This document shows, in pieces, positions 1 through 64,000 of a stretch of DNA of 64,000 nt. The first letter of the stretch is position 1, and each line of letters starts with the position of its first letter. The stretch covers positions 1,879-65,878 of the forward strand of contig JAQICC010000262.1 of assembly GCA_027858735.1 (NCBI GenBank). Reading direction: 5' to 3'. Made by a program: the position numbers and the translations under genes. The notes beneath the pieces were generated by a model. It saw nothing but the letters and a program-made list of their open reading frames with translations. It did not search any database and was not told where the DNA came from. The DNA comes from Salinivirgaceae bacterium. GTDB lineage: Bacteria; Bacteroidota; Bacteroidia; Bacteroidales; SZUA-534.

Positions 1-3000
1 TGGCCAAATATTTACAATTATTCCTTGATGGCGAATCTGTAACTGAAATTGCTGAAGGTCGCGTAAACGAGAAAAAAGACAAGGTCGTTTTCATCTTCTC
101 TGGTCAGGGTCCGCAATGGTGGGGTATGGGTCGTCAATTGTTCGAGAATGAACCTTTGTTTCGCACATGGATAGAAAAACTAGATGGAATGCTGGCTAAG
201 CATGCTGACTGGTCTTTAATTGAAGAACTAACAAAAGACGAAGAAACATCGCGCATTAGTCAAACCCATATTGCTCAGCCATCTATTTTTGCCGTTCAAA
301 TTGCATTGTTTGAAATGTGGAAAGCAATGGGTGTTCATCCCAAAGCTGTAGTCGGACATAGTATTGGTGAAGTAGCTGCTGGTTATGTTTCGGGCGCTCT
401 TACCTTAGAACAAGCTGTACTGCTAATTTTTCACAGAAGCCGTGTGCAGTTCAAAGCTACCGACAAAGGTCGCATGCTTGCAGTAGGTATTTCTCACGAA
501 GAAGCAAAAAAACTTATTGCCGGTAAAGAAGATAAAGTATCGGTTGGTGCTGTAAATGGCCCTGAAATGGTTGCGCTATCCGGCGATATCGATGTAATTG
601 AAGCAATTGCTGAAGACTTAAACGAAAGAGATATTTTTCACCGCATATTAGCCGTGAATGTTCCCTTCCACAGTCACCATATGGAACCACTAAAGGAGGA
701 GCTGTTGGCTTCACTTGGTGAGTTCAAAACCAAGCCTTCAACTATACCTTTCTACTCAACTGTAGCAGGTGGAATTGTAAAAGGTGAAGACCTTGATCCA
801 ATGTATTGGTTCCGTAACGTTCGCGAGCCTGTACTTTTCACCGATGCAATATCGGCTCAAATTGAAGATGGTTTCGACACTTTTATTGAACTGGGCCCCC
901 ATCCTATTCACGCAATTGGTGTTGAAGGATTGTTAGTCGACAAAAAGGTAAAAGGTCTGGTAATTCATTCGCTAAGAAGAAAAGATAACGAGAAAAAAAT
1001 ATTTCTTTCTTCTGTCGCTAAATTACATACCTGGGGTGTTGCAATAGATTGGAAAAACTTCTATGGAAACGACAATGGTTGGGTAGACTTGCCACGTTAC
1101 CCTTGGCAAAAAGAATCGTATTGGATAGAAAGCGTAGAAGGCAAAAAAACACGTTTAGGTGGTATTGAATTTGGTCATCCTCACCTTAACAAAAAAACCT
1201 CTTCTGCTCGCGAAAATAATAATATAGTTTGGGATGTAATATTGGACAAACGTACCTATCCATATCTCGAAGATCATAAAGTTCAGGGACCCATTGTATT
1301 CCCCGGAGCTGGTCACGTCGATCTTGTTATTGGTGCCGCAAAAGCTTCGTTCGGAGATAAGTTTGAATTTATTGAAGATTTAAACTTCGACAATGCATTG
1401 TTTCTTCCTGATTCTGGTGAGCCACCATTGATTCAAATGGATATATCGCACGATAGTGGTGATTATTTTATTTATTCTAAAGCAAGAAAGAAAGATGCTC
1501 CATGGACAATGTGCTCGAACGGAAAAATCAATCATATTGGCGATACCTTTAAGTCTATTCCTGTAGATTTTGAAGCTATAAAGAAACGTATTACCATTCC
1601 TGTGCCGGTTAAACCAATGCACGACGAACTGCTTGAAAGTGGTCTGTATTTAGGCCCATCATTCCGTGCTATTAAGAATTTATGGAGAAGCGATGGAAAC
1701 TGGGAATCGCTAAGCGAAATTGAAGTGCATGAAAGCATTCGATCAGAATTCCACCAATTTAATATACATCCGGGTGTTTTAGATAGCTGTTTCCAAACAG
1801 TATTTGGAATTTTCAATGAACGTGAGGATGTAAATAAAAAAATGGGGGTTTATGTTCCTCGTCATATCGATCGTATTAAATGGTATAACGATGTAAATTC
1901 CTTTAAACTATTTGTTCATGGCCGTTTAAGAGAGTGGACAGATGAAAAAGCAGTTGGCGAACTATGGATATTTAATGAAGATGGTTCTCTGGTAGCAGAA
2001 TTCCATGGTTTCCATTCTCAATACCTTAAGGGTTCTCGTGGAGAACAAGGTGGAGAGCAGGACAAATGGTTCTATGAGTACAACTGGAATATGAAATCCA
2101 GAGCCGATCAGGAACTAACACGTAATCCGGGTGATTATCTGTCCACTCCTACAGCAATTGCTCCTGGTGTTCTGGAAACAATTAATGAAGTAAAAAACAG
2201 ACCCGAACAAAACGAGTATTATAACAATTACGAGCCTAAGCAATATGACCTAACAATGGGCTACATCTGTAGATCATTAAAGGACATGGGCATGGCATTT
2301 GAAATTGGTGCCAAGGCAGATGTTGAAGAATTAATTGGCAAGATGGCCGTTATTGAGGAACATCATCGCCTGTTTCACCATATGTTTAAGTTATTGCACG
2401 ATGCCGGAATTGTTTCCGGTGCAGATGGTCATTTCGAAGTGATAAAGGCTCCGAATTTCCGCGACGTAACTTTGTGGATGGACGAATTGAATGGTCAATT
2501 CCCTCAGTTCCATCACGAATCAACTTTATTAGGCCGATGTGGACCTGAAATTCAAGGTGTATTGCAAGGAACGGTAGACCCAATTGAACTTATCTTCCCT
2601 GAAGACAAGTGGGATGCTATTGTGCAATATTATATTGAGGGTTTTGCGTTTAAAAAATACAATGATATTGCGAGCAAATCGATTGCAGAATTGATTAAAA
2701 ATGTTCCGGAAGATCAAACAATTCGAATACTGGAAATTGGTGCAGGAACTGGTGGTATGAGCCAGGCTATTTTACCAATGCTTCCAGCAGATAGAACCGA
2801 ATATGTATTTACCGACCTTTCGCATATGTTTATGTTAAAGGCTCAACAGCGTTTTGATAAGTATCCATTTGTGCAGTACAAGATTCTGGATATTGAACAG
2901 AATCCTGCTGAACAAGGTTTCGACTTAAATACTTTTGACATAATTATTGCTTCTGATGTTATCCATGCAACACGTAACCTTAGTGTTTCACTAGGAAATG

Positions 3001-6000
3001 CACAGAAATTATTGGCTTCTGAGGGTGTTTTAATGCTGTTAGAAGTAACCAACTCTCCAGTTTACCTTGATTTTATTTTTGGTATGACTGAAGGATGGTG
3101 GTTGTTCGAAGATCTTGATATCAGAACCGAGCATGCTACAATGGCTCCTGAGAAATGGAAATCGGTGCTTGAGAACAATGGATACAGCGATGTAGCTTGC
3201 TACAGCGATTATCCTAAAAATGACATTTCTTGTCAAACTGTAATCATGGCTCGTGCCGAAAAGTTAGACCTCGAAGCAATTAAAAGCGACGATGACGCCA
3301 AATTAGCTAAAGGTAACTGGCTTGTATTTGCCGATAATAATGGGGTGTCTGACAAGGTAATTGATCAACTGAGTGCATTAAACAAAACCTGCACGACCGT
3401 TAAAATTGGTGATGGCTTTAAAGAAACAGCAGCAGGTAAATTTACCGTTGATGCGCTTTCGCAAGACGATACCTCTAAGGTTTTAGACTTTGCCAATAAA
3501 CAAGAAAACTTCGAAGGCATCATTTATGCCTGGGGACTAGATCTTTTGGATGATGCAAAGCTTTCTGCAGAATCAATAGAGCAAGGCGAAAGCCAGGGAA
3601 CTATCACGATGTTGAACATCATGAAGAAGTTAAATGACACCTCGTTTAAGAAGAACCCAAGTATTTGGGTGCTGCTAAGTGGTTCGCAAACTGTAGCGGG
3701 CTCACCTGAACTGCTTAATTTAAGTCAGGAAGGTCTCCGTGGGGTTAGCCGTTGTATTGTAAACGAATTTCCAAATTATATTACCTCATTGGTAGATTTC
3801 AGTTGTCCTGTGCAGGATAAAGAGATTGAAGTATTTATAGATGAACTATTTGCGAATGACCATATTGACGAATTAGCATTTCGTGGCAGAAAGCGCTATG
3901 TGAATAAACTGGAGCGAATTTCTCCTGATAACATTCAACAACGTGCCATGAAATCTGTACCTGCTGAAGGTTCGGCATATTCTGCTACTATATCGGAATA
4001 CGGTGTTCTTGATAATATTGTTCTAAGAGAGACTGAGCGAAAAGTACCTGAGGCAAACGAAGTTGAAGTTACCGTTAAAGCATCTGCATTAAACTTCCGT
4101 GACATAATGATTGCCATGGGCTTGCTTTCGGATGCAGCTGTAGAAGGCGGTTTATTTGGTAAAACATTTGGATTAGAATGCGCCGGAATTGTTAGCGCTG
4201 TTGGATCGGATGTAAAAAATCTTAAAGTTGGCGACGAGGTTATGGCAACCGCGCCATCCTGTTTGGGCGGATTTGCTTATCCATTAGGCGCTCACTGTGT
4301 GAAAAAACCAAAGAATATTAATTGGAACGAAGCGGCCAGTTTACCGGTGGTGTATACTACAGCATATTTCTCGTTAGTATATCATTGTCGCCTTCAAAAA
4401 GATGAAACTATTCTAATTCATGCCGCTGCTGGTGGTGTTGGTATTGCTGCTATTCATATTGCTAACGCGATTGGGGCTGAAGTTTATGCTACTGTAAGTA
4501 CGCAAGAGAAACGCGATTATATAATCGGACTGGGTGTAAAACCGGAGAACATCATGAACTCCAGAACACTTTCTTTTGCCGATGAAATAATGGAGAAGAC
4601 CAATGGTGTAGGTGTGGATGTTGTATTAAACTCACTTTCGGGTGAGGCCATTTTCAAATCTGTTCGTTGTTTATCGGCTTATGGTCGTTTTGTAGAGATT
4701 GGTAAAACCGATATTTATAGAAACAGCAAACTTGGGTTGCAGCCTTTCGGTAATAACCTAAGCTACTTTGGTGTAGATGTTGACCGACTATTCAAGCAGA
4801 AAGCTGAATTTGGTGGTAATCTGTTCCAGGATTCAATCGATTATTTTGTTGAGCATGGTTTCAAACCGCATCCGGTTACCGTCTTCCCAATTGCCAAACT
4901 GGCTGATGCTTTCCAATTTATGGGTGGTGCAAGACATATTGGTAAGGTTATCGTTTCTATGGAAGACAAGGTAAATGTTTTACCTCAGGAAGAGATAAAA
5001 TTTGATGCGAATGGTACCTACATGATTACAGGTGGAGCATCTGGTCTTGGACTGGGTGTTGCTAACTGGATGACAACACGCGGGTGTAAGAATCTTGTTC
5101 TATTAAGCCGTAGCGGAACCAAAACCGAGGAAGAAGCTGCAATTGTTCAGTCAATGCTTGATAAGGGTGTTAAGGTAATGTTGGCCAAAGGAAGTGTCGA
5201 TAATCAAAACGATATGGATCGCATCTTTAAAGAAATTAAAGATACAATGCCGCCACTTAAAGGTATTCAGCATGCTGCTATGGTATTGGATGATGGCAGT
5301 ATTCCAGAAATGACACAAGAGCGCTATATGAGAGTCTTTAACCCCAAAGCTGTTGGGTGTTGGATATTACATGAAGCAACAAAAAATATGGATCTGGATC
5401 ATTTTCTTTCGTATTCATCAATTTCTGCGATCTATGGTAATCCGGGTCAGGTTAGTTACGTAGGAGCAAATAGTTTTCTTGATAATTTCTCCCACTGGAG
5501 AAGAGCTCAGGGGCTGCCTGCAACCACAATAAATTGGGGTGTAATTGGCGATGTAGGTTTTGTTGCACGTATAGGAAAAGTTGGCGGAAATGTCGATGAG
5601 CTTTTATACAAGCAAGGATGGAAATCTTTTTCATTGGTACAAGCAACTAGTATATTAGAGGGGATCTTATTAAGCAATCCTATTCAACGCGTTGCAACCG
5701 ATTCCGACTGGGAAATGATTGGAGATTTCTTCCCACATAGTGCAGAATCGAGTCGATTTGCACACTTGGTAAATGAAAACCAATTAGGCGGAGGATCAAG
5801 TGCTGGTTCTGGCGATGGTGCTCTAAAAGCAAATATTCTAGAAGCAAAACCTGAGAAACAAAACGAATTATTACTAAGTCATTTGAATGATACTTTTGCC
5901 CGTGTATTAGGAACCACTGCTGATAAGTTAGATGTCAGCGAGCCTGTTACCAAGTACGGACTAGATTCACTAATGGCAAATCAGATACGTAACTGGGTAC

Positions 6001-6908
6001 AAAGCAATGTGGGTATCGATTACTCCATGATGAAGATCATGCGTGGCCCTTCAATGGAAGAAATGACTGAGCAGATTCTTGATGAAATACTTGGTGGAGC
6101 TGCAATCGATGGCATCGAGGGTGAAGTTAAGAGTGAATTAGATAAGTGGATAATTAGAATCAAGAAGGTTGAAAATCCAAGACTACGCCTGTTCTGCCTA
6201 CCCTACTTTGCGGGAGGTGCTTCCATCTTTAATACATGGCATGAGTTATTGCCAGACGATATAGAAGTTTGCGCAATTCAGTTACCTGGTCGCGAAGAAA
6301 GAGGAGACGAGAAACCCTTCGATGATGTATTTGAATTAGCATCGAAACTTACTGAAGTAATGGAGCCTCTGTTAACTACTCCTTGTGCTTTTTATGCACA
6401 CAGTTCAGGTGCTGGTGTTGCTCTTGAATTAGCGCGCTACTTACGCAAGAATCTTGATGTACATCCTACCCGATTTATGGTTGGAGGATGGAGAGCGCCA
6501 CACTTAGAAAGTCCTTTTGAATTCCTTAATGCAATTAATGAAGACGAAGTATATAAGGAGAAGAATATCCCAAACATTAAAGGTCATCTTCGTTCTTTAG
6601 AGATTCCCGATTCTATAATCGATAACGATGCTGTATTTAATGAAATGCTGCCTGCATTGCGCGCAGATATTCTTCTTGGAAAGAAATACAAGTATTACGA
6701 TGAGGAGCCTCTTAACTGTCCATTAACAGCATTCGCAGGTAAGGATGATTCAGTTTTCTCAGAAGATCAAATAAAAGAATGGAGACAGCATACTTCAAAC
6801 AAATTCAAATTTGAAGTTATACAAGGAAGTCACCTATTCTGTAGAGATAATAAGGAGGAATTATTGAAGTATGTTACGGAGGAACTATCTGATTTAATCA
6901 GCAATTAA
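1..6908 (+). CDS. Type I polyketide synthase / FAS-like megasynthase, 5'-truncated by the window edge. Domains seen: AT-DH-CMeT-(structural linker)-ER-KR-ACP-TE
   Basis: The frame of ORF 126..6908 stays open back to nt 3 (AKYLQLFLDGESV...KVVFIFSGQGPQWWGMGRQL, the AT N-terminal GQGxQxxGMG motif), so the gene starts upstream of the window. Motifs: AT GHSIGE (nt ~354) and VPFHSHHM; DH HKVQGPIVFP (HxxxGxxxxP, nt ~1275) and HPGVLDSCFQ; SAM-MT LEIGAGTGG (nt 2730); ER ALNFRD and HAAAGGVGIAAI (nt 4419); KR ITGGASGLGLG (nt ~5025) and SYVGAN; ACP GLDSLM (Ser codon 5967-5969); TE AHSSG (Ser codon 6402-6404). Confidence 0.93.
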   Translation, partial: AKYLQLFLDGESVTEIAEGRVNEKKDKVVFIFSGQGPQWWGMGRQLFENEPLFRTWIEKLDGMLAKHADWSLIEELTKDEETSRISQTHIAQPSIFAVQIALFEMWKAMGVHPKAVVGHSIGEVAAGYVSGALTLEQAVLLIFHRSRVQFKATDKGRMLAVGISHEEAKKLIAGKEDKVSVGAVNGPEMVALSGDIDVIEAIAEDLNERDIFHRILAVNVPFHSHHMEPLKEELLASLGEFKTKPSTIPFYSTVAGGIVKGEDLDPMYWFRNVREPVLFTDAISAQIEDGFDTFIELGPHPIHAIGVEGLLVDKKVKGLVIHSLRRKDNEKKIFLSSVAKLHTWGVAIDWKNFYGNDNGWVDLPRYPWQKESYWIESVEGKKTRLGGIEFGHPHLNKKTSSARENNNIVWDVILDKRTYPYLEDHKVQGPIVFPGAGHVDLVIGAAKASFGDKFEFIEDLNFDNALFLPDSGEPPLIQMDISHDSGDYFIYSKARKKDAPWTMCSNGKINHIGDTFKSIPVDFEAIKKRITIPVPVKPMHDELLESGLYLGPSFRAIKNLWRSDGNWESLSEIEVHESIRSEFHQFNIHPGVLDSCFQTVFGIFNEREDVNKKMGVYVPRHIDRIKWYNDVNSFKLFVHGRLREWTDEKAVGELWIFNEDGSLVAEFHGFHSQYLKGSRGEQGGEQDKWFYEYNWNMKSRADQELTRNPGDYLSTPTAIAPGVLETINEVKNRPEQNEYYNNYEPKQYDLTMGYICRSLKDMGMAFEIGAKADVEELIGKMAVIEEHHRLFHHMFKLLHDAGIVSGADGHFEVIKAPNFRDVTLWMDELNGQFPQFHHESTLLGRCGPEIQGVLQGTVDPIELIFPEDKWDAIVQYYIEGFAFKKYNDIASKSIAELIKNVPEDQTIRILEIGAGTGGMSQAILPMLPADRTEYVFTDLSHMFMLKAQQRFDKYPFVQYKILDIEQNPAEQGFDLNTFDIIIASDVIHATRNLSVSLGNAQKLLASEGVLMLLEVTNSPVYLDFIFGMTEGWWLFEDLDIRTEHATMAPEKWKSVLENNGYSDVACYSDYPKNDISCQTVIMARAEKLDLEAIKSDDDAKLAKGNWLVFADNNGVSDKVIDQLSALNKTCTTVKIGDGFKETAAGKFTVDALSQDDTSKVLDFANKQENFEGIIYAWGLDLLDDAKLSAESIEQGESQGTITMLNIMKKLNDTSFKKNPSIWVLLSGSQTVAGSPELLNLSQEGLRGVSRCIVNEFPNYITSLVDFSCPVQDKEIEVFIDELFANDHIDELAFRGRKRYVNKLERISPDNIQQRAMKSVPAEGSAYSATISEYGVLDNIVLRETERKVPEANEVEVTVKASALNFRDIMIAMGLLSDAAVEGGLFGKTFGLECAGIVSAVGSDVKNLKVGDEVMATAPSCLGGFAYPLGAHCVKKPKNINWNEAASLPVVYTTAYFSLVYHCRLQKDETILIHAAAGGVGIAAIHIANAIGAEVYATVSTQEKRDYIIGLGVKPENIMNSRTLSFADEIMEKTNGVGVDVVLNSLSGEAIFKSVRCLSAYGRFVEIGKTDIYRNSKLGLQPFGNNLSYFGVDVDRLFKQKAEFGGNLFQDSIDYFVEHGFKPHPVTVFPIAKLADAFQFMGGARHIGKVIVSMEDKVNVLPQEEIKFDANGTYMITGGASGLGLGVANWMTTRGCKNLVLLSRSGTKTEEEAAIVQSMLDKGVKVMLAKGSVDNQNDMDRIFKEIKDTMPPLKGIQHAAMVLDDGSIPEMTQERYMRVFNPKAVGCWILHEATKNMDLDHFLSYSSISAIYGNPGQVSYVGANSFLDNFSHWRRAQGLPATTINWGVIGDVGFVARIGKVGGNVDELLYKQGWKSFSLVQATSILEGILLSNPIQRVATDSDWEMIGDFFPHSAESSRFAHLVNENQLGGGSSAGSGDGALKANILEAKPEKQNELLLSHLNDTFARVLGTTADKLDVSEPVTKYGLDSLMANQIRNWVQSNVGIDYSMMKIMRGPSMEEMTEQILDEILGGAAIDGIEGEVKSELDKWIIRIKKVENPRLRLFCLPYFAGGASIFNTWHELLPDDIEVCAIQLPGREERGDEKPFDDVFELASKLTEVMEPLLTTPCAFYAHSSGAGVALELARYLRKNLDVHPTRFMVGGWRAPHLESPFEFLNAINEDEVYKEKNIPNIKGHLRSLEIPDSIIDNDAVFNEMLPALRADILLGKKYKYYDEEPLNCPLTAFAGKDDSVFSEDQIKEWRQHTSNKFKFEVIQGSHLFCRDNKEELLKYVTEELSDLISN

Positions 6909-6919
6909 AACAGCTGAAA

Positions 6920-7648
6920 ATGGCAAATAACAAAGTTGCGGCCTGGAAAAATCTGGAAGACTTCCCTACTCTCTCTCATGGAGAAATTCATATTTGGCAA
7001 GTTTCTACAGATAATACTGCCACTAACTTTGTAGATTATACGGGTGCACTTTCGGAAGCTGAGCTTTCGAAAGTGCACTTTTTTGAATCTAAACATGCAA
7101 GGAATTCCTATGTAGCAAGTCAGGGTGCTTTAAGACAGTTATTGTCCGGATACCTGGGCATTTCACCAAAATTGGTGAATATTGGACGACAGAAAAAGGG
7201 GAAACCCTACTCTCTTGATTATGAAGGCCTGTATTTCAATTTATCCAATTCAGGAAACCTGGCCGTAATTGCTTTTTCGCGTGACAGTGAACTAGGAATT
7301 GATATTGAACAAATGCGGCATTTACCCGATTTGGACGAAATGATTCATACAAATTTCACAAGTAGCGAAATCAAGTTTATTAATACCAAACCAGAAGAAA
7401 GACTTAGGCGATTCTTTCGTTTCTGGACAGTAAAGGAGTCGTACTTGAAGGCCATTGGAGAAGGAATGCGATTAGCACCTGAAAATATTGAGTTTTCTAT
7501 GGATAATGAATCCATAAGACTGCTTTCTGTAAAGGGTGTTTCTGAACAGGAAGATTGGCACTTTAAGGAATTTTCTATATTAGCTGATTATGTGGGCACC
7601 CTTACTTACGATAAAGCCAATTCTATACTAATGCAAATGGAATTATAA
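6920..7648 (+). CDS. 4'-phosphopantetheinyl transferase, Sfp type
   Basis: 242 aa with GKPY, FNLSNSG, GIDIE and FWTVKESYLKAIG (the W/FxxKESxxK signature). It starts 12 nt after the PKS stop on the same strand. Confidence 0.88.
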   Translation: MANNKVAAWKNLEDFPTLSHGEIHIWQVSTDNTATNFVDYTGALSEAELSKVHFFESKHARNSYVASQGALRQLLSGYLGISPKLVNIGRQKKGKPYSLDYEGLYFNLSNSGNLAVIAFSRDSELGIDIEQMRHLPDLDEMIHTNFTSSEIKFINTKPEERLRRFFRFWTVKESYLKAIGEGMRLAPENIEFSMDNESIRLLSVKGVSEQEDWHFKEFSILADYVGTLTYDKANSILMQMEL

Positions 7649-7834
7649 TAATACCAAGCCATGCGGATCGCTTATTATAATTTCTATTTTTCTCTCAGTT
7701 ATCTGCCCTGATACCCTACAAGCTTATATATTTTACCGCCTTCCTATTTTATCTTCTATTACGTCATTCCTTACCGAAGGAAGATAATACGGCAAAACAT
7801 AGAACGCTCTTTTCCTAAATTAAGTGGAAAAAAA

Positions 7835-8644
7835 TTATTTTGAGGTGCTGATTAATTCAGCCTTAAAAATCGTAATAGCCTTGCCCCTAATTTCTACAGC
7901 ATCATTTTTCAATCTTACATTGAGCTTGCCGGTACGTTTAGAAAGTTGAAAAGAATTAAATTCGGTTTTGCCAGTTTTCTCATGCCATAAGGGAGTTAAA
8001 GCGCAATGCGCCGACCCTGTTACCGGATCTTCATTAATACCCGATAATGGAGCAAAACAACGTACTGCAAAATCAATATCATTTAAATCGCTTTCTGATG
8101 TTATTATTAAATGACCTAAGCTATTGCTAATTAGCCCTTCCAAATTCGGATTAGCTTCAACAATATCTTTTTCCGATGCTGCTACTGCAATTTTCCAATC
8201 GTATAGGCTTGAATACATTTCAATGGGTTCAAAACCAAGCAAATTTTTGAAAATAGTAGGAATTTCAATGCTTTTAAGCGGATATCTTGGGAAAGTCATA
8301 CAAATCCATTCCTCCTCCATCTTAATGCTTAAATCGCCCCCTCCTGCTTTAAATAATATATTCTCCTGCCTATCAACAATGCCTAATTCATATAAAATAT
8401 GTGCACTTGCCAATGTTGCATGCCCGCATAATGGTACTTCTTTAGTTGGTGTAAAGTACCTAATATTGAAATGATCAACATTTTTAGATATGAAGGCTGT
8501 TTCAGAAAGATTCATTTCCATGGCCATGTTTTGCATCCATTCTGTATCTGTTGTTTCATCAACAATCATCACTCCTGCAGGGTTTCCTTTGAATGGAACA
8601 TCAGTAAAAGCATCAACTTGGAATATAGTTTTATTAGGAGTCAT
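7835..8644 (-). CDS. PhzF-family isomerase (phenazine biosynthesis-like protein)
   Basis: 269 aa. The N-terminus IFQVDAFTDVPFKGNPAGV and the internal PLCGHATLA and DPVTGSAHC are typical PhzF/YddE family motifs. Confidence 0.85.
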   Translation of the reverse strand: MTPNKTIFQVDAFTDVPFKGNPAGVMIVDETTDTEWMQNMAMEMNLSETAFISKNVDHFNIRYFTPTKEVPLCGHATLASAHILYELGIVDRQENILFKAGGGDLSIKMEEEWICMTFPRYPLKSIEIPTIFKNLLGFEPIEMYSSLYDWKIAVAASEKDIVEANPNLEGLISNSLGHLIITSESDLNDIDFAVRCFAPLSGINEDPVTGSAHCALTPLWHEKTGKTEFNSFQLSKRTGKLNVRLKNDAVEIRGKAITIFKAELISTSK

Positions 8645-8721
8645 AAAGAAAGAGATTTTGCGTGCATGTAGGGAGAAAAAAAGCGAGGCTTATGCCCCGC
8701 TTAATTATCGAATTGGTGGTA

Positions 8722-10728
8722 TTAAAAACCCAGTTTAAATACCAAAATATCTTGTTGTGGACTAAGCCTTGTAGTACTTACAATAGCAAAGTTTGCTTCA
8801 GCTGCAGTAATACCATTTAAAATTAAACCTCCAGGTAAATTAAATACCTTAGCTTCATTTACAGTTCCAGAAGCATCCACCTTTGCTATTATGACTTTAT
8901 CGTCAGCAGAAGTTCCAGCCAAAAGCACACCATTATCACCCAGTGGCGTTATCGATTCTACAATAGGAAGCTTTTTAGCATCAAAAGTCGATTCCCATAA
9001 TGTATTTCCCGATGCATCGTTAGCCATTACATAACCTTCCATTTCTTTAAGACCTGCAAATATTATATTCCCATTATTTGCAATGTTAACAGCGGTAATT
9101 TTAATTGCAGGATCCACAATTTTATCCCATTTTAAATAACCACTCTTATCAATAGCAAAATACCAAGTTTCATTTGCTACATAAGCTGTATTAGAGGCAT
9201 CTAAGGCCACTCCGTAAATAGTGCCACCCTGAGAATAATTCCTGCTCCAGAGTTTTCGGCCTCCTTCGTTCACTCGTATTAAAAATGGTTGCATAGTAGA
9301 ATCAGCTTCATTGTATGCATCGCCGCAAAGCAGTGCTTTACCATCAGGATAAAGAGCCAAACTTTTTACTTCGCTACCCTCAAGTTTATTGTTATAAATA
9401 TTTTTTCCATCGTCACCCATCTTAAACAACCAGGCTTTACCCGTGATGCTATCAATAACGGCATTGGTAATACCAGCAACATAAACCTCATTTGTCGGTG
9501 TTATTACCACCTTATTTACCTGATCATCAAATTTATTACCCAAAATATTATTATTAATCATTGTACCCTCAGCGTTCAATTCAAGGAACCATGCATCATA
9601 CATTGCATCTTTAGTAGCTTTCGTATTTGCGATTAATAATATCTCGCCATTAGGCCGAACAACAACATCTCCACCAAAGTCATTCATATTTTGATTATCA
9701 TAACCTTTTATAAACTTGTAGTTTTCCATTGGAAAGTCCATTAATACCTTTTGCCCCAGAGCTGTTGCTTTTAGGTTAAAAATATCGATATACATTTCGC
9801 CTTCGGGGTAAAGAGCAACGAATTTATTGTAGGCTTCAATCGTATTTACACTTTTCGCCCATTCAAATAATAACTGGCGGGTTAACACTTTAGCTTCAGG
9901 CATTTTGCTTGAATTTGGGTATTCGCGCATGAACTGTTCTATAATCTCTAAACTACGTGTTTTAGCTGCGTCTTTAAAAGCCAATACACCCATTAGTTTT
10001 TTGGCATCTTCCACCTGTTCAGCCTCAGGATATTGCGCAACAAAACCTTTTAGAGCCGATAAGCTATTTTTTGAGAGTGCATCTTTGTAGGCAATAGCGT
10101 TACGTTTTTTGTTGGCAACTTTTACTTGAGCCGCATCTGGGTACTTCTTTATAAAAGCGTTATAGGCTTCAACCGTATTTGTATTTTCAGCAGTACGGTA
10201 GTCAATATAATTGCGAATATGCTCTACGTTATTAACATACTTTGATTCAGGAAATTCTGCCAGAAATTTATTGGCGTATTCAAGTTTATTTTCCTCACGT
10301 ACAAACTTTATTAACTTTTCTTCAACAATACTGCTATACCACTCCATGTTTTTATTAATGGGCCTATTGCGTCTTCTTTTATCAACACGCGGAAAATATA
10401 GGTTTAATGTAGCTAAATCGTCGGGTGAAAATTGTGCTTGGTTTTTGTTAGCTACTTGAAAGTATTTCCAGGCTTCAAAATAGTTTCGTTTGCTATAAGT
10501 GTCATAGGAATAAACAATTGATAAGCCCAAACTGGCCATTGCATCATCTTTTTCTTTTGACAAGACTTTTAAAAATTGCTTCCTTGCTTTGTTCATATTG
10601 TCATCAATATCATCCTGATCTCGTGCATCCATGCCTTTAAAAACATCACCATCCATTACCTTATATGCTCTTTGAGCAGAAGCCGATAAGGTGAATAAAA
10701 CGAATATTACTAGGTATATATTTTTCAT
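8722..10728 (-). CDS. Secreted protein of unknown function, with helical repeats in the N-terminal half and a beta-rich C-terminal half
   Basis: Signal peptide MKNIYLVIFVLFTLSASAQ. The N-terminal half has recurring F(x)xxYP(E/D)xxx helical repeats (FLAEFPESKY, FIKKYPDAAQ, FVAQYPEAEQ, FMREYPNSSK, FVALYPEGEM). The C-terminal half has G/D/N-rich strand repeats that look propeller-like. No specific family recognised. Confidence 0.55.
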   Translation of the reverse strand: MKNIYLVIFVLFTLSASAQRAYKVMDGDVFKGMDARDQDDIDDNMNKARKQFLKVLSKEKDDAMASLGLSIVYSYDTYSKRNYFEAWKYFQVANKNQAQFSPDDLATLNLYFPRVDKRRRNRPINKNMEWYSSIVEEKLIKFVREENKLEYANKFLAEFPESKYVNNVEHIRNYIDYRTAENTNTVEAYNAFIKKYPDAAQVKVANKKRNAIAYKDALSKNSLSALKGFVAQYPEAEQVEDAKKLMGVLAFKDAAKTRSLEIIEQFMREYPNSSKMPEAKVLTRQLLFEWAKSVNTIEAYNKFVALYPEGEMYIDIFNLKATALGQKVLMDFPMENYKFIKGYDNQNMNDFGGDVVVRPNGEILLIANTKATKDAMYDAWFLELNAEGTMINNNILGNKFDDQVNKVVITPTNEVYVAGITNAVIDSITGKAWLFKMGDDGKNIYNNKLEGSEVKSLALYPDGKALLCGDAYNEADSTMQPFLIRVNEGGRKLWSRNYSQGGTIYGVALDASNTAYVANETWYFAIDKSGYLKWDKIVDPAIKITAVNIANNGNIIFAGLKEMEGYVMANDASGNTLWESTFDAKKLPIVESITPLGDNGVLLAGTSADDKVIIAKVDASGTVNEAKVFNLPGGLILNGITAAEANFAIVSTTRLSPQQDILVFKLGF

Positions 10729-10746
10729 ATTTTCAATAGGTTAAAG

Positions 10747-12138
10747 TTATTTTTTCAAGACTAAGAATTCAACACGCCTGTTTTTTGATTGTCCCTCAGG
10801 TGTTTGGTTTGTATCCAATGGTTTTAATTCACCATATCCGGCAGCTTGTAATTTTGATGCCGCAATTCCTTTTGATACTACATAATTGACAACGGCCTGA
10901 GCCCGTTCTAAACTCAACTTCTCATTTGTCGCATCAGAACCCTCGCTATCAGTATGTCCGCTAATTTCAATAAGGCTAACCGTACCTTCATTTAAGAAAT
11001 CTACGATTTTATCGAGTTCATTAAACGACTCAGGTAATAAAGCACTTTTCCCTGTTGCAAAGAATATATTATTCAAAATAAGCGCTGCTCCAACCTCAAT
11101 ATTTCTCAATCCTTCTTTAAATGGATCTTCAGGCATTACGGGTTCCACGAAAACGATGGAGCCTTTACTTCTACAGTTATTTTGGTCAGTTACTTCGTAA
11201 GAATATTTTCCTGCAGCCAATTTTGAAATTCGTTGTTGGTTTTTAACCCCGTTACTCCATGTAATATTATATGGAGGCGATCCACCAGATATTCCTAAAC
11301 TAATCACTCCATCATTAACAATTTTTGGTAACTGCCCGGTTACAGGATCAAGACCTCCCGTGTAAAATGAGTCGATAACAACAGTCTCCATGCCTTTAGG
11401 TACGCAAGCACACACATTACAGTCAACTAACGGACGCACTTCAAAATCATCGAAAAAATAGTAAGCATACGCTTTGCCTTTTTTATTTTTAGTATCCTTA
11501 CCTGTTACTACATAGTTTGTATTTTCGTAATTTTTAAAATTTCCTACCAAAAAAAAGCTTTCTCCCCCCTTTGCTGTATACAACTTACAAAAATGTTCCC
11601 ATTCTTCAGTATTATCAAGAAATAATCCTTCGGTATTATTTAATTGAGCTTTATATCCTAAATAAGTTTTATTACTATTTGCCACCTGGTCGTTTACAAA
11701 GAAAGTACTTAGCTGGTCAACAGCAAATTTAGAACCCGATGCTAATTTGTACCAAAATGATACACAATAAACTTGTCCGGCTTTCATGGGGCTCGATAAA
11801 GTACCTTGAACATATTCTCTAAAATCACGGTCAGAACCACTTAAAATAGCTCCCATATAGCCTTTGCCTGATTTGGGCTGACTATAACCCGCAAAATTAT
11901 CAGGTACTTTTACCTCACCAGAACTACACTGATTAAAATAATCGGGTGTGGTAAATGTTGGGTAAGTCCAATGAGGAATCAACTTATGACTTTGATCCAT
12001 GTATGTATAACTCTGGGGACATGCTTCGTACTCCTCAAATCCCGGATTTAATACCATGTTTTCAACCTGAGCTACTGATATTGAACACATTCCCAGGATG
12101 AAAAAAGTAAACGGAAGAAATAATTTGGTCATTTTCAT
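10747..12138 (-). CDS. OmpA-family protein (C-terminal OmpA/peptidoglycan-binding domain)
   Basis: N-terminal signal peptide. C-terminal motifs ISGHTDSEGSDATNEKLSLERAQAVVNYV and NRRVEFLV are classic for the OmpA_C domain. The N-terminal VLNPGFEEYEACP...DYFNQCS domain is common in Bacteroidota OmpA-family proteins. Confidence 0.85.
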   Translation of the reverse strand: MKMTKLFLPFTFFILGMCSISVAQVENMVLNPGFEEYEACPQSYTYMDQSHKLIPHWTYPTFTTPDYFNQCSSGEVKVPDNFAGYSQPKSGKGYMGAILSGSDRDFREYVQGTLSSPMKAGQVYCVSFWYKLASGSKFAVDQLSTFFVNDQVANSNKTYLGYKAQLNNTEGLFLDNTEEWEHFCKLYTAKGGESFFLVGNFKNYENTNYVVTGKDTKNKKGKAYAYYFFDDFEVRPLVDCNVCACVPKGMETVVIDSFYTGGLDPVTGQLPKIVNDGVISLGISGGSPPYNITWSNGVKNQQRISKLAAGKYSYEVTDQNNCRSKGSIVFVEPVMPEDPFKEGLRNIEVGAALILNNIFFATGKSALLPESFNELDKIVDFLNEGTVSLIEISGHTDSEGSDATNEKLSLERAQAVVNYVVSKGIAASKLQAAGYGELKPLDTNQTPEGQSKNRRVEFLVLKK

Positions 12139-12235
12139 GATTCGTTCGTGTATATAGTGAAATGAAAATTAAAATAAATATGGTTAATTAATTGGGTCTT
12201 AATGATTCAAAATCCTAAACAATTCTCTTATAACC

Positions 12236-12712
12236 TTGTTCGTTCTTAAAAGTTTAAGGTTGGTGAAAAACTATTTAATCATATCTTTTTTGGCTGTGCT
12301 TATAAGTAATGGCCTAAATGCGCAAAAAATGGAATGGAATAAATTAACAAGTGAAGAACAGAGAGTAATAGTGCATAAGGGTACTGAAGCTTCTGGTATT
12401 GGAGAATATTATTTGAATAAAGAAAAGGGCACCTACAAATGCAAACAGTGCGAAGCAGCCTTATACAAGTCAGAATTTAAGTTTGACAGCCATTGTGGTT
12501 GGCCTAGTTTCGATGATGAAATAAAGGGAGCCGTAACACGAGTACCGGATGCTGATGGAAGAAGAGTTGAAATTATATGTACCAATTGCAATGGACATTT
12601 GGGTCATGTTTTTATTGGAGAAGGTTTCACGGATAAAAATACACGACATTGTGTAAATTCTATTTCGTTAATATTTATTAAAGATTCCAGTTCACACCCA
12701 CCCGAAAAATAA
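12236..12712 (+). CDS. msrB: Peptide-methionine (R)-S-oxide reductase MsrB
   Basis: Motifs CKQCEAAL, HCGWPSF, CTNCNGHLGHVF and RHCVNS. The track start is TTG and gives a signal-peptide-like N-terminus. An in-frame ATG at 12329 is an alternative start. Confidence 0.85.
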   Translation: MFVLKSLRLVKNYLIISFLAVLISNGLNAQKMEWNKLTSEEQRVIVHKGTEASGIGEYYLNKEKGTYKCKQCEAALYKSEFKFDSHCGWPSFDDEIKGAVTRVPDADGRRVEIICTNCNGHLGHVFIGEGFTDKNTRHCVNSISLIFIKDSSSHPPEK

Positions 12713-12784
12713 TACTACAAGAAATAAATTTTATTATTAAACAAACTTTAAGCACTTTTGCAGCTTAATATATAACTTGTATTT

Positions 12785-13552
12785 ATGGCTATTATAATTA
12801 AAACACCTGAACAAATCGCGGGCATAAGAAAAAGCTCAAAATTAGCCGGGCAAACTTTGAATTTTATTGAACAGTATGTTAAATCTGGTGTTAATACGGA
12901 ATATCTCGATAATTTAATTCATGATTATATGCGCGATCATGGTGCTATTCCTGCAACTTTGGGCTATAATGGTTATCCTAAATCATCGTGTATATCGCCC
13001 AACAATGTTATTTGCCATGGAATACCTTCAGAAAATGTTATTCTTAAAGAGGGTGATATTATTAATATTGATGTTACCACCATATTAGATGGATATTTTG
13101 GTGATACAAGTCGTATGTATGCCATTGGTGAAATTTCGACCGAGGCCCAATCATTAATGGATACTACAAAACATTGTTTAGACCTGGGAATTCAGCAGGT
13201 GGGACCTAAAAGTACGTTTGGTAATATTGGTTTTGCCATTAGCCGATACGCTCAAGCTAAAGGCTATAGTGTAGTTTACGAATTTTGTGGTCATGGTGTT
13301 GGTCTTCAGTTTCATGAGGAACCTCAGGTAGATCATATTGCCCGTAGAAACAGTGGACAAGTTATGAAACCGGGTATGATTTTCACCATTGAGCCGATGA
13401 TAAATATGGGAAAAGCAAGGGTGAAAATTGATGAAAAAGATGGATGGACCGCTCGGACTATTGATAATAAACTGTCGGCTCAATACGAGCATACCATATT
13501 AGTTACAACCGAGGGTTTTGATATACTTACCGATGTAAATGGTGAATATTAA
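12785..13552 (+). CDS. map: Type I methionine aminopeptidase
   Basis: 255 aa. Motifs ICHGIP, DIINIDVT, GDTSRMY, FCGHGVG, FTIEPM and QYEHT match the MetAP-I metal ligands and fold. Confidence 0.93.
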   Translation: MAIIIKTPEQIAGIRKSSKLAGQTLNFIEQYVKSGVNTEYLDNLIHDYMRDHGAIPATLGYNGYPKSSCISPNNVICHGIPSENVILKEGDIINIDVTTILDGYFGDTSRMYAIGEISTEAQSLMDTTKHCLDLGIQQVGPKSTFGNIGFAISRYAQAKGYSVVYEFCGHGVGLQFHEEPQVDHIARRNSGQVMKPGMIFTIEPMINMGKARVKIDEKDGWTARTIDNKLSAQYEHTILVTTEGFDILTDVNGEY

Positions 13553-14385
13553 AAATTACTACTTTTCTCTGATAAATAATTAGTAACCAGTGAATTAAAC
13601 TCCTGTATTATAGTACGCAATATTCTACTTTGAGTATCAAACTTATATTTGTTTATAGAACAAATGGGTAAAATGCCTATTGAAGTTCCACATAAAAATG
13701 CAGCATCTACATTTTTCAAATTTTGAGTTTTAAGCAATGATTCTGAAATTTTGTAATGGAGATTTGTTATTGACTTCAAAGCATATTTTTTGGTAATACC
13801 GGGTAATACAGTTTTTAAAGGAGCCGTAAATATCTGCTCCCCCTTAATAAAAATGACATTGCTCCTGCTACCCTCTGTAATTTCACCATTACCATTTTTA
13901 AGCAATACTTCAAAAACGGAATGCTCTTTAAGGTATTTGTTTGCTTTTATTCTTGTTTGGGTATGTTTTATTTTAGCTTGAGGATTTATCCTTTCTGCCT
14001 CCATTATTGCTATGTTTACACCTTGAATATATTGTATTGCATTTGGATACCTATGAGGAATAAATCCCATTGCATGTTCAATTTTACCTGAGGTGTCTTT
14101 AAAAACCCGAAGCTCAATATTACCATATTCTTTGTTATTTGCTTTGCAAATTTCTAAAGCTTGAGCATGTAAAATCTGAGAATTAATGATAAAGCCTTTA
14201 ATCCCAGCTAGATTTAATGAATTTTCTAATCTTTCAACATGATCATCGAAAAATAATGGAATGCTTGAAATTATTTTAAAAACCTCATAAACAGAAATAT
14301 CAACTTCAACGGAACTTTCTTGGGTCGTTTCAAGTAATTTATTTCCGGAAAAATAGAATGCGTCAGAAAAATTAGAAGAAACCAT
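13549..14385 (-). CDS. Class IV aminotransferase family protein (branched-chain aminotransferase / aminodeoxychorismate lyase-like)
   Basis: 278 aa. EITEGSRSNVIFIKGEQIFTAP and VLPGITKK resemble the fold-type IV PLP enzyme signature. The exact substrate cannot be called. Confidence 0.7.
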   Translation of the reverse strand: MVSSNFSDAFYFSGNKLLETTQESSVEVDISVYEVFKIISSIPLFFDDHVERLENSLNLAGIKGFIINSQILHAQALEICKANNKEYGNIELRVFKDTSGKIEHAMGFIPHRYPNAIQYIQGVNIAIMEAERINPQAKIKHTQTRIKANKYLKEHSVFEVLLKNGNGEITEGSRSNVIFIKGEQIFTAPLKTVLPGITKKYALKSITNLHYKISESLLKTQNLKNVDAAFLCGTSIGILPICSINKYKFDTQSRILRTIIQEFNSLVTNYLSEKSSNF

Positions 14386-15731
14386 TACTTTTCAATAATT
14401 TCAGATAGTTTCTGAACGGTGTCGTCCCAATTATATTTTAAGTTTAACCAGGTTCCATTTTTCATAATCTTCCATATACTTACCTTTGTTTTCACCCAAG
14501 TTTTTTTGAATCCTATAAAATATCGAAAACTTAAAATTCCGAAAAGGAATATACTTATAAATATGCCAATAGCAAGATACCACGGCTTTACAAATACGAG
14601 TAATAAGATAATATATATAAGATAAAATATTAAAAATGTAGCCATTGCAACTGAAAAACGAATAGAACTGACAAATTGAGGATCCTTAATTTTTCGTGAT
14701 ACCAAAACCGGAATGTAAAAAGGAAGAAAATTAGCCACTACCCCATAAATAAAAAATGGAAACAGAACAGCAAGTAACATATAGTTAAAAACTATTTCTA
14801 ACCAATAGTGCCTTTTTTGAGCCACAACCCATTTTCTAATACCAAATTCCTTTACTGTATCTTTTATTTCTAAGGCTGTTTTGCAAAGTTTTTCAAACTC
14901 ATCAAACGAATCTGCTTTATACTCTATCAAGCTATCTGAAATTTCCTGCGATTTTACTATAATTTTCTGATGATCATCCTTTAGTTTTCGTTTAGCTAAT
15001 AAATCTTGAATATAAATATTCTTTAAAGCCTCTATTTGATCATAATGCTCAGAGTCCTCAATATGTAACATTTGTGGGAGCATCTTTTCCCTTAGCTCCT
15101 GTAAAAATAAATTCATGCCCCTTTGCGGATTTTCTTTGTATTGATCTTTAAAATTGCTAAGAGAAAAAGGTTCTCCAAAATGAACCAATAAATCGGCACC
15201 AAAATTAATGTAGTTTGTATAGTCTACTCCTACAGGTACTATCTGAACATCTAAGTTAAAATCGTTTCTTTCTTCTGCTTGAAAAGCAATACGTGCAATT
15301 CCTTTTTTAAGAATTCTTAATTTTCGTTCGCCAAAATGATTTCCTTCAGGTAGTATGCCTAGTCTGCCTTTACCTTCAAGAATGCTAATAGCTTCTTCAA
15401 AAACAGCATCATTATTCTGAAGACTTTTTATTCCATCGCGAATGCGAAAAACCGGTAGCATTTTAAAAAAGCGTAAAATTTTTGCAATTTTTTCACTTTT
15501 AAATACATCAGCTCTTGCCATAAAAACTGATGGTCCTTTAAGAGCACATATTACATTTAAAGGATCCATCAAAGCATTTTGATGGTTGATAGCTAATATT
15601 ACAGGTTTATCTTTAGGCACTTTATTACTGCCAACCACAGTAACCTTATCATAAAAGAAATGTATATAAGTTTTGACATAGTTCTGTACTATATTTTGCC
15701 AAAAATCAAATTCGTGAATAGGTTTCTTCAT
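14385..15731 (-). CDS. Lysophospholipid (1-acyl-sn-glycerol-3-phosphate) acyltransferase family protein with a C-terminal membrane domain
   Basis: HX4D motif NHQNALMDP and PEGN motif (ILPEGNHFGER). The C-terminal ~120 aa are strongly hydrophobic, with multiple TM helices. Confidence 0.8.
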   Translation of the reverse strand: MKKPIHEFDFWQNIVQNYVKTYIHFFYDKVTVVGSNKVPKDKPVILAINHQNALMDPLNVICALKGPSVFMARADVFKSEKIAKILRFFKMLPVFRIRDGIKSLQNNDAVFEEAISILEGKGRLGILPEGNHFGERKLRILKKGIARIAFQAEERNDFNLDVQIVPVGVDYTNYINFGADLLVHFGEPFSLSNFKDQYKENPQRGMNLFLQELREKMLPQMLHIEDSEHYDQIEALKNIYIQDLLAKRKLKDDHQKIIVKSQEISDSLIEYKADSFDEFEKLCKTALEIKDTVKEFGIRKWVVAQKRHYWLEIVFNYMLLAVLFPFFIYGVVANFLPFYIPVLVSRKIKDPQFVSSIRFSVAMATFLIFYLIYIILLLVFVKPWYLAIGIFISIFLFGILSFRYFIGFKKTWVKTKVSIWKIMKNGTWLNLKYNWDDTVQKLSEIIEK

Positions 15732-15749
15732 TATTAAAAAAGTTGAAAG

Positions 15750-16685
15750 TTATTTTTGTAATAGAAGTCTATACGACCAAATGCTCGACACCGTTAGCCC
15801 GGAAATAATATGCCAGATTCCCCATAAAGCAGCAATAAAAGCCATTCCTCCTATTCCATTGAATAAATTTGGATTAAATATTAGCACCAAGGCTAAACCT
15901 GAATTTTGTATGCCTGTTTCAATGGTTATGGTTCTTACATCTTGTCGTTTTAGTTTAAAAAGCCGTGCAAGAGAATATCCGGTTAAAAATGCTAAAGCAT
16001 TATGAATTAGTACAATTATGAATATTAAATGAATATATTCTAAAAAATAGTTGAAATTTTTGCCTAAGGCTATAACGACATAGCTTCCAAATATAATCAA
16101 CGATAGTATTTTAATTGGTTTTAGAATTTTCTTAGTAATTAACGGAAAATACCTCGAAAAAGTCATACCAATAGTTAATGGCATTCCCAATAGTATAATC
16201 ATCGTTTTCATCATCTCAAAAAGATCAATCTCAACCGGAATTATCATATTTGATGCATTGGAATAAAAACGGGCATACATACCGCCCCAAAAAGCAAAGT
16301 TAAAAGGAGTCATTATAACCGCAGAAATATCAGCAATTGCAGTAAGGCTAACCGATAGTTCGGTATTTCCTCTTGCATGATTCGTCATAAAGTTAGAAAG
16401 ATTTCCACCCGGACAGGCAGCAACCAAAATCATTCCTAAAGCAACACCTGGAGTTGGATTAATGATAAGCACCAATAAAAAGGTTAAAAAAGGCATAACC
16501 AAAAACTGGGCTGCAACTCCAAGCATAGTGGATTTAGGAAACATAAACACATGCTTAAAACGTTCTACTTTAAGTTCTAAAGCAACCCCAAACATAATAA
16601 AGGCAATAGTTATATTCAGCAGTTTTAAGCTGTCAGAACTAAAGTTTAATCGTATAGTGTCGAGTACCTCTAAGCCTTCAAACAT
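15750..16685 (-). CDS. Bile acid:sodium symporter (BASS) family transporter
   Basis: 311 aa polytopic membrane protein. VAACPGGNLSNFMT and ETGIQNSGLA motifs are typical of the BASS/SBF family. Confidence 0.85.
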   Translation of the reverse strand: MFEGLEVLDTIRLNFSSDSLKLLNITIAFIMFGVALELKVERFKHVFMFPKSTMLGVAAQFLVMPFLTFLLVLIINPTPGVALGMILVAACPGGNLSNFMTNHARGNTELSVSLTAIADISAVIMTPFNFAFWGGMYARFYSNASNMIIPVEIDLFEMMKTMIILLGMPLTIGMTFSRYFPLITKKILKPIKILSLIIFGSYVVIALGKNFNYFLEYIHLIFIIVLIHNALAFLTGYSLARLFKLKRQDVRTITIETGIQNSGLALVLIFNPNLFNGIGGMAFIAALWGIWHIISGLTVSSIWSYRLLLQK

Positions 16686-16778
16686 GTATTATTATTTGGG
16701 GGTTAAAAATAACTTTTTATACCTCTCATATGGGTGGTGTAAATACTACTTTTCCTCATTAAATTTAAAGTGAGCAAA

Positions 16779-18071
16779 TTAAACAGGCTTAGCAAATAAG
16801 TCATATTCATCAGCATCAGTTATCTCTACAAAAGCAAAGTTTCCTACCTGTATTTTTTTCTTTGATGAAATCAATACCTCATCATCAACCTCAGGAGAAT
16901 CAAATTCAGTTCTCCCAATATAGTAGTCACCTTCTTTTTTGTCAATCAGCACTTTATAAGTTTTGCCAGCTTTTTCTTGATTTAATTCCAAGGAAATTTG
17001 TCGTTGAACCTCCATAATCTGAGCAGCCCTATCCGCTTTAATATCCGCTTCAATATTATCTTCATAATGATCAAATGCATGGGTGTTTTCTTCATGCGAA
17101 TATTCAAATACACCCAATCGTTCAAACCTAACATCTTTAACAAATTGCAACAATTCTTCAAAATCTTGTTCTGTTTCATTAGGGTGTCCTACCAATAGTG
17201 TTGTTCTTAGCGTAATTCCAGGAACTTGCTTCCTAAATTCATTGATCAGATTGTAGGTTTCTATTTTTGATACATTTCTTTTCATTAAACCCAGCATATG
17301 ATCACTAATATGCTGTAAGGCAATATCCATATAGTTGCAAATATTTTTGTGCTTTGCCATTACGGGCAGTATATCCATCGGAAACTTAGCCGGGTAGGTA
17401 TAATGTATTCGTAACCATTCAACGCCCTTTATTTGAGCTAATTCGTCCATTAAAGGCGCTAACATCTGCTTTTTATAGTTATCTAATCCATAATATGACA
17501 AATCTTGAGCAATAAGAATAATTTCCTTTACTCCCATTTTAACCAACGATTTAGCCTCTTCCACTAGGTCTTCAATAGATCGTGAAATATGCTTCCCTGT
17601 AATATTAGGAATTGCACAATAAGAACAAGTGCGATTGCATCCTTCCGAAATTTTTAGGTAAGCATAGTGATTTGGAGTGGTAAGAATCCTATTGGGCATT
17701 AGTTTTGGTTGAACATCAACCAACATATATTTAAGCATTTCTCTTAACTCAAATTTTCCAAACCAGGCATCAACTTCGGGTATTTCCTTTTCTAGTTCAT
17801 CCTTGTATCGTTCCGACAAACAGCCAAAAACTAAAATCTTATCGATAGAGCCTTCTTCCTTGGCTTGTGTAAAATTAAGAATGGTTTCGATGCTTTCTTC
17901 TTTGGCATCGCCAATAAAACCACATGTATTTATTAGAATGTAGTTAAAATCTTCGTTGGGCGATTCGTGATCTACCACAAATCCATTATCCACCAATTGT
18001 TTCATCAATACCTCAGTATCAACCCTATTCTTGGAACACCCCAGGGTGAATATATTTACTTTTTTACTCAT
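16779..18071 (-). CDS. rimO: Ribosomal protein S12 methylthiotransferase RimO
   Basis: 430 aa. N-terminal FTLGCSKNRVDTE, radical-SAM CNRTCSYCAIP and a C-terminal TRAM-like domain. Confidence 0.9.
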   Translation of the reverse strand: MSKKVNIFTLGCSKNRVDTEVLMKQLVDNGFVVDHESPNEDFNYILINTCGFIGDAKEESIETILNFTQAKEEGSIDKILVFGCLSERYKDELEKEIPEVDAWFGKFELREMLKYMLVDVQPKLMPNRILTTPNHYAYLKISEGCNRTCSYCAIPNITGKHISRSIEDLVEEAKSLVKMGVKEIILIAQDLSYYGLDNYKKQMLAPLMDELAQIKGVEWLRIHYTYPAKFPMDILPVMAKHKNICNYMDIALQHISDHMLGLMKRNVSKIETYNLINEFRKQVPGITLRTTLLVGHPNETEQDFEELLQFVKDVRFERLGVFEYSHEENTHAFDHYEDNIEADIKADRAAQIMEVQRQISLELNQEKAGKTYKVLIDKKEGDYYIGRTEFDSPEVDDEVLISSKKKIQVGNFAFVEITDADEYDLFAKPV

Positions 18072-18230
18072 TATACAAAATTCTTATGTACATTAAAAGG
18101 ACAAACAAATAAAACCAGAAATTGATTAAAATCCACCAATAAAGTTTTAAGTTGACCAGTTTATCATCATATAATTATCTCTTTTTCATTTTGATACTTC
18201 GTTAGATTTAGGGAGATTAATTATATTTAT

Positions 18231-18260
18231 AAAGAAAAAGCGATTCATAAATGAATCGCT
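18231..18260 (-). terminator. Rho-independent terminator of ftsY
   Basis: A 9-bp stem AGCGATTCA (18239-18247) / TGAATCGCT (18252-18260) with a 4-nt loop. It is followed on the minus strand by TTTTTCTTT and lies 8 nt past the ftsY stop. Confidence 0.8.
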
Positions 18261-18267
18261 CAGTATT

Positions 18268-19215
18268 TTAGCTAAATAGTGAATCTACAAATTCAAGTCG
18301 ATTAAAAACTTGAAGGTCCTCCATACCTTCCCCAATACCAATGTATTTTACCGGTATTTTAAACTGATCAGATATGCCAATAACTACACCACCTTTAGCA
18401 GTACCATCAAGTTTGGTGAGGGCTAAGGCTGAAACGTCAGTGGCTTTAGTAAATTGTTTGGCTTGTTCAAAGGCATTTTGGCCTGTTGAGCCATCTAAAA
18501 CAAGCAACACTTCATGTGGAGCTTCAGGAATATGCTTCTGCATTACCATTTTAACCTTTGAAAGTTCATTCATAAGATTAATTTTATTATGAAGACGACC
18601 TGCAGTATCAATGAGTACAACATCGGCATTGTTTTTCATGGCCGATTCAATGGTATCAAAAGCTACCGATGCAGGATCGGATCCCATTTTTTGCTTAATT
18701 AAGGGTACACCGACTCTTTGGGCCCAAATTTCAAGTTGATCAATTGCAGCTGCTCTAAAAGTATCGGCAGCACCAATATAAACGCTTTTACCTGCCTTTT
18801 TAAACTGATGGGCTAATTTGCCAATAGTTGTCGTTTTTCCCACACCATTAACTCCCACAACCATAATTACATAGGGTACATTATTTTTTGTGGTTGGTAT
18901 CGATACTTCGGTTAAATCATTTGAATTGTTCTCTTGCAGTAATTCAGCTATTTCTTCCTTTAGCATTACACTGAGCTCGCTGGTACCTATATATTTATCA
19001 TTTGAAACCCTAGTTTCAATACGTTCAATAATTTTTAAAGTAGTGTCAACACCAACATCAGAAGTAATTAGCACCTCTTCAAGATTATCTAAAACCTCAA
19101 CATCAACCGACGTTTTTCCAACAACCCCTCTCGATAGTTTTTTAAAAACACTTTCTTTGGTTTTAGCCAAACCTTTATCGAGATTTTCTTTTTTTTTACT
19201 TGAAAACAAGCCCAT
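18268..19215 (-). CDS. ftsY: Signal recognition particle receptor FtsY
   Basis: 315 aa. GVNGVGKTTTIGKLA (G1), DTAGRL, TKLDGTAKGG and the SRP54-type NG domain. Confidence 0.95.
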   Translation of the reverse strand: MGLFSSKKKENLDKGLAKTKESVFKKLSRGVVGKTSVDVEVLDNLEEVLITSDVGVDTTLKIIERIETRVSNDKYIGTSELSVMLKEEIAELLQENNSNDLTEVSIPTTKNNVPYVIMVVGVNGVGKTTTIGKLAHQFKKAGKSVYIGAADTFRAAAIDQLEIWAQRVGVPLIKQKMGSDPASVAFDTIESAMKNNADVVLIDTAGRLHNKINLMNELSKVKMVMQKHIPEAPHEVLLVLDGSTGQNAFEQAKQFTKATDVSALALTKLDGTAKGGVVIGISDQFKIPVKYIGIGEGMEDLQVFNRLEFVDSLFS

Positions 19216-19356
19216 GTTTGATCTGTTTAAAATGTAAGTTAAATTATTGAAATTTAACTATATGATATTATGTGAGCTGTATTAAAAACGATTTAATCCT
19301 AGCTTAGGAGTTGGTTCATTTTTAAGCGCCGTAAAGTAAATAAAATATGCACATTA

Positions 19357-19393
19357 AACAAAAAAAGCTTTCCTCAATACTGAAGAAAGCTTT
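19357..19393 (-). terminator. Rho-independent terminator of the rpmB-rpmG-DUF4295 operon
   Basis: A 9-bp stem AAAGCTTTC (19364-19372) / GAAAGCTTT (19385-19393). The minus strand continues with TTTTGTTT. It lies 23 nt past the small-ORF stop. Confidence 0.75.
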
Positions 19394-19415
19394 CATTGTT
19401 AAACCAATAAATATC

Positions 19416-19568
19416 TTATTTTTTGAAAAAATCTTTTACGTGGTCAGCATTCACTACCTCTTCTTTGAATTGGTATGAACCTGTTTTTGGTGACTTTACC
19501 ATTTTAATAACTTTTGCAAAAGTTTTGGCATCACCTGTTTTTAGAGTTGCAACTACCTTCTTAGCCAT
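19416..19568 (-). CDS. DUF4295-family small protein (50 aa), not present in the supplied ORF track
   Basis: Hand translation of the minus strand gives MAKKVVATLKTGDAKTFAKVIKMVKSPKTGSYQFKEEVVNADHVKDFFKK, ending in TAA. It sits directly downstream of rpmG, which is the usual Bacteroidota position for this family. Confidence 0.8.
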   Translation of the reverse strand: MAKKVVATLKTGDAKTFAKVIKMVKSPKTGSYQFKEEVVNADHVKDFFKK

Positions 19569-19574
19569 TTTTTA

Positions 19575-19763
19575 TTATTTTATTTCTTTATGTACTGTTA
19601 CTTTCTTAAGAATTGGATTGAATTTTTTCAATTCCATTCTTTCTGGAGTATTTTTTTTGTTCTTTTTGGTAATATACCTTGAAGTACCTGGTACTCCACT
19701 CTCCTTATGTTCGGTACATTCTAAAATAACCTGAACTCTATTACCTTTTGATTTTTTAGCCAT
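19575..19763 (-). CDS. rpmG: 50S ribosomal protein L33
   Basis: 62 aa: [20 protein letters not shown]...[22 protein letters not shown]. Confidence 0.95.
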
Positions 19764-19775
19764 CTTTTAATATTT

Positions 19776-20018
19776 TTAGAACTTATTAATCAGCCCTTTA
19801 GCTTTAGCGCCATTAAGCACGTTTAATAAGCCATTTTTATTAATGTTACGTATACCAGCGGCTGATACTTTCAAAGTAATCCAACGGTCTTCTTCTGGTA
19901 AATAAAATTTCTTATCGAATAGGTTAGGATAAAACCTTCTTTTCGTCTTTGCATGTGAGTGACTAACATTGTTACCCACCATCATTTTCTTCCCTGTTAC
20001 TTGACAAATCTTAGACAT
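19776..20018 (-). CDS. rpmB: 50S ribosomal protein L28
   Basis: 80 aa: [33 protein letters not shown]. Confidence 0.95.
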
Positions 20019-20208
20019 TACTATATTATTTAAATTCTAGCCTTAATTTTCGGTTCGCAAAATACGTGATTTTAATTCACATATTCAAACATTTGAGTCG
20101 TTTTTTGTTAAAAAAAAGTTCATTTTTTTTGAAAACTTTTTTTGTGAGATATATAAAGTTAATTATTGAATTCAATCAGCCCTATGTATTTTGCTATATA
20201 TCAGCTCG

Positions 20209-21453
20209 TTAAGTATCTTCCAATAAAACTTGTCTTAGCATATTTAAGGCTGCTATTGCCGATCGTTTAATGTTAATTTCTCGTTCCTTTCCAAATAAAA
20301 ATTTTTCTGATACCGTTCCATTTGGCCCTGATACAGAAATCCAAACCAATCCTACCGGTTTTTCATCTGTTCCCCCATCTGGACCTGCAATACCTGATGT
20401 TGCAACGGAATAGTCCGTATTTAATGCTTTTTTTGCCCCTTCAGCCATTTGCTCAACAACAAGCTGGCTAACTGCTCCAAATTGTTCTATTAAACTTGGA
20501 TTAACACCAAGTAAATTGGTTTTGGTTTCGTTAGCATAGGCAACGATACTACCTTTAAATATTTTTGAACTTCCAGGAATTTCAGTAATCATTTGTGCAA
20601 TAGATCCACCTGTGCAACTTTCGGCAGTTGAAAGTGTTTTGTTGCTGTTATGTAGCGCTTTAAATACGATTTCTTGAAGTGAAGCTTCAGTATCAGAAAT
20701 TATATATTTTGAAATTATTATATGCAGCTTTTCTACCTCTTTTTCAACTATTTCTTTCGAGATTTTAGCAGTTTTTTCTAATATTCCTAAGCGCAAACGC
20801 ATTAATCCGAGTGATGGTAAATACGCAACTTTAATACAATCGGGCAAATTATTCTCCCAATTTTCAAGTTTTAATGCCAGTGGCGATTCACCAATTCCAC
20901 TTATCATTATGGTTTGGTAATAATTTTCAGGCAAATTAAATTGCTTTTTAAGTCTGAATTCAATCTCATCTTTATAGATACCTCTCATTTCCCAAGGAAC
21001 TCCAGGTAGGCTAATTACTACTTTATTGTCTTTTTCGAACCAAATGCCTGGAGCTGTTCCTTGTCTGTTTCGCAATAAAGTGGCATCCTTAGGGAATAAA
21101 GCCTGGTCTTTGTTTAGTCGGTTCATGTTAGCTCCTCTTTGTATCAAAAAAGCTTCAACATCGGCGTAAACATCATTATTAAATACTAAAGTGGAATTGA
21201 AAAGCTCGCAGAGGGTGTTTTTTGTAATATCATCCTTCGTTGGTCCTAAACCTCCTGTTAATATAATTAGTTCGTTATCAAGTAGACTGCTTTTAATGGT
21301 ATCCTTTATCTGTATGCTATTATCTGAGATTGATAGAATTGAAGTAACAAAAAATCCAAGCTTAGTAAGTTCAGATGCTATCCAAGCTGAATTTGAATCA
21401 ACTATTTGACCAATTAATATCTCGTCGCCTATGGTTATTATTTTTGCCTTCAT
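20209..21453 (-). CDS. cinA: CinA-family competence/damage-inducible protein (MoCF domain plus NMN deamidase domain)
   Basis: 414 aa. IITIGDEILIGQIVDSNSAWI, LTGGLGPTKDDITK, and C-terminal AESCTGG...ATSGIAGPDGG. Confidence 0.9.
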   Translation of the reverse strand: MKAKIITIGDEILIGQIVDSNSAWIASELTKLGFFVTSILSISDNSIQIKDTIKSSLLDNELIILTGGLGPTKDDITKNTLCELFNSTLVFNNDVYADVEAFLIQRGANMNRLNKDQALFPKDATLLRNRQGTAPGIWFEKDNKVVISLPGVPWEMRGIYKDEIEFRLKKQFNLPENYYQTIMISGIGESPLALKLENWENNLPDCIKVAYLPSLGLMRLRLGILEKTAKISKEIVEKEVEKLHIIISKYIISDTEASLQEIVFKALHNSNKTLSTAESCTGGSIAQMITEIPGSSKIFKGSIVAYANETKTNLLGVNPSLIEQFGAVSQLVVEQMAEGAKKALNTDYSVATSGIAGPDGGTDEKPVGLVWISVSGPNGTVSEKFLFGKEREINIKRSAIAALNMLRQVLLEDT

Positions 21454-21679
21454 ATATTTACATTATTAAACGGCTAAAAATGGTACACTGATTAAACTTA
21501 TTAGTATGATTAATTTATGATATTGATAATCAGTTTAAATCACAATAAATTTATGTAAAATCAGTGTCCTATATGATTATTTTAATATTGACCCCACCAA
21601 TTAGGAGTTTATGTAAAAATGTTTCAAATACTTATTCTATGGACTGTTAGTATTTATTTACTCGAACAGTAATGATATA

Positions 21680-22289
21680 CTATAATAAAAGGTCACAGTT
21701 TTGTTCAATTGTATTTATTTCGGCTCCCAAACTTTTGTAAAAACCAATTGCAGATGCATTCCAATTCGATACTTGCCAACGCATTTTTTTGCATTTTGAT
21801 TGTTTTGCTACTTCTATAACCGTATTACCTAAGTTGAGCGATTCGAACAAAGTGAAGAGGCGCTTTACTTAGGTATAACCCCGACCTAGGAATTGTTGGT
21901 TTTCGCATTTTGAGTGAAACGAAAAGTATGAAAACCTTACAAGACCTCAGTCGATTGAGCAGATTTGCGATAGCGAATCGCTCAATTTGGGTATTGATTA
22001 GCTTGGTACCCAACCCTTCTCCCCTATACTTTTCCTTTATATATAAATCCTCCATGTAAATGGATTTTCCACTCCATGTAAAATAAGTATAAAAGTATGT
22101 AGCATAACCTATAATGGTATTATTATTGGTTTTTACCACATACCAATTAAAGAATTCCTTTTCTTCTAACATTTGCTCAAGATTATTGGTCATTTGACTT
22201 TCAAGATTTTCAAATGCAGCAAATTCTCTAAATAGCTCTAATATTTGTGGATAATCGCTTTCAGTTGCTTTAAAAATGGAATAAATCAT
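21680..22289 (-). pseudogene. GNAT-family N-acetyltransferase interrupted by a 164-bp insertion
   Basis: The N-terminal part reads ...KYRGEGLGTKLINT and then runs into unrelated sequence and a stop at 21825. The C-terminal GNAT part (NTVIEVAKQSKCKKMRWQVSNWNASAIGFYKSLGAE...) is in another frame at 21680-21826. Removing 21827-21995 restores one 441-nt, 146-aa ORF. Confidence 0.88.
21827..21990. mobile_element. MITE-like non-autonomous insertion (164 bp) with terminal inverted repeats and a 5-bp target-site duplication
   Basis: The perfect 12-bp inverted-repeat core is TTGAGCGATTCG (21834-21845) / CGAATCGCTCAA (21974-21985), and imperfect pairing extends to the ends. GTATT is duplicated at 21822-21826 and 21991-21995. 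There is no ORF inside. Confidence 0.8.
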
Positions 22290-22357
22290 AAATGAATGGG
22301 CTCAGCATCTATATGTTATATTATTGGGTTTTGGTGTTGGCAAATATGTTAACTAAA

Positions 22358-25030
22358 CTAATAAGCATTATCTATCCAACTTTTGTTCTTATTGTATTTT
22401 AAATCAGCTAGTACCGATGATTTAGCACCAATAGCAAAATTGTAGCTTTGACGCGGACCAAAAGGAATTAGTGATAGTGTTGCCACCCAACAATGTAAAT
22501 CGCGCGATAAGTTAAAGCTGGTATATGAAAAATCACTGGCTTCAAAATCGTAGCCAGATCGGAATCCTATTTTCCATTTTGGAGTAAGGCTTAAATCACC
22601 TGTAAAACTAAGCGATTGGGTTACATCTGTTTTCAGTCCTGTATTTGTGTAAGTTAAGGCATATTGAATGTTTACATTCCATGGAATGTCAAAGTAGTCG
22701 TAGGCATATTGATCGTAAACGCCGGGAATATCAGCACTACCCAAATCTACACCTCCTTCTCTTTCTTCTTCATCTTTTTCTTTGCCTCCACCAAATAAGG
22801 TTTTTGAATTTAAAGAGAACCCGGTACTTGCTCTGGCACTGGTAATTCGAAAGGGTTTGCCAGGGTTTGTTTTATAGTGAAATTCATTTACTCTCTGCTT
22901 TAATGAATCATCGAATGCATAAAGATCACCAGTCGCACTCATCGTTATGGATAATACTTTAAATAAGGTAGTTCTGGCCGACATACTAATATTTGACCAA
23001 TTCATTGAATCTGCCATCATGTTATATGAAGATGAAAAGTTTAAGGATTCGAGCAGTTTAATTTTTGTTTCTTCATTTACTGTATCCTTTTTGTTGGCTA
23101 CTTTCATTTCCACATTATTATTTAGGGCAAAACCAATATTTCCTCCTTTACTAGTGTTTGTTGGAACCCCATATATTCCATACCTGTAGGGTGAATAGGT
23201 CTTTGTTGAATCTCCAGGATTTATCAAGTAGTAGCCCCTTTCTTCATATTTTGATTCAGGGGTATATGAAAATGAGATTCTAGGTTTTGCTACATGACGA
23301 ATAGCTTTCAACCAATTATTTCGAAAGGTGTACATACCATAAACAGTAGTTTCTAGGTTAATCCCTGAACCACTATTTAAATCGTAAACATTATAAAAAC
23401 CATTTTCAATTTTTTCAACAACAGTATCGTTACCTTGCTCTGTAGTTTTGAGCTCTAACATGGATCGTTCAAAATACATACGGTCTGTTAGGGTAATTTT
23501 TGGTGATAAACTAAAATATTTAAATAGTTTAAAAGATGTACCAATAGGAATACTATGCTTGATACCATTATTAAAGTAATCGCCTAAATTCCCCTCTTTA
23601 AATGCTTGTTGCATCAAAGTATCGTTTAGTCCGTCCGATTTATTTTCGAAATTACCAGCATAGGTTAAGCCAATATTTTCGTACCATTTTGCCTTACCCA
23701 TAGACACTTTCTTGCGGAATGGAAAAATTCGGCTCATATTCATAGTCATTTGCGGTAAGGTAAAATTAACATCTCCTTTTTTATTGTTTTGGCTGTGTCT
23801 TAAGTTCATTGAAGTACTAAAAGGGGTATTGGCAAAATTTTTCCGGTATGATATGCTTGAACTGGTAGTATTCGATAAATAATCTTCAGATGTAGTCGAA
23901 TTGTATCTATTCTCGTTTTGAGATGTGAAATTTACGTTGGCACTAAAATTACTGTTTGGCCGGGCTTTAGCATCCTGCGTATGTGTCCATCGAATTCTAT
24001 ATTGATTAGAATTACCATAATTTACATCACCTTCTTCACCATATTGTATTTTAGAATAGGCCAGGTTAACATTTCCACTAAATTTATATCTTAATTTATA
24101 TTTTGACTGGGCATTTACTAACCATGAACCCTTGGAGTATACATCCCCCTTTATACCTAAATCGACATAATCATTTATGGCAAAGTAATAGCCGCCTTGC
24201 CTTAAATAAAGGCCTCTCTGGTTTTCTTCACCAAACTTAGGTATTATAAAACCCGAAGCTCTGGTTTTTGAGGTGGGAAAAAATCCAAAAGGAACCATTA
24301 TTGGAAAAAGCGGTACATCTTCAACCACCATATACGAATATCCGGCTACTATTGCTTTATTAGGAATAACCTTTCCCCGCGAAATTGCCATATAAAAGTG
24401 TGGGTGTTCAAGTTCACAGGTAGTATATTTTCCTTTGTTTAAATTTATATAATTGTTCGGATCTTTCTTAGTGCTTTCACTGTGCAAATACCCTTCTTCT
24501 TGTTCGGTATATAAGCCTCTAATAAAGCCCTTTTCGGTTTTTACATTGTATGTAAGTGAAGTAGCTTGCATGGTTTCGCCATCTTGAGTAAAAACCGGCT
24601 GACCGCTTAAATTTCCTAAACTATCTTTAACTCCTTCAGCATACAAAATATTTTCCTCCATATCAACCTCAATATAGGCTGCCGATAATTCAATATCTTC
24701 GTAGGTAATGGTGGCATCACCAAATAAATATACTTTTTTACCATCAATGGAGTAAATGGTTGAATCGCTCGCCGTATACTCTACTTTGTCCTTTAAAATA
24801 CTGCTGCCTTCCGGTCTTTTCTTTGGCAAGGAGTCGTTTTGGTATTTTAAAGTCTTAAAGGCCAATGTATCCCTTTTTAATGTGTCATTAGCAATACTTA
24901 CTGTATCGAGTATGAATGAGGCATCTCTAATAGGCAGTTTAGTAGGCTCATTTTCTGCACCTTGCAAAAAAGCTATTAAACCACTTATTAAATATATAAT
25001 GAATCCTGTTGTTAGGCTTTTAGTTTTCAA
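22358..25030 (-). CDS. LptD-like outer-membrane LPS-assembly protein (OstA family)
   Basis: 890 aa with a signal peptide. It has an OstA-like N-terminal region (GDATITYEDIELSAAYIEVDMEENILYAEG) and a long beta-barrel-like C-terminus ending in an aromatic residue. It is divergent from an amidase gene, as is common in Bacteroidota. Confidence 0.75.
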   Translation of the reverse strand: MKTKSLTTGFIIYLISGLIAFLQGAENEPTKLPIRDASFILDTVSIANDTLKRDTLAFKTLKYQNDSLPKKRPEGSSILKDKVEYTASDSTIYSIDGKKVYLFGDATITYEDIELSAAYIEVDMEENILYAEGVKDSLGNLSGQPVFTQDGETMQATSLTYNVKTEKGFIRGLYTEQEEGYLHSESTKKDPNNYINLNKGKYTTCELEHPHFYMAISRGKVIPNKAIVAGYSYMVVEDVPLFPIMVPFGFFPTSKTRASGFIIPKFGEENQRGLYLRQGGYYFAINDYVDLGIKGDVYSKGSWLVNAQSKYKLRYKFSGNVNLAYSKIQYGEEGDVNYGNSNQYRIRWTHTQDAKARPNSNFSANVNFTSQNENRYNSTTSEDYLSNTTSSSISYRKNFANTPFSTSMNLRHSQNNKKGDVNFTLPQMTMNMSRIFPFRKKVSMGKAKWYENIGLTYAGNFENKSDGLNDTLMQQAFKEGNLGDYFNNGIKHSIPIGTSFKLFKYFSLSPKITLTDRMYFERSMLELKTTEQGNDTVVEKIENGFYNVYDLNSGSGINLETTVYGMYTFRNNWLKAIRHVAKPRISFSYTPESKYEERGYYLINPGDSTKTYSPYRYGIYGVPTNTSKGGNIGFALNNNVEMKVANKKDTVNEETKIKLLESLNFSSSYNMMADSMNWSNISMSARTTLFKVLSITMSATGDLYAFDDSLKQRVNEFHYKTNPGKPFRITSARASTGFSLNSKTLFGGGKEKDEEEREGGVDLGSADIPGVYDQYAYDYFDIPWNVNIQYALTYTNTGLKTDVTQSLSFTGDLSLTPKWKIGFRSGYDFEASDFSYTSFNLSRDLHCWVATLSLIPFGPRQSYNFAIGAKSSVLADLKYNKNKSWIDNAY

Positions 25031-25120
25031 ATCAGATATAATATGCTATTTTTGTAATTGTCAGTTTGGTGACAAATTTCGAGCACCAAAACTAATGAAT
25101 TTTTAAAGTTTTTGAGGTAT

Positions 25121-26239
25121 ATGAAAGAAAAAATTCTTTTAGTCATATTTATTGTATTAAGCTCTGCTATTCTTCAGGGAAACGATTCTAAAAAACCCAA
25201 ACAGAAAAAAGTTATTGTAATAGATGCAGGACATGGAGGACAAGATACGGGTGCAGTCGGAAAAAACTCTAAAGAGAAAGATATTGTTCTAGCCATAGCG
25301 CTTAAAGTTGGTAAATATTTAGAGCAAAATATGCCCAATGTTAAAGTTATATATACTCGCAAAACCGATGTTTTTATTCCATTAAGAGAGCGTGCTATCA
25401 TTGCAAACAATAATAATGCCGATTTATTTGTATCGATACATGCAAATTCGAATCCTAACCCTAGACCATATGGTACAGAGACCTTTGCCATGGGATTACA
25501 TAAAACAAAAGGCAATTTAGAAGTAGCCCAAAAGGAAAACTCTGTAATTGTATTTGAGGAGGATTATAGCGTAAAATATGAAGGTTTTGATCCAAATTCA
25601 GCAGAATCATATATTATATTTTCTCTTATGCAAAGTACTTATTTGAATGAGAGTCTTGAAGTTGCCTCTTTTGTACAAGAAGAGTTTCACGATAGAGCCA
25701 AGAGAAAAGATAGGGGTGTAAAACAGGCCGGATTTTTAGTTCTTTGGCAAGCATCAATGCCTAGTATTTTAATTGAAACAGGATTTATTTCAAATGCCGA
25801 GGAGGAAAAATTTCTAATTTCAAAAGATGGTCAAGAATATTTATCGTCGGCCATTTACAGAGCTGTAAAATCATACGTTACAAATCTTGAAAATGATGAT
25901 TTGATTGACTCCCCTATATCTAAGGAAGTTATAAAAGATTTAACGGCTTCAAAGACTACTGAGCTTGTTGAAAAGAAAACTGAATTATGCTTTAGAGTTC
26001 AGGTTACTTCGTCTTCGAAACCTTTAAAAATGGACCATCCAGTATTTAAAGAGTATACTGATGTTTTTGAATATTATGAAAAGGATATGTATAAATATAC
26101 TATTGGAAAGTATAAAAAATATAATGAGGTAAAAGATTTTCAACAAAAAGTTAAGAAAGATTTTCCGGGAGCTTTTATAGTTGCATTTGGAAATAATGAA
26201 CGAATAGACTTGAAAACTGCTATTAAACTTATAAATTAG
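25121..26239 (+). CDS. N-acetylmuramoyl-L-alanine amidase (Amidase_3) with a C-terminal SPOR-like domain
   Basis: VIVIDAGHGGQDTGAVG, LFVSIHANS and GFISN motifs. The C-terminal FRVQV...YKYTIGKY...AFIVAF looks SPOR-like. I prefer the ATG at 25121 over the TTG at 25112 used by the track. Confidence 0.88.
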   Translation: MKEKILLVIFIVLSSAILQGNDSKKPKQKKVIVIDAGHGGQDTGAVGKNSKEKDIVLAIALKVGKYLEQNMPNVKVIYTRKTDVFIPLRERAIIANNNNADLFVSIHANSNPNPRPYGTETFAMGLHKTKGNLEVAQKENSVIVFEEDYSVKYEGFDPNSAESYIIFSLMQSTYLNESLEVASFVQEEFHDRAKRKDRGVKQAGFLVLWQASMPSILIETGFISNAEEEKFLISKDGQEYLSSAIYRAVKSYVTNLENDDLIDSPISKEVIKDLTASKTTELVEKKTELCFRVQVTSSSKPLKMDHPVFKEYTDVFEYYEKDMYKYTIGKYKKYNEVKDFQQKVKKDFPGAFIVAFGNNERIDLKTAIKLIN

Positions 26240-26309
26240 CTACCAATATTTTTTTAATTACCCAGCTAAATAGTTTGTCATACATATATATTATATAGAA
26301 TAATTTTAA

Positions 26310-27557
26310 ATGAAGAAATCAGCATTTATAAAAATAGGTTTGATAATGAGTATTACCCTTTTTGCCCTTTTTTGGGGGGTTAATTTCTTGAAAGGGAAAG
26401 GCACTTTTAATACCGATAATACTTTTTATGTAGTTTACGATAGAATTGATGGTTTAAATGTATCAAACCCGGTATTAATCAACGGATTTGCTGTAGGAAA
26501 AGTTACCGATATTGGGGTTTTACCCGATACATCGGGAAGACTGGTTGTGGAACTTTCGATTAAAAATGAATTTAATATTCCTGGCGGTTCGGTAGCTCTT
26601 ATTTTTAGCAGCGATTTGATGGGAACAAAAGCAATAGGCTTATTGTATGGAAAAGAAAAATACATGCACAAGCCGGGTGATACTTTAATTGCTGATTTTG
26701 AGGGCAGTCTGCAAGAAATGGTTAGTATACAAATGCTGCCTTTAAAAACCAAGGCCGAAGATTTAATGAAGCAGATGGAACAAGCTATTGAGATTGTTAA
26801 TTATGTTTTTAATGAAGAAACCCGCGATGATATAATGGCGAGTTTTAAAAACATCAAAGCCACCTTTGTAAATCTTGAAAGTTCTTCATCAAATCTCGAT
26901 TCAATAGTAAGTCAGAGTAAAAACAAATTGGAAAATATCCTATCTAATGTTGAATCGATTACTAAAAATTTAGAAAGTAATAACAAAGTAATTACTCATG
27001 CTTTAAATAATATTTCAAATATTAGCGATTCCTTGGCACATGCGAATTTAAAGCAGACTATGATTGAGACCTATCAGGTAATGAGTCAATTAAATGAAAT
27101 AACTGAAAAAATTAATAACTCAGAGGGAACACTTGGAATGCTGCTTAATAATGAGACCCTATATTACAACCTTGAGGATGTAACCTATAGCTTAAATAGG
27201 TTACTTGAAGATATGCGTTTAAATCCGAAAAGGTATGTGCAATTTTCAGCTTTTAATTTAGGAAAAACAGTTTATGTAGATCGAGATGAATCAAGATCAA
27301 AAAAAAAGAGAGAAAACATAATTTATAAAATAATGATTCTTCAATCAAATAAATCGGTTCCGCTCAAACCTGAAAGTTTTAAAGGGTATAAAAATGTTGA
27401 AGAAGCCATGTTAGGAGGTTCATATATTTATTTAATTGGTAAAGAAAAAAATATTGAAAACGCTAAGTTATACCTTAAAAAGGTTAGTGTTGATTTCTCC
27501 GAAGCCCAGATGGTGGAAATAAGAGAGGGCAAATACACTATTTTAATTAACAATTAA
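26310..27557 (+). CDS. MlaD/MCE-family protein
   Basis: N-terminal TM helix, then an MCE domain (VVYDRIDGLNVSNPVLINGFAVGKVTDI) and a long coiled-coil-like region. Confidence 0.8.
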   Translation: MKKSAFIKIGLIMSITLFALFWGVNFLKGKGTFNTDNTFYVVYDRIDGLNVSNPVLINGFAVGKVTDIGVLPDTSGRLVVELSIKNEFNIPGGSVALIFSSDLMGTKAIGLLYGKEKYMHKPGDTLIADFEGSLQEMVSIQMLPLKTKAEDLMKQMEQAIEIVNYVFNEETRDDIMASFKNIKATFVNLESSSSNLDSIVSQSKNKLENILSNVESITKNLESNNKVITHALNNISNISDSLAHANLKQTMIETYQVMSQLNEITEKINNSEGTLGMLLNNETLYYNLEDVTYSLNRLLEDMRLNPKRYVQFSAFNLGKTVYVDRDESRSKKKRENIIYKIMILQSNKSVPLKPESFKGYKNVEEAMLGGSYIYLIGKEKNIENAKLYLKKVSVDFSEAQMVEIREGKYTILINN

Positions 27558-27819
27558 CTTAACATAATGACGAATCATTTTTTGGTAATAATAAAATCCA
27601 TATAGGTTTTAAAATCAACTGCTTAAGAATTTTTAATTTATATGTATCTGATTTAGTGAGGGTTGAAAAATGTAAAAAAAATATTTTTCCTAATAAATTG
27701 ATTAGTAACCCCATACTAAATATATCAAAAAGTCAATAGAAAATTAATTTTTTTTTTAGCTTTTTTTTCACAAAATTGCCGTTCGTTTAAGGGGATCAAC
27801 ATAAATATTATTAACCAAA

Positions 27820-29247
27820 ATGATAAAAGACTACCAACAAGTGTGGAATAACTGTTTACGAGTTATCAAAGACAATGTGCCTGCAATAAGTTTCAGAACC
27901 TGGTTTGAACCAATTGTGCCGTTAAAAATTGATAAAAATATTTTAACGATTCAAGTTCCAAGCCCGTTTTTTTATGAATACTTAGAAGAACAGTACATTG
28001 ATATTCTTAGGAAAACCTTGAGAACAGAAATGGGCATTGATGCCAAGCTTGAATACAGTGTTATTATGGAAAATAATGTGTATTCAAACTCAAATCCATA
28101 CACGGTTAAATTACCAACAAATGATAGAAGAGATATAAGTAATAAGCCATTGTCTTTACCCCTTGACGAACAAAAGACGATCAAAAATCCTTTTATTATT
28201 CCAGGTATACAAAAACTACATGTTGATCCACAATTAAATCCGATTAATAATTTCAATAATTTTGTTGAAGGAGAATGTAACAGACTGGCAAGATCTGCGG
28301 GTTTTGCAGTTGCAAATAATCCTGGCAAAACAGCTTTCAATCCCCTATTTTTATATGGTGCTTCTGGTTTAGGCAAATCACATCTGGCACAAGCTATTGG
28401 TATTCAGGTTAAAGAAAAATTTTCTGAGAAGGTTGTATTGTATGTAAACGGAAATAAATTCCATACACAATTTGTAGAAGCAATTTTAAATAATAACAGA
28501 AACGATTTTGTGCACTTTTACCAAATGATTGATGTTTTAATTATTGATGACGTACATGAATTTGCAGGTAAAGAAAAAACTCAAGATATATTCTTCCACA
28601 TATTCAATCATTTACACCAAAATAGCAAACAGCTCATACTAACTTCAGACAAATCACCTGTTGATTTGAAAGGAATGGAGCAAAGACTTCTTTCAAGGTT
28701 TAAATGGGGACTGTCAGCCGATTTGCAAGCTCCTGATTATGAGACGCGTATTGCCATACTTAAACAAAAAGTATATAATGATGGCTTGAATTTATCTGAT
28801 GAAGTTATAGAATATATTGCATCACATATAACTGCTAATATTCGCGAATTAGAGGGAGCCCTTATTTCGTTGTTGGCACAATCAACTCTTAACAAAAAAG
28901 AGCTGACGCTTGATTTAGCCCGACGAATGATCGATCGTTTGGTAAAAAATACAAAGCGTGAAATTTCTATTGATTATATTCAGAAGGTAGTATGCGATTA
29001 TTTCAATATGCCTCATGAGATAATTAATTCAAAAACAAGAAAAAGAGAGATTGTTCAGGCTCGTCAAATAGCTATGTTCTTTGCAAAAAGCCTTACCAAG
29101 TCGTCGTTAGCAACTATTGGTTCTCAAATTGGTGGAAAAGATCATGCTACAGTATTGCATGCTTGCAAAACTGTAAATAACCTAATTGATACCGACAAGC
29201 GGTTTAGAGGATATATTGATGAAATTGAAAAGAAATTTAAAGTTTAA
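27820..29247 (+). CDS. dnaA: Chromosomal replication initiator protein DnaA
   Basis: 475 aa. Walker A GASGLGKSHL, Walker B LIIDDVH, NIRELEGAL, and C-terminal DNA-binding KTRKREIVQARQIAMFF...IGGKDHATVLHA. Confidence 0.97.
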   Translation: MIKDYQQVWNNCLRVIKDNVPAISFRTWFEPIVPLKIDKNILTIQVPSPFFYEYLEEQYIDILRKTLRTEMGIDAKLEYSVIMENNVYSNSNPYTVKLPTNDRRDISNKPLSLPLDEQKTIKNPFIIPGIQKLHVDPQLNPINNFNNFVEGECNRLARSAGFAVANNPGKTAFNPLFLYGASGLGKSHLAQAIGIQVKEKFSEKVVLYVNGNKFHTQFVEAILNNNRNDFVHFYQMIDVLIIDDVHEFAGKEKTQDIFFHIFNHLHQNSKQLILTSDKSPVDLKGMEQRLLSRFKWGLSADLQAPDYETRIAILKQKVYNDGLNLSDEVIEYIASHITANIRELEGALISLLAQSTLNKKELTLDLARRMIDRLVKNTKREISIDYIQKVVCDYFNMPHEIINSKTRKREIVQARQIAMFFAKSLTKSSLATIGSQIGGKDHATVLHACKTVNNLIDTDKRFRGYIDEIEKKFKV

Positions 29248-29261
29248 TATATTGTATTTCA

Positions 29262-29290
29262 AAGCCGCTTTTCAAGAGCGGCTTTTTTAT
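29262..29290 (+). terminator. Rho-independent terminator of dnaA
   Basis: Stem AAGCCGCT (29262-29269) / AGCGGCTT (29277-29284) with a 7-nt loop, followed by a T-run to 29288. Confidence 0.85.
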
Positions 29291-29451
29291 TGCCTCGCAC
29301 ATAATTCTGTAATTTAGAATAATAGTATAAAAATCAATTTGTTAATTAACAATAGGTAGGATTGAAAATATTGTTACTCCTATCCTATTAAAAAAATCGT
29401 GCAAAATTGAGTTAAATTGCTATTTTTGTGTTGTAAAACCAAAATGTAAGA

Positions 29452-31575
29452 ATGAAAGCTTTACTCTCAATTATTATTTCAGTATTTTTTGTTTTAGTAT
29501 TAATAAGCACATCATTGGCTCAACAATCTCCAGTTAAGCGTTCAAACAATAAAGTTGAACTTAATGGTAAAGCCTATTACATTCACATAGTACGCAAGGG
29601 TGAAACGCTTTATGGTATTAGTGAGGCATATAAAACAAGTGTGGATACCATTAAAAAAGATAACTTACATCTTTCGAACGATCTTAAGGTTAACCAATAC
29701 CTTAAAATTGGGTTCAAAAAGCAAGAAGAAAGTAATAAAAATCAATTTGTATATCATGAAGTGAAAAAGGGTGATACACCCTACAATGTTTCGGTACGTT
29801 ATGGTGTTACCATTAATGATTTATATAAAGTGAACCCTACAGCAAAAATGGGCATTGGTATTGGTGAGATTCTGAAAATACCTTTAAAGGCACATGAAAA
29901 TTTACAATTGAACGATACTATACCAGAAACTCAAAAAGAAATAAATAGTTATTTAGTACATACAGTGCAAAAAAGGGAAACCATTTATGGAATAGCTGCA
30001 AGTTTCAAAACAACACAAGAAGAAATTAAAAAATTAAACCCGCAATTAATAGATAAGCCCTTGCAGATTGGTGATGAGTTGAAAATTCCAGGGGGGCTAC
30101 TTGAAAAAGCGAATGCCGACTCCGAATTTTACTTTCATAAAGTAAAAAAACAAGAGACTATATATAAAATTACCCGCCAATATCAAATTAAAGAGAGGCA
30201 GTTATATAAGTTAAATTCTGGCTTAAAAGACCGTGCTATTATGATTGGTGAATTGGTGAAAATTCCAAAAAATACGATTTCGGATTCAATATTTTTACAA
30301 GATAAACCTACTGTTGATAGTATATATACAGAGCCGCAAAATGATCAGTTTGTGCTTTGGACAGATTCATTGATTTTACCACCCTGCCCTATAGTTGGAG
30401 TCGATACCATAACTAAATATAAAGTAGCATTTTTTCTACCTTTTTATTTAAACATAAACGATACACTTGGAAAGTATGTAGATATAGTTGTTCGAGATGA
30501 AGATGGACATGAACATATTGAAACTGTTCAACGAACAGGAAATGTAGAAGATAAAATATATCCTAGATCGAAACTTTTCATCAACTTTTATCAAGGAGCA
30601 TTGCTCGCGCTTAAAAATTTAAAAGACATGGGTGTTTCTATTGATATTCATGTATTTGACACGCAGAATGATAGTTTGCATCTTTCACAAATATTAAAAG
30701 CCAGCAAATTTGAAAACTTTGATTTATTTATAGGGCCTGTATTTGGTGATATGTTAAAAATTGTGGGCGATTATGCCTGGGAACATCACATAAATATAGT
30801 TTCGCCACTTTCAAACGATAATGAATTTATAGACCATAATCCGTATGCATTTCAAGTAATTCCCCCACTTGAAGTGCAAATGCAACATGCTTCTGATTAT
30901 TTAAATAGTATTGACACTAAGAATTATATAGTAATTCATGATGGCAAAAATTTGGATCAAGAATATATTTCTCAATTCAAAAGACAATTATTTGCTCAAA
31001 TGAACAATGAAAACTTTGATCAGATAAAATATAACGAAGTATTGTATTACGATGCCCGTGATAGTGTTTTAAAGGAGGTTTTTACTAAAGGTATGGAAAA
31101 CATTGTAATAGTACCTTCAAGTAATCAGGCATTTGTTACCGATATACTGGGCAAATTAAATGGTTATTCATACGAATACAATATTAAAATATTTGGACAA
31201 CCATTATGGTCGCGTTTTGAAAATATAGAACTCGATAATTTTCATAATACAAATACGCATATTTTTTCGAATTCATTTATCGATTATAGTCAAGCTAATG
31301 TTTCAAGCTTTGTACAATCATATCGCTATCACTTTAAAGGTGAACCTAATAAATATGCATTTCAGGGATATGATATTACAAAATACTTTTGCCTGGCGTT
31401 AAATAAATATGGTCGCGATTTTAGGAAATGTATTCATATGCATGATCCTGAATTATTGCAAACAAGTTATCGTTTTGTTCCATTTTCCGATCAAGGGGGA
31501 TATCAGAACACTTCAATTTTTATTTTAGAATATTCAAAAAGTAATAGGCTAAATAAAGTTGCCCAATTTCCTTAG
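29452..31575 (+). CDS. LysM-repeat protein fused to a periplasmic-binding-protein (type 1)-like domain
   Basis: Signal peptide, then four LysM-like units (YHIVRKGETLYGISEAY, YHEVKKGDTPYNVSVRY, VHTVQKRETIYGIAASF, FHKVKKQETIYKITRQY), followed by a ~400-aa PBP-like C-terminal region. Confidence 0.8.
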   Translation: MKALLSIIISVFFVLVLISTSLAQQSPVKRSNNKVELNGKAYYIHIVRKGETLYGISEAYKTSVDTIKKDNLHLSNDLKVNQYLKIGFKKQEESNKNQFVYHEVKKGDTPYNVSVRYGVTINDLYKVNPTAKMGIGIGEILKIPLKAHENLQLNDTIPETQKEINSYLVHTVQKRETIYGIAASFKTTQEEIKKLNPQLIDKPLQIGDELKIPGGLLEKANADSEFYFHKVKKQETIYKITRQYQIKERQLYKLNSGLKDRAIMIGELVKIPKNTISDSIFLQDKPTVDSIYTEPQNDQFVLWTDSLILPPCPIVGVDTITKYKVAFFLPFYLNINDTLGKYVDIVVRDEDGHEHIETVQRTGNVEDKIYPRSKLFINFYQGALLALKNLKDMGVSIDIHVFDTQNDSLHLSQILKASKFENFDLFIGPVFGDMLKIVGDYAWEHHINIVSPLSNDNEFIDHNPYAFQVIPPLEVQMQHASDYLNSIDTKNYIVIHDGKNLDQEYISQFKRQLFAQMNNENFDQIKYNEVLYYDARDSVLKEVFTKGMENIVIVPSSNQAFVTDILGKLNGYSYEYNIKIFGQPLWSRFENIELDNFHNTNTHIFSNSFIDYSQANVSSFVQSYRYHFKGEPNKYAFQGYDITKYFCLALNKYGRDFRKCIHMHDPELLQTSYRFVPFSDQGGYQNTSIFILEYSKSNRLNKVAQFP

Positions 31576-32028
31576 CGAAATAACAACTATAAAAAAGCAG
31601 AGCAGTCAAGTTAATATTCGCCTTTAATACCTGTTGTACAAATAGCTTCTGCATAAACATCACAAAATAAGCGATTTAAGAAATTTTGAAAATAGAAATA
31701 CAATGTGATATGTTCTATTTACACTAAAAACTCAAACCTATTAAAGCATCATAATACATTGATTAAATGCGTTTTGCATTAAAATTACCTGCCTGAGAAT
31801 TGAATATTTTTTACAACGTGTACTATAATGAGAAAATATAAAGGAAATTAAGTGGTTCAAGACAAAATCAAATGTTTCATATATGGGATAGTAATGAAAC
31901 TATTAATGAACAAATAACTTAAAAGCTGAATGGTGAAGATTTTAGAGGCAATTTATCAAACCCAGACAGGATTACATATGTAATCTAAGCAAATATACAA
32001 ATGTAACGCACCGAAATGACCATAAAAT

Positions 32029-33063
32029 TTACTTTTGTAACTTTGCAATTTCCTTATTTATATTTCTTGCTATTGCTGGTCCTTCGTAAATAAAACCTGT
32101 ATATACTTGCACTAATGTTGCTCCAGCATTTATTTTATCTAAGGCATCCTGAGCTGTAAATATGCCTCCAACGCCTATAATTGGGAGTTTCCCAGAGGTT
32201 TTTTCAGAAATATATTTTATAATATCTGTTGATCTATCCTTAATTGGTTTTCCACTAAGTCCGCCATTTCCAATACCTTCCACTATTGATGATTCAGTAG
32301 TTAAATCATCTCGAGATGTTGTTGTATTTGTGGCAATTACTCCATCAATGTTACAACGTTTTATAACATCGAGTGTTTCATTAATTTGGTGAACATTCAA
32401 ATCAGGAGAAATTTTAAGCAGGATCGGTTTATACGGTGAAAATTCAGTGCGTTTGTCATTAAGTGTTTTCAAAATAAGCTCCAGCGATTCTTGGTCTTGG
32501 AGTTTATGTAGGTCAGTAACGTTAGGACAACTAACGTTCACTACAATATAGTCAACCACATTATATAAGCCCGTAAAACAGGCAAGGTAATCACTTAGTG
32601 CATCTTCATTTTTGGTTAGGGTGTTTTTGCCAATATTACCTCCAATAATTAGGTTTTTATTTCGTTTTCGAAGTTTAATAATAGCACTTTCAAGCCCCTT
32701 ATTATTAAAACCCATACGATTTATTAAAGCGTCATCGTTTATTAAGCGAAAAGAGCGTGGTTTTGCGTTGCCAGACTGAGGCTTTGGTGTAACCGTTCCA
32801 ATTTCTATGTGCCCAAATCCAAGTGAACCTAACATACTGTATACTTCAGCATTTTTATCAAGCCCGGCAGCTACTCCAACCTTATTTGGAAATTTAAGTC
32901 CAAACACTTCTGTTTTCATATGTAAACTACTAGGGTGAAATGCCCATTTAAATACTGGCTTAAGGCCAAAGGTTTGTCCACATTTTAAAGCCCTAAATAC
33001 TACCTTATGGGCTGTTTCGGGCAACATTTTGAATAGAATGGGGCGGATAAAGAGTTTATACAT
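32029..33063 (-). CDS. pyrD: Dihydroorotate dehydrogenase (quinone), class 2
   Basis: MYKLFIRPILFKMLPETAH, GFGHIEIGTVTP, NVSCPN, GVIATNTT, GGLSG and IGVGGI motifs. I prefer the ATG at 33063 over the TTG at 33087 used by the track. Confidence 0.93.
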   Translation of the reverse strand: MYKLFIRPILFKMLPETAHKVVFRALKCGQTFGLKPVFKWAFHPSSLHMKTEVFGLKFPNKVGVAAGLDKNAEVYSMLGSLGFGHIEIGTVTPKPQSGNAKPRSFRLINDDALINRMGFNNKGLESAIIKLRKRNKNLIIGGNIGKNTLTKNEDALSDYLACFTGLYNVVDYIVVNVSCPNVTDLHKLQDQESLELILKTLNDKRTEFSPYKPILLKISPDLNVHQINETLDVIKRCNIDGVIATNTTTSRDDLTTESSIVEGIGNGGLSGKPIKDRSTDIIKYISEKTSGKLPIIGVGGIFTAQDALDKINAGATLVQVYTGFIYEGPAIARNINKEIAKLQK

Positions 33064-34529
33064 TGTTTTTGCTGCAAATATATGCAAAATGTCGAATTTA
33101 TTTCATTTGAATAAAGTATTAATATGAAGTTTTTATGTATTCATGTAATTCTAGGGCACTATATTCATTTCCGAAAGAATTTAATGATTGATTATCGCTA
33201 CGATTACATATGTAAACTGTAGATTGATATGATTTATTGTTAATGCAATGGGTAGTTGGTCTTCCCATAAAACGACCTAAGGCAATTAATTAAATGTTTA
33301 ACTTTAAGGAGATAAAAAACGATAATAACCACAGCATGCTTGCTTGCTTGCCTGGAATAAAAACCACAACCCATCCAGATTATTTAGTGATGGGTTTTAG
33401 ATGATTATTACTAGGCATATTAAACTCAGTCAAGTCATTAGTTTTTTTTTGTTCAAAAGCATAGCCTGAATAATTCATAAAATTTGACAAAAAGCACATA
33501 TCTTTTTCATTATCTACACCTTATAATTTTCAAGTGTTAAAAATAGTTTGTCAATTTTACTAAAGTGCATTTATTTCAGCACATCTACTTCCTTGCAATC
33601 CCTTTGAAGTCGGGAACTACATCGACAGGTATTGCAAGTTGTATCTGCACTAAACTAAACGCATGAATTAATCAGCATAGAGATAAAATATATTATCCGT
33701 TTTTTAAAACAACCCAATAGCAATCTTATAAATATGGGTTAACTCTTACTTAATTCAATTGATCGGAATCATTATTCTTGCCGCAGCATAAATCGGGTTT
33801 ATAAGCTAACAGGCTTTCCGTTTTATAACTTCACTATAAAACATTGAATAAAGACGAATAACCTCAGTGTGATATAAAATTAGGGCAACTTAAATCTGCC
33901 TCTAAACTGTTTTGAAAGGTGTATAAGACAAGAACGTACTTTCCGCCACAACTAGTAAAGCGTTCTTGAATTAGTATTGCATTTGTTTAAGATTTTTTCT
34001 TTAGGAAAGGCAAAATTTGCAAGCATAGCCGTAGTTACGGTTAATAATTTCAACGTAGCATAAATGAGTAATAAATGGTAAACTTTTCGATTAAATGTGG
34101 TAAGGTTGCTAATTAATATATACCGTTAATTTATGAGCGCTTTACTAGATTAAATATATAGCTAGAGCAGTTAATCATAATTCTACAAGTAGCTTAAAAC
34201 AGTCTATATAAGCTTTCATAGCTTATCTCCATGGGGCTGAGCATAAAAACACCAGTTTTTCCTGACCTAAAAGATGCAAACAATAGATTTTTAGTGATGC
34301 GTAATGAGCTAAAACGCTTGATACTGAAATTAAGTCAATAACAAACATTATTAAGCATTGTGTATCTCGCTATATATTAGCAGTGTGAAAATACAGCGAA
34401 CAAGTAATAAAAGTACAAGGCAAGTGTTAAAATATGCGATAATTATTAGTTCATTGGATAGTAACAAGCTTAATTCAGCCTAGCCTAATTGTTTATCCTA
34501 TAAAGTACGACTTCTACGTTATGTTCGTC

Positions 34530-34576
34530 AAAAAAACAATCACCCCGTTGTTTCAATCGGGATGATTGGTTTTTTT
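34530..34576. terminator. Bidirectional intrinsic terminator (A7-stem-loop-T7)
   Basis: Stem CAATCACCCCG (34537-34547) / CGGGATGATTG (34558-34568), 10 of 11 pairs, with a 10-nt loop. It is flanked by A7 (34530-34536) and T7 (34570-76). It lies ~185 nt downstream of the XRE gene stop on the minus strand and closes the ORF-free tract on the plus strand. Confidence 0.8.
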
Positions 34577-34759
34577 CTGACTTTCACAAGCACTACCAGA
34601 TTGATTTAGTCAGACTGGCCTGAATTCGAACTTCATATTCAAACACCTGATTTTATTGACGGTATCTAGTTAGAAAAAGAAGGGAATAAATAAATATTTA
34701 CAAATGTAAATTTATAAAAAAGGTATCCTAAGCTAGAAGACTCTAAAAATACCTTTGGC

Positions 34760-35266
34760 TTATACCTCATCAGTATTGTTTGGTTTATATTCTGAAAAAG
34801 TTTTATCGCTATAAAAAATTACAATTTTCGAAACCTTTTTAGCTGGTAATTCATTATTTAAAGGAGGGGGATCTGTAAAGTTATCTTTATATTTTGGTGG
34901 ATCCTCCTCTTGTATTTCAGCAGCTTTAATTACATCCTTAAGCTCACCAGCAACATTATTTAGTTCATTATGCTTGTTTTGGGCAGTGTTTAAAGCGCTA
35001 TCTCCACTTGGCTCATTCTCGATAGCATCATAAATATTTGTTTGTATAGGAACTTTATATATGTCACCAACCCCTGTTATTAGCCATTCCGAATTGTATT
35101 TCGGATAGCTTATGAGTGTCTTTTGAAGAAAATCGAGACTTGGTTTATTTCTGCCCGATATTATATGTGATATACTAGAGCGTTGAACTCCAATAGAATC
35201 AGCAAATGCAGCGGATGTTAAGCCTTCAGAAGATATTATTCGAGCTAACCTATTTTTAATTTCCAT
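34760..35266 (-). CDS. XRE-family helix-turn-helix transcriptional regulator
   Basis: 168 aa. The N-terminal HTH reads LTSAAFADSIGVQRSSISHIISGRNKPSLDFLQK...NSEWLITGVGDIY. It has a low-complexity, P-rich middle and a C-terminal KIVIFYSDKTFSEY. Confidence 0.85.
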   Translation of the reverse strand: MEIKNRLARIISSEGLTSAAFADSIGVQRSSISHIISGRNKPSLDFLQKTLISYPKYNSEWLITGVGDIYKVPIQTNIYDAIENEPSGDSALNTAQNKHNELNNVAGELKDVIKAAEIQEEDPPKYKDNFTDPPPLNNELPAKKVSKIVIFYSDKTFSEYKPNNTDEV

Positions 35267-35280
35267 TAATTATCTATTTG

Positions 35281-35438
35281 TTACAAATGTAATAATAATA
35301 ATTTACATATGGAATCACAAATGTAATTTTCATTTCGACAGTCACGTGACATATGTAATTTCCTCAGCTACGATATGGTTCTATTTTTACTTCATGTCGA
35401 ACGTGTAATTAGCTAGATAACAGCTTTGTATGTGTAAT
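35281..35438. promoter_or_regulatory. Array of six same-orientation TnACAWATGTAAT repeats upstream of the XRE gene (candidate operators and/or promoters)
   Basis: The six units are TTACAAATGTAAT (35281), TTACATATGGAAT (35303), CACAAATGTAAT (35316), ACATATGTAAT (35349, abutting the palindrome GTCACGTGAC at 35341-35350), AACGTGTAAT (35400) and TATGTGTAAT (35429). On the minus strand, units 1 and 3 contain TACATTTG, which matches the Bacteroidota -7 consensus TAnnTTTG. The unit 1 box ends 17 nt before the ATG at 35266. Confidence 0.5.
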
Positions 35439-35929
35439 ATAATCGCATTTTTACGAAAAAAATCATAAAATTGCATAAAATACTTAGATTAAAGGTTTAA
35501 TTCAACTTCGTTAAGTGCTGACATTGTGACTTATAGCCTCTGTACATTATCCTGTTTACATATGCAAATGTAGAGCATTTTCAGCATTTCTGCTGGCTGT
35601 TTTGTGTCTAAATAATTGTTTGATTATGCTTTTATTCTAGAAATCTAAAATTATCTGATTTATTAGTTCTCCATATAAAAAACAGATTTTAGCCCCCACT
35701 CTTTATTATGATGAATTTTTAGTTGAACCCGAAAGTTTGTTATGGAAGACTTATTTTGGAAGAGATATTTGCCGGGTATGATATGCAAAATAAATTATAT
35801 TCAATTCTCAGGGGCTTAAAAATAGGTGTCACACGTCGTTAATTACCATACTAACAGCATATTATAGTGTTACTTTGGCTATATATGAGAGCTGAAAATT
35901 AAGAGGAAATAGAAAAAACATAGCTAAAA

Positions 35930-37087
35930 TTACAAATTTCTAAGCTTTTGTCCTGTTTTCAATACCAAGCATAATTCTTCGGCCGATTTTTGTAACCATA
36001 TAGCAGCCTTAGAAATTGAATTTTGCAAGGTCTCTGGTTTTCTGGAAATTGGCACTATTGCCGAAATTCCATTTTCGTATAAGATGGTTGTATTTTCTGT
36101 GGCATGTCCTGTAAAAACAAATACTGGTTTAGCATACGTTTGAGCTATCCTACCTATACCAACTGGTGTTTTTCCAGATGTAGTTTGTCCATCTACTTTT
36201 CCTTCAGCAGTAATTATAATATCGCAGCCTTTAATCTTTTCCAGTAAACCTATAAGATCAACAATTGTATCAAGCCCTGAACGAATTTCAGCATTTAAAA
36301 AGGCATGAAGTCCTGCTCCTAAGCCACCTGCAGCCCCGGCCCCTTGCATTTGCAAGACATCAATATTCATACATTCCTTAATCACCGAAGCTAGCCTAAA
36401 TAGATTTTTATCAAGTTTTTGAACCATTTGATTATCAGCTCCCTTTTGAGGCCCATATATTACTGAAGCACCCAATGAACCTGTCAAAGGTGAAACCACG
36501 TCAGTAGCAGCTATGATTTTAGTGTCTTTTAGTCTACTATCAATAGTTGAGATATCAATTGAGGTTAAGTTTGCTAAACTTCCGCCTCCCTCTCCAATAT
36601 CTTGCCCGTTATTATCCAGAAATTTTATACCCAAAGCCATTGCCATGCCTAATCCGCCATCGTTGGTCGCACTGCCACCTATACCAATAACCAACTTTTT
36701 ACACTTATAATTAAGTGCTTCCTTAATAAGTTGCCCGGTTCCATAAGTTGATGTTATCCATGGATTTCGTTCTTCCGTAGTAAGTTTTTCTATTCCACTC
36801 GCTGCAGTCATTTCAATTATGGCCGTATTTCCATTTTCAATTAAACCGAAAAAACCGTCTGTTTCTCTACCGATTGGATCTTGAACTTTAAGTTTAACAA
36901 TTTTTCCGCCTACAGCCGAAACTATACTTTCCACAGTGCCTTCACCTCCATCAGCCATTGGAATAACTTCAACATTAGCATTTTTAAAAACGTTACTAAT
37001 GCCTTTTTTTATATTCAAGCCAACCTCACTTGCACTCATGCAATCTTTAAATGAATCGGGCACAATTAAAAACGAAAGTTTGCACAT
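35930..37087 (-). CDS. Glycerate kinase
   Basis: 385 aa. IVPDSFKDCMSA, PMADGGEGT, GGSATNDGGLGM and YGPQKGA are glycerate kinase (GlxK/GarK family) signatures. Confidence 0.88.
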   Translation of the reverse strand: MCKLSFLIVPDSFKDCMSASEVGLNIKKGISNVFKNANVEVIPMADGGEGTVESIVSAVGGKIVKLKVQDPIGRETDGFFGLIENGNTAIIEMTAASGIEKLTTEERNPWITSTYGTGQLIKEALNYKCKKLVIGIGGSATNDGGLGMAMALGIKFLDNNGQDIGEGGGSLANLTSIDISTIDSRLKDTKIIAATDVVSPLTGSLGASVIYGPQKGADNQMVQKLDKNLFRLASVIKECMNIDVLQMQGAGAAGGLGAGLHAFLNAEIRSGLDTIVDLIGLLEKIKGCDIIITAEGKVDGQTTSGKTPVGIGRIAQTYAKPVFVFTGHATENTTILYENGISAIVPISRKPETLQNSISKAAIWLQKSAEELCLVLKTGQKLRNL

Positions 37088-37091
37088 ACTA

Positions 37092-38801
37092 TTACTTTTT
37101 TATTAGCCAAAGTGTTTGGTAAGGCTTTATCGATAAACCTTTTACGTTAATTGAAGCTTCTGTAATAATATCATATTTAAGATGTGAATATGTACCTGAA
37201 ATTTCCACTTGAATATTTTTTGAGGTAAGATTATTAATCGCCAATATAGATTCACCGTTAGATGCTTCGCGCACAAAGGCAAAAACAGAATTACTTAAAT
37301 CTAATATTGTTTGAAGAGAGGAAGGGTGAAAAGCTTGATAATTTTTACGTATGGTAATCAGCTTAAGTAGTGCTGTAAACACACGCATACGCGAAGTGTT
37401 TGATTTTAAATCTCTTTCTAAATCAGTCATCTGTATTTTTTCGCGATTTATAGTACGTGCCCTTCCTGTATTTTCAACACCCTTATAATAGTTAGCTGAA
37501 CCTAATAAGCTATGAATGTAAAAAGCAGGCAAACCTTTCATAGCAAGCATAACAGCCTGTGAAGATATAAATCTAAGCTCTTGTAATCCATCTTCGCCAT
37601 TATGGGTTCTTTTCATAGCATCAAAGTAGGTTATATTTAGCTCATAAGGACTTTCACTTCCTTTGGTATTACTTTTCATGCTTATTAATCCACCACTGGC
37701 TTTAATATCACTATACAGTTGTTTTTTTTCGCTATCTGGCAATAAGCCTTCAAGAGGGCGAACCCCAATGCCATCGTGTGATGAGGTAAAATTAAAAAAG
37801 GTGCATTGCTTAGGTAATTTTGGTAATGTGCTGGCCCATTGTGTTAAATATTGACCATTTCCACTATTTAAAGCATGCAAAAGTAATGGCGGCAAACTGA
37901 ATTGATAAACCATATGAGCCTCATCGTTATGTCCAAAATAGCTGAGATTTTCTTTATTGGGTACATTGGTCTCTGTTAATATAATAACCCCTGAACCCAC
38001 CCATCCTGCAAAGTCTCGCAAAAGTTTAACCACTTCGTGGGTTTGCTGTAAATGCAAACAAGTGGTTCCTACTTCTTTCCATAAAAATGCAATCGCATCT
38101 AAACGAATAATTTTGGCTCCATTTTTAATATAGGTGTGCAAAATTTTTAAAAATCGCAACAACACGGCTGGGTTGGCAAAATTCAAATCAATTTGATCAT
38201 CACTAAATGTTGTCCATATATGTTTTGGTCCGTTAATAGTATTATAAGTTGTAAGCAATGATGAACTTCTAGGACGAGTAACTTTTGATAAATCAGTTTC
38301 GAGTGATTCCTCAATAAAATAATCAACCCCTTCTCCCTTATTTTGTAAATAATTTTTAAACCAATTGCTTTTACTCGATACATGGTTAATTACCAAATCA
38401 GCCATTAGCTTGTTGTTATCTGATATGGACTTAATATCGTCCCAACTTCCTAAATCAGGATTTACTTTTTCAAAATCGATAACAGAAAATCCATCATCAC
38501 TGCTAAATGGGAAAAATGGTAAGATGTGAATTATGTTAATCAGGTTGTTTAGATGATTCTTTGCAAATTTATTTAGTGATTGAAGTGGAAGTGTATCTGA
38601 TTCAAGAATACTATCACCATAAGTTATAAGTGCAATGTCCCTTTCTTTCCATAACTCTTCATTAAAATTTGTTTCACTACGATTTTCTTTAATATAATTT
38701 ACAAAATTCTCAATTTGAGAGTCAGAAATGGTATCGTTATAAATATTACGAAGACGAGTGATTATTAATTCTTTCCAATTTTCAGATACCTTCATAACCA
38801 A
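37092..38801 (-). CDS. Sucrose-phosphorylase-family (GH13_18) glycoside phosphorylase, possibly a glucosylglycerate phosphorylase
   Basis: 569 aa. DLVINHVS, IIRLDAIAFLWKE, LTETNVP and SHDGIGVRP match the GH13 catalytic regions of the sucrose phosphorylase family. The substrate call rests only on gene context. Confidence 0.75.
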   Translation of the reverse strand: MVMKVSENWKELIITRLRNIYNDTISDSQIENFVNYIKENRSETNFNEELWKERDIALITYGDSILESDTLPLQSLNKFAKNHLNNLINIIHILPFFPFSSDDGFSVIDFEKVNPDLGSWDDIKSISDNNKLMADLVINHVSSKSNWFKNYLQNKGEGVDYFIEESLETDLSKVTRPRSSSLLTTYNTINGPKHIWTTFSDDQIDLNFANPAVLLRFLKILHTYIKNGAKIIRLDAIAFLWKEVGTTCLHLQQTHEVVKLLRDFAGWVGSGVIILTETNVPNKENLSYFGHNDEAHMVYQFSLPPLLLHALNSGNGQYLTQWASTLPKLPKQCTFFNFTSSHDGIGVRPLEGLLPDSEKKQLYSDIKASGGLISMKSNTKGSESPYELNITYFDAMKRTHNGEDGLQELRFISSQAVMLAMKGLPAFYIHSLLGSANYYKGVENTGRARTINREKIQMTDLERDLKSNTSRMRVFTALLKLITIRKNYQAFHPSSLQTILDLSNSVFAFVREASNGESILAINNLTSKNIQVEISGTYSHLKYDIITEASINVKGLSIKPYQTLWLIKK

Positions 38802-38912
38802 TGTGTTAATAAATTACACCACATTCGAAAACATATTTACTTGTAAAAGCATGGTGAAAATAAAAGACCCAATAATATAACTATCAGGTCCTTATTGATA
38901 TTTAAATAAATT

Positions 38913-40127
38913 TTATATCTTATTATCCTCTTCAACAATATCAACAAATGCCTCACTTATTTTTGGAATGGCACTTATTACTCTTTTCCAACTTGGCATA
39001 ACAGGAGTTTGATTCGGATTATTCAAATAGCTTACTCCAGCTTGATAAACATTTCGAGACAATTGATCAACGAGTCGTTCTTCTTTGTGTCGATCAAAAC
39101 TCAAGCCATTCATAACGGCATCGTTATTATATTGCTCAACCATATCTAAAGCAATTCTGTGGTAGGTTGCTTTTATCGACCTAAACATTCCCTCGTTAAA
39201 AACACTTCCATCGGATGCAAGCTTAGCAAAAATTGAACGAGAAATATCAAAACTCATTTTTGATAAGCCCTTATCAGGATTGTCAAATGATTCCGTTTGG
39301 TGTTTGTGATCGTATCGATCGGCAATTTCAACTTGACAAATACGGCTAAGCGCATTATTGCGATGTACCTCTGCTAAAATACCAACCTCTAAACCCCAGT
39401 CACTTGGAATACGAATAGTTTTTAATACATCGGCACGCATTGAAAACTCACCACTAAGAATATATCTAAAACCATCTAAATAGTCAAGGTATTCAAGCTG
39501 ACCGAAGAATTTTTTAAGGGTACGTAATAAAGGTGTAACTAAAAGACGAACCATGCGACCATTAATTTTTTCCTCATCAGCTCTAAAGTAGTATCCTTTG
39601 CAATATTTATAATTAAAGGTGGGTTTAACAACAGGATAAATTAAGCGGGCCAACATATTTCTATCATAAGTAATAATATCGGCATCGTGCAATGCAATAG
39701 CTTCCGATTTTCCTGAAGCTATCATGTATCCAAAACTAAACCAAACATTTTTTCCTTTTCCAGGATTACCCGGATGAATATTTTCTTCATTTAGCAAAAA
39801 TTCAAGATGCTTCATACCTGGTCCATCATTCCAAATAACACGATGATGTTGGGGCAAAACAGAAAAGAACTCTTTTGCCTTCATAAATTCCTCTTTGTTT
39901 GCTGCATCTAAACCTATAACCACTTCACCCAGATAGGGTATTTTCTTTAACACATTAACAATATTAGTTAGTGCTGGTCGTGCAAGCTCTGAATAAAGAG
40001 AAGGAATAATAAGCCCTATGGGTCTTTTTTTACTATACCGCACCAATTCATCTTCAATGTCTTGTAATGTTCTATTCTTAAAATTATGAAGCGTAGTTAC
40101 GTATGAAGTTTGATAAAAATCTCCCAT
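38913..40127 (-). CDS. Glucosyl-3-phosphoglycerate synthase-like glycosyltransferase (GpgS/MpgS type)
   Basis: 404 aa. The N-terminus MGDFYQTSYVTTLHNF, a GT-A core with ALHDADIITYD (DxD-like), and YDHKHQ. This resembles cyanobacterial and planctomycete GpgS proteins from memory; no search was run. Confidence 0.6.
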   Translation of the reverse strand: MGDFYQTSYVTTLHNFKNRTLQDIEDELVRYSKKRPIGLIIPSLYSELARPALTNIVNVLKKIPYLGEVVIGLDAANKEEFMKAKEFFSVLPQHHRVIWNDGPGMKHLEFLLNEENIHPGNPGKGKNVWFSFGYMIASGKSEAIALHDADIITYDRNMLARLIYPVVKPTFNYKYCKGYYFRADEEKINGRMVRLLVTPLLRTLKKFFGQLEYLDYLDGFRYILSGEFSMRADVLKTIRIPSDWGLEVGILAEVHRNNALSRICQVEIADRYDHKHQTESFDNPDKGLSKMSFDISRSIFAKLASDGSVFNEGMFRSIKATYHRIALDMVEQYNNDAVMNGLSFDRHKEERLVDQLSRNVYQAGVSYLNNPNQTPVMPSWKRVISAIPKISEAFVDIVEEDNKI

Positions 40128-40210
40128 GTTAAATTGTATTGGTTACATAATTGCTCTTAAAGTTAATTAAAATCCTTTAATTAATTTTACCCTTAGTTTT
40201 TTTAATTTTT

Positions 40211-40239
40211 AAAAAACTAATATTGCATTAAGCAATATT
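40211..40239 (-). terminator. Intrinsic terminator or attenuator inside the cluster, between yqaA and the GpgS-like gene
   Basis: Palindromic 8-bp stem AATATTGC (40219-40226) / GCAATATT (40232-40239) with a 5-nt loop. The minus strand continues AGTTTTTT (40211-40218). Confidence 0.55.
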
Positions 40240-40424
40240 TTTCATCTTTTTGTTAAAATATTAATCTTGGTGCAAGCGAATTAAATTTTGTATATGTTAA
40301 AATACCAGCAACTTACAATTTAACATGGCTCTATTGTCTTTGATATTCAGAACACAAAACCTGAATCTAACAAGAGAGCAAACGTTGACGTTCCATTGAA
40401 TAAGGGGGGGGTGAAAATGTGAAT

Positions 40425-40859
40425 TTATTGTAAAGCCCAAACAGTTAGGTAACCCCATATTAAATATCGAAGGGTTTTGCCAATTAACATACCGACAGCA
40501 ACATTTATATAATTTCGTTTTAGCAAGCCCAGCACCACTGCAATTATATCACCAATAAATGGCAACCAACAAAAGAATGCAATCCACCCTTCCTTGCCTC
40601 TAATTTTAGATTTGAATTTTTCCGTTTTATCTTTTGGAATTCGCAGGTATTTTGTAATCCACTCCTCTTTACCCAAATAACCTATATAATACGAACTTAA
40701 ACCACCTAACCAATTACCCAGTGAGGCTGCAACTAAGCAAGCTGAAGTATTAAAATCTGCATAGATCATTGCTGATAAAATAGCCTCAGAACTAAATGGG
40801 ACAACAGTAGCTGCAAGAAAACTTGCTAAAAAAAGTCCCCAATACCCTAGTTCGAACAT
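40425..40859 (-). CDS. YqaA/DedA-related small membrane protein
   Basis: 144 aa with four predicted TM segments. The ATVVPFSSEAIL motif is typical of the YqaA family. Confidence 0.7.
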   Translation of the reverse strand: MFELGYWGLFLASFLAATVVPFSSEAILSAMIYADFNTSACLVAASLGNWLGGLSSYYIGYLGKEEWITKYLRIPKDKTEKFKSKIRGKEGWIAFFCWLPFIGDIIAVVLGLLKRNYINVAVGMLIGKTLRYLIWGYLTVWALQ

Positions 40860-40861
40860 AA

Positions 40862-42310
40862 TTAATGTGGATGCCTTTTGGTGAAAATTTCTTGGAATAA
40901 GGGTTCTAATTTATCAGAAATAATATGATGTCCCAAATTTTCTCTTAGAATTTTTATATTATGTTTTATTACTTCATTACGATATTCTATGTTTGAAAGT
41001 AGTTTAAAAGATTCATCGACAACCTCATCAGTTATAACACAATTTTGCGTTGATGGAAATCGAAATCCCAAAGGTTCAATTTCAATTTTAAAAACTTCGT
41101 ATTTATTAATCACTGCTGGTACTCCAAACGAAATTAATTCAAGCAGGTTATTTCCAAATCCTTCCACCTCGCTAAAATATGTTCCGATACCTCCATACGC
41201 TGCTACCAAACCGGGTAATTCGGCAAATTTATAATATTTTTTATTCACAATTATATCACGGTGCGATAGCGTGATGGCTTCACTCATAATAAATATTACC
41301 TGAGCATCAGGATTATCTTTCTGAAGGTTTGCATAGTACTCATTTAAAAACCTTTGGTAATAATGCTGCTCATCACCCGAATGCCCCGTAACTAAAACGA
41401 CAACACATTGACGTATGTTTTCAGACTTAAATTTTTTATCGAGCTTAAAAGCCAATTCGATAGCTGATTCTATTTTTTTTCGGGGTACAATTCTTGTGTG
41501 TTGTAGTAAAATGGCTGCATCATCTATCGTAAACCCTCTTTCATCAAGCTGTTTTAACAATCCACAATCGCGCCAAAAAGATTCGTTATAGCGTACTACT
41601 GGAGGTGCTATATACCCTTTTTCGTTGGATACCTGACAGTCACATTCAACATCACTTGTATTTGGTATAACTACAACTCTTGAATTGAAAAATGCATCTG
41701 TAATTTTAGGCTGATATTTTGCAAATACCTTTTTACATAAATCAATTTGCTGATGGTTTATAAAGGCCACGGCATCAATATAAGTACCTGGCAAATACTT
41801 TAAATATTTTTGCATTACCTTATTGGGTTTTTCAAATATTTTTCTTTCAAAATAGGAATCGTGCCACCAAACCATTTGTTTGGGCCAAATTAAGTCTTGT
41901 GCTCTTAGTTCATCGAAATAGTAGCCCAAAGCCACAGCCGTAATAAAATTATAAGGGTGCGATGTATTGTGTGCAATTATAAGGTCAATTCCATTTTCGT
42001 GAACCCAATCGGCAATAATATTCTTAGCATACAATGCTTCGGCATGAATGCGTTCATCTAAATCGGCTGCCGGTTTTTGACAAAATGAGGCAATGATTTC
42101 GGTATGCAATTCATTTTTATGCCAAAAAACTTCGTTGATATCTGCATTGAAACGTGGAGATGAATGGGCTCCTAGAAAGAAAATATTCCCAAGTTCAATT
42201 TCCATATGATTAACCATGGCGTGCACTGTTTGGTCAATTACGATAGAAACGCCATCATTTTTACCAATTAATGAATGTACTATACCAATTCTTAAGTTCG
42301 TAATATTCAT
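40862..42310 (-). CDS. GT-B-fold glycosyltransferase (GT4-like)
   Basis: 482 aa. The C-terminal YFSEVEGFGNNLLELISFGVPAV resembles the GT4 E-x7-E region. The N-terminus is similar in pattern to the product of 43241..44539, suggesting a paralogue. Confidence 0.6.
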   Translation of the reverse strand: MNITNLRIGIVHSLIGKNDGVSIVIDQTVHAMVNHMEIELGNIFFLGAHSSPRFNADINEVFWHKNELHTEIIASFCQKPAADLDERIHAEALYAKNIIADWVHENGIDLIIAHNTSHPYNFITAVALGYYFDELRAQDLIWPKQMVWWHDSYFERKIFEKPNKVMQKYLKYLPGTYIDAVAFINHQQIDLCKKVFAKYQPKITDAFFNSRVVVIPNTSDVECDCQVSNEKGYIAPPVVRYNESFWRDCGLLKQLDERGFTIDDAAILLQHTRIVPRKKIESAIELAFKLDKKFKSENIRQCVVVLVTGHSGDEQHYYQRFLNEYYANLQKDNPDAQVIFIMSEAITLSHRDIIVNKKYYKFAELPGLVAAYGGIGTYFSEVEGFGNNLLELISFGVPAVINKYEVFKIEIEPLGFRFPSTQNCVITDEVVDESFKLLSNIEYRNEVIKHNIKILRENLGHHIISDKLEPLFQEIFTKRHPH

Positions 42311-42366
42311 ATTTTTCTATGTTAAAAACCAAAATAAATTGTTCGATTAAAAAGACAACTCTTATC

Positions 42367-43281
42367 TTATATCAATTCTAATAGTTCAGAAAGATTATTT
42401 ATTATAATATCGGGGGTTAAACCCTCGCATCGTTTATCGTCGCTTCGCAATCGCAAAGATCTTTGATCACCAGCAAAAAGAGCTGTTTTAAACCCAACTA
42501 AACGAGCCGTCCAAACATCTTTAAGCATATCGTTTCCAACAAATAATACTTGCTCAGGTTTTAAATTATATTTTTTATCAAGTTTTTCGGCCAGTTGCTT
42601 ATATAAGTATGTGTCAGGCTTACTTCGTAAAAGTTTATATGAAAATACCGAGATATCATGATCGAACTTTTCAATATGCTCTTGCTCAGATAAAATATTA
42701 CTCATAAAACTATTCATTATTATAGGAGTGTAAAACTGAGCATTTGATACAATACCTATGGGTACATTCTTCTCATTTAAGGCACTAATAACCTCTAGCA
42801 TATTAGGCATTGGCCAAACCGGATTACTAAGAATCTCGAAAACAACGGTTAGTGTTTTAATACAAGTGTTATCTGATGGAATAAGCCAATTATTTTCTAC
42901 TGCTTCTTTTAAAACTTTTCCCCAAACTTTAATTATATCAACCTCAGGAAAAGGATGCCCATGTTTTTTTAGTTGTTTATGCTGATTGTTCACTGCTGAG
43001 TGAAAAAGACCCAATAAATCGTTTCCGTACTTACTTTCGTTAGCAACGGTTTTCCATGTGTAGCCGCCCTCAATAAGTGCTTGCGTGAGATGTCCAATTT
43101 TTACTGTCGACTTATCTAAATCACCAGATGCTGAGATTATTAAGGTGCCATAAATATCAAAAACTATAGCTTCAATTCCAGCATTATTCTGAATAGATGA
43201 TGCAACATTGGTAGCAATAGGACTAAGCTCGCTATACAAATTAAGATATGGTTGTATACGCTCTAAAAATTTGTTTTGCAT
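42367..43281 (-). CDS. HAD-superfamily hydrolase (candidate sugar-phosphoglycerate phosphatase)
   Basis: 304 aa. HAD motif I is FDIYGTL, motif II is VSNA, and motif IV is GNDMLKDV. The phosphatase role is inferred from context. Confidence 0.65.
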   Translation of the reverse strand: MQNKFLERIQPYLNLYSELSPIATNVASSIQNNAGIEAIVFDIYGTLIISASGDLDKSTVKIGHLTQALIEGGYTWKTVANESKYGNDLLGLFHSAVNNQHKQLKKHGHPFPEVDIIKVWGKVLKEAVENNWLIPSDNTCIKTLTVVFEILSNPVWPMPNMLEVISALNEKNVPIGIVSNAQFYTPIIMNSFMSNILSEQEHIEKFDHDISVFSYKLLRSKPDTYLYKQLAEKLDKKYNLKPEQVLFVGNDMLKDVWTARLVGFKTALFAGDQRSLRLRSDDKRCEGLTPDIIINNLSELLELI

Positions 43282-44539
43282 ATTTATCTAAGCTAAATTC
43301 TCGCTTTATTGCACTTTGATTCTCAATGATTAATGCCTTGCTTATTTCCGGAGGAAAACTAGCTAAAAATTCATTAAGTTCAAATAAATCTTGCTTTTTT
43401 TGCTTTTGTTCAATCAGCTGTAATATAAAGGCTTGCTGTCTTTTCTCATTTAAATTTTTGAAATCTACAAATTCGTTATAAAATGGTATTTTTAATTCAT
43501 TGTAAAGCAATGGGAATTTCACTCCTTTCTGTTGAATATCAGAAGTAACATAATCAATATTTCTACCAATTACAGGAGTTCCCATTAACCAAGGTTCTAG
43601 ATAAGCCATACCAAAACCTTCTTTTATACTGGTAGTTATACAATAGTCTGATCCTGCAATTATTGTTTCAAATTCAGTTTTACTTCCGGCTTCAAAAATA
43701 ACAGGAATTTGATTCTTTCTGCAAAAGTCTTTCCAGTTGTTATAAAACTGAATTTCAATGGGATTACGTGGTGCCAGGGTTACTAAAAAAGTGCAACTAT
43801 AGGAAAACAATTGAGTTAGCAGCACCAGTTCACCTATGTTTTTACGTTGTATAACTCTTACAGGGTATGTGATTATTTTATGATGAGCGGGTATATTAAA
43901 AACACGGAGTACTTCTGCTCGTGCTTTGTCATTACTAATCTCCACTTTTTGATTTATAAATACAGGATTCGGCCATAAAAACACATGATTTTCAGATACT
44001 CCATAATGAATAACCCTATCAAAATCATACTGATTTAACAATCCAACCATATAGTTAGGATTATGTGGATAAAGCACCTGTGTAAGTTCCTTTTTAAAAT
44101 AGCTCCCAATTATTTTTTGCAAAAAAGCGAAATTGTTTGGCCTGTCTTCCGCAAAATCGTGTGCATGATTAATTAACGTGAATCCTTGATTTAAAAACTT
44201 ATTAAAAACCATAGTTAATACAGGGTTTTTTCCGAGATTTAAGTTATGCACGTGCAATATTTCAGTATCGCTTATTAATGATTTTAACCAATTATAAATC
44301 CGATCAAATAGATCTTGTAATTCGTTACATTCGAAATTTTTATCTATCAGATAATTTAAATCGCTATTTATAAAAACCGAAACGTCCAACTTTTCATAAT
44401 ACTCAATATTTTCACAATGTCCGGTAATTACTTGTATTCGGGCATCAGGGTAGTTTTGAATAAAACCGGCCACTTGTGACTCAATAATTCGAGTTACTCC
44501 TCCCGGATTTAAATGGTAATGAAATATTGAGATATTCAT
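43241..44539 (-). CDS. GT-B-fold glycosyltransferase (GT4-like)
   Basis: 432 aa. TSIKEGFGMAYLEPWLMGTPVIG (E-x7-E-like). The 3' end overlaps the HAD gene start by 41 nt. Confidence 0.6.
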   Translation of the reverse strand: MNISIFHYHLNPGGVTRIIESQVAGFIQNYPDARIQVITGHCENIEYYEKLDVSVFINSDLNYLIDKNFECNELQDLFDRIYNWLKSLISDTEILHVHNLNLGKNPVLTMVFNKFLNQGFTLINHAHDFAEDRPNNFAFLQKIIGSYFKKELTQVLYPHNPNYMVGLLNQYDFDRVIHYGVSENHVFLWPNPVFINQKVEISNDKARAEVLRVFNIPAHHKIITYPVRVIQRKNIGELVLLTQLFSYSCTFLVTLAPRNPIEIQFYNNWKDFCRKNQIPVIFEAGSKTEFETIIAGSDYCITTSIKEGFGMAYLEPWLMGTPVIGRNIDYVTSDIQQKGVKFPLLYNELKIPFYNEFVDFKNLNEKRQQAFILQLIEQKQKKQDLFELNEFLASFPPEISKALIIENQSAIKREFSLDKYAKQIFRAYTTIS

Positions 44540-44762
44540 TCTTTTTCTTTGTCAATGATTTATAAAAATAAGAAAAGTACCTTGAATGATCTTTAAATGA
44601 AACGTTTATTTCTTATAATATTATTTTCGAGCATTTTTATTGCCAATCATTCTTCTTAAGTACATAAAAGTTATGGCTATTCATTAATATTTGAATAGCT
44701 GCAACTTGCAGTGTTCTATAAGCACGAAAGCACCCCAATGGTTGATTTCGTTATATCGTTTG

Positions 44763-44931
44763 CAGTCAAGTCAAGCATAATCTTTAGAGCCAAGCCTTGT
44801 TTTTTTTACTAAAAAAAAATTACGCCTGCCTGCTGCAGACAGGTAGCTAAGGCTATGCTTACTTTTTTTTAGTTTTTCGAAAATTCAAAAATAATGTTGA
44901 CTTACCCGAAATCTCATTCATGACTTGACTG
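44763..44931. repeat. 169-bp inverted-repeat element (MITE-like or structured leader) between the glycosyltransferase operon and mntP
   Basis: Perfect 11-bp terminal inverted repeats CAGTCAAGTCA (44763-44773) / TGACTTGACTG (44921-44931). Internal pairs are AGCCTT (44792-97) / AAGGCT (44849-54) and AAGCAT / ATGCTT. There is also a T8-ACT-A9 hairpin (44800-44819) and a GC-rich central hairpin. Confidence 0.6.
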
Positions 44932-44981
44932 TGGCTTTTTTCGCTAGTGATATTTTGTTTTCTTTGCACAAAATATAATTA

Positions 44982-45548
44982 ATGGAATTTTTAACACTTT
45001 TAATAATTGCCATTGGTTTAGCCATGGATAGTGTAACGGTTTCAATATCGTGTGCACTAATACTGTATAAATTTAACTTTAAAAACACCTTTCGAATAGC
45101 CCTATTTATGGGTGTTTTTCAAGGTACAATGCCCATTATTGGCTGGTGGCTTGGTCATTCATTCAGAGTTTATATTGAGGCTTACGATCATTGGATTGCA
45201 TTTATTATTCTAATGTTTTTGGGCGCACGAATGATCTACCAACATATAACAACGAACGATGACTTTAAATGCTTTGACCCAACCAGTTACAAAACACTTA
45301 CAGGATTGGCGATAGCTACCAGCATTGATGCTTTAGCCGTGGGAATAACATTTGGGCTTATTGAAATATCGCTGATTACTGCTGCCCTTGTAATAGGTTT
45401 AGTGTCATTTATACTTTCATTTTTAGCCATTTATTTAGCCAGCAAGTTTAAGCAGAAACTTAAATTTCCGTTTGAACTAGTAGGTGGAATAATTCTAATT
45501 TTAATTGGTGTCAAAATTTTAATCGAACATATACTCAATCATGGATAA
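44982..45548 (+). CDS. mntP: Manganese efflux pump MntP
   Basis: 188 aa with six TM segments. IGLAMDSVTVSIS and TSIDALAVGITFG are the duplicated DUF204/MntP motifs. Confidence 0.88.
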   Translation: MEFLTLLIIAIGLAMDSVTVSISCALILYKFNFKNTFRIALFMGVFQGTMPIIGWWLGHSFRVYIEAYDHWIAFIILMFLGARMIYQHITTNDDFKCFDPTSYKTLTGLAIATSIDALAVGITFGLIEISLITAALVIGLVSFILSFLAIYLASKFKQKLKFPFELVGGIILILIGVKILIEHILNHG

Positions 45549-47541
45549 TACTATAAATATGAACAATACTTTAGAAGAAAATGATGCATTCAAATATTTA
45601 CTGGAGCAATTTGCAGATTTAAAAATAATGAGGTTTAAAGTTCCTGGATTTGAAAGTCTTAAGCCCAAGCAAAAGGAACTTATATATTATTTAAGTGAAG
45701 CCGCTTTGTGTGGAAGAGATATTTTGTTCGATCAGAATTACAAGCACAACTTAAGTGTTAGAAGGACAAACGAGGCTATTTTAAATTCATTTTCTGGAGA
45801 TAAAAGCACACCTGATTTTAAAGAATTTGAAGTATATGCAAAACGTGTATGGTTTTCAAATGGAATTCATCACCACTATAGTACAGATAAATTTTTTCCG
45901 AAACTTAGCCAAGATATTTATGCCGAATATCTAAGTAATTGTAACGAACAACAACTACCTTTATTACATAACGAAACCGTTGAACAATTTACTGAGAGAA
46001 TTATACCTATAATTTTCGAACCTCAAATTGGGTCAAAAAAAATCGTTCTTGATGCAAGTAAAGATATTATTGCAGAATCGGCTACAAACTTTTACGATGG
46101 TTTAACCGAAAGTGAAGTAAATGAATACATTAGCAATTTTAAACAACCCGATGAGGATCGCCCTTTATCAATTGGCTTAAACAGTCAGCATGTTAAAAAA
46201 AATGGGGCCTTGCATGAACGAGTTTACAAGCAAAATGGATTGTATGGCAAAGCAATTGACAAAATTGTATATTGGCTTAATAAAGCAGTTGGAGCGGCAG
46301 AAACCAGTATGCAGCAAAAATTAATAAAAGTATTAATTGATTATTATAGAACTGGTGATTTAAAAACATGGGACGATTTTAATGTTCTATGGGTGCAAGA
46401 GCTTGAATCGGAAGTTGATTTTGTGAATGGCTTTATAGAAAATTATGGCGACCCTATGGGAATGAAAGCTACATGGGAAAGTATAGTGAATTTTAAAGAT
46501 ATAGAAGCTACAAAGCGAACTGAAATAATTAGTAATAATGCACAGTGGTTCGAAGATAATGCACCGATTGATCCGCGATTTAAAAAAGGAAAAGTAAAAG
46601 GAGTTTCTGCAAAAGTAATTACTGTCGCACAATTGGGTGGCGATTGTTACCCCTCTACTCCCATTGGAATTAATCTACCTAATGCCGATTGGATTCGCCG
46701 GGACTATGGTTCAAAATCAGTAACCATTGAAAACATATCAGATGCTTACCACAAAGCTGCGCAGGGCAATGGAATGCTTGAAGAGTTTTGCTATTCGCAG
46801 GAAGAGATTGAGCTGTCAAAGTACTATGGATCAATGGCTAGCAACCTACACGTCGATCTTCATGAGTGTTTGGGTCATGGTTCAGGTCAATTATTGCCTA
46901 ATACCAGTTCCGATGCCTTGAAAAACTACAGTTCTGCCTTAGAAGAAGCTCGTGCCGACCTATTTGCCTTATATTATATTGCCGATGAAAAATTGGTTGA
47001 ATTTGGTTTAATTCCGAATTTGGATGTAGCAAAAACTGAATATAACGGCTATATAAGAAATGGTATAATGACACAACTTACCCGAGTGCAATTAGGAAAA
47101 GATATAGAACAGGCACATATGAGAAACAGGCAACTTGTTTCGCAGTGGTGTTACGAAAAAGGAAAGGACGATAATGTTATTGAAATCCTTGAAAAAGAAG
47201 GAAAAACCTATATTGTTATAAATAATTACCAAATGCTTAGAAGTTTATTTGGTGATCTTTTAGCCGAAATTCAAAGAATAAAGTCGGAAGGTGATTATGA
47301 GGCTGGTAAACAGCTGGTTGAGACCTATGCTGTTCAGGTTGATCAGAAGCTGCATAAAGAAGTTCTTGATAGGTTTACCAAATTAAACATTGCTGCTTAC
47401 GGAGGCTTTATTAACCCATATTTTAAAGCTGTAATGAAAGAAGGAAAAATTACAGATGTAGAGATTGAATATGCAGACAGCTACTCTGAACAAATGCTTA
47501 AATATTCGAAAGAGTATTCGTATTTGCCTGATTATAACTAG
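45541..47541 (+). CDS. Dipeptidyl-peptidase III (M49 family metallopeptidase)
   Basis: 666 aa. Zinc motifs HECLGHGSGQL (HExxGH) and EEARAD (EExxAD/E). The start overlaps the mntP stop (ATGGATAA). Confidence 0.88.
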   Translation: MDNTINMNNTLEENDAFKYLLEQFADLKIMRFKVPGFESLKPKQKELIYYLSEAALCGRDILFDQNYKHNLSVRRTNEAILNSFSGDKSTPDFKEFEVYAKRVWFSNGIHHHYSTDKFFPKLSQDIYAEYLSNCNEQQLPLLHNETVEQFTERIIPIIFEPQIGSKKIVLDASKDIIAESATNFYDGLTESEVNEYISNFKQPDEDRPLSIGLNSQHVKKNGALHERVYKQNGLYGKAIDKIVYWLNKAVGAAETSMQQKLIKVLIDYYRTGDLKTWDDFNVLWVQELESEVDFVNGFIENYGDPMGMKATWESIVNFKDIEATKRTEIISNNAQWFEDNAPIDPRFKKGKVKGVSAKVITVAQLGGDCYPSTPIGINLPNADWIRRDYGSKSVTIENISDAYHKAAQGNGMLEEFCYSQEEIELSKYYGSMASNLHVDLHECLGHGSGQLLPNTSSDALKNYSSALEEARADLFALYYIADEKLVEFGLIPNLDVAKTEYNGYIRNGIMTQLTRVQLGKDIEQAHMRNRQLVSQWCYEKGKDDNVIEILEKEGKTYIVINNYQMLRSLFGDLLAEIQRIKSEGDYEAGKQLVETYAVQVDQKLHKEVLDRFTKLNIAAYGGFINPYFKAVMKEGKITDVEIEYADSYSEQMLKYSKEYSYLPDYN

Positions 47542-47546
47542 ATAAA

Positions 47547-47609
47547 AGCCACAGATTCACAGATTATTTAGTGGAATATGTAATTTGTTAAATCTGCGAA
47601 TCTGTGGCT
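47547..47609. repeat. REP-like long hairpin downstream of the DPP III gene
   Basis: AGCCACAGATTCACAGATT (47547-47565) pairs with AATCTGCGAATCTGTGGCT (47591-47609) at 18 of 19 positions, with a 25-nt loop. Each arm is itself an internal direct duplication (CACAGATT twice). No U-tract follows. Confidence 0.7.
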
Positions 47610-47707
47610 AGGTCAATAATTCTATATATTATTTTAATTTAAGACACGCAGGTCTTTTTTATAATGAAATTATTCCTAATTTTGCCGCAATTTTATTATA
47701 GATTCAT

Positions 47708-48358
47708 ATGTATCATAACATCCATAAAATTGAGAAAATCAGTCATCTAAATGATTCTACTTTTATATTGCAAATAGAGCGAAGGGATCTTAAATTTACA
47801 CCTGGTCAGCATTTGGTAGTGGGTAAAAAAGATGATAAAGAGTTCCGTCAGTATTCGTTATACAATGGAATAAACGACGACTATTTTCAGATTCTTGTGA
47901 AAGAAGTTGAAAACGGCTTGGTAACCCCAAAATTAAAAAACTTAAAAGAAGGCGATGAAGTTGAAATAAATGGCCCAATGGGTTATTTTACTCTTAGCGA
48001 AAGTACTCGAAAAAATTTACCCGTTGTAATGATTGCCACAGGCACCGGAATTGCTCCCTTTAAAAGCTTTGTGGTGTCCTATCCAGAATTGGATTATAAA
48101 TTAATACATGGTGTACGAACTGCCGAAGAAGCCTATGACAAAGAGTTGTACGCTAAGGACAAGTATATTCTATGTACTACTCGTGACGATAAGGGAACGG
48201 TAAAAGGACGGGTAACCGATTACATTTCTACCAAAACATTTCATAAGGATACGCAGTTTTATTTATGTGGAAATAGCGAAATGATTTTTGATGCAATGGA
48301 AATACTTAAGGAAAAAGGATTTTCTGCGAATCAGATGTTTGCTGAAGTTTATTTTTAA
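47708..48358 (+). CDS. Ferredoxin-NADP reductase-like FAD/NAD(P)-binding oxidoreductase
   Basis: 216 aa. RQYSLYN (RxYS FAD motif), MIATGTGIAPF (NAD(P)-binding GTGxAP), and YLCGNSEM. Confidence 0.8.
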   Translation: MYHNIHKIEKISHLNDSTFILQIERRDLKFTPGQHLVVGKKDDKEFRQYSLYNGINDDYFQILVKEVENGLVTPKLKNLKEGDEVEINGPMGYFTLSESTRKNLPVVMIATGTGIAPFKSFVVSYPELDYKLIHGVRTAEEAYDKELYAKDKYILCTTRDDKGTVKGRVTDYISTKTFHKDTQFYLCGNSEMIFDAMEILKEKGFSANQMFAEVYF

Positions 48359-48446
48359 ACTAAAAATAGTAGTTGTCAGTAAATTGTAACATTCAAAATG
48401 TAAGTTGCTGAAATTTAATAAAATAATAAAATTTAATACAAATAAT

Positions 48447-49904
48447 ATGCTTTATCACCTTATAGTTTTAGGATGTCAGATGAATATTTCGGACAGTGAA
48501 CGGGTAAGATCGGTGATTGAACAAATGGGATTTACTCATACCGACAAAGAGGAAGATGCCCACCTGTTGGGGGTTCTATCTTGTTCTGTTCGTCAAAAAC
48601 CTATCGATAAAGTTTATTCACGTATTTATAAATGGAATCGTATCAAAGCAAAAAGGAATGTGCTAACATTTGTGTCAGGCTGTGTTTTACCCGATGATAG
48701 AGAGAAATTCTTAAAACTATTCGATTTTGTTTTCCCCATGAGCGAGCTTAATGACTTTCCTAAAATGATGAAGGAATATGGAGTAGCCTCGCCCCTTTCG
48801 TTACAAACAACAGATGCAGAAATTAAAATTGAAGACTATTTTAATCAAAAGCCTGTTCAATCTGCTTTTAAGCCCGTTAAAATTGCAGCGAAAAATTCTA
48901 AAACAACATTACCATCAAATAAAGATATTTTTCAACTCTGGAAAACTCAGCCCAATTATCAATCGGATTTTGAAGCATTTGTACCTATTCAAAATGGGTG
49001 CGATAAATTCTGTTCATACTGTGCCGTGCCTTATACACGCGGACGAGAAGTTTCAAGACCTTCAGCTGAGATTGTAGAAGAAGTTGTACAATTGATGAAA
49101 ACAGGATTTAAATCGATCACCTTATTAGGTCAAAATGTAAATTCTTACGGACTTGATTGTGAAAATGAAATTTTATTTGCCCAATTGTTGGAAGCGATCG
49201 GAAAAGAAGGTGAAAAATTAAACGACCCAAGTTGGGTATATTGTACAAGTCCGCACCCACGTGATATGAGACGCGATGTGGTTGAATCCATAGCCAAGTA
49301 TAAAACATTAGGCAAACAAATACACTTGCCCTTGCAATCGGGCAGCGATCAGGTTCTGGTAAAAATGAACCGTAAACACAATCTTGACCGGTATAGAGAG
49401 AGCATTCAGTACATAAAAGAGTTGGTACCTCAAGCTACTCTGTTTACTGATATTATAGTTGGTTTTACCGGAGAAACGGAAGAGCAGTTTCAAAGTACCA
49501 TGAATTCGTTCGATGAATTCAAATTCAATATGGCATATATTGCCATGTATTCTCCTCGTCCCGGTGCTCAAAGCTTCCGTTGGGAAGATGATATACCAAA
49601 GGAAACTAAGAAAGATAGACTAAAACGACTGAGCGAAAAATTGGAAAATATTTCTTTACATTACAATCAGGAATTAATGGGTAAGGAGATGACCATTTTA
49701 GTTAGAACCACTGAACGCAAAACAGGTTATCTATCTGGCCATAACGAAGGTAAGATTGTTACTCGTATTATTTCTAAAGACCCTTCCCTAATTGGTCAGT
49801 TTGTAAAGATCAAGGTTACAGAAGTATCCGGATTTTCAATATCAGGTGAACTTGTTGAAAACACTGCTGTAAATTCAAGAAAAACCATAGAAGCAAAAGT
49901 TTAA
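48447..49904 (+). CDS. miaB: tRNA-2-methylthio-N6-dimethylallyladenosine synthase MiaB
   Basis: N-terminal VLGCQMNISDSE, radical-SAM CDKFCSYCAVP, FTDIIVGFTGETEEQF, and a C-terminal TRAM domain. I prefer the ATG at 48447 over the TTG at 48405 used by the track. Confidence 0.88.
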   Translation: MLYHLIVLGCQMNISDSERVRSVIEQMGFTHTDKEEDAHLLGVLSCSVRQKPIDKVYSRIYKWNRIKAKRNVLTFVSGCVLPDDREKFLKLFDFVFPMSELNDFPKMMKEYGVASPLSLQTTDAEIKIEDYFNQKPVQSAFKPVKIAAKNSKTTLPSNKDIFQLWKTQPNYQSDFEAFVPIQNGCDKFCSYCAVPYTRGREVSRPSAEIVEEVVQLMKTGFKSITLLGQNVNSYGLDCENEILFAQLLEAIGKEGEKLNDPSWVYCTSPHPRDMRRDVVESIAKYKTLGKQIHLPLQSGSDQVLVKMNRKHNLDRYRESIQYIKELVPQATLFTDIIVGFTGETEEQFQSTMNSFDEFKFNMAYIAMYSPRPGAQSFRWEDDIPKETKKDRLKRLSEKLENISLHYNQELMGKEMTILVRTTERKTGYLSGHNEGKIVTRIISKDPSLIGQFVKIKVTEVSGFSISGELVENTAVNSRKTIEAKV

Positions 49905-49975
49905 CACAGTTAGCTACATTTTAAAAAAGATTTATTTTAAACTTATTTAAGATATTAATATCTTAATTTAATTAT

Positions 49976-51250
49976 ATGAACAATAAAAGTATCATTCAAA
50001 ACACTTGGTTGCCTATTAAATCAACATGAAACAGATTCGTTAGTGTCACATTTTGATAAAGAAGAATTCCATATAGTTGATTTTAAGCAATTAAGGTTAA
50101 TCCTAAAACTCAAATTTTGGTAACTGGCTGCATGGCTGAACAATTTTAAAAGGAGCTTGAAAGTATTGAGGGTGTTTCGTTAATTGTAAATAATTCGAAA
50201 AAGAGTGGTATTGTAAATTTGGTTAAGCAAAATATTTCAACAAATAAAATTCTGCAAAACAAAGAGAGTAATGTGTTTAGTTACCATGCCCTCAATAAAA
50301 GCTTGCATACACGTGCTGCCATAAAAATACAAGACGGTTGTGATAATTATTGCACCTTTTGTATTATCCCTCAAGTTAGAGGGAGGGCTGTTAGCCGTCC
50401 GGCAAACGAAATTATTGAAAGTATAAAACAGACTTTGAAGAATGGCTTTAAAGAAATTGTTATTACTGGAGTTAATATTGGCCGATATTATCATGATGGA
50501 GTACGATTTGTGGAATTGATTCGAACCATATTGGATATTCCTGGTGAATTCAGAGATAGAATATCATCGCTTGAGCCCGATGGTTTTGGCAATGACTTAG
50601 CAGAACTTTTTGAAAACCCAAAGCTTGCCCCCCATTTACATTTGTGTGTGCAATCGGGTTCTGATTCTATACTACTCAAAATGTGACGAATGTATAGTGT
50701 TGATTAATATATGGAACTTATCAATAATATAAAAACAAAATATCCCAACTTTAATATTACATCGGATATTATTGTAGGTTTTTCTGGTGAAACCGATCAT
50801 AATTTTAAGGAAACCTTAAATATTGTTGATAGAACAAAATTTAGCCATGTGCACACCTTTAAGTACAGTGTTAGAGAAAATACTTATGCCGAACGCATGA
50901 CCAATCAGGTGGATGAAAAAGTAAAAAATACAAGAAGTGATATGTTACGGCAAGCCTCAGAACAATACAAAAAGGACTACTACTCAGGTTTTATCGGGAA
51001 AACGAAACGTGTATTGGTGGAAAAACATATGGGTGATAACTGGTACTCAAGATATGGGGAACATTATATTCCAATTGTTTTTAAACTAGATAAAAATCAA
51101 AAGAACGAGTTTGTACATGTTAAAATCACAAAATTTGAACAAAGCGATAAACTTAAACTTGAAGGAATTGCTCAGCCATTTCACCTTAAAGAATATAGGG
51201 CTGCAAAAAATATATTATCGGAGTTAAATATAGGGGAGTGGAAATATTAA
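49976..51250 (+). pseudogene. Decayed tRNA threonylcarbamoyladenosine methylthiotransferase MtaB-like gene
   Basis: The pieces read MNNK, then a frameshift, then VSFKTLGCLLNQHETDSLV...VDFKQ. The NTC-motif segment is deleted. The sequence resumes NPKTQILVTGCMAEQF, then an in-frame TAA, then ...IQDGCDNYCTFCIIP...SILLKM, then TGA, RMYSVD, TAA, and YMELINN...SDIIVGFSGETD. Track ORFs 50219..50686 and 50711..51250 are in the same frame. Confidence 0.88.
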
Positions 51251-51312
51251 TTGGATAAACATTATATTTGTTTAAAAGAGTATAATTCATTAAAAACTCA
51301 AAAACTACTACC

Positions 51313-52095
51313 ATGACCGATCTTATTCAATTAGAAAGAAATAATAGTGTTTTAACCGTTCGATTAAATAGAGAAAACAAGAAGAATGCACTTAACGGTG
51401 AAATGATAAATGCATTGATGAATATCGCAAAAGATTTACAAAATGATAAAGACACAGATATTGTAGTTTTAAAAGGGAAAGGCGATAGTTTTTGCGCTGG
51501 TGCCGATTTATGCTGGTTTAAAAAAGCGGCCGATTTGCCTGAAAAAGAACGCATTGAGGTACTTAAAGAGTTGTCTGTTTTCTTACGAACATGGAGCAGA
51601 CTGCCACAAACTACTATAACAATAGCTCATGGATTTTTATATGGTGGAGCACTGGGATTAATGGCGGTTTCCGATTTTGTTATTCTTGATCAAAACAGCA
51701 ATTTGCGATTAAGTGAAGTACTACTTGGCTTAATACCAGCATCAATTGCTCCCTACCTTATAAAACGCATGGGTTTTAAGCGAAGTAAAGCTCTAATGCT
51801 TTCGGCTGAAGCTTTTAATGCCCAATTAGCCTTAGCATATGGTTTAGCCGATAAAATAGGATCTTCCGACAAACTCTTGGAAATAGAACAACGTCTAATT
51901 ACCAATATCCAACGATCATCTAAGGAAACAAGATACATGGTTAAAGAGTTTCTATTTAGTATTGTAAATAAAGAAATTAATGAAGAAGTATCACAATTAT
52001 CGGCAAAAGCGCTCTCCGATTCAATAGATACTGATATTGCCAGAGAGTTTATTGAGGCCTTTGCTCAAAAAAACTCTCAATGTGATGAGTCATAA
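51313..52095 (+). CDS. Enoyl-CoA hydratase/isomerase (crotonase) family protein
   Basis: 260 aa. LNRENKKNAL, GDSFCAGADL and GGALGL are crotonase oxyanion-hole motifs. Confidence 0.85.
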   Translation: MTDLIQLERNNSVLTVRLNRENKKNALNGEMINALMNIAKDLQNDKDTDIVVLKGKGDSFCAGADLCWFKKAADLPEKERIEVLKELSVFLRTWSRLPQTTITIAHGFLYGGALGLMAVSDFVILDQNSNLRLSEVLLGLIPASIAPYLIKRMGFKRSKALMLSAEAFNAQLALAYGLADKIGSSDKLLEIEQRLITNIQRSSKETRYMVKEFLFSIVNKEINEEVSQLSAKALSDSIDTDIAREFIEAFAQKNSQCDES

Positions 52096-52422
52096 GTTTT
52101 TTATATTAGATTAAATAATGGTTAGTCCCGCATAAACTTAATAAACTTAATATCCGCAGCAAAAAAATGAAACCATAGATGGGCACAGTCTTACATCAAA
52201 TATATTTTTACCCAATTGGGTGAAAACGAAATTAGTGTTAATTCGTGTAATTCGTGGCCTCAAAGAATCCGCTTGCGGATTTAAGGATAAATTAAAAATA
52301 TTTTTTAAATTATAACATTTTTACCCTTTCTTGCTGAGACAAAGTAAGGTGTTTTGTAATAGAAAATTCCAGTTGAAAAATTGAGTAAATTAGATTTATT
52401 AAAATCTTGATAAATAGAAAGA

Positions 52423-53349
52423 ATGAGAACCTTCAATAGTAAAATATTGTTATTTGGTGAGTATGTGCTTTTGAAGGGTGCAATGGGTTTAGCTATTCCC
52501 TATCCAAAATATCAGGGTAAATTAATTTTACCAAATGACGATACTATACTTAGTCATGAAAATTTAGAATCCAATACCATATTAAAGAATCTTGCTATTC
52601 ATATTGCTCATAATGAAAAGTTTAAATATCATAATAATCTGAATCAATTTCTAAAAGATTCATTGCTTGGGTTATACTTTGAATCGAATATTCCAAATAA
52701 TTATGGCTTAGGAAGTTCTGGCGCATTAACAGCAGCAATATATGATGAATATTTTGCGAAGGCGGCAAACAAGAAACCCGATAGCAATAAATCTGTTAAA
52801 AATGAACTTTCAGTAATTGAATCTTTTTTTCATGCTTTTAGTTCAGGTACCGACCCTTTAGTTTCATTATTAAATATACCAATAATAATACATGCACCGG
52901 TAAAAACCCATAACCTTTCTTTTCCAGCCAATATTCAAACTTTTCTTATTGACACACAAAAAGAAAGTTCTACAAAATCGTTTATGAATATTTTTAATGA
53001 TAAATGCGAAAAAAGAACTATTGATATTGAAAAGCTTATCCATTTAAATAACCAATGCATAATAGAAATAATTCAAAACGAATTGGGAACTTTTGACACA
53101 CTTCGCCAATTTTGTGATTTGGAACAGAAGGTTTTTGTTGAAATGTTTGAAGTGCCCGAAAAATTAATTCCAATTATAAATGATCTCTCTGGCAAGCTTT
53201 GCATTAAATTGTGTGGATCGGGTGGCGGAGGTTATTTGCTTGGTTTTTCAAAAAAACAGGATTTTAATGAGATCGATGAGAATTTTAAACATGCAGGCAT
53301 AAAATGTGAAGCTATTCATTTTACGGAATCCAAATTGATTAGCATTTAG
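52423..53349 (+). CDS. GHMP-family kinase (mevalonate-kinase-like)
   Basis: 308 aa. SKILLFGEYVLLKGA, the GHMP motif II PNNYGLGSSGALTAAIY, and KLCGSGGGGY. Confidence 0.75.
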   Translation: MRTFNSKILLFGEYVLLKGAMGLAIPYPKYQGKLILPNDDTILSHENLESNTILKNLAIHIAHNEKFKYHNNLNQFLKDSLLGLYFESNIPNNYGLGSSGALTAAIYDEYFAKAANKKPDSNKSVKNELSVIESFFHAFSSGTDPLVSLLNIPIIIHAPVKTHNLSFPANIQTFLIDTQKESSTKSFMNIFNDKCEKRTIDIEKLIHLNNQCIIEIIQNELGTFDTLRQFCDLEQKVFVEMFEVPEKLIPIINDLSGKLCIKLCGSGGGGYLLGFSKKQDFNEIDENFKHAGIKCEAIHFTESKLISI

Positions 53350-53389
53350 AAGTTTTTTTTATTTTTGTAGCGAATCAAATACCCTTGTT

Positions 53390-54103
53390 ATGCACACAAT
53401 TATTGATGATGTATTAGCTTCTCTACAAAACTTAGCAGATTCTAAACGAGTTGAATTTGCAAAAAAATCGTATCCCACAAAAATGAAAGTAATTGGAGTT
53501 AACAACCCCAATTTAAAGATCATTTTGAAAGAACTAAAAACTCAAACCAAAGATTTTACTATTTCTGAAAAATATAGCTTAGCCAAACTTATGGTTGATA
53601 CTGAAATATTTGAGTCCCAACAATTGGCTTTTGAATATATAGGTATGGATAAAGCGAATATGAAAACCATTACAGAATCGGTTATTGATAATTTTTTTAA
53701 AAACATGGATAATTGGGTTTCGGTTGATTACTTTGGAGTTTTATTTGTTGGGGTTGCTTGGCGAGAAAACATTATTTCTACAGACAAAATAAAAACATAC
53801 CTTAAATCTAATAATTATTGGGAGCGTAGAATAGCCGTTGTAGCCACAGTTGCATTAAATCAAAAAGCACGAGGGGGAACTGGTAATAGTAAACGGACAC
53901 TGGAAATTTGCGAATTGGTTGTAAATGATCATACCGACATGATTAATAAAGCATTATCGTGGGCCTTACGCGAATTGGCTAAAATTGACAGGCCGTCTGT
54001 TCTTGACTTTATCAATAAATATCAGAAGGAACTAAATAAAAAAGTTTTGCGAGAAGTAACAAATAAGCTTAATTTTGGACTGAAAAATATTAAAAATAGC
54101 TAG
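53390..54103 (+). CDS. DNA alkylation repair protein (AlkD-like HEAT-repeat family)
   Basis: 237 aa. ADSKRVEFAKKSYPTKMKVIGVNNPNLK, WERRIAVVAT and NKALSWALREL match the DNA_alkylation family pattern. Confidence 0.8.
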   Translation: MHTIIDDVLASLQNLADSKRVEFAKKSYPTKMKVIGVNNPNLKIILKELKTQTKDFTISEKYSLAKLMVDTEIFESQQLAFEYIGMDKANMKTITESVIDNFFKNMDNWVSVDYFGVLFVGVAWRENIISTDKIKTYLKSNNYWERRIAVVATVALNQKARGGTGNSKRTLEICELVVNDHTDMINKALSWALRELAKIDRPSVLDFINKYQKELNKKVLREVTNKLNFGLKNIKNS

Positions 54104-54461
54104 ATTAAATTACCTACATCCTCTTTAATAGCAACATCAATATCATGCATATCAAAGGGCTTTCTAAAATATTTGTGAATTATATTATTCGATAAAGCTT
54201 CTGAGATTTCGCTATTAATATCAAATCCGATTAAAATAAAATAGACAATTTTTGAATGACTTACCCGTGCTTTTTTAATAAACTCAATACCATTCATTCC
54301 AGGCATTTTCATATCACTTATAACAACAATAATTTCATCTTCACTGCAAAGTTTCGTTAAACCCTCCACTCCCGATTCAGCAGTAATTACTTTATATTTT
54401 TTAAAAAGTTAAGTTCAAAAAAGGTTAAGTTAATGAGTTCATTATCAATACAAAGTAACAT
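54100..54461 (-). pseudogene. Stand-alone CheY-like response-regulator receiver, frameshifted in a homopolymer run
   Basis: The N-terminal frame reads MLLCIDNELINLTFFELNFLKNIK and stops at 54387-54389. The C-terminal frame reads (L)FKKYKVITAESGVEGL...VISDMKMPGMNGIEF...KP. One extra A or T in the T6A5 run at 54397-54407 (plus strand) fuses them into a 120-aa receiver. Confidence 0.75.
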
Positions 54462-54668
54462 AACACACTCATTAGCAGTTGATTATATTCTTCTACTAAT
54501 GTAGGCAGTTTTTTTAGATTTGTCCTGAAAGGTTTTGTACATTAAATCATTCCTTGTATATTGTGACTAGTGAATTAACCAATGACAACTAATATTTAAG
54601 CCTCTACAAACCAATAAATATTTTTATGTACATTACACGATTAATAAATACCTTATAATTAAAAACTA

Positions 54669-56087
54669 ATGAAAATTGTTCATATAAGTGCCGAATGTTA
54701 TCCTGCTGCAAAAGCTGGCGGATTAGCTGACGTTGCAGGATCATTACCTAAATACCAAAAACTTCTGAAGCATTCTACCATGGTAATAATGCCTCATTAT
54801 TACACAAATTTTAGAAGCAAAAATGAATTTAAATCTGTTTTTGAAGGTATTGCAAGGCTTGGTTCTGTTGATTATGATTACCATTACCAGATCTTTAAAT
54901 TACAAAATACAGAATTAGGCTTTGATCTATATTCTATTGATATTCCGGGTTTATTTGATAGAGAAAATATATATTCATATAAAGATGATACTGAACGATT
55001 TATTACTTTTCAAATTGCCGCTTTAAATTGGATAAAAACCTTTAAAAAACTTCCCGATATAGTGCATTGTCACGATCAGCAAACTGGTTTAATTCCATTT
55101 TTCATGACAAAAGTTGAAGCTTACGATAAATTAAAAGAAATACCAACGGTTTTCACCATTCATAATGGCGAATATCAGGGGCAATTTACTTTTGATAGAC
55201 AATATTTACTTCCAGGATTTAATTCCTATTTTTCAGGACAAATTGAGTGGCATGGTTTTATCAATCCTGTTGCTGCAGCCATTAAAAATGCTTGGAGTGT
55301 AACTACTGTTTCTCCTAATTACATGGACGAAATTGGATTTTCTATGGCCGGATTAGAAAAACTTTTGCAATATGAAAAGGGAAAATCAAAAGGTATACTG
55401 AATGGTATTGATACTGAGGTTTGGGATCCATCAACAGATGGTATGCTTCAAAAGACATTCTCAATATCTACGGTTGAAGCTGGAAAAAAATATAATAAAA
55501 AGTGGTTATGCAAAGAATTTAATCTCGATCCCGCAAAACCTCTTTTTACTTTTATTGGCAGATTAGTAAAAGAAAAGGGTGCAGATTTATTGCCTGAAGC
55601 TATTTATAATATGATGTCAAAATATCCTGGCGAACAAAATGTTTTAATATTAGGTTCGGGTGATGCGCCAGTTCAACAAGCTTTGTGGGATTTAGAGCCT
55701 CAGTTTAAAGGAAACTACTGCTCCTATATTGGGTATAATGAAAAGCTTTCACACATAATTTATGCTGGAGCCGATTTTCTGTTAATGCCATCGAGAGTTG
55801 AACCTTGCGGGTTAAATCAACTTTATGCGTTAAGATATGGCACTGTGCCAATTGTTAGACGTACTGGTGGATTAACTGACACCGTTACAGATATTGGCGA
55901 TGGTGGCTTTGGTATTTGCCACGATCAAGCTTCGGCATGGGATATTACCCATTCCATTGAACGAGCAAAAAGTTTTTTTAACAAGAAAAAAGCATTTAAA
56001 GAAAACAGAAAATTAATAATGCAGATCGATCATTCATGGAATAGAGCTGCAGAAGAATATATCAATCTTTACAAATCGTTAAAATAG
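54669..56087 (+). CDS. glgA: Glycogen synthase
   Basis: 472 aa. N-terminal KIVHISAECYPAAKAGGLADV, and C-terminal PSRVEPCGLNQLYALRYGTVPIVRRTGGLTDTV. Confidence 0.92.
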   Translation: MKIVHISAECYPAAKAGGLADVAGSLPKYQKLLKHSTMVIMPHYYTNFRSKNEFKSVFEGIARLGSVDYDYHYQIFKLQNTELGFDLYSIDIPGLFDRENIYSYKDDTERFITFQIAALNWIKTFKKLPDIVHCHDQQTGLIPFFMTKVEAYDKLKEIPTVFTIHNGEYQGQFTFDRQYLLPGFNSYFSGQIEWHGFINPVAAAIKNAWSVTTVSPNYMDEIGFSMAGLEKLLQYEKGKSKGILNGIDTEVWDPSTDGMLQKTFSISTVEAGKKYNKKWLCKEFNLDPAKPLFTFIGRLVKEKGADLLPEAIYNMMSKYPGEQNVLILGSGDAPVQQALWDLEPQFKGNYCSYIGYNEKLSHIIYAGADFLLMPSRVEPCGLNQLYALRYGTVPIVRRTGGLTDTVTDIGDGGFGICHDQASAWDITHSIERAKSFFNKKKAFKENRKLIMQIDHSWNRAAEEYINLYKSLK

Positions 56088-56094
56088 CAAGGAT

Positions 56095-57363
56095 ATGAAA
56101 AGGAAAGTACTAGCCATAATTTTAGGTGGTGGGCAAGGATCAAGATTGGCTCCTTTAACTACGCCACGATCAAAACCTGCTGTGCCGGTTGCAGGAAAAT
56201 ACCGCATAGTAGATATACCTATATCGAACTGCCTAAATTCTGAAATTGAACGAATTTTTGTGTTAACTCAGTTTAATTCTGCATCATTAAATACCCACAT
56301 TAAAAACAGCTATAACTTTGGTCTGTTTAGCAATGCCTTTGTTGATATTTTGGCAGCCGAACAAACACCACAAAGTGGAACCTGGTTTCAAGGTACAGCC
56401 GATGCGGTGCGAAAATGTATGCATCACTTTTTAATTCATGATTTCGACTACACTCTTATACTTTCTGGCGATCAATTGTATCAAATGGATTTTAATGATA
56501 TGATTGAAAAGCATATAAAGTCGAAAGCTGAAATTACTTTAGCCACCCAACCTGTTAATGCTAAAGATGCATCTGATTTTGGCATTCTTAAAGCCGATAA
56601 AAATGGCTTTGTAAGTGAATTTATTGAAAAACCAACGGCAGACCTTCTTCCTGACTGGACATCGGAAGTAAGCGCGGAAATGAATAATGAAGGAAAAAAT
56701 TATTTAGCCTCAATGGGTATTTATATTTTTAACCGTGACTTGTTGGTAAGGTTAATGGAGAATGAAGAAACCAAAGATTTTGGTAAAGAAATTATACCTC
56801 AAGCTATTGGGGTGAATAAAATGTTTAGCTACCAATACGAAGGATATTGGACAGATATTGGTACAATAGGCTCATTTTTTGAAGCAAATCTTGATTTAGC
56901 AAGCGATATTCCGAAGTTTAATTTATTCGATAATTCAAAGGTAATATACACTAGAGCACGTTTGCTCCCTCCTTCAAAAATATCGGGTACCACGCTTGAA
57001 AAAACAGTTATTGCTGAAGGATCAATTATACTTGCAAGCCGTATTGAACATTCCGTTATTGGTATTCGATCGAGAATTGGAAAAGGATCGACCATAGTAA
57101 ACTCTGTAATAATGGGTAATGATTTTTACCAAGACCTAGAAGATTTAACTGAAGATAAACGCAACACAAATAAAATTTTAGGAGTTGGTGAACGTTGTTA
57201 CATCAACAATGCTATTATCGATAAAAACTGTATAATAGGTAACGATGTTAATATAAATGGCGGAGATCATTTGCAAGATACTGACAATTCTTTATATACA
57301 GTTCATGACGGTATTGTTGTTATTAAAAAAGGAGCTATAATACCTAGCGGATTTACAATTTAA
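56095..57363 (+). CDS. glgC: Glucose-1-phosphate adenylyltransferase
   Basis: 422 aa. ILGGGQGSRLAPLTTPRSKPAVP, WFQGTADAV, YWTDIGT, and a C-terminal left-handed beta-helix. Confidence 0.92.
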   Translation: MKRKVLAIILGGGQGSRLAPLTTPRSKPAVPVAGKYRIVDIPISNCLNSEIERIFVLTQFNSASLNTHIKNSYNFGLFSNAFVDILAAEQTPQSGTWFQGTADAVRKCMHHFLIHDFDYTLILSGDQLYQMDFNDMIEKHIKSKAEITLATQPVNAKDASDFGILKADKNGFVSEFIEKPTADLLPDWTSEVSAEMNNEGKNYLASMGIYIFNRDLLVRLMENEETKDFGKEIIPQAIGVNKMFSYQYEGYWTDIGTIGSFFEANLDLASDIPKFNLFDNSKVIYTRARLLPPSKISGTTLEKTVIAEGSIILASRIEHSVIGIRSRIGKGSTIVNSVIMGNDFYQDLEDLTEDKRNTNKILGVGERCYINNAIIDKNCIIGNDVNINGGDHLQDTDNSLYTVHDGIVVIKKGAIIPSGFTI

Positions 57364-57382
57364 GTTTTTAAAATAGGCAATT

Positions 57383-57420
57383 GAAAAACCATTTTGCTAA
57401 GCAAAATGGTTTTTCTTTTT
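57383..57420 (+). terminator. Rho-independent terminator of glgAC
   Basis: Perfect 15-bp stem GAAAAACCATTTTGC (57383-57397) / GCAAAATGGTTTTTC (57401-57415) with a TAA loop, followed by TTTTT. Confidence 0.9.
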
Positions 57421-57500
57421 AGAGAATTACACGTCAGTAAGCAATAACAGTAAACTACAGGATTAAAAGTTAGCATACACTGAAACGAAATGAATTGCAA

Positions 57501-58037
57501 ATGGCATTTAAACGACTTTCCCGCCTATCCATATACAAAAGTGCCTGGATCAATCTCTATTCCGACAGGGTTGAGACTGAAGATGGTAGCATTATTGAAA
57601 ACTATCATCAATTGGATTACCCCAAAGAATCTGTAGTTGTGATTGTTTCAAAGGGAAATCAAATTTGCTTAATTAAAAGTCATCGTTATACCATTAATAA
57701 AACCAATATTGAACTTCCGGCAGGATATGTTGAAAATAATGAAGACCCTAAAAATGCTGTAATCAGAGAAGTAAAAGAAGAAACAGGATTAACCATCTCC
57801 CATCCTGATTTCATGTTTAGTTTTTATCCGTCAAATGGTATGTCGAACCAGATAATTCATGTTTTTACCGTTGAAACAAAAAGTGACATAATTATTCCGA
57901 TCAAACATGAAGGTATTGAAGATGTTTTCTGGATGGATATTAAAGATGTTGAAGAACTTGTAGATTCCAATAAACTCACAGATGGTATTACTTTAATAGC
58001 TTTAATGAAGTATTTAAGAAGCCTTAATAAGGAATGA
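57501..58037 (+). CDS. NUDIX hydrolase (ADP-ribose pyrophosphatase-like)
   Basis: Nudix box GYVENNEDPKNAVIREVKEETG. I prefer the ATG at 57501 over the TTG at 57495 used by the track. The gene ends with TGA. Confidence 0.85.
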   Translation: MAFKRLSRLSIYKSAWINLYSDRVETEDGSIIENYHQLDYPKESVVVIVSKGNQICLIKSHRYTINKTNIELPAGYVENNEDPKNAVIREVKEETGLTISHPDFMFSFYPSNGMSNQIIHVFTVETKSDIIIPIKHEGIEDVFWMDIKDVEELVDSNKLTDGITLIALMKYLRSLNKE

Positions 58038-58166
58038 TGATTTAATATTGAAATTTGCAATATCCCTTGCATCTAATTCCTGCTATTAAATAGCTTTTTA
58101 ACCCCATTGATTCTTACTAAATTAGTTAGCAAATTACGCTAACAACTTACATTAAAAAATACTACA

Positions 58167-59942
58167 ATGGGACAAACATTTGTTGAGAAAATATTTAATG
58201 CAAAAGCAGGAAGTATTGTATTCCATAAGCCCGATTTAATACTAACCCACGACAATACTGCAAGTATTAAAGGTACATTTGCGCAAATGGGTGGTAAATT
58301 TGTTAGTAACCCAAATCAAATGCTGGTGGTTTTAGACCATAACGCCCCTCCTACTAATGCAAAATTAGCCAACCAATACCAAAACATTAGAAATTTTGTT
58401 AGCGAGCAAAAGGTGAATAAATTTTACGATGTGGGTAATGGAATTTGTCACCAACTAATGGCCAATCATGCACGGCCTGGTATGCTAATTGTTGGCAGCG
58501 ATAGCCATACTTGCACCGCAGGAGCATTCAACGTTATGGCTGCCGGTATTGACCGTACCGAATCGGCAGGAATATGGAAACGAGGCGAAACGTGGTTTAG
58601 AGTTCCCGAAACCATGAAAATTACATTATCAGGCATTCTTAATGAAGGTGTTTATGCTAAAGATATTTCATTATGGATAATTGGCATGATTGGAAGCGAT
58701 GGTGCAAATTACATGAGCATTGAATATCATGGCGAAGGGGTAAAAACTCTTTCTGTATCAGAAAGAATGACCATTGCAAATTTGGCTTCTGAAATGGGTG
58801 CTAAAAATGCCGTATTTCCGCCCGATGAAGTACTTTCAGACTATTTAGGCTTGCAAATGAAGGATGGCGTGTGGGCAGATGCGGATGCAAACTATACAAA
58901 AACTATTGATATTGACTTATCGGAAATATATCCCGTAGTTGCTGTTCCACACCATGTAGATAATGTAAAAGCTGTTGCTGAGGTAAAAGGCATAAAGATT
59001 CAACAGGCTTTAATTGGCACTTGCACTAATGGCCGACTTGAGGATTTGAGAATTGCTGCAAAAATACTTAAGGACAGAACCATACCACCCCATGTTCAAT
59101 TACTGGTAGCCCCAGCTTCAAAAGATATTTACTTACAAGCAATTTCTGAAGGCATTATTTCCACTTTAATTAAAGCAGGGGCCAATATTCTGGGATCGTC
59201 TTGCGGACCCTGTTTAGGAACGGGACAAGGAATTCCAGCTGACGGAACGACGGTTATTTCAACGGCAAACCGCAATTTTAAAGGGCGTATGGGAAATAAA
59301 GAAGCTCAAATTTATCTGGCCTCTCCAGCATGTGTTGCTTTATCGGCAATAAAAGGCGAAATAACCGACCCTCGAGAAAAACCACAAGATGAGTGTTTTT
59401 CATTTAGCAAAGAGCAAAGCTCAACTATCGAAATTGATGCAAATGACAACAGAAAAAAAAATGGAGTATGGAATTATGCCGATGTTGATAATCTGAATAC
59501 TGACCAAATGTTTGCTGGTAACCTTACCTATGATATACTTAGTTCTGATGTTCCTTCCATAATGCCTCATTTGTTTAAAGGATTCGATGACAAATTTACG
59601 GATCAGCTTACTGAGGGTGATATAATTATTGCAGGTGAAAATTTTGGATGTGGAAGCTCCAGAGAGCACCCTGCTGTTGGCCTAGCACATGCAGGTGTAA
59701 AAGCCATAATTGTTAAATCGGTAAACAGAATTTTCTATCGCTCATGCATTAATCAAGGCTTATTATTGATTGTTAATAAAGCTATTGTTGATGCTTATAG
59801 AGCAGGAGATGAAGTTGAAGCCAATTTTTTAAATGGATCTATAAATATAAATTCGAAGGCTTTTAACATTCCACCCCTGCCCGACAAACTAATGAAAATA
59901 ATTGAACATAAGGGTTTGGTAAATGCTATTGCAAACGGTTAA
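58167..59942 (+). CDS. Aconitase-family dehydratase with fused LeuC-like and LeuD-like domains (3-isopropylmalate dehydratase / homoaconitase type)
   Basis: 591 aa. Fe-S ligand motifs GSDSHTC, CTNGR and SCGPCLG. The C-terminal swivel domain reads AGENFGCGSSREHPA. It is not in a leu operon in this window. Confidence 0.8.
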   Translation: MGQTFVEKIFNAKAGSIVFHKPDLILTHDNTASIKGTFAQMGGKFVSNPNQMLVVLDHNAPPTNAKLANQYQNIRNFVSEQKVNKFYDVGNGICHQLMANHARPGMLIVGSDSHTCTAGAFNVMAAGIDRTESAGIWKRGETWFRVPETMKITLSGILNEGVYAKDISLWIIGMIGSDGANYMSIEYHGEGVKTLSVSERMTIANLASEMGAKNAVFPPDEVLSDYLGLQMKDGVWADADANYTKTIDIDLSEIYPVVAVPHHVDNVKAVAEVKGIKIQQALIGTCTNGRLEDLRIAAKILKDRTIPPHVQLLVAPASKDIYLQAISEGIISTLIKAGANILGSSCGPCLGTGQGIPADGTTVISTANRNFKGRMGNKEAQIYLASPACVALSAIKGEITDPREKPQDECFSFSKEQSSTIEIDANDNRKKNGVWNYADVDNLNTDQMFAGNLTYDILSSDVPSIMPHLFKGFDDKFTDQLTEGDIIIAGENFGCGSSREHPAVGLAHAGVKAIIVKSVNRIFYRSCINQGLLLIVNKAIVDAYRAGDEVEANFLNGSININSKAFNIPPLPDKLMKIIEHKGLVNAIANG

Positions 59943-59996
59943 AAATCAATATCAGAAATAATTGGATAAAAATAGTTATTTGTTGTTATACAGATA

Positions 59997-60029
59997 AGCC
60001 ACTTCGCTCAGGGTGGCTTTATTATTATA
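59997..60029 (+). terminator. Probable intrinsic terminator after the aconitase-family gene
   Basis: Stem AAGCCAC (59997-60003) / GTGGCTT (60014-60020), followed by TATTATTAT, which is T-rich but not a clean U-run. Confidence 0.5.
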
Positions 60030-60093
60030 ATTTTACTATGTTTGCACAAAAATTCAGAATACGAAAATATTTATAGTAATTAAATAGAATACA

Positions 60094-60696
60094 ATGTTGA
60101 AAACAGAATTAGAAAAAGTAAGCTACGGTTTTGGAGTGAATATTGCTCAAAACATGAAGCAACAAGGAATGAGTGAGATTAATGCTGAATTATTAGCGAA
60201 AGGATTAAGTGACTATTTAACTGATGCCAAATTAGAAATACCCGAAGAGCAAATTCAAGGAATTTTACAAACATATTTTAAAGAGCTACAAGAAAAACAG
60301 TTCGAAAAAAATATTATAGCCGGAAAAGAATTTTTAGCTGAGAACGCAAAACGCGAAGGAGTTACCACACTTGAAAGCGGATTACAATACGAGGTTATTA
60401 CGGCTAGTGAAGGTGCAAAGCCAAGCGAAACCGATAAAGTTACAACACATTACCACGGTACTTTACTTGACGGTACTGTTTTTGATAGCTCTGTTGATCG
60501 CGGAGAGCCGGCTACTTTTCCTGTAAACGGTGTTATTAAAGGTTGGGTTGAAGGACTTCAATTAATGGAAGCCGGATCGAAATGGCGTTTGTATGTACCT
60601 GAAAATCTTGCTTATGGTGCAAACCCTCACCCAGGTGGACCAATAGAACCTTATGCAACTTTAATATTTGATATTGAGCTAATCTCAATAAACTAA
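60094..60696 (+). CDS. FKBP-type peptidyl-prolyl cis-trans isomerase
   Basis: 200 aa. The C-terminal FKBP domain reads VTTHYHGTLLDGTVFDSS...FPVNGVIKGWVEGLQLM...LIFDIELI. Confidence 0.9.
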   Translation: MLKTELEKVSYGFGVNIAQNMKQQGMSEINAELLAKGLSDYLTDAKLEIPEEQIQGILQTYFKELQEKQFEKNIIAGKEFLAENAKREGVTTLESGLQYEVITASEGAKPSETDKVTTHYHGTLLDGTVFDSSVDRGEPATFPVNGVIKGWVEGLQLMEAGSKWRLYVPENLAYGANPHPGGPIEPYATLIFDIELISIN

Positions 60697-60782
60697 TATA
60701 ATTTCAAATAAAATTGGTTTTGTGTTTTGGAATATCCGCAAAATAAATTAGATTTGCACTCGCAAAATAGAAGAGTGCAACT

Positions 60783-60856
60783 GGTCGCGTAGCTCAGCTG
60801 AATAGAGCAATAGCCTTCTAAGCTATGGGTCCCAGGTTTGAGTCCTGGCGCGATCA
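60783..60856 (+). tRNA. tRNA-Arg (anticodon TCT)
   Basis: Hand-folded 74-nt cloverleaf. Acceptor GGTCGCG/CGCGATC. D arm GCTC-AGCTGAATA-GAGC. Anticodon arm ATAGC-CTTCTAA-GCTAT, with TCT in the loop centre. Variable loop GGGTC. T arm CCAGG-TTTGAGT-CCTGG. Discriminator base A. Confidence 0.93.
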
Positions 60857-60871
60857 CTTCTAAAAAGCAAG

Positions 60872-60911
60872 AAACCCCGTTATCGCTCGATTTCGGGGTT
60901 TTGTTTTTTTT
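60872..60911 (+). terminator. Rho-independent terminator after tRNA-Arg
   Basis: Stem AAACCCCG (60872-60879) / CGGGGTTT (60894-60901), followed by TGTTTTTTTT. Confidence 0.85.
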
Positions 60912-61110
60912 ACTGATCATGAATATATTTGAATCGGGATCAATTCAATTTTATGTATTGGGAATTGGCTGAATAAATTAATAGCCTCAATTTATCAATT
61001 TTTCCGTCTAACTGAAATTTAATACAGAGAAGTAGACAAATAGTTTAAACTACAGCTAATAAATAAAATCCTGATTTAATTCCTGTTACCTTATATTTTT
61101 TGAATTGACG

Positions 61111-62190
61111 TTAGCTCCCGTTTTTTAATTTCTTTTCTATATATCTTGAATTCATTATTCTAAGAATTCCCATATAATCTAACTTAAACTCAATCAAGTC
61201 ACCAACCTTATAATTCTTTTTATTTTCGTCAAGGTCAATTACTATCATATCAGAACTTGCTCCTGCTAATTTCAAACTCTTATCAATTAATTCAATATGG
61301 TCTGTTTCAACATCAAGAAGTCCTAAATCAATTATTGCTCGGTATGATTTTTTTCCTATATTATTTTGGTCAAACTCATAACTTTCGCCTTCAACATTTG
61401 TGCCCATTTCTCCCATTGGAACGATGGATTTTTCAATTAATTCAATTATTTCTGTATATAAGCTAAAAACATCAGAGTGCATTTTCTTAAAATTTGTATT
61501 ATTATATACATCTGTTCCAAGAAATAACGTTTCTCCTACTCTAAAATGATTGATTCCTTTGGGTAACAAATTTTGAAAAATCAAAGGAATTGTCACAGAA
61601 GAACCGCCTGAAACATATGGGATATGCTTGTTAAATTTTGCTTCGATCAACTGTTCATATAGACTTAACTGAATTAATTTATCGTGATTTGGCAAAACAC
61701 CATATAAGCATGATAAATTTGCTCCAATTCCTACAATTTGTATATTTTCTAATTTGAAAATACTTTCATAAAAATCCATAAAATCTTCTCCCAAAACGCC
61801 TTCTCTAAGCTCCCCAAGTTCAATCATTATTATGATTTTATGAGTTTTATTTTGCTTTTTGGCTTCTTTCGATAAAAGCTTAATTGTTTCTATCTCAGTA
61901 TTCATACTAATATCTGCATATTTAACCACATTCGATATTGAACGTTTTGCAGGTGGTTTAATATAAACTGTTTCAATTTTAGGATTAATTAATTTTATTT
62001 CTTTCAAGTTATATACCCGAGAGTCGCAAATTTGTTTAATATCAAATTTTAACAGTTCTGTTAAAAAGATTTTATTACCACTCAGCATTTTTGATACGAT
62101 AGACCATTCAATCCCATTCTTTTTAAATAGAGTACTGAGATAGTCAAAATTTGATTTTAGTTTCTTAATATCTAATGTTACAAAAGCCAT
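61111..62190 (-). CDS. Alanine-racemase-fold PLP enzyme, YhfX-like predicted amino-acid racemase
   Basis: 359 aa. The N-terminal barrel has IVSKML (candidate PLP lysine). The length and pattern resemble COG3457-type ornithine/lysine/alanine racemases. The substrate is not callable. Confidence 0.6.
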   Translation of the reverse strand: MAFVTLDIKKLKSNFDYLSTLFKKNGIEWSIVSKMLSGNKIFLTELLKFDIKQICDSRVYNLKEIKLINPKIETVYIKPPAKRSISNVVKYADISMNTEIETIKLLSKEAKKQNKTHKIIIMIELGELREGVLGEDFMDFYESIFKLENIQIVGIGANLSCLYGVLPNHDKLIQLSLYEQLIEAKFNKHIPYVSGGSSVTIPLIFQNLLPKGINHFRVGETLFLGTDVYNNTNFKKMHSDVFSLYTEIIELIEKSIVPMGEMGTNVEGESYEFDQNNIGKKSYRAIIDLGLLDVETDHIELIDKSLKLAGASSDMIVIDLDENKKNYKVGDLIEFKLDYMGILRIMNSRYIEKKLKNGS

Positions 62191-62194
62191 TGTT

Positions 62195-63349
62195 TTATTT
62201 TTTAATTACATTTCGAGTTATACCTTCTGATAAATGTGCAAGTATTTCATAATTAAGTTCATCGCTTAAATCGCTAAAAGCGCTGACTTTTATTTCTAAT
62301 TTTCCTTGTTTTCCGATAAGAACAACTTCATCACAAACTTCCACATTTTTCACGTTTGTAATGTCAATTATAATCATGTTCATGTTAACAACACCAATTA
62401 CACTGCATCTATGGCCACGAATAAGAACACGCCCCTTGTTACTCAATGAACGGCTATAACCCAAGGAATATCCAACTGGGACAATTGCTGTAGTAATGTT
62501 CGTTTGAGCAAGATATGATATTCCATATCCAATAAATTCACCACTTTTAACTTCTTTTATAGCCATTATTTGACTTTTCCATCCCAGTATTCTTTTTAAA
62601 GGGTCTATTTTGTTATTTTGATTATTAGTATACTGAATAAATACTTCGGTACTCGACCAAAAACCATATAGCATAATTCCAACTCGAACCAAATCCATTC
62701 TTGCTTCAGGATACACAAAAGCAGCTGCAGAATTGGCAACATGTTTATATGTTGGACTCAAATCATTTGCTTCAAAGTTAGCAAACATTTCATTGTACTT
62801 CTGCAATTGCTTTTGGATTCTAAAATAATTTGAAATACTTTCAGCTCCAGCCAGATGAGTGCAGAATCCTGCTATCTCAATATAGGAATTTTTTTTTTTA
62901 ATAATATCAATAACACAATCTAATTCTTTAAAATCTAATCCTGACCGATTCATCCCTGTTTCTGTTTCAAGATGAATTTTTGCCTTTAAATTAAGCTCTA
63001 TAGCAAATTTTATTGCCGTATTTAACCTTTCAATATTAAACACAAAGAATTCTATTCCTTTTTCGATTGCATCCCTAATATTTTCGTCGCATAACCATCC
63101 CATAACCATAATTGACCTTGGCTTAGAAAGGCAATTATAAACGCGAACAGCTTCGCTATAATAAAAAACTGAAAAGTGATCAATACCATGTTTTTCAAAA
63201 ACTGGAACAATTTGTTCTATACCGTGTCCATAGGCATTCGCTTTAACTACAGCTGAAATTTTTACTTTATCACCAAATTTCGATTTTAGAAAAGAGATAT
63301 TTTTTTTAACTGATCTTTCATTGAGTGTAATTAGTGAACTATCAATCAT
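62195..63349 (-). CDS. alr: Alanine racemase
   Basis: 384 aa. The PLP motif AVVKANAYGHG, RVGIMLYG, and GYGISY. Confidence 0.88.
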   Translation of the reverse strand: MIDSSLITLNERSVKKNISFLKSKFGDKVKISAVVKANAYGHGIEQIVPVFEKHGIDHFSVFYYSEAVRVYNCLSKPRSIMVMGWLCDENIRDAIEKGIEFFVFNIERLNTAIKFAIELNLKAKIHLETETGMNRSGLDFKELDCVIDIIKKKNSYIEIAGFCTHLAGAESISNYFRIQKQLQKYNEMFANFEANDLSPTYKHVANSAAAFVYPEARMDLVRVGIMLYGFWSSTEVFIQYTNNQNNKIDPLKRILGWKSQIMAIKEVKSGEFIGYGISYLAQTNITTAIVPVGYSLGYSRSLSNKGRVLIRGHRCSVIGVVNMNMIIIDITNVKNVEVCDEVVLIGKQGKLEIKVSAFSDLSDELNYEILAHLSEGITRNVIKK

Positions 63350-64000
63350 GTTTTAAGATGCTTTTGTAAATAGTGTAAAATAACTCTATGCCTGTTTTAA
63401 TAATATCTTCCGGAAAATCAAAATCGGGATTGTGAAGCTGTGGCTGATTAAAACCTGAACCCAATCCAAAATAACAAGCTTTATATTTTTCGCTAAAATA
63501 GCCAAAATCTTCCGACCATTTAAATGGTGTTTTCAAGTATTCCAATTCTAAACCTAATTGTTTTGCTGATTGTTCAACCATATCAACACATTGATCATTA
63601 TTAACGGTTGCCGGAAAAACTTCATTATAGGAAATTTCATAGCTCAACTTTTCTGAGCTAGAAATTTCATGTATTATTTTTTCACATTGATTTGTAAGTA
63701 AGTCCATATCTTCATTTTCGAAAGCACGTAGTGTAATTCTCATTTCAGCAAAGCCTGGTGAGGTGCCAAAAGATATTTCACCCAATTGTATGTGGATAAT
63801 GGTGAGTAAAATAAAATCACTAAACAGCGTTTTATTTTCTCTTAAACTATGTAATTTATTGATAATTTGAGAAATTGCATCAGCAGGACTGATTCCATTT
63901 TCAGGTTCGGAAGCATGAGCTGTTTTTCCTCTAAGCTTAACTGTCATCCCTTTTGATCCAGAAGCAAAACTTCCCTTTTTAAGCAATATTCTATGCTTTT
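63342..64000 (-). CDS. M20-family amidohydrolase/peptidase, N-terminus outside the window
   Basis: The frame stays open to nt 64000. KLRGKTAHASEPENGISPADAI is the M20 dimerisation/catalytic region pattern. The stop TGA overlaps the alr start by 8 nt. Confidence 0.75.
   Translation of the reverse strand, partial: KHRILLKKGSFASGSKGMTVKLRGKTAHASEPENGISPADAISQIINKLHSLRENKTLFSDFILLTIIHIQLGEISFGTSPGFAEMRITLRAFENEDMDLLTNQCEKIIHEISSSEKLSYEISYNEVFPATVNNDQCVDMVEQSAKQLGLELEYLKTPFKWSEDFGYFSEKYKACYFGLGSGFNQPQLHNPDFDFPEDIIKTGIELFYTIYKSILKHD

Follow-up and report, generated by a model that had tools for sequence, protein, structure and literature searches.

A strongly conserved fully reducing polyketide synthase and its phosphopantetheinyl transferase in uncultured Bacteroidota, with the relic of an acyltransferase gene

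Introduction

The mycobacterial synthase MAS is an iterative enzyme with one module and a full reducing loop. Its products are multi-methyl-branched saturated fatty acids destined for envelope lipids, and its partners are FadD-type ligases and acyltransferases. In rhizobia, the AcpXL/LpxXL system makes a special very-long-chain fatty acid and is clustered with an LpxL-family acyltransferase for an envelope lipid. Bacteroidota normally use type II FAS. Sponge symbionts contain monomodular bacterial PKS/FAS proteins, SupA and SwfA, which are biochemically uncharacterised and have been proposed to make methyl-branched fatty acids (PMC4245539, PMC3908369, PMC9864124). Bacterial aminolipids are formed by a documented route of N-acylation followed by O-acylation, the O-step being carried out by acyltransferases of the LPLAT family (PMC11631085).

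The 64-kb stretch of DNA analysed here (the window) opens within a gene for a fully reducing type I polyketide synthase (PKS), which is followed by a gene for an Sfp-type 4'-phosphopantetheinyl transferase (PPTase). The pair is strongly conserved and unstudied in uncultured Bacteroidota, while the type of enzyme is itself ordinary. No paper on this bacterial family was found in the literature, the papers retrieved on the same domain order being all fungal, and public databases label the family misleadingly as "SDR family NAD(P)-dependent oxidoreductase".

Architecture of the synthase

Positions 3-6908 of the forward strand encode the C-terminal 2301 residues and the stop codon of a 2805-aa single-module type I PKS. 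Reading is uninterrupted from window base 3 to the stop at 6906-6908, and the frame extends past the left window edge. Residues 505-2805 of the full-length protein (P0001) are identical to the window translation; the 504 residues before them, with the KS and a portion of the KS-AT linker, fall to the left of the window. The upstream boundary is known from a single locus (L001), in which 27 Ns interrupt the KS-AT linker, a gap that P0001 spans; an exact look-up of P0001 for more upstream DNA returned no record. The KS, which the preliminary description had presumed to lie just upstream, is present in both P0001 and L001. It starts at residue 5, the protein has no loading domain and no further module, and the start codon in L001 is preceded by 306 nt of AT-rich non-coding DNA. 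Because the KS begins so close to the N-terminus, behind non-coding DNA, the PKS is not part of a multi-module assembly line. No second PKS gene is conserved beside it in the flanks of 75 relatives.

The whole protein has the order KS-AT-DH-CMeT-psiKR-ER-KR-ACP-TE. The domains within the window, placed by Pfam and numbered on the 2301-aa window translation, are as follows.

87-1043, forward strand: AT, residues 29-347 (PF00698, 1.1e-75), with GHSIGE, the Arg in FHRSRV and the specificity motif VPFH (malonyl-type xxFH)
1176-2030, forward strand: DH, residues 392-676 (PF21089 and PF14765), with HKVQGPIVFP and DSCFQ
2205-3194, forward strand: HTH_51 helical lid and C-methyltransferase (CMeT), residues 735-1064 (PF18558, PF08242 and PF13489), with LEIGAGTGG, the His of DVIHAT and the Glu of TEGWW
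3312-3803, forward strand: structural (pseudo) KR (psiKR), residues 1104-1267 (PF21394, a weak match, 7.7e-5)
4053-4955, forward strand: ER, residues 1351-1651 (PF08240, PF00107 and PF13602), with HAAAGGVG
5013-5546, forward strand: B-type KR (LDD), residues 1671-1848 (PF08659, 1.4e-59), with catalytic Ser, Tyr and Asn
5868-6086, forward strand: ACP, residues 1956-2028 (PF00550 and PF23297), with GLDSL
6186-6875, forward strand: TE of the type II TE lineage, residues 2062-2291 (PF00975, 3.3e-30), with AHSSG and GSHLF

This placement bears out the order AT-DH-CMeT-ER-KR-ACP-TE of a single fully reducing PKS, as first read from the window, and adds the psiKR. KS, AT, DH, ER, KR and ACP reside on one polypeptide with their catalytic residues intact. 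The motifs had been described as intact, LEIGAGTGG included, and they are conserved across 56 full-length relatives: GHSIGE in the AT, HxxxGxxxxP and DxxxQ in the DH, LEIGAGTGG and DVIHAT in the CMeT, HAAAGGVG in the ER, LDD with Ser, Tyr and Asn in the KR, GLDSL in the ACP, and xHSxG and GxHLF in the TE. In the AT, each of the 56 has either VPFH or VAFH, a malonyl-type motif; the xAFH motif has been used as the malonyl rule for AT domains (PMC3908369). The Glu motif TEGWW of the CMeT is likewise present in 56 of 56, and the three CMeT motifs align with those of CurJ (5thy) and PksCT (5mpt). The CurJ structure paper reportedly deals with the role of the C-MT His-Glu pair, in the HAT and EGWW motifs. 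The TE, an α/β-hydrolase domain, is fused in cis and is not free-standing.

Conservation and distribution of the family

The family comprises about 75 clusters at 63-90% identity, all of about 2800 aa, with 362 confirmed stretches in species-representative genomes. It is common in Bacteroidota metagenome-assembled genomes, is scattered over several phyla, with GC3 ranging from 0.23 to 0.95, and is not sponge-specific. The dN/dS of the PKS is 0.042 against two relatives (L015 and L003) and lies between 0.02 and 0.11 for the individual domains, which indicates strong purifying selection. The psiKR has the highest value of all domains (0.109), while the CMeT, at 0.033, is constrained like the catalytic domains. 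The PKS is 89-90% identical in amino acid sequence to its nearest relatives, while the adjoining PPTase is only 61-66% identical. Since dS between these PKS genes is about 1.6 and the PPTase has diverged so far, the 90% identity of the PKS is put down to constraint. This dS is saturated, so that dN/dS is blind to any recent relaxation of constraint.

Such conservation, which is typical of primary metabolism, can also be taken together with the malonyl-type AT and with a domain order identical to that of animal FAS, TE included, in favour of a reading built on the resemblance to animal FAS. This reading is very unlikely. The SAM motif, the His and the Glu of the CMeT are kept in every one of the 56 relatives under the constraint given above, and the family is patchy within Bacteroidota. 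CMeT-less cousins, moreover, exist as separate proteins, namely a 2421-aa Aureibacter protein and a 2409-aa protein (P0101); cultured CMeT-less cousins are found in Aureibacter, Persicobacter and Fulvitalea.

The PPTase and the neighbouring genes

Two features lie immediately downstream of the PKS.

6920-7648, forward strand: Sfp-type 4'-phosphopantetheinyl transferase, 242 aa (PF22624 and PF01648)
7661-7825, forward strand: relic of an LpxL-like (Lip_A_acyltrans) acyltransferase gene, its first 55 codons, with an in-frame TGA at 7709-7711

The PPTase, which has both AASDHPPT_N and ACPS domains, begins 11 nt after the PKS stop codon (not 12 nt, as first counted). Its best NCBIfam match is HetI, under the equivalog cut-off of that model. 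A scan for promoters and terminators around the gene gave nothing better than shuffled sequence. Among 40 Bacteroidota-type loci with at least 4.5 kb of downstream sequence, the PPTase gene lies directly 3' of the PKS gene in 38, and this adjacency suggests that the PPTase is a dedicated partner that would convert the PKS ACP to its holo form.

The other neighbours in these 40 loci are an acyl-CoA-type ligase (24 loci), a tandem GNAT protein (13), an LpxL-like acyltransferase (9) and a PlsC-like acyltransferase (7). Across phyla, the most frequent further neighbour is an adenylating enzyme: a FadD-like ligase in Bacteroidota, a GH3 enzyme in Polyangia and similar lineages, and AMP ligases in Nocardia. 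The best NCBIfam match of the ligase is FadD11. It is just as conceivable that such a ligase supplies the PKS with a ready-made fatty acid as primer, in the way of the FadD enzymes that serve mycobacterial PKSs, instead of activating the product. A 387-aa cluster gene of the relatives has no Pfam or NCBIfam match; in a fold search with a predicted structure (pLDDT 82), its product matches a tandem GNAT acyltransferase. The description of the pair as a self-contained unit is half right; in most relatives the pair belongs to a larger ligase and acyltransferase cluster, of which a relic is left here. In eleven of the 40 loci, among them those of an entire clade at about 65% identity, the PKS and PPTase have no such company, which makes the lipid-transfer genes non-obligatory partners.

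The window holds no intact copy of the ligase, LpxL-like, PlsC-like or tandem GNAT genes. In tblastn with the LpxL-like gene of the relatives, the relic is 70% identical over 27 aa. Its alignment to three relatives (L015, L003 and L079), both as translation and as DNA, stops at about 7822, and it is broken off about 10 nt short of the stop codon (7835-7837) of a convergent PhzF gene. Intact orthologues in L007, L015 and L079 match PF03279, a full-length LpxL protein being about 290 aa long, while the relic retains just the 55 N-terminal codons with their in-frame stop. Two other assemblies contain the identical relic.

This stub, together with the absence of the ligase and GNAT genes that complete a full five-gene cluster in a relative whose PKS is 89% identical (L079), could also mean that the whole locus is decaying and that the PKS, useless here after the loss of its partners, is becoming a pseudogene. 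That is very improbable, however, since the PKS is an 8.4-kb open reading frame free of internal stops in a genome of 34% G+C, keeps every catalytic motif and has an identical sequence in three independent assemblies, and since the PKS and PPTase also stand alone in eleven loci of other lineages. The window itself is mostly ordinary, with a canonical, presumably iterative PKS, its PPTase and what little remains of a deleted acyltransferase gene.

Base composition and the question of acquisition

The PKS gene was noted at first, from hand counts, to be richer in G+C than other coding sequence of the window, and this shift survives proper calculation. The PKS has a G+C content of 0.403 and a GC3 of 0.324, and the PPTase a GC3 of 0.337, against a G+C content of 0.340 ± 0.023 and a GC3 of 0.260 ± 0.027 for the other 42 ORFs of the window. 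The expected GC3 values are 0.270 for the PKS and 0.277 for the PPTase, and none of 5000 contiguous blocks of 2302 codons from the other genes reaches the GC3 of the PKS (maximum 0.283). About 63% of the G+C excess of the PKS is due to amino acid composition (GARP residues make up 22.6%, against 18.5%) and 37% to synonymous sites.

The shift had been taken as a hint of horizontal acquisition. This explanation makes the PKS and PPTase a recently acquired foreign island for a secondary metabolite unrelated to the core lipids of the host. The synonymous sites of both genes do differ in composition from those of the host, and the family is spread over several phyla of widely different GC3. Furthermore, no relative is syntenic with the flanks, including those whose PKS is 88-90% identical: among the genes of the 64-kb window, no orthologues were found in the ±10 kb flanks of 77 related loci, where matches are at the paralogue level (25-42%). 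The PKS has relatives at 83-90% identity, and the neighbouring PhzF gene has none above 69%; these nearest PhzF homologues are too distant for a synteny argument about an empty site. An apparent OmpA/aminotransferase synteny with one locus (L078) was dropped after an identity check.

Acquisition of this kind is not refuted, given that the shift persists, but it is weakly supported and unlikely. The larger part of the excess lies in amino acid content, and the PKS is richer in G+C than its flanks in 91% of the relatives' loci, and this points to the protein itself as the cause. For GC3, PKS and flanks are equal in most Bacteroidota loci. No recent donor is visible, given the dS of about 1.6 and the 61-66% identity of the co-located PPTase. 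Neither an integrase or transposase nor a flanking tRNA occurs in the window downstream of the unit, Rfam finding a single tRNA in the whole window; no tRNA or repeat boundaries and no near-identical copy in an unrelated genome or plasmid were found, and the surrounding genes (MsrB, Map, FtsY and LptD) have housekeeping roles. A plasmid search for close relatives of the PKS gave none, the only matches being cousins at 39-42% identity on Persicobacteraceae megaplasmids.

Proposed function

The interpretation favoured here, with moderate confidence, is that the two genes form a unit of a fully reducing single-module PKS and its PPTase, which acts iteratively and makes a saturated methyl-branched fatty acid. 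Iterative action is suggested by the presence of just one module, in which the reducing loop is complete and a TE follows. The AT would load malonyl units, and after each condensation the CMeT could methylate the α-carbon of the β-ketoacyl-ACP with SAM. The B-type KR, the DH and the ER would then reduce the unit fully, and the cis-fused, type II-like TE would hydrolyse the finished chain. The expected product is a saturated, methyl-branched, mycocerosate-like fatty acid whose branches would derive from SAM and not from methylmalonyl-CoA.

A different use of the same enzyme, in place of synthesis de novo, is extension of a primer in the manner of MAS, in which an acid from type II FAS, activated by the FadD-like ligase, is loaded on the KS, extended by one or a few methyl-branched C2 units and released by the TE. 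The best whole-protein matches in the PDB and NCBIfam, mycobacterial MAS and Pks2, act in this way, the PKS is without a loading domain, and both the prevalence of an adenylating neighbour across phyla and the FadD11 match of the ligase are consistent with it. However, the locus of the window and ten others have no ligase and still have an intact PKS, and where present the ligase lies 3' of a TE-bearing PKS together with acyltransferases, so that activation of the product fits equally. Primer extension is possible, though on balance doubtful.

Returning to the presumably iterative two-gene unit, the adenylating enzyme near the pair in most relatives and the lipid-type acyltransferases, which are also common there, point to installation of the chain in an envelope lipid or amino lipid, and the product is probably a methyl-branched fatty acid for envelope lipids. 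In the genome of the window, the downstream lipid-transfer genes were deleted, leaving the 55-codon LpxL-like stub. With the partners gone but the PKS-PPTase core intact and conserved, the product must either remain a free acid or be passed to enzymes whose genes lie elsewhere. A more specific proposal is offered tentatively: the family may belong to a widespread type I megasynthase route to structural envelope lipids, in which SAM-methylated mycocerosate-like chains become a secondary acyl chain of lipid A or part of an aminolipid, and not to secondary metabolism. Its hosts could then be uncultured Bacteroidota of marine and sediment habitats, together with some Spirochaetota, Fibrobacterota and Myxococcota.

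If the proposed chemistry holds, many uncultured Bacteroidota own a dedicated megasynthase for methyl-branched fatty acids, which bears on branched-lipid biomarkers in marine and sediment settings and on envelope biology beyond model organisms. The defined architecture, the conserved neighbourhood and the cultured CMeT-less cousins provide a starting point for experimenters.

Comparison with known systems

Although the order of the domains is that of animal FAS, as the first description of the PKS as animal-FAS-like implied, the sequence is not. With the KS alone as query, CurL scores highest (450 bits), followed by PikA/DEBS (about 378-417), Dictyostelium PKS16 (375), MAS (366-369), LovB (326) and animal FAS (305-314). 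With the whole PKS, the best match among solved structures is MAS (1000 bits), ahead of PKS16 (821) and LovB (696). The best solved relative of the CMeT is the CurJ C-MT (241 bits, all three motifs aligned), and those of the TE are RedJ (119 bits) and RifR (116 bits), followed by mammalian TE II and TesA of M. tuberculosis. Animal FAS shares the linear arrangement, with a methyltransferase-fold domain and a TE at the C-terminus, yet it is the lowest-scoring megasynthase reference for the KS; its methyltransferase is degenerate, while that of the PKS is intact, and the TE of the PKS is of the type II lineage of RedJ, RifR and mammalian TE II.

Other megasynthases resemble the PKS in part. The closest solved single domains are those of the curacin proteins CurL (KS-AT) and CurJ (C-MT), which belong to cyanobacterial cis-AT modular PKSs. 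These are modules of a multi-module line, whereas here a lone module carries an ER and a TE and has no adjoining PKS gene. Fungal highly reducing PKSs such as LovB and Dictyostelium PKS16 have the order KS-AT-DH-CMeT-(psiKR)-ER-KR-ACP with an active CMeT and are iterative; they are less similar in sequence, are eukaryotic and mostly have no cis TE. PUFA synthase was considered and rejected as incompatible with the domain order and the best matches (PfaA reaches 381 bits where 1010 is the cut-off), and enediyne PKS and heterocyst-glycolipid synthase were rejected for the same two reasons. SupA and SwfA are, like the PKS, small single-module bacterial enzymes, SupA being likened by description only; SwfA, however, is KS-AT-DH-ER-KR-ACP, has neither CMeT nor TE, and has a reductase-sulfotransferase and a radical SAM protein as partners (PMC3908369).

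In their gene neighbourhoods, the relatives of the locus resemble AcpXL/LpxXL and the two-step aminolipid systems, in that a chain maker is clustered with an acyltransferase of the LpxL or PlsC family. Unlike in AcpXL/LpxXL, a TE-bearing type I megasynthase, and not a set of discrete type II enzymes, makes the chain, and the acyltransferase of the window is just a relic.

The closest whole-protein relatives are MAS and Pks2, which share the single module and the full reducing loop. Even so, the best NCBIfam match, Pks2 (Pks2_ls1_myc), is reached at 1230 bits against an equivalog cut-off of 2400, short of orthology with the MAS type. MAS has neither CMeT nor TE and takes its branches from methylmalonyl-CoA, while the PKS has a malonyl-type AT motif (VPFH or VAFH and not the YASH type), a CurJ-like CMeT and a fused TE. 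If the envelope-lipid proposal is true, the family would be a Gram-negative, convergent counterpart of the mycobacterial MAS system, and the window would show its synthase persisting after the loss of the lipid-transfer genes.

Organization of the PKS and PPTase genes

The frame of the type I polyketide synthase (PKS) is open from base 3 of the window to a stop at 6906-6908, and the gene runs off the left end because its frame has no stop upstream. The left end of the window carries:

3-6908 (+), PKS gene, without its KS-coding part
6920-7648, PPTase ORF of 242 aa, 11 nt 3' of the PKS, with two Sfp-type lobes (PF22624 and PF01648, Pfam)
7661-7825, remnant (relic) of an LpxL-like (Lip_A_acyltrans) acyltransferase gene
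7709-7711, in-frame TGA of the relic

The 2301 translated residues of the PKS contain, in Pfam order, AT, DH, HTH_51 with C-methyltransferase (CMeT), a structural psiKR, ER, KR, ACP and thioesterase (TE). The preliminary description had reported a FAS-like PKS of this anatomy with a PPTase after it; the finding is real and the domains were correctly read, since both the Pfam order and the PPTase lobes match.

An exact-match look-up of the PPTase gene gave two further assemblies of the same organism, L001 and L002. L002 and the window do not differ over 9457 nt, and L001 extends 1.7 kb further left. The upstream ORF in L001, with 306 nt of AT-rich non-coding DNA before it, begins MTKREPIAIIGMGCRYPG and has the DTACSSS, HGTGT and NIGH motifs of a KS. 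The KS-AT linker of L001 is interrupted by a gap of 27 N, which is bridged by P0001, the full-length database protein of this PKS (2805 aa; NCBI label, Salinivirgaceae MAG). The window translation is identical to residues 505-2805 of P0001, in which the KS starts from residue 5. The PKS is therefore one module, KS-AT-DH-CMeT-psiKR-ER-KR-ACP-TE, without a loading domain. The earlier single-module reading stands, as no multi-module assembly line is seen upstream in L001 or P0001.

Catalytic motifs

All diagnostic motifs are kept in an alignment of 56 full-length relatives.

Conserved motifs of each domain in the 56-relative alignment
KS: Cys and both His
AT: GHSIGE and Arg
DH: HxxxGxxxxP and DxxxQ
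CMeT: LEIGAGTGG, His of DVIHAT, Glu of TEGWW (56/56)
ER: HAAAGGVG
KR: NADPH loop, LDD (B-type), Ser/Tyr/Asn
ACP: GLDSL
TE: xHSxG and GxHLF

Among solved structures, the CMeT matches the CurJ C-methyltransferase best (241 bits), and the SAM motif, His and Glu of the two line up; this His and Glu are reportedly catalytic in CurJ. The TE is nearest to RedJ and RifR, which are free-standing type II thioesterases, followed by mammalian TE II and M. tuberculosis TesA. The specificity motif of the AT is VPFH or VAFH among the 56 relatives, and an xAFH-type motif is taken as a malonyl-CoA marker (rule used in PMC3908369). With a malonyl-type AT, the methyl branches of the product would derive from SAM and not from methylmalonyl-CoA.

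Distribution and selection

A protein search gave about 75 clusters at 63-90% identity to the PKS, nearly all of 2790-2830 aa; the source MAGs are Bacteroidota and carry the labels Flavobacteriales, Crocinitomicaceae, Bacteroidales, Cyclobacteriaceae and others. Remoter full-length relatives (37-50%) are found in Spirochaetota, Chitinispirillaceae, Polyangia, Deltaproteobacteria, Nostoc/Tolypothrix and Nocardia. In species-representative genomes, scanning confirmed 362 stretches, from which 75 loci with flanks were obtained. A literature search found no publication describing the family. It is uncharacterised, has a canonical architecture and, judged by its domains, would belong to the iterative, highly reducing type I PKSs. 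The public annotation of P0001 and its relatives, "SDR family NAD(P)-dependent oxidoreductase", conceals these 2800-aa PKSs from keyword searches.

The PKS is unusually constrained. In comparison with L015 and L003, the two closest loci, its dN/dS is 0.042 at a saturated dS of about 1.6, and the per-domain values all lie between 0.02 and 0.11 (CMeT 0.033, TE 0.039). Protein identity to the same loci is 89-90% for the PKS and only 61-66% for the adjoining PPTase.

Two contigs of a MAG labelled Arenicella sp., a gammaproteobacterium (JBLFXO01; L043 and L055), carry PKS halves 75-78% identical to the Bacteroidota family, together with PPTase, ligase and PlsC-like genes; mis-binning is the probable explanation, and otherwise inter-phylum transfer. 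Cultured Persicobacteraceae have a PKS cousin of about 40% identity on megaplasmids of Aureibacter tunicatorum, Persicobacter psychrovividus and Fulvitalea axinellae, and these are organisms tractable for experiments. The cousin in Aureibacter tunicatorum (2421 aa; L080, pAT1, 5444-13456) has an adjoining PPTase gene; its match to the query falls into two pieces, a pattern that fits the lack of a CMeT.

Gene neighbourhood in relatives

ORFs were called in all loci and then clustered, and neighbours were counted in the 40 Bacteroidota-type loci whose downstream sequence spans 4.5 kb or more.

Neighbours of the PKS in 40 Bacteroidota-type loci
PPTase immediately 3' of the PKS: 38/40
AMP-binding ligase of 590 aa, best NCBIfam match FadD11: 24/40
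387-aa protein without Pfam match: 13/40
LpxL-like Lip_A_acyltrans protein: 9/40
PlsC-type acyltransferase: 7/40
PKS and PPTase alone: 11/40

Homologues of the 387-aa protein number more than 5000 and are named GNAT by their sources; the protein's structural model (pLDDT 82) best matches tandem-GNAT acyltransferases, among them the clavulanate-pathway tandem GNAT, glucosamine N-acetyltransferase and MshD. The full series of PKS, PPTase, LpxL-like, ligase and GNAT genes is present in L079, whose PKS is 89% identical to that of the window. A GH3-family adenylating enzyme adjoins the PKS in Polyangia, Deltaproteobacteria and Chitinispirillaceae, and AMP ligases and a flavin halogenase are its neighbours in Nocardia. 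In L078 (PKS 88% identical; L078 18418-18767), the PPTase starts only after a gap of 349 nt from the PKS stop; in other loci the two genes overlap by up to 13 nt or lie as much as about 50 nt apart.

The recurring context is thus a carboxylate-activating enzyme beside a TE-bearing PKS, joined in Bacteroidota by lipid-type acyltransferases. The ligase may prime the PKS or activate its product. This neighbourhood has the arrangement expected for installing acyl chains in envelope lipids. The secondary chains of lipid A are also added by LpxL-family enzymes. Bacterial aminolipids are N-acylated and then O-acylated by LPLAT-family enzymes (PMC11631085).

An acyltransferase relic in the trimmed cluster

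None of the partner genes known from relatives' loci (ligase, GNAT, LpxL-like or PlsC-type cluster genes) is present in the window. Translated, the 186-nt "spacer" that lies between the PPTase and the convergent PhzF gene reads MRIAYYNFYFSLSYLP, the in-frame TGA and YPTSLYILPPSYFIFYYVIPYRRKIIRQNIERSFPKLS, and it matches the LpxL-like N-terminus of L003 and L015 codon for codon. The homology, in both DNA and protein, stops at 7822-7825, about 10 nt short of the PhzF stop (7835-7837). The relic is identical in L001 and L002 and is therefore not an assembly artefact. Since it aligns with the LpxL-like N-terminus, this lineage once had at least an LpxL-like gene after the PPTase, and a deletion removed the rest. 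Both the PKS and the PPTase are still intact, and the pseudogene relic marks the window copy as a trimmed cluster.

A 22-nt inverted repeat, 82% complementary (6889-6910 and 7839-7860), brackets the PPTase and the relic beside the deletion junction and may have arisen by chance; CTGAxTTAATCAGCA is common to the 3' ends of the PKS and the convergent PhzF genes. Inside the PPTase ORF, a near-perfect 17+17-nt palindrome (7044-7078; GTGCACTTTCGGAAGCT / AGCTTTCGAAAGTGCAC), coding GALSEAELSKVH, is lineage-specific, since 24 relatives do not conserve it in their PPTase genes.

Further along the window, a TPR/PQQ-like ORF of 668 aa (8722-10728, -) is intact in the window and L002 and is split into two genes of 190 and 482 aa in L001 (10399-12404), by either a strain-level indel or an assembly error. 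A 448-aa PlsC-type acyltransferase (14385-15731) is flanked by a class IV aminotransferase on one side and an SBF-family transporter on the other (13549-16685, -). It is 27% identical to the acyltransferase directly after the PKS cluster in L011, and a link to lipids is possible but unproven.

Base composition and the question of acquisition

The compositional shift from which the preliminary description had suggested horizontal acquisition survives the sliding-window calculation proposed there, G+C being 0.39-0.41 over the first 7 kb versus 0.30-0.35 for most of the window.

G+C of the PKS, the PPTase and the other 42 ORFs
GC: PKS 0.403; PPTase 0.383; others 0.340 +/- 0.023
GC1: PKS 0.531; PPTase 0.465; others 0.439
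GC2: PKS 0.355; PPTase 0.346; others 0.321
GC3: PKS 0.324; PPTase 0.337; others 0.260 +/- 0.027

Under the codon usage of the other genes, the PKS amino acids would give a GC of 0.380; therefore about 0.040 of the 0.063 excess is amino-acid composition (GARP residues 22.6% versus 18.5%), and about 0.023 is synonymous. Recent acquisition of the unit by this genome is possible but unsupported beyond this modest synonymous-site signal (GC3 0.324 versus 0.270 expected), a value unreached by contiguous 2302-codon blocks of the other genes (highest of 5000, 0.283). The acquisition reading is weakened by several observations. The PKS has a higher G+C than its flanks in 91% of 54 related loci, among which the window PKS is at the upper end (z = +2.1), and its GC3 tracks the host from 0.23 to 0.95, equalling the flanks in most Bacteroidota loci. 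The dS to the nearest relatives is saturated, and a close relative was not found on any plasmid. On the available side, neither a mobility gene nor a tRNA or repeat boundary is seen, and housekeeping genes adjoin the unit. No synteny is shared with any relative, which cuts both ways. The PKS sits in ordinary core chromosome, and the family has likely spread laterally over evolutionary time. Genes for the envelope and outer-membrane lipids (LptD, 890 aa; N-acetylmuramoyl-L-alanine amidase; an MlaD-domain protein) are located at 22358-27557, and the sole RNA gene found in the 64 kb, tRNA-Arg(TCT) at 60783-60857 (+), is far from the PKS unit.

Proposed mechanism

The locus encodes, by its motifs, one complete reducing module with CMeT and TE, plus a dedicated PPTase. 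The PPTase would turn the ACP into holo-ACP, the AT would load malonyl units and the KS would carry out condensation. In some or all cycles, the CMeT would methylate the alpha-carbon of the beta-keto intermediate from SAM, and the B-type KR, DH and ER would then reduce it fully. After repeated cycles, a saturated methyl-branched acid would be hydrolysed off by the TE. In relatives, the acid would be adenylated or thioesterified, after which GNAT, LpxL-like or PlsC-like enzymes would pass it to an acceptor that is probably an envelope lipid; the locus in this genome lacks that post-release step. Three results go beyond the preliminary description: the context of lipid acylation is conserved in relatives, the PKS is very strongly constrained, and a pseudogene relic remains. 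The family would gain interest if a structural lipid component turned out to be its product.

Comparison with known megasynthases

The best solved relative of the whole protein is mycocerosic acid synthase (MAS; 1000 bits), followed by DEBS constructs, Dictyostelium PKS16 (821), LovB (696) and animal FAS (685-693). With the KS alone, CurL (450 bits), PikA (417), Pks13 (about 398) and DEBS (about 378) are followed by PKS16 (375), MAS (366-369), LovB (326) and animal FAS (305-314). The PKS reaches no NCBIfam equivalog cut-off, the best being Pks2 (1230 versus 2400). Animal FAS shares the megasynthase architecture but ranks lowest in both queries; thus the earlier term "animal-FAS-like" holds for architecture, not for lineage. 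The PKS is a bacterial cis-AT-type module standing alone. The nearest concept in the literature is that of the monomodular Sup and Swf PKSs of sponge symbionts, which have been proposed as makers of methyl-branched fatty acids (PMC4245539, PMC3908369, PMC9864124).

Follow-up and report, generated by a model that had tools for sequence, protein, structure and literature searches.

The window (the whole stretch of DNA analysed, 64,000 nucleotides) carries, between positions 21680 and 22289, a gene of the GNAT acetyltransferase family that is read on the reverse strand and is split by a short foreign sequence. This sequence is an element of 164 nt, bounded by terminal inverted repeats and flanked by a nearly perfect duplication of five bases; it lies antisense to the gene, the + label given to it being arbitrary. 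The features of the locus are the following:

21680..21827, reverse strand: end of the split GNAT gene (VIEVAKQSKCKKMRWQVSNWN...CDLLL and the stop codon), whose frame no longer matches that of the 5' part
21823..21827, no strand: left copy of the target-site duplication, TATTA, whose inner ATT is exactly duplicated at the other side
21826..21875, forward strand: left-end hairpin, formed by the terminal repeat and an inverted copy of it inside the element, CGCTTTACTTAGGTA
21828..21845, forward strand: left terminal inverted repeat, CCTAAGTTGAGCGATTCG, from an inverted-repeat search; the terminus was found at 103 places in metagenomes
21828..21991, forward strand (arbitrary label): putative IS1380-family non-autonomous MITE, 164 nt, with CC...GG ends
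21882..21953, forward strand: central long hairpin, from the predicted fold and a comparison of six subfamily members
21954..21985, forward strand: right-end hairpin, in which TTGAGCAGATTTGCGATAG pairs with CGAATCGCTCAA and which uses the right terminal repeat
21974..21991, forward strand: right terminal inverted repeat, CGAATCGCTCAATTTGGG, whose reverse complement, CCCAAATTGAGCGATTCG, differs from the left repeat at two positions
21992..21996, no strand: right copy of the target-site duplication, TATTG, which differs from the left copy by a single base, in a synonymous position of an Ile codon
21992..22289, reverse strand: 5' part of the split GNAT gene (of the SSAT-like diamine/thialysine acetyltransferase type), up to about codon 100

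Elsewhere in the window, the otherwise dense coding is broken at 33088-34759 by 1.67 kb without an ORF of at least 60 aa on either strand. No Rfam family was matched there at gathering score, the best weak match being a gltS RNA at 34346-34419 (28.7 bits against a cut-off of 47.5).

The GNAT ORF starts at 22289 on the reverse strand, reads ...RGEGLGTKLINT and then runs into foreign sequence up to a TAA at 21825-21827, which gives a product of 154 aa, composed of 100 native and 54 foreign residues. The net insert of 169 nt is not divisible by three and therefore leads to a frameshift followed by this premature stop. Excision of the 169 nt joins ...GTKLINT to VIEVAKQ... (the uninterrupted junction being CTAATYAATACGG) and yields an ORF of 146 aa from 22289 to 21680, in agreement with the original prediction of a split gene that can be restored in frame. 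The restored protein aligns without gaps across the junction (LINxVIE) to about 14-15 intact orthologues, at 51-66% identity, and its PF00583 match spans residues 15-132 (76.6 bits), whereas that of the interrupted 154-aa product covers residues 15-113 only. None of these insertion-free orthologues carries the 164 nt as coding sequence. A restoration keeping three more bases was rejected, as it adds a residue that is absent from every orthologue. An empty site was also sought, and no such allele of the GNAT locus was found, the closest intact orthologue being only 66-68% identical; for P0001 and for the two genes next to the locus, look-ups of the exact protein matched no record.

Among solved structures, those nearest to the restored protein are diamine and thialysine acetyltransferases (e.g., 2bei, E = 4e-25), 2bei being colinear with it, and the acetyl-CoA motif of the family (R/Q-x-x-G-x-G/A) is present as RGEGLG. 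The insertion is located at about codon 100 of 146, directly after this acetyl-CoA-binding motif, so that the last 46 residues of the fold are missing, including a WQVSNWN...FYKSLGA block that is conserved in the orthologues. Judging from the loss of these 46 residues, the enzyme in its interrupted form is almost certainly dead.

Near its ends the element contains two perfect 12-nt cores, TTGAGCGATTCG at 21834-21845 and CGAATCGCTCAA at 21974-21985, as had been proposed. With at most one mismatch the 12-mer core is matched three times in the window, against 0.11 matches expected, and none of 100 shuffles reaches three. The inverted repeat extends to 20 nt with 90% complementarity (21826-21845 with 21974-21993). 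In order to place the element among its relatives, metagenome contigs were scanned with a degenerate 19-nt form of the terminus, ACCYAARTTGAGCGATTCG, which matched 103 stretches from very different environments and of very different base compositions. This terminus of 18-19 nt is nearly invariant across organisms of 34-66% G+C, and the sequences beyond the 19 nt diverge completely between lineages. In 44 of the 103 cases the contig ends less than 400 nt inside the element, which is the signature of a multicopy repeat.

The comparison with these relatives bears on where the element begins and ends. The bases ACC...GGT are constant among the copies and the relatives that have both flanks on one contig, and the three bases outside ACC...GGT are exactly duplicated in ten cases, the window (ATT) included. 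When the ends are drawn at CC...GG, perfect 5-bp duplications are found in eight relatives (L004, L014, L019, L053, L057, L067, L074 and L109), namely TAATA, TTAAA, TACCA, TAATA, TATTA, TGTGA, TGGTA and, in L109, ATGTA; in the same frame four of the five positions match in the window copy (TATTA/TATTG). The flanking duplications thus differ in sequence between copies. In L109 the base beside GG is A instead of T and matches the far flank, which favours a duplication of five over one of three bases. Ends at CC...GG with a 5-bp duplication constitute the best family-wide model, and they shift the element from 21827-21990, which the original prediction had regarded as fixed to the nucleotide by this copy, to 21828-21991. 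The duplicated GTATT of that prediction is present as described, at 21822-21826 and 21991-21995, and its frame has to be shifted by one base: the right-hand GTATT begins with the G that closes the conserved terminus TTTGGG and hence belongs to the element, and the L004 copy has no matching G on its left side. The shift is without consequence for the gene, as every boundary frame removes 169 nt and yields the identical GNAT protein.

On short metagenome contigs the duplications flanking full-length elements are mostly inconsistent, only L074 and L109 being informative, which is probably due to chimeric flanks. At 65 of 94 distinct element ends (flanks, L005-L116) the duplication begins with a T, and the flanks are AT-rich, which suggests a preference for palindromic T-NNN-A targets. 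This preference recalls the duplications TCATA/TATGA reported for ISEcp1 (PMC7864471, PMC2887853).

The original prediction of a mobile, MITE-like element had pointed to a search for further copies, and two of these were found at unrelated loci outside the window, in which neither blastn-short nor nhmmer detected a second copy. A scan of a genome collection holding one genome per species, queried with both 12-nt cores, gave L003 and the planctomycete loci L001 and L002 treated below, and it missed the window's own copy, which places the window outside that collection. A six-frame translation of the element used as protein query led through P0117 to the copy in L004, and it missed P0001, although P0001 contains the translation of the element. 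The first copy, in L003 (Salinivirgaceae MAG14), lies at 1039-1202, is intergenic, shows two mismatches in 166 nt and is located at the very end of its contig; it shares GTA beyond the right boundary that had been drawn at first. The second, at 2879-3064 of L004, shows one mismatch, and its central hairpin is longer by 22 nt exactly at the apex (2967-2988, AGCCTGCCCCGATTATTTCGGG), with a small CCCCG/CGGGG stem in the added stretch; insertions are evidently tolerated at this apex, or attracted to it.

The copy in L004 splits a class I/II aminotransferase gene into ORFs of 181 and 242 aa, and its excision restores ...TRMIII|NSPHNPTG... in frame, which we take to be the usual motif of this family. 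The element is sense to the aminotransferase gene in L004 and antisense to the GNAT gene in the window, and these opposite orientations exclude an intron-like role and fit a DNA transposon. In each of the two split genes a start codon within the element shares the frame of the fragment that follows: a TTG for the GNAT fragment (window 21850-21680, reverse strand) and an ATG for the aminotransferase fragment (L004:3001-3729). These starts are probably coincidental. They lead gene callers to predict proteins with a chimeric N-terminus. An example is P0117, a 242-aa "aminotransferase" of a Salinivirgaceae assembly, in which the element codes for the N-terminus.

Three near-identical copies are thus known (window, L003 and L004), one to two mismatches apart, of which two are found inside coding genes. 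As the copies are about 99% identical (differing at 1-2 of 166 nt), the duplication is nearly intact and the halves of the GNAT gene show no other lesions, the insertion appears to be recent, as was originally proposed. Two G+C-rich planctomycete stretches (L001:5519-5657 and L002:2497-2658) also contain the two 12-nt cores as an inverted pair, separated by 115-138 nt. They were rejected as copies, as only the cores are common and the tip sequence differs; they look unrelated, being either distant relatives or chance matches.

The window itself appears to be metagenome-assembled, and repeats of this family break assemblies, as seen in the 44 truncated contigs mentioned above. The split gene could in this respect be an artefact of assembly, or a minority allele of a metagenome-assembled genome. 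We consider this very unlikely: the element is short and has a proper duplication, the halves of the gene are contiguous and in the right order and orientation, and a second gene is split in the same way in a related assembly (L004).

The internal helices that had been described in the element were confirmed. A 174-nt stretch comprising it folds with -66.6 kcal/mol on the forward strand (z = -7.9) and -54 kcal/mol on the reverse strand (z = -6.7), and the predicted structure consists of three hairpins, with no single long stem. The plan of the window copy is shared by a subfamily that also comprises L014/L030, L045, L057 and L010, across which the left-end module of about 50 nt is the block that is best conserved in sequence. 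The central hairpin, on the other hand, differs in sequence between members and keeps its pairing: in six sequences from different metagenomes, 92% of the cells of its 22 consensus pairs are paired, compared to 35-48% when the partner is slid as a control, and ten pairs show compensatory changes. As almost all of these changes lead from one Watson-Crick pair to another, they fit an RNA and a DNA palindrome, and either strand, equally well. No relevant Rfam match was obtained for the region at E-values up to 10 or for the whole window at gathering scores, and no promoter or intrinsic terminator was found inside the element in a scan covering the sigma-70-type consensus rather than Bacteroidota promoters.

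These properties lend some colour to a reading in which the 164 nt represent a structured RNA gene, a small self-splicing element or a tolerated in-frame coding insert, instead of a transposon that kills a gene. The fold is very stable (z of about -7 to -8 for either strand), ten compensatory pairs show that the central hairpin is conserved, and one frame is open through the whole element. The last point also qualifies the original description of the element as ORF-less: it has no gene of its own, as described, and the open frame is read-through from the GNAT gene. We regard this reading as highly improbable. Rfam offered no match even at the most permissive E-value; the 169 nt added are not a multiple of three and the frame is closed by a TAA; the compensatory changes suit a DNA palindrome just as well; and no intron-like role can fit an element that lies antisense to the one host gene (GNAT) and sense to the other (the aminotransferase). 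A self-splicing intron or other sense-strand RNA element was rejected on the same grounds of orientation and missing Rfam match. A different question is whether the conserved hairpin and the end module of about 50 nt reflect a selected function of the transposon, be it a cruciform or RNA structure acting on transcription or on the fate of the mRNA, or a need of piggyBac-like seamless excision. Such a function seems unlikely to us; if excision were indeed seamless, insertions inside genes, such as the one in the GNAT gene, would be reversible gene switches.

The assignment of the element to a transposon family comes from its termini. The IS element with the same terminal repeats that the original prediction had envisaged was found in metagenomes, in the form of IS1380-family elements of 1.7-1.8 kb. 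In total, both termini were found on nine elements of 1.2-1.8 kb, each of which has one long ORF, and at 19 loci the terminus adjoins a homologue of one transposase. Two of the ORFs score above the 180-bit curated cut-off of NF033539 (NCBIfam, IS1380 family transposase), at 195 and 248 bits, and the same two transposases match PF13701 with 87 and 99 bits. The transposase clade comprises 2110 proteins at E <= 1e-20; among the matches listed most have 461 aa and come from contigs that are about 1.7-2 kb long, and one bears a Bacteroidales label. Compared with ISEcp1-type enzymes, the cognate clade shows about 23% identity (tblastn against plasmids). With an AT-rich cognate-type transposase as query, none of the best 120 of the 2110 homologues is labelled Salinivirgaceae. 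The window was likewise found to lack an IS1380-like transposase in a tblastn search with two cognate-type transposases, consistent with the earlier statement that it encodes no transposase. Only the termini are common to the MITE and the sampled full-length elements, and the termini also bound other short derivatives.

The smallest derivative found is an element of 75 nt, present in L056:412-486 and L095:283-357, that consists of two 19-nt IS1380-type termini and a 37-nt spacer. Two further loci with IS1380-type termini, L041 and L068, also have long ORFs, which by eye we take to resemble group II intron reverse transcriptases and transposases of another IS type; such loci would then be nests of mobile elements. 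A close homologue of the clade (57% identity) was found in a single plasmid record, plasmid pDCAR1 of Solidesulfovibrio carbinolicus (L108, 62385-63680), where it is unannotated. A terminus-like sequence, ACCTAACCTGAGCGATTCA, is located upstream of it and a second end was not found; this is probably a decayed copy.

The hairpin formed by each end of the element, together with the GTA that L003 shares past the right boundary and that at first hinted at the right GTATT being part of the element, might evoke the miniature of another type of transposon, either a palindrome-associated IS200/IS605 element, with a fixed pentanucleotide and no duplication, or an IS630 element with its TA target. This is extremely improbable, given the true terminal inverted repeats of 18-19 nt, the flanking duplications that vary from copy to copy and the fact that the termini adjoin genes for IS1380-family transposases, not for TnpA/TnpB or IS630-type enzymes. 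An IS200/IS605-type element, having no inverted repeats, no duplication and a fixed motif, was rejected in view of the repeats and variable duplications, the several copies and the link to IS1380 transposases; for the IS630 type, a 2-bp TA duplication would remove 167 nt, leaving the frame unrestored and adding a residue that the orthologues are without. Just as improbable to us is a one-off remnant, in which a full-length IS lost its interior in place and the 164 nt never moved as a short unit: IS-type termini and a target duplication are indeed also expected of an internally deleted IS, but a unit of 164-166 nt with the same interior lies at two unrelated loci, each with flanking duplications of its own, and diverged members of the same architecture exist in other metagenomes (L014, L045, L057 and L010).

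As its termini are common to IS1380 elements that encode a transposase and none is encoded in the window, the feature is very probably a non-autonomous IS1380-family MITE of 164 nt, without a transposase gene and bounded by the 18/19-nt termini CCYAARTTGAGCGATTCG. An IS1380-family DDE transposase, whose gene lies at another place in the genome or was once part of it, would bind these termini and move the element in trans. The element has inserted at an AT-rich T-NNN-A site, with duplication of five bases, and by landing at about codon 100 of the SSAT-like GNAT gene it has shifted the frame and ended the protein early. In the papers searched that name both IS1380 and MITEs, no IS1380-derived MITE is described in titles or abstracts, and the present subfamily may be undescribed so far. 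Miniature derivatives of IS1380 seem to be little described, and the event itself is ordinary in kind.

The element resembles the members of the IS1380 family (ISEcp1, IS1247, ISPme1) in its termini, which are those of elements of 1.7-1.8 kb with NF033539/PF13701 transposases. Its terminus begins with CCTA, as does the left terminal repeat (IRL) of ISEcp1, and its ends are of the CC...GG type. For ISEcp1 the IRL has been given as CCTAGATTCTACGT and the repeats of 5 bp as TCATA/TATGA (PMC7864471, PMC2887853), and repeats of 5 bp have also been reported for IS1247 (PMC3281130). The relatives of the element make duplications of 5 bp as do both of these, with a preference for AT-rich T...A targets. 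Unlike the members of the family, the element has only 164 nt and no transposase, and its conserved terminus is longer, at 18-19 nt, and nearly invariant; in comparison with the ISEcp1 type, moreover, the cognate transposases are remote, at about 23% identity.

Classical bacterial MITEs, such as Correia/NEMIS in Neisseria, RUP in Streptococcus, ERIC and Nezha in cyanobacteria, are short, non-coding, multicopy elements with inverted repeats, a target duplication and a strong fold, located in or near genes. The same features of comparison apply to the Tn3-derived TIMEs (PMC4133298). The present element resembles them in being short, non-coding and multicopy, with inverted repeats, a duplication and a strong predicted fold, and in being able to land inside or beside genes. 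It differs in its parent, which is IS1380 here as opposed to IS630, IS5, IS200/605 or Tn3, and in that two of its three known copies reside in coding genes rather than between them.

A more distant comparison can be drawn with piggyBac of eukaryotes, whose target is TTAA and whose hallmark is seamless excision. The ends are CC(C)...GG(G) in both, and in both the preferred targets are AT-rich and palindromic, T-NNN-A in the case of the element family, whereas the duplication of the element family has 5 bp, against 4 bp for piggyBac, and its target is not fixed. IS1380 transposases serve as the prokaryotic outgroup of the piggyBac transposases (PMC10813416).

For annotation, the 154-aa product, publicly annotated as a GNAT family acetyltransferase, is better treated as a pseudogene made by a mobile element, and the split aminotransferase of L004 represents the same case. 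Nothing in these results overturns current understanding. The 19-nt terminus can serve as a simple marker for elements of this kind and for explaining breaks in metagenome contigs. It ties a large and mostly unnamed environmental clade of IS1380-family transposases to short non-autonomous derivatives, of which at least one appears to have been recently active in Salinivirgaceae.

Follow-up and report, generated by a model that had tools for sequence, protein, structure and literature searches.

A 1.7-kb ORF-free tract between an XRE regulator gene and pyrD in a Salinivirgaceae bacterium: a probable lineage-specific expansion of a normally short spacer

Introduction

Autoregulated repressors of the XRE/CI type use multiple palindromic operators, as lambda CI does with OR and OL. 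The locus described here lies in a 64,000-nucleotide stretch of DNA from a Salinivirgaceae bacterium, the whole of which was analysed and is referred to as the window. It resembles XRE/CI-type systems in that the XRE gene is preceded by 3-4 dyad-symmetric sites, spaced ~22-34 nt apart over its own promoter, and in that more site clusters, hundreds to thousands of bp away, flank the XRE-pyrD unit on both sides. Unlike lambda CI, the XRE protein, whose DNA binding is predicted, carries neither an S24 peptidase nor a known C-terminal oligomerisation domain, only a short C-terminal motif, and its neighbour is a housekeeping pyrimidine gene rather than a set of phage functions.

The operators of BlaI, MecI and CopY contain a TACANNTGTA core (PMC7253601), and the palindrome that recurs in this locus, TTACA-N2-TGTAA, includes exactly that core; these proteins, unlike the XRE regulator, are winged-helix proteins of the Penicillinase_R family. 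Non-canonical LexA repressors of Bacteroidetes, which have an S24 peptidase domain, are associated with the motifs GGA-N5-TCC, CTAA-N5-TTAG and TTAC-N5-GTAA (PMC8565304). The present locus is similar in combining a CI-like HTH regulator with short AT-rich palindromes in its own promoter, where binding by XRE is predicted. A non-canonical LexA or SOS box was nevertheless rejected, as the motif spacing differs and the XRE protein lacks the S24 domain. A further part of the locus is a small palindromic element, which we take to resemble REP/BIME repeats and MITEs such as the Correia elements of Neisseria.

The XRE-pyrD pair and the tract that separates it

The genes concerned, the tract and a variable spot within it are as follows.

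32029-33063, minus strand: pyrD, quinone-dependent dihydroorotate dehydrogenase
33064-34759, no strand: ORF-free tract, interpreted as an enlarged, derived form of the spacer between XRE and pyrD
33543-33621, no strand: polymorphic, assembly-fragile spot, where differences from contig L170 and the end of contig L081 fall
34760-35266, minus strand: gene for an XRE-family HTH regulator of 168 aa

A preliminary description of this DNA reported that the interval from the pyrD start to the XRE stop is free of ORFs of at least 60 aa, and this holds, the longest being 49 aa. At 1672 nt the gap far exceeds every other in the window, the next in size being the two flanking spacers of 663 and 453 nt; from 31576 to 35929, a distance of 4354 bp, only 1542 bp are coding, in line with the low coding content noted before. 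All ORF-free gaps across 1.99 Mb of related Bacteroidota loci are smaller. The tract is genuine sequence, confirmed by contig L170 from a different metagenome sample, which covers dnaA-LysM-pyrD-tract-XRE with 99.93% identity. Four of the five differences between L170 and the window are at 33543, 33546, 33552 and 33611, and polymorphisms are confined to the tract, with none in 4.6 kb of flanking genes, a pattern compatible with relaxed constraint, though four SNPs/indels are too few to measure it.

The preliminary description overlooked that the tract splits a conserved gene pair. In the XRE protein a variable linker separates the conserved N-terminal HTH from a C-terminal motif, KIVIFYxDxTFxEYxP, that is conserved as well, and Pfam and NCBIfam searches predict the HTH only (HTH_3/HTH_19). 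The protein of L170 is a natural delta-C36 variant. The order common to the closest relatives is GpgS-amylase-(glycerate kinase)-XRE-pyrD-LysM-dnaA, and the spacer is 70 nt in the closest syntenic relatives, L163 and L165. In at least 45 related Bacteroidota loci XRE immediately precedes pyrD, both genes lying on one strand and only 31-250 nt apart, and the tract is therefore taken to be a derived expansion. Judged from these loci, the ancestral arrangement was XRE-(30-150 nt)-pyrD on one strand, in place of which the lineage of the window has 1.7 kb.

Longer spacers were found in sister lineages, 292 nt in L168 and 679 nt in L166 and L167, all ORF-free. These are intermediate in size and unrelated in sequence, and no homology was found between them and the tract; the graded series suggests that the spacer is permissive to such growth. 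Similarity between the window and its relatives ends at 33082-33124 on one side and at 34788 on the other, and at the nucleotide level the interior is conserved neither in the nearest relatives nor in the expanded spacers among them. Alignment of the syntenic spacers, proposed earlier as a way to detect conserved structure, yielded no alignable relative for the tract as a whole. Closer relatives were sought in a genome collection, in metagenomes, among 5.8 billion proteins and by exact-protein look-ups, and only the same strain was found; that strain aside, the nearest XRE protein is 56% and the nearest PyrD 65% identical. With no close relative, missing conservation is weak evidence, since alignment would fail for neutral DNA and for quickly evolving RNAs alike.

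In seven relatives, RNase P RNA accounts for the long stretches without ORFs that precede XRE. This RNA is absent from the window according to the Rfam search; the window also lacks a ~100-nt AT-rich block that is conserved past rnpB in relatives.

Operator-like palindromes and promoters

A conserved operator-like palindrome is the organising feature of the entire low-coding stretch, a point that had also escaped the preliminary description.

31972-32006, no strand: two palindrome sites just past the pyrD stop, one perfect (31972) and one with a single mismatch (31995)
33075-33082, minus strand: pyrD -7 promoter box TATATTTG, 11 nt upstream of the ATG
33204-33215, no strand: perfect operator-like palindrome TTACATATGTAA, 141 nt upstream of the pyrD ATG
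34698-34709, no strand: perfect palindrome TTACAAATGTAA
34708-34701, minus strand: Bacteroidota -7 box TACATTTG, inside palindrome TTACAAATGTAA and facing the palindromic element
34719-34756, minus strand: AT-rich hairpin with U-run, terminator-like, directly after the XRE stop (from folding; perfect 8-bp arms)
35281-35358, no strand: four palindrome sites (35281, 35303, 35315 and 35347) directly upstream of the XRE start

TTACA-N2-TGTAA has a density of 3.81 per kb in the non-coding DNA of the module, compared with 0.12 per kb in non-coding DNA elsewhere (31-fold, p=3e-33), and 160 sites fall within the -700 to 0 regions of 50 loci as against 104 in the other 607 kb. In the array upstream of XRE, the proximal site overlaps the XRE -7 box (35291-35284); an additional site is present at 35556, and the array architecture recurs in ~50 loci. 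Sites downstream of the pyrD stop are also found in the nearest relatives, and the expanded spacers of L166 and L168 contain one analogous palindrome each. On this distribution, the motif is a candidate operator, probably of the XRE regulator. Binding of the same palindrome core by a BlaI/CopY-type protein is a formal alternative; the module always encodes an XRE gene and never a Penicillinase_R protein.

Sequence around the pyrD -7 box is conserved in relatives whatever the length of the spacer. The suggestion that the tract is a protein-binding cis region is supported at its edges, by the palindromes at 34698 and 33204, the pyrD promoter and the hairpins after XRE, but not elsewhere in the tract. 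Duplication of the regulatory regions upstream of XRE or downstream of pyrD was rejected as a source of the tract, Smith-Waterman scores being within those of shuffles.

A palindromic repeat element within the tract

The tract also holds a member of a palindromic repeat family, a further feature missed at first.

34485-34672, minus strand: 188-nt palindromic repeat element, REP/MITE-like (nhmmer and covariance model)
34530-34576, no strand: apical hairpin of the element, with A and T runs at its flanks

Homologous copies of 150-190 nt were detected with nhmmer in two distant Bacteroidales MAGs, four units in L016 (WFZU01) and one in L021 (JASGMZ01). The covariance model, R1, scores 104.9 bits in the window and 77.3 bits in L021, which was not used to train it. 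Compensatory changes occur in 19 of the 37 consensus pairs, in an alignment of 4-5 sequences only, and 91% of the cells at paired positions are paired (77% in shuffles); the consensus folds at -28.6 kcal/mol on the element strand and -18.6 on the other. The four L016 units lie within 6 kb, with tandem copies at both contig ends, whereas the 64-kb window and the L021 locus have one copy each. Terminal inverted repeats are seen in L016 (ATAGCTAGAGTCCGTCTATAATGTC and the reverse complement TTAGATAGTGCCTGTCCATAAAGTC) and in L021, where the arms are ~29 nt (local-alignment score 20), and are weaker in the window copy. No direct repeat that would represent a target-site duplication was found at the four copy boundaries (window, L021 and the two L016 arrays), the boundaries being imprecise. 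The family has no match in Rfam or among plasmids, phages and viral contigs.

The strong bidirectional terminator assigned previously to 34530-34576 does exist, has A and T runs and is very stable, but it forms the apex of the 188-nt element, and the tract does not end there. The minus strand gives the more stable hairpin, with a G-U pair where the plus strand has a C-A mismatch.

In comparison with REP/BIME and MITE families (reviewed in PMC3184786, PMC10969869 and PMC11602168), the element is likewise small (150-190 nt), non-coding and intergenic, has a long hairpin and terminal inverted repeats, is multicopy (including tandem pairs in L016), is common to distantly related genomes and can offer terminator-like hairpins for both strands. 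It departs from MITEs in having no visible target-site duplication and a single copy in the 64-kb window. We know of no cognate transposase. The element is a new repeat of the REP/MITE type or else a small RNA.

Coding signal in the interior

Eroded genes were among the possibilities raised in the preliminary description; a recent pseudogene is refuted by the absence of a coding signal and of any protein match. There are 37-49 stops per 565 codons across all frames, where ~44 are expected; the dicodon log-odds of the tract are -0.20, the same as for the shuffled tract, and the period-3 SNR is 1.13 compared with 8-21 in genes. Pfam searches of all six frames gave nothing at E<=1. For the frameshift-tolerant protein comparison suggested earlier, a 1341-aa concatenate of six-frame fragments was searched against 5.8e9 proteins and had no match at E<=10.

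An older event, in which one or more genes inserted between XRE and pyrD have eroded completely, is unlikely. Genes can land at this site, since locus L001 has a 432-aa ORF (no Pfam match) inserted at exactly the XRE-pyrD position, and other genes in the window seem disrupted, for example a split MtaB at 50219-51250. However, neither residual coding signal of any kind nor a Pfam match is present, the search among 5.8 billion proteins was negative, and 8071 stop-to-stop ORFs taken from the first 80 related loci (pyrD neighbours), the gene inserted in L001 included, gave nothing better than E=0.003 in the tract by tblastn; a further tblastn search at E<=1 found no remnant either. The 292-nt and 679-nt expansions of the sister lineages are likewise ORF-free.

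Small and long RNAs

Apart from the element, two structures in the interior were examined.

33558-33677, minus strand: long imperfect hairpin (-39.8 kcal/mol; z by strand: minus -3.5, plus -1.4)
33952-34148, no strand: 197-bp unit between 22-nt inverted repeats (86% complementary), no homologs

The three helices verified by hand in the preliminary description are all present; the nested pair at 33592-33638 is included in the long hairpin, and the helix at 33929/33961 overlaps the 197-bp unit. The region 33558-33677 folds far better on the gene strand, an RNA-level hint that our main model leaves unexplained.

That the element, possibly with the second long hairpin, represents genes for small structured RNAs is a rather improbable proposal, to which we give little more than one chance in ten. 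Transcription would start at the -7 box 34708-34701 and end at the U-run past the apical hairpin, giving a ~165-nt RNA that would share its regulator with XRE and pyrD. In the window a -7 box precedes the element by 36 nt, and in L016 one precedes the tandem pair by 42 nt, so the element could be expressed; its structure is conserved by the compensatory changes described above, its consensus folds better on the element strand, and in all three genomes a copy lies inside XRE-pyrD non-coding DNA. All loci were gathered around pyrD, so this association is partly ascertainment. Orientation relative to XRE and pyrD varies, however, the window element running with the two genes and those of L016 and L021 against them, and no -7 box faces the element in L021. 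The tandem copies at both contig ends of L016 resemble dispersed repeats, a stop at the apical hairpin would omit the 3' arm of the conserved long stem, and pairing is also kept by palindromic DNA repeats.

Extended to the whole tract, and a little less probable still, the element would be the first of an undescribed family of structured sRNAs co-regulated within the XRE-pyrD module, and the tract a regulatory platform, not junk. If this were true, the tract would combine an sRNA gene, an insulator and distant operators looping to the arrays that flank the module, with the sRNA promoter overlapping the TTACA-N2-TGTAA operator of the regulator.

One or more long structured non-coding RNAs, the first candidate of the preliminary description, are very unlikely to be encoded by the tract. 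Its size and absence of ORFs, the two very stable local structures and a terminator-like hairpin that works on either strand would suit such RNAs. Rfam should contain the large bacterial RNA families OLE, GOLLD, HEARO, ROOL and group II introns. The proposed Rfam search, with the whole window at gathering score, returned only a tRNA-Arg at 60783, and at E<=10 the region 31400-36100 gave only five sub-threshold chance matches of 13.8-28.7 bits; a search for tRNA and tmRNA in the tract found none. The mean folding z of the tract, -0.2 to -0.33 against dinucleotide shuffles, is background, the flanks being the same, and folding stands out only at 33560-33680 and 34460-34640. The six perfect 8-bp hairpins of the tract are within chance (3.0 +/- 2.25 in dinucleotide shuffles, with six or more in 43 of 300). 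Neither strand has an internal canonical promoter, no TAnnTTTG -7 box being found on either between 33100 and 34690; a sigma-70 promoter scan, uninformative in this phylum, was at chance level (25 vs 25.2). Relatives show no conservation of the tract as a whole, and the closest syntenic relatives lack it.

The tract had also been said to carry copies of repeat modules seen elsewhere in the window. These were not recovered, as self-BLAST (E<=0.1) and nhmmer (E<=1) gave no match to the tract in the rest of the window, and tandem repeats in it are only trivial ones. A plasmid or phage origin was rejected, there being no match by blastn in distant mode.

Replication origin and assembly

A replication origin or other chromosome-level cis locus is extremely improbable: dnaA (27820-29247) is 4 kb away and the tract is AT-rich and without genes, but DnaA-box-like sequences (<=1 mismatch) are at chance level across the window (24 vs 23), GC skew tracks gene orientation with no switch at the tract, and L165 keeps the order dnaA-LysM-pyrD-XRE with only 70 nt at this position. 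As a candidate oriC the tract was rejected, having one DnaA box (TTATCCACA-like, one mismatch, 33510) and no cluster. An assembly artefact or chimeric MAG join has an equally negligible chance of being correct, for although contig L081 from another assembly stops at 33621, inside the tract, it is fully identical over 33621-34759 and its 3 mismatches in 11.6 kb are all outside the tract, the single L170 contig from a different sample crosses the entire tract, and relatives share the gene order on both flanks.

Discussion

The explanation we favour, and consider probable, is that the tract arose when the normally short XRE-pyrD spacer was enlarged, in this lineage specifically, by non-coding DNA. 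As far as sequence comparison can tell, the extra DNA has no coding signal, no detected homology to a protein or RNA family and no conservation, and at least one piece of it, 34485-34672, belongs to a repeat family found in other Bacteroidales genomes. The spacer would have grown through insertion of small palindromic or mobile non-coding elements together with other, now unrecognisable DNA. Among the proposed inserted pieces, only one has demonstrable relatives.

The functional parts of an expanded spacer of this kind would sit at its edges. The very stable apical hairpin of the element probably halts transcription arriving from XRE, and pyrD probably relies on a conserved promoter of its own (-7 box 33082-33075) that gives a nearly leaderless transcript. 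The border palindromes at 34698 and 33204 probably supplement the operator arrays that precede XRE and follow pyrD. They would hold the module under one DNA-binding protein, for which the XRE regulator is the likeliest candidate. The interior of ~1.2 kb (33216-34484) is most likely selectively inert.

For the 1.7-kb gene desert near dnaA the outcome is mostly a negative result, in that it is most probably neither a long RNA nor an origin and is not a recent pseudogene, which saves follow-up. The tract nevertheless contains a 150-190-nt element with strong compensatory pairing, outside the Rfam families, that supplies its strong terminator-like hairpin. No description of the XRE-pyrD-palindrome module was found in the literature searched. 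Across Bacteroidales and allied lineages an XRE regulator is stably paired with pyrD amid palindrome arrays, and this module offers a testable hypothesis for the control of pyrimidine synthesis, or at least of pyrD, about which little is known in this phylum.

An ORF-free interval between pyrD and an XRE regulator gene

The longest ORF on either strand between the start of pyrD (33063, minus strand) and the stop of the XRE-family HTH regulator gene (34760, minus strand; XRE below) is 49 aa, in agreement with the ORF-free tract (33064-34759) of the preliminary description. In a greedy gene map this gap, at 1672 nt, is the largest in the 64-kb window, and the next largest, at 663 and 453 nt, are the outer spacers of XRE and pyrD, respectively. 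Internal ORF-free gaps of at least 1 kb occur only seven times in 1.99 Mb of related Bacteroidota loci, and none equals the tract in length. An assembly artefact is ruled out by L170, a contig from another metagenome sample that spans dnaA-LysM-pyrD-tract-XRE at 99.93% identity; a further contig, L081, includes 33621-34759. The nearest genes are as follows.

27820-29247, plus strand: dnaA
29452-31575, plus strand: LysM/periplasmic-binding protein gene
32029-33063, minus strand: pyrD, quinone-dependent
34760-35266, minus strand: XRE regulator gene, 168 aa

Further flanking genes are predicted to encode a glycerate kinase, a sucrose-phosphorylase-like enzyme and a glucosyl-3-phosphoglycerate synthase. 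The source is an uncultured member of the Bacteroidota, and NCBI assigns the XRE protein to a Salinivirgaceae MAG. A 22-nt inverted repeat (31792-31813 and 35791-35812; 16 nt perfect, 91% overall) encloses the whole low-coding stretch of pyrD, tract, XRE and outer spacers, and no counterpart of it was found in relatives.

Expansion of a conserved gene pair

Loci around pyrD homologs were taken from species-representative genomes and metagenomes. In 45 loci, pyrD is immediately preceded by a co-oriented XRE homolog, and the two genes are 31-250 nt apart (usually 35-65 nt). The nearest XRE homologs (51-56% identity) are found on contigs with the extended gene order of the window; L165 carries GpgS-amylase-XRE-pyrD-LysM-dnaA with a 70-nt spacer. 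The spacer is also 70 nt in L163 and L164, and is 292 nt in L168 and 679 nt in L166 and L167. A comparably long interval is present only in L001, a Salinivirgaceae MAG, where it is occupied by an intact 432-aa ORF (8647-9945) with no Pfam match, indicating that gene insertions are also tolerated in this spacer. Towards pyrD, nucleotide similarity between the window and relatives stops at 33082-33124, and towards XRE it stops at 34788. Because the spacers of relatives are short and similarity ends at the tract borders, the long spacer is a derived state, best read from these comparisons as a conserved gene pair that was moved apart by insertion or by expansion of the spacer. When syntenic spacers were compared, as had been proposed, the expanded spacers of L166 and L168 showed no similarity above shuffles to the tract or to each other, and the spacer has expanded to differing extents in sister lineages.

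Another recurrent neighbour of the module is tRNA-Lys: one to three of these genes lie on the opposite strand just downstream of pyrD in L010, L011, L017, L021, L027 and L096, and are absent from the window. In seven relatives, rnpB (RNase P RNA; 229-254 bits) shares the strand of XRE and is located approximately 0.7-1.1 kb upstream of it.

L008: 8078-8460
L090: 4464-4842
L092: 4258-4654
L093: 4401-4787
L098: 1608-2006
L101: 4266-4665
L116: 3992-4386

In the same seven, rnpB is followed after some 90-220 nt by an AT-rich block (tGATATATCAa ... cTGTATATCA) that is conserved and measures about 100 nt. Together these explain part of the long ORF-free regions upstream of XRE in relatives; neither is present in the window.

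Coding potential

The tract is non-coding. Stop codons number 37-49 per 565 codons across the six frames, as in random sequence (about 44 expected at 31% GC). With a dicodon model trained on the genes of the window, the mean best-frame log-odds is -0.20, compared with -0.19 for shuffles of the tract and +0.39 for genes, and the tract maximum (0.047) is below the 5th percentile of genes (0.20). Three-base periodicity is 1.13, versus 8-21 in neighbouring genes. The search for protein remnants envisaged in the preliminary description was run, and none was recovered: the six frames have no Pfam match at E≤1, tblastn queried with the 8071 stop-to-stop ORFs of the first 80 related loci gave a best E no lower than 0.003, and all 35 stop-to-stop segments of 24 aa or longer, joined into one query, matched none of 5.8 billion proteins at E≤10. 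Random stops, the missing gene-like dicodon and periodicity signal and the lack of protein matches exclude a recent pseudogene, refuting the decayed relic in its recent form, and that an ancient gene has been wholly eroded here is improbable.

Elsewhere in the window, adjacent ORFs at 50219-50686 and 50711-51250 match consecutive parts of a MiaB/MtaB-type radical-SAM methylthiotransferase, and the split represents either a frameshift, a pseudogene or a sequencing error.

RNA genes, promoters and replication origin

The long ncRNA suggested earlier finds no support in Rfam families, folding excess or an internal -7 box. Rfam, searched as had been recommended, gave zero matches to the region at the gathering score and five chance-level matches at E≤10, and no tRNA or tmRNA was found in the tract. 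The three helices described by hand are present, and the six perfect 8-bp hairpins of the tract are within chance (3.0 ± 2.25 in shuffles, at least six in 43/300). Mean sliding-window folding z-scores (-0.2 and -0.33) equal those outside the tract. The repeat modules said to be shared between the tract and other parts of the window were not recovered in searches of the window. Other features of the tract are listed below.

33558-33677, minus strand: long imperfect hairpin holding the nested helices described earlier, -39.8 kcal/mol, z -3.5 (plus strand, z -1.4)
33952-34148: 197-bp unit with 22-nt inverted repeats at its ends
34756-34719: AT-rich hairpin and U-run directly after the XRE stop

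No homologs of the 33558-33677 hairpin were found. It coincides with the only polymorphic spot relative to L170, as four of the five differences fall in 33543-33611, versus zero in 4.6 kb of flanking coding sequence, and L081 ends at 33621, inside the hairpin region. The segment 33543-33621, next to or inside the hairpin, takes in all four differences of the tract from L170 and marks a local hot spot, either of variation between strains or of difficult assembly.

The Bacteroidota -7 consensus TAnnTTTG is absent from both strands within 33100-34690, and a scan for it found boxes only at the tract edges.

34708-34701, minus strand: -7 box
33082-33075, minus strand: -7 box, 11 nt upstream of the pyrD ATG

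The pyrD box and its surroundings (tTATATTTGcagcaaaaaca-ATG) are kept in relatives at any spacer length, and because of this conservation pyrD is predicted to have its own, nearly leaderless promoter.

A replication origin was rejected, as DnaA-box-like sites occur across the window about as often as chance predicts, with only one (one mismatch) in the tract, and the syntenic L165 has just 70 nt at this position. The very AT-rich spacer upstream of dnaA (27558-27819) contains overlapping palindromes (27666-27765). Classical DnaA boxes are at chance frequency across the window, and the chromosome's true oriC was not located.

The palindromic repeat within the tract (34485-34672)

With the tract as query and the full 2 Mb of fetched loci as target, nhmmer returned a single family of matches, in which window positions ~34416-34674 resemble a unit of ~150-180 nt. 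The 6-kb contig L016 carries four units, arranged in tandem as two pairs; one pair immediately precedes pyrD and the second is located at the opposite end of the contig. Each unit has inverted-repeat termini and shares four conserved blocks, which surround a variable hairpin. The hairpin reported as a strong bidirectional terminator (34530-34576) is present, but is the variable apical hairpin of the window copy. In the RNAalifold prediction the units form a long extended hairpin with 37-38 pairs, at -28.6 (window minus strand) versus -18.6 kcal/mol. A covariance model built from the five units recovered a full-length copy outside the training set in L021 (1683-1833, 77 bits, E ~1e-13), 172-322 nt upstream of XRE, and nothing else in 2.1 Mb besides the training units. 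In the model alignment, which holds few sequences, is fitted to the model and includes one row that is a palindromic self-hit, 91% of cells pair versus 77% in shuffles (0/500 reach 91%), both sides have changed in 19 of 37 pairs (6.1 ± 1.9 in shuffles), and pairing falls to 33-42% when partners are slid out of register.

Membership of 34485-34672 in this repeat family is evident from the sequence matches, and it is filed as a REP/MITE-like palindromic repeat, strict MITE membership being unproven. No target-site duplications are evident at the copies. Viral contigs, plasmids and phages gave no copies of the element, and Rfam gave no match. Expression of the element as an sRNA is possible but not favoured, because a -7 box precedes it by 36 nt in the window and by 42 nt in L016, but L021 has no such box pointing towards it, and its orientation relative to XRE and pyrD varies among genomes. 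The repeat family, with no earlier match and with strong compensatory pairing, is a by-product that belongs among the more interesting results.

Palindromic sites of the XRE-pyrD module

With up to one mismatch allowed, the window contains 15 copies of the 12-mer palindrome TTACA-N2-TGTAA, and 11 of these, including all four perfect copies, fall within 31576-35929. Its core, ACAWATGTAA, is found 10 times against 0.9 expected.

35281-35358: four palindromes directly upstream of XRE, the proximal one overlapping the XRE -7 box
35556: single palindrome
34698: single palindrome, 62 nt downstream of the XRE stop
33204: single palindrome, 141 nt upstream of pyrD
31972 and 31995: two palindromes just downstream of pyrD

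The cis-acting region proposed earlier was borne out as short elements at the tract edges, but not beyond them. The same palindrome architecture is present in ~50 loci of diverse Bacteroidota, with arrays at -7 to -120 from the XRE start, spaced ~22-34 nt, and distal clusters at -500 to -1000; in the nearest relatives palindromes also lie just 3′ of pyrD. Non-coding DNA of 52 loci holds 3.81 palindromes/kb in the module versus 0.12/kb elsewhere (31-fold, p=3e-33), and the expanded spacers of L166 and L168 contain exactly one perfect palindrome each. Example arrays among loci L001-L168 are L112 5261-5325 and L097 1100-1167, the window module being 31972-35567.

The simplest reading takes the palindrome as a putative operator for the XRE protein, which would then regulate both its own gene and pyrD. 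Another binder, of the BlaI/MecI/CopY type, is a formal alternative because the core TACANNTGTA is common to the operators of these repressors (PMC7253601). The non-canonical LexA family of Bacteroidetes (PMC8565304) was considered and rejected. No description of an XRE-pyrD module in Bacteroidota was found in the literature searched.

The XRE family (4480 homologs at E≤1e-10) has an HTH, a variable linker and a conserved C-terminal KIVIFYxDxTFxEYxP. In L170, from the same organism in another sample, an in-frame 108-nt deletion (L170 7118-7366, corresponding to 34766-34873 in the window) costs the protein its last 36 residues, this motif among them (ending ...KDNFTV*), and represents either a naturally truncated form of the regulator or an error in assembly. 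Two one-mismatch palindromes 27 nt apart (47423-47461) lie upstream of an FAD/NAD-binding oxidoreductase gene (47708-48358; 216 aa), the product of which shows similarity, below threshold, to the electron-transfer subunit of dihydroorotate dehydrogenase. These sites may be another target of the same regulator, or due to chance.

Proposed history

Ancestrally, XRE and pyrD were 30-150 nt apart and probably partly co-transcribed, pyrD also having a promoter internal to the pair. The spacer has grown to 1.7 kb in this lineage, probably through insertion of at least one palindromic element and of other DNA. Transcription leaving XRE would first meet the hairpin with its U-run, followed by the element's very stable apical hairpin, and is therefore probably insulated from pyrD, which would be transcribed from its own conserved promoter. 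The extra operator-like palindromes at both borders may hold the two promoters in one repression network. The remaining ~1.2 kb of the tract is most likely inert. The tract is an unusually large, lineage-specific intergenic expansion with a palindromic repeat, real and ordinary in kind. More interesting than the tract is a by-product, the conserved XRE-pyrD module with its highly specific palindromic site.

Follow-up and report, generated by a model that had tools for sequence, protein, structure and literature searches.

Short palindromic repeats are clustered ahead of a gene for an XRE-family regulator, and again around pyrD, in the 64-kb stretch of DNA analysed here (the window). The question raised by this locus is which protein reads these repeats, and what is controlled through them. 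Comparison of orthologous loci makes it likely that the repeats are the operators of a dimeric repressor of the 434/lambda type, encoded by the adjacent XRE gene (34760–35266) and autoregulated; pyrD is probably under the control of the same repressor.

A 12-bp palindrome confined to one locus of the window

The repeat unit is the 12-bp palindrome TTACA-NN-TGTAA (TTACAwwTGTAA). With a scoring matrix built from sites at orthologous loci only, 11 sites of at least 12.5 bits (12.5–18.7) were found in the 64-kb window, all of them within 31972–35567, and each of the remaining matches scored 10.1 bits or less. Exact copies of TTACANNTGTAA number 4 in the window against 0.2 expected; allowing up to one mismatch gives 15 copies against 6.05 expected, 11 of which fall in 31972–35567. 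The initial annotation of this DNA had estimated that ACAWATGTAA is locally enriched, and this is borne out: there are 10 matches versus 0.9 expected, 9 of them in 31972–35358. A loose 13-mer with two mismatches showed no window-wide enrichment (45 versus 40.3 expected), and thus the signal is that of the strict palindrome.

The same annotation had described six units of one orientation upstream of the regulator gene, separated by 22, 12, 32, 50 and 29 nt, or roughly whole helical turns. Four of these, starting at 35281, 35303, 35315 and 35347, are true palindromes, and the 22-, 12- and 32-nt intervals are real centre-to-centre spacings. The units ending at 35409 and 35438 are not sites: they score -1.0 and 3.0 bits and have only a GTAAT half in common with the others. 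Since the 50- and 29-nt gaps both involve these two non-sites, the helical-turn argument for them falls. Little can be read into the shared orientation of units that are palindromic and have no directional part except the central dinucleotide. The outlying copies at 31972, 31995, 33204, 34698 and 35556 score 13.4–18.7 bits with the ortholog matrix and can be retained, except that in the copy placed at 35555–35574 only the first half (35556–35567) is a site. Two sites had been missing from that list, one at 32029–32040, which overlaps the pyrD stop codon, and one at 32914–32925, inside pyrD.

The XRE regulator, its promoter array and their conservation

The regulator gene (34760–35266, minus strand) encodes a protein of 168 aa with HTH_19 and HTH_3 domains (Pfam; 32.5 bits with a cut-off of 30.2, and 30.2 bits with a cut-off of 23, respectively). 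An N-terminal five-helix HTH (residues 1–70; AlphaFold pLDDT >95) is followed by a disordered linker and a C-terminal beta-hairpin, which carries the conserved motif KIVIFYSDKTFSEYKP and is modelled at residues 148–160 with a pLDDT of 83–93. This hairpin is likely an oligomerisation or partner-binding element. No recognisable ligand-binding domain was found with Pfam or in the AlphaFold model, and Pfam detected no S24 or CI-type C-terminal domain. The top Foldseek matches to the fold are the 434 repressor and Cro, DdrO, C proteins and SinR, while a PDB sequence search with the regulator returned generic XRE domains only. Within the family the residues of the recognition helix and the DNA-contacting residues (Q28, S30, S33, H34, G38, R39 and N40) are invariant, and in this they match the motif, which is invariant as well.

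Four putative operators, O1 to O4, all lie in the 95 nt ahead of the XRE start codon. The promoter-proximal O1 (35281–35292, minus strand, 16.3 bits) reads TTACATTTGTAA on the gene strand and includes the -7 box TACATTTG at 35284–35291 (minus strand), with its TTTG separated by 17 nt from the ATG at 35266. The proximal sites of orthologs are of the same type: they usually read TTACATTTGTAA, which includes the Bacteroidota -7 box, and their TTTG typically lies 15–22 nt before the ATG. A central TT, by which the -7 box is formed, is present in 72 of 110 proximal sites, and distal sites mostly have AA or AT. O2 (TTACATATGGAA on the plus strand; 35303–35314, 13.8 bits) is centred 22 nt from O1, a spacing that belongs to the 22–25 nt class of the orthologs. 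O3 (35315–35326, minus strand, 14.5 bits) abuts O2, their centres being 12 nt apart, and a 12–13 nt class also occurs in orthologs; the gene strand of O3 reads TTACATTTGTGA and therefore supplies a second -7-type box (TACATTTG at 35318–35325, minus strand). O4 (TGACATATGTAA on the plus strand; 35347–35358, 12.5 bits) follows O3 at a centre-to-centre distance of 32 nt, which borders on the 33–35 nt ortholog class. About 290 nt ahead of the HTH start there is a distal upstream site (35556–35567, 13.6 bits), overlapped by another -7-type box (TACATTTG at 35565–35572, minus strand). It aligns with the distal sites of close relatives, and orthologs have distal clusters at -250 to -750 that comprise 124 matches.

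This arrangement is kept across hundreds of Bacteroidota genomes. The initial annotation had suggested looking for the array upstream of orthologous HTH genes, and it is present there in all 79 cases in which the start of the orthologous XRE gene is clear, with 1–6 sites (mode three) in the interval -330 to 0. Of the 428 matches at 80 orthologous loci (Bacteroidales, Marinilabiliales and Flavobacteriales), 185 fall within -250 to 0 of the gene start, approximately 100-fold above the flanks, and in XRE-carrying loci the sites that score 14 bits or more are essentially all found no more than 3 kb from the XRE gene. The half-sites TTACA and TGTAA are each 82–96% conserved. Spacings between ortholog sites peak at 24/23 nt (35/16 cases), 34/33 nt (19/8) and 13 nt (6), classes that are about 10.5 nt apart; those of the window (22, 12, 32, 34 and 23 nt) are inside these classes or at their edge. 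A strict triple with both spacings of 22–25 nt was seen at 19 of 79 orthologous loci, the window itself having four sites at 22, 12 and 32 nt. When metagenomes were scanned blindly for two tandem sites, an HTH-family ORF was found within about 350 nt at 90 of 120 loci. In Flavobacteriales, the regulator gene is divergent from an M14 zinc-peptidase-like gene that bears the same operators; this gene is absent from the window.

The arrays before orthologs, their helical phasing and the outcome of the blind scan lend strong comparative support to the earlier proposal that the array comprises operators of the adjacent XRE protein and would provide cooperative autoregulation. A repressor bound at O1 would exclude RNA polymerase, since O1 holds the -7 element, and the regulator gene would thereby shut itself off (negative autoregulation). 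O2–O4, which are helically phased, would most likely load cooperatively.

At 19 of 60 loci, the interval that separates the distal array from the proximal one contains a partial conserved element, CAGT-N~25-TAAAGTA, which the window lacks. A tblastx comparison for a conserved small ORF or RNA in the same interval matched neighbouring genes only.

Other candidate binders and related systems

The motif itself provides an argument for a different binder. TACA-NN-TGTA is the established operator core of the BlaI/MecI/CopY repressors (PMC7253601), and TTACATATGTAA occurs in PMC3305447. The core TACANNTGTA is present, or nearly so, in 11 of the 11 window sites, and the operators of that family (TACANNTGTA; RNYKACANNTGTMRNY) have a core practically identical to that of the XRE-locus sites. 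Because the same core is the operator of an unrelated family, motif identity by itself cannot tell which protein binds. In the metagenome scan, tandem sites preceded BlaI-family genes at three loci and BlaI-family ORFs were present in four others; sites linked to BlaI often have a GATTACA...TGTAATC flank, and the same flank is found in the window at 31970 and 33202. Duplication is, moreover, frequent among BlaI/MecI/CopY sites, and the promoter is then occluded by the proximal copy (PMC7253601); both features are common to that family and the XRE locus. However, a BlaI-like profile detected no ORF in the window or in any XRE-carrying locus, and matched only in pattern-hit loci without XRE; neither a BlaI nor a BlaR gene was found in the window or the XRE-carrying loci. 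The arrays co-localise with an XRE gene (79/79 orthologous loci and 90/120 in the scan), whose recognition helix is invariant, as is the motif. BlaI-type repressors normally control only their own operon. At the XRE locus, in contrast, the regulator is an XRE HTH protein and not a winged-helix Penicillinase_R, and the putative targets are the regulator itself and pyrD rather than beta-lactam or copper genes. We thus consider it unlikely that the palindromes are bound by a winged-helix repressor of the BlaI/MecI/CopY type, or by some other factor, and that the XRE protein recognises something else.

The initial annotation had also offered the possibility that some units are simply promoters. 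There is indeed a promoter component: 5 of the 7 TACATTTG octamers of the window are in this locus on the gene strand, where O1, O3, 34698, 31995 and the stretch by 35556 hold one, and in orthologs the proximal site nearly always has a -7 box that is as far from the ATG as expected of a promoter. However, the TAnnTTTG boxes of the window (94 versus 104 expected) are generic, lack the palindrome and are spread over its whole length, whereas the palindrome is confined to 3.6 kb. At the sites with a central AT or AA (35303, 35347, 33204 and 31972) the gene strand lacks TTTG, yet both half-sites are kept; central-AT sites cannot be -7 boxes. Conservation extends to the TTACA half as much as to the TGTAA half, sites persist at the pyrD stop codon although the downstream genes differ, and the 23–24 nt spacing is unlike the -33 to -7 element offset expected for Bacteroides promoters. 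Since a -7 box is present at some sites only, it explains part of some sites and not the palindrome family, and it is very improbable that the units are just copies of a strong Bacteroidota promoter (-7 TAnnTTTG plus neighbouring elements) with no dedicated repressor. As to the label "iteron-like", dnaA is only 4 kb away (27820–29247), there are long AT-rich tracts without ORFs, the unit lies between exact inverted copies of a 16-nt sequence (CCTGAGAATTGAATAT; 31792 and 35797), and two other contigs have true 22-nt-period tandem arrays of a similar motif. An iteron set, an origin-like element, or the ends of a mobile or invertible HTH-pyrD cassette could be pictured from such features, but hardly any weight can be given to these readings. 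The units are palindromes and not direct repeats, and neither Rep nor origin features were found in the window, so the label does not fit; recombinase and transposase genes were not found there either. DnaA boxes are at chance level (24 versus 23 expected) with none clustered at the array, and GC skew shows no switch, for which reasons a replication origin was rejected in spite of the nearby dnaA; in most orthologous loci dnaA is no neighbour, yet the arrays persist. Among 2.9 million viral contigs there was a single weak match, to the HTH domain only, and PADLOC gave generic HTH matches only, so that a defence-system or phage origin was discarded too. LexA/SOS boxes were set aside since the published Bacteroidetes motifs, GGA-N5-TCC and CTAA-N5-TTAG (PMC8565304), differ from the palindrome.

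The proposed XRE repressor resembles several known systems in part. It has the same DNA-binding fold as the 434 and lambda repressors (Foldseek target TM-score 0.82–0.86 and rmsd 1.6 Å to 434 repressor and Cro), and both systems have palindromic operators of which one overlaps a promoter. The usual ortholog layout of three operators 23–24 nt apart centre to centre recalls lambda OR1-OR2-OR3, spaced by 24 and 23 bp, and the extra operator clusters hundreds to thousands of bp away invite comparison with long-range OL-OR looping. Unlike in 434 and lambda, the XRE gene is chromosomal, phylum-wide and almost absent from viral contigs, its product has a 20-residue beta-hairpin after a disordered linker in place of an S24 peptidase or CI C-terminal domain, and the system is linked to a metabolic gene, pyrD. 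The operators differ as well, being 12 bp long with half-sites 7 bp apart centre to centre. This is tighter than in 434/lambda operators, and a geometry of one dimer per palindrome is not guaranteed. DdrO is among the best structural matches (6jq1 and 6rnz; 26–28% identity); it is an autoregulated, palindrome-binding XRE repressor of the Deinococcus radiation/desiccation regulon, whose RDRM motif differs from the XRE-locus palindrome. The pairing of the Flavobacteriales XRE gene with an M14 zinc-peptidase-like gene is reminiscent of DdrO and of ImmR-type repressors controlled by a metallopeptidase, but the peptidase is of the M14 carboxypeptidase type and not a COG2856 IrrE/ImmA. Finally, the C proteins of restriction-modification systems (C.AhdI, C.BclI) are small XRE proteins with a matching fold, and they are described as controlling their own genes by way of neighbouring pairs of palindromic operators, which overlap the promoter of the C gene itself (PMC2632904). 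In contrast to C proteins, the XRE family has a long linker and a C-terminal motif, has no restriction-modification genes nearby, and is associated with up to 11 sites over 3.6 kb.

Sites around pyrD and a candidate small RNA

The conserved linkage between the regulator and pyrD, which the initial annotation had not noticed, is the strongest functional lead. In the window, pyrD (32029–33065, minus strand) encodes a class-2 dihydroorotate dehydrogenase (DHO_dh domain, E = 1.8e-85). In 54 of 81 orthologous loci the regulator is followed by a co-oriented pyrD gene (36 of class 2 and 18 of class 1B with pyrK); in the other 27 no pyrD gene is adjacent. Upstream of pyrD, the site at 33204–33215 (TTACATATGTAA, 18.7 bits) is 141 nt ahead of the probable start (ATG at 33063–33065), and several orthologs have sites approximately 115–180 nt ahead of pyrD, within the 3' part of the HTH gene. 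The -7 box of pyrD itself (TATATTTG; 33075–33082, minus strand) is not overlapped by an operator, and the TATATTTGCAG(A/C)AAAA..ATG stretch of this promoter is kept in the orthologous loci L082 and L084. Consequently, regulation of pyrD would need action at a distance. A site-like 12-mer inside pyrD (32914–32925, 14.4 bits), 138 nt after the ATG, spans the codons S-L-H-M-K-T, and L081, L082 and L084 each have a site at +138 as well; the 12-mer may have a function or may simply follow from conserved codons.

A three-site array starts at the other end of pyrD. On the gene strand the sequence of the first site (32029–32040, 14.7 bits) is TTACAAAAGTAA, in which the final TAA serves as the pyrD stop codon. 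Six orthologous loci, which include L081 and L082 and represent both DHODH classes, have a site in exactly this register (-11 relative to the end of the stop codon). The second site (31995–32006, 13.4 bits; TTACATTTGTAT on the gene strand) is centred 34 nt from the first and aligns with 3' sites of L081 and L082. The third (31972–31983, 18.0 bits), whose centre is 23 nt from that of the second, is the core of a 16-nt perfect palindrome, GATTACATATGTAATC, and its aligned counterpart in L081 is ATTACATATGTAAT. At 11 of 50 loci an array abuts the pyrD stop codon. A specific target downstream of this 3' array was rejected, as the genes after pyrD vary (aminotransferase, Lnb, beta-lactamase, AsnC, HAD).

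Between the HTH gene and pyrD, a perfect site of 18.7 bits (34698–34709, minus strand; TTACATTTGTAA on that strand) lies 51 nt past the HTH stop codon. It holds a -7 box (TACATTTG, 34701–34708, minus strand) that points into an ORF-free tract, and a comparable promoter-type site is present in L082, where the spacer between the HTH gene and pyrD is long. Just downstream of the 34698 site would start a candidate small RNA (or leader) some 165 nt long (34530–34694, minus strand), which would end at a hairpin of 11-bp stem followed by seven U and has a fold energy of -45.6 kcal/mol and z = -4.0. The initial annotation had raised the control of flanking non-coding transcripts, of which this candidate would be an example. 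The candidate is not conserved in the relatives compared; Rfam reported only one tRNA in the window at gathering level, and nothing significant in 31600–36000 at E up to 5. A decayed gene in the 1.67-kb tract was rejected, Pfam being silent in six frames with 37–49 stops per frame, and the tract has no similarity to the spacers of relatives or to the rest of the window.

Beyond the promoter array there are thus six further putative operators: about 290 nt upstream, just after the gene, 141 nt before pyrD, and in the three-site array that starts from the pyrD stop. If bound by the XRE repressor, these would raise its local concentration and would probably bridge to the promoter array through DNA looping, which would put pyrD and the candidate small RNA under the same control.

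A broader proposal, which we put forward tentatively, is that the XRE gene, the operator arrays and pyrD form a phylum-wide cassette. The hairpin-bearing repressor would bind phased operator clusters at both ends of it, a single operator having evolved repeatedly onto the pyrD stop codon (of class 2 and class 1B), and would loop the DNA to control the DHODH gene; in other lineages the gene of a GltP/DctA-type aspartate/dicarboxylate symporter or of an M14 carboxypeptidase-like protein would be controlled as well. The regulator would then be a pyrimidine- or aspartate-linked transcription factor of Bacteroidota. In a bolder version of this proposal, the co-regulated M14 carboxypeptidase might trim the conserved C-terminal tail of the repressor and so inactivate it.

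In the literature that we searched, which took in only a minority of subscription journals, no published description of this XRE family, its motif or the XRE-pyrD pairing was found, and the repressor function has apparently not been described before. Outside carbohydrate use, to our knowledge, both motif and regulon are known for very few Bacteroidota transcription factors, and we know of no pyrimidine regulator in the phylum. The locus supplies a sharply defined 12-bp operator, a conserved multi-operator layout (promoter-overlapping triple, distal cluster and pyrD stop-codon cluster) and candidate targets in pyrD, the GltP/DctA-like symporter and the M14 peptidase-like gene. It also warns against naming a regulator from motif scans alone, which can point to the wrong protein, because the unrelated BlaI/CopY family uses the same core. 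The operator-promoter pair could become a compact repressible promoter for Bacteroidota genetics. The regulator family is present in at least 576 representative genomes, and the culturable genera Marinifilum, Labilibaculum and Carboxylicivirga are among its members.

Palindromic sites in the window and in orthologous loci

The window belongs to a metagenome-assembled genome of Salinivirgaceae (Bacteroidota); its XRE-family protein is 100% identical to one that NCBI lists under this taxon. The XRE-family gene (34760-35266, minus strand; HTH_19/HTH_3, 168 aa) is separated by a 663-nt ORF-free spacer from a glycerate kinase gene (35930-37087, minus strand) and by a 1672-nt tract without any ORF of at least 50 aa (33088-34759) from pyrD (32029-33065, minus strand), which encodes a class-2 dihydroorotate dehydrogenase. 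In the window, the motif ACAWATGTAA has 10 matches, with 0.9 expected, and nine of these fall within 31972-35358. The palindrome TTACANNTGTAA is present in four exact copies (0.2 expected) and, with at most one mismatch, in 15 (6.05 expected), 11 of them inside 31972-35567. We then scanned the 64 kb with a weight matrix trained only on sites upstream of orthologous genes, the window being left out. Eleven sites scored 12.5-18.7 bits, all of them in 31972-35567, and the remaining matches reached at most 10.1 bits. The local enrichment noticed in the initial annotation is therefore borne out by a matrix that cleanly sets these sites apart. Four of the six units proposed upstream of the regulator gene are genuine (O1-O4: 35281-35292, 35303-35314, 35315-35326 and 35347-35358); the unit ending at 35409 reaches -1.0 bits and that ending at 35438 reaches 3.0 bits, and both have only the GTAAT half in common with real sites. 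Because the units are palindromes, the labels "same orientation" and "iteron-like" do not apply to them. Two sites had been overlooked, one within pyrD (32914-32925) and one at 32029-32040 that ends, on the gene strand, in the TAA stop codon of pyrD. Measured between centres, the promoter sites are spaced by 22, 12 and 32 nt; those of the array at the 3' end of pyrD (sites 32029, 31995 and 31972) are spaced by 34 and 23 nt. The four-unit array belongs to a larger system of 11 sites that extends across the regulator gene and pyrD.

A protein scan limited to a single genome per species yielded at least 576 relatives, and 80 loci from Bacteroidales, Marinilabiliales and Flavobacteriales (32-44% identity) were retained. 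Nearly every one carries two to four copies of TTACA-NN-TGTAA directly upstream of the regulator gene. Among 428 matches in 722 kb of orthologous loci, 185 lie at -250 to 0 and 124 at -750 to -250 of the gene start; the flanks hold about one or two matches per 250-nt bin, all loci summed. When start codons were fixed by the conserved GVQRS motif, all 79 loci with anchored starts had at least one site at -330 to 0, most often three, and the array is thus conserved upstream of orthologous HTH genes. In loci holding the XRE gene, virtually every site that scores 14 bits or more is within 3 kb of this gene. The spacing between neighbouring sites has peaks of 35 cases at 24 nt and 16 at 23 nt, of 19 at 34 nt and 8 at 33 nt, and of 6 at 13 nt; the classes therefore lie one helical turn apart, and the window spacings fall within them or at their edge.

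Promoter overlap and use of the motif by other regulators

The initial annotation had offered as an alternative that some of the units may simply be Bacteroidota promoters. The proximal site does overlap a promoter element: in 72 of 110 cases its centre is TT, giving TTACATTTGTAA, which includes the -7 box TAnnTTTG, and the TTTG typically stands 15-22 nt ahead of the ATG in orthologs (17 nt in the window). In the window, O1 and O3 overlap -7 boxes. However, TAnnTTTG boxes are spread throughout the window (94, with 104 expected), whereas the palindrome is restricted to 3.6 kb. The central dinucleotide of distal sites is mostly AA or AT. Sites with AT in the middle cannot act as -7 boxes, yet the two half-sites are retained in them. 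The units are thus not explained as promoters alone.

Metagenome contigs were scanned blindly for a tandem pair of sites, TTACANNTGTAA-N10-13-TTACATTTGTAA. A member of the XRE regulator family was found within about 350 nt in 90 of the 120 loci recovered, and about nine others are cut off by the end of the contig next to an M14-peptidase gene, which in Flavobacteriales is the regulator's divergent neighbour. Seven loci (L112, L123, L198, L204, L143, L159 and L173) have genes of the BlaI/MecI/CopY family instead, with tandem GATTACAnnTGTAATC sites directly upstream. The published operator core of that family, which is unrelated to XRE, is TACANNTGTA (PMC7253601). Two regulator families with no relation to each other therefore share one core palindrome. 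No BlaI-type ORF was found in the window or in any locus carrying the XRE gene, and thus each family has the motif beside its own gene. Genuine tandem repeats of AATTACATGTGTAATC, in at least six copies with a 22-nt period, were seen in L110 (839-960) and L157 (1865-1986), on metagenome contigs without the regulator gene, and similar arrays in L175 and L184; these look like real iteron-type or satellite repeats using the same core motif.

The regulator and its proposed mode of action

In the family alignment, an invariant recognition region (F21, A22, G26, V27, Q28, S30, S33, H34, G38, R39, N40 and P42) is followed by a variable linker and a conserved C-terminal motif, KIVIFYxDKTFxEYxP. In the AlphaFold model, a five-helix domain is predicted with confidence (pLDDT above 95), and a disordered linker leads from it to a beta-hairpin near the C-terminus (residues 148-160, pLDDT 83-93). 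The closest structural matches are the 434 repressor and Cro, DdrO, controller (C) proteins, P2 C and SinR; the domain search detected neither a ligand-binding nor an S24 domain. The single match in 2.9 million viral contigs was weak and to the HTH domain, which indicates a chromosomal regulator family.

That the palindromes are operators of the adjacent XRE protein is the best supported reading and, in our judgement, a likely one, since the array is conserved, phased, promoter-overlapping and confined to the locus. Dimers of the protein would bind the palindromes, with occupancy of O1 blocking RNA polymerase and so producing negative autoregulation, and O2-O4 would be loaded cooperatively. 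The sites at 35556, 34698 and 33204, together with the 3' array, could raise the local repressor concentration and would probably loop to the promoter array. Formally, this arrangement resembles lambda OR1-3 plus OL; the centres of OR1-3 are 24 and 23 bp apart. Autoregulated XRE repressors that use multiple operators are a well-known kind of system; we found no description of this regulator family or its motif in the literature searched.

Linkage to pyrD and neighbouring elements

In 54 of the 81 loci with enough downstream sequence, pyrD comes next after the regulator gene on the same strand; it encodes the class-2 enzyme in 36 and the class-1B enzyme, together with pyrK, in 18. That the two genes stay linked when the enzyme class differs speaks for a functional connection. 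Close relatives (about 55% identity) match the window in the positions of the distal site, the proximal array, a pyrD-internal site at +138 and an array of two to three sites starting on the pyrD stop codon. Sites within -20 to +200 of the pyrD stop occur in 11 of 50 loci; in six of these, as in the window, the site is in identical register, its own TAA being the stop codon, and both enzyme classes are represented. The earlier remark that copies bracket pyrD thus describes a conserved feature. Since the genes after pyrD vary between loci, the 3' array belongs to the HTH-pyrD unit and is not the promoter of a downstream gene. The start of pyrD is probably the ATG at 33063-33065 rather than the listed TTG at 33087, because the -7 box TATATTTG (33075-33082) and the ATG context are conserved; relatives keep the stretch TATATTTGCAG(A/C)AAAA..ATG. 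As no operator overlaps this -7 box, any control of pyrD must act at a distance. A GltP/DctA-like symporter gene is among the neighbours in about 20 loci, and together with pyrD and the M14 peptidase-like gene it suggests a pyrimidine or aspartate theme for the regulator's signal.

L081 and L084 have 70 nt between the regulator gene and pyrD, L082 has about 670 nt and the window has 1672 nt; these spacers share no similarity. The window tract has 37-49 stops per frame, no Pfam remnant in any frame and no Rfam match; it is a lineage-specific insertion. At its HTH-proximal end, a perfect operator with a -7 box (34698-34709) would mark the start of a candidate RNA of about 165 nt (34530-34694, minus strand) that would end in a hairpin with an 11-bp stem and a U7 terminator (folding z-score -4.0). 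This putative small RNA or leader, which the repressor may control, was not found in relatives.

An exact 16-nt inverted repeat, CCTGAGAATTGAATAT, flanks the HTH-tract-pyrD unit at 31792-31807 (plus) and 35797-35812 (minus), with 20 of 22 positions matching over 22 nt. A related pair surrounds HTH-pyrD in L084 (3826-3839 and 6213-6226), and several distant loci have a degenerate form roughly 500-830 nt before the regulator gene; the repeat could serve as a second binding element for a protein. At about 150-580 nt upstream of the regulator, 19 of 60 orthologous loci (L017, L035, L009, L044, L077 and others) have a conserved composite element, (T)ATCAGTTAnTTATA...N...T(T/A)AAAGTA, located between their distal and proximal arrays. 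It loosely resembles an IHF-type site and is absent from the window. The dnaA gene (27820-29247, plus strand) lies 4 kb from the array, separated from it by a LysM/ANF-receptor gene (29452-31575, plus strand), and this synteny is also present in L081. Neither clustered DnaA boxes nor a GC-skew switch was found within the window, and the replication origin was not located there. In three Bacteroidales loci, an RNase P RNA gene is directly upstream of the distal operator cluster (L004, 3835-4236; L010, 3716-4093; L012, 3452-3848). In Flavobacteriales (L030 and about 35 metagenome loci, e.g. L119, L127, L136 and L150), pyrD is usually not adjacent, and the regulator is divergent to an M14 zinc-carboxypeptidase-like gene (360-390 aa) about 290 nt away, whose start codon lies 1-18 nt past its own tandem operator pair.
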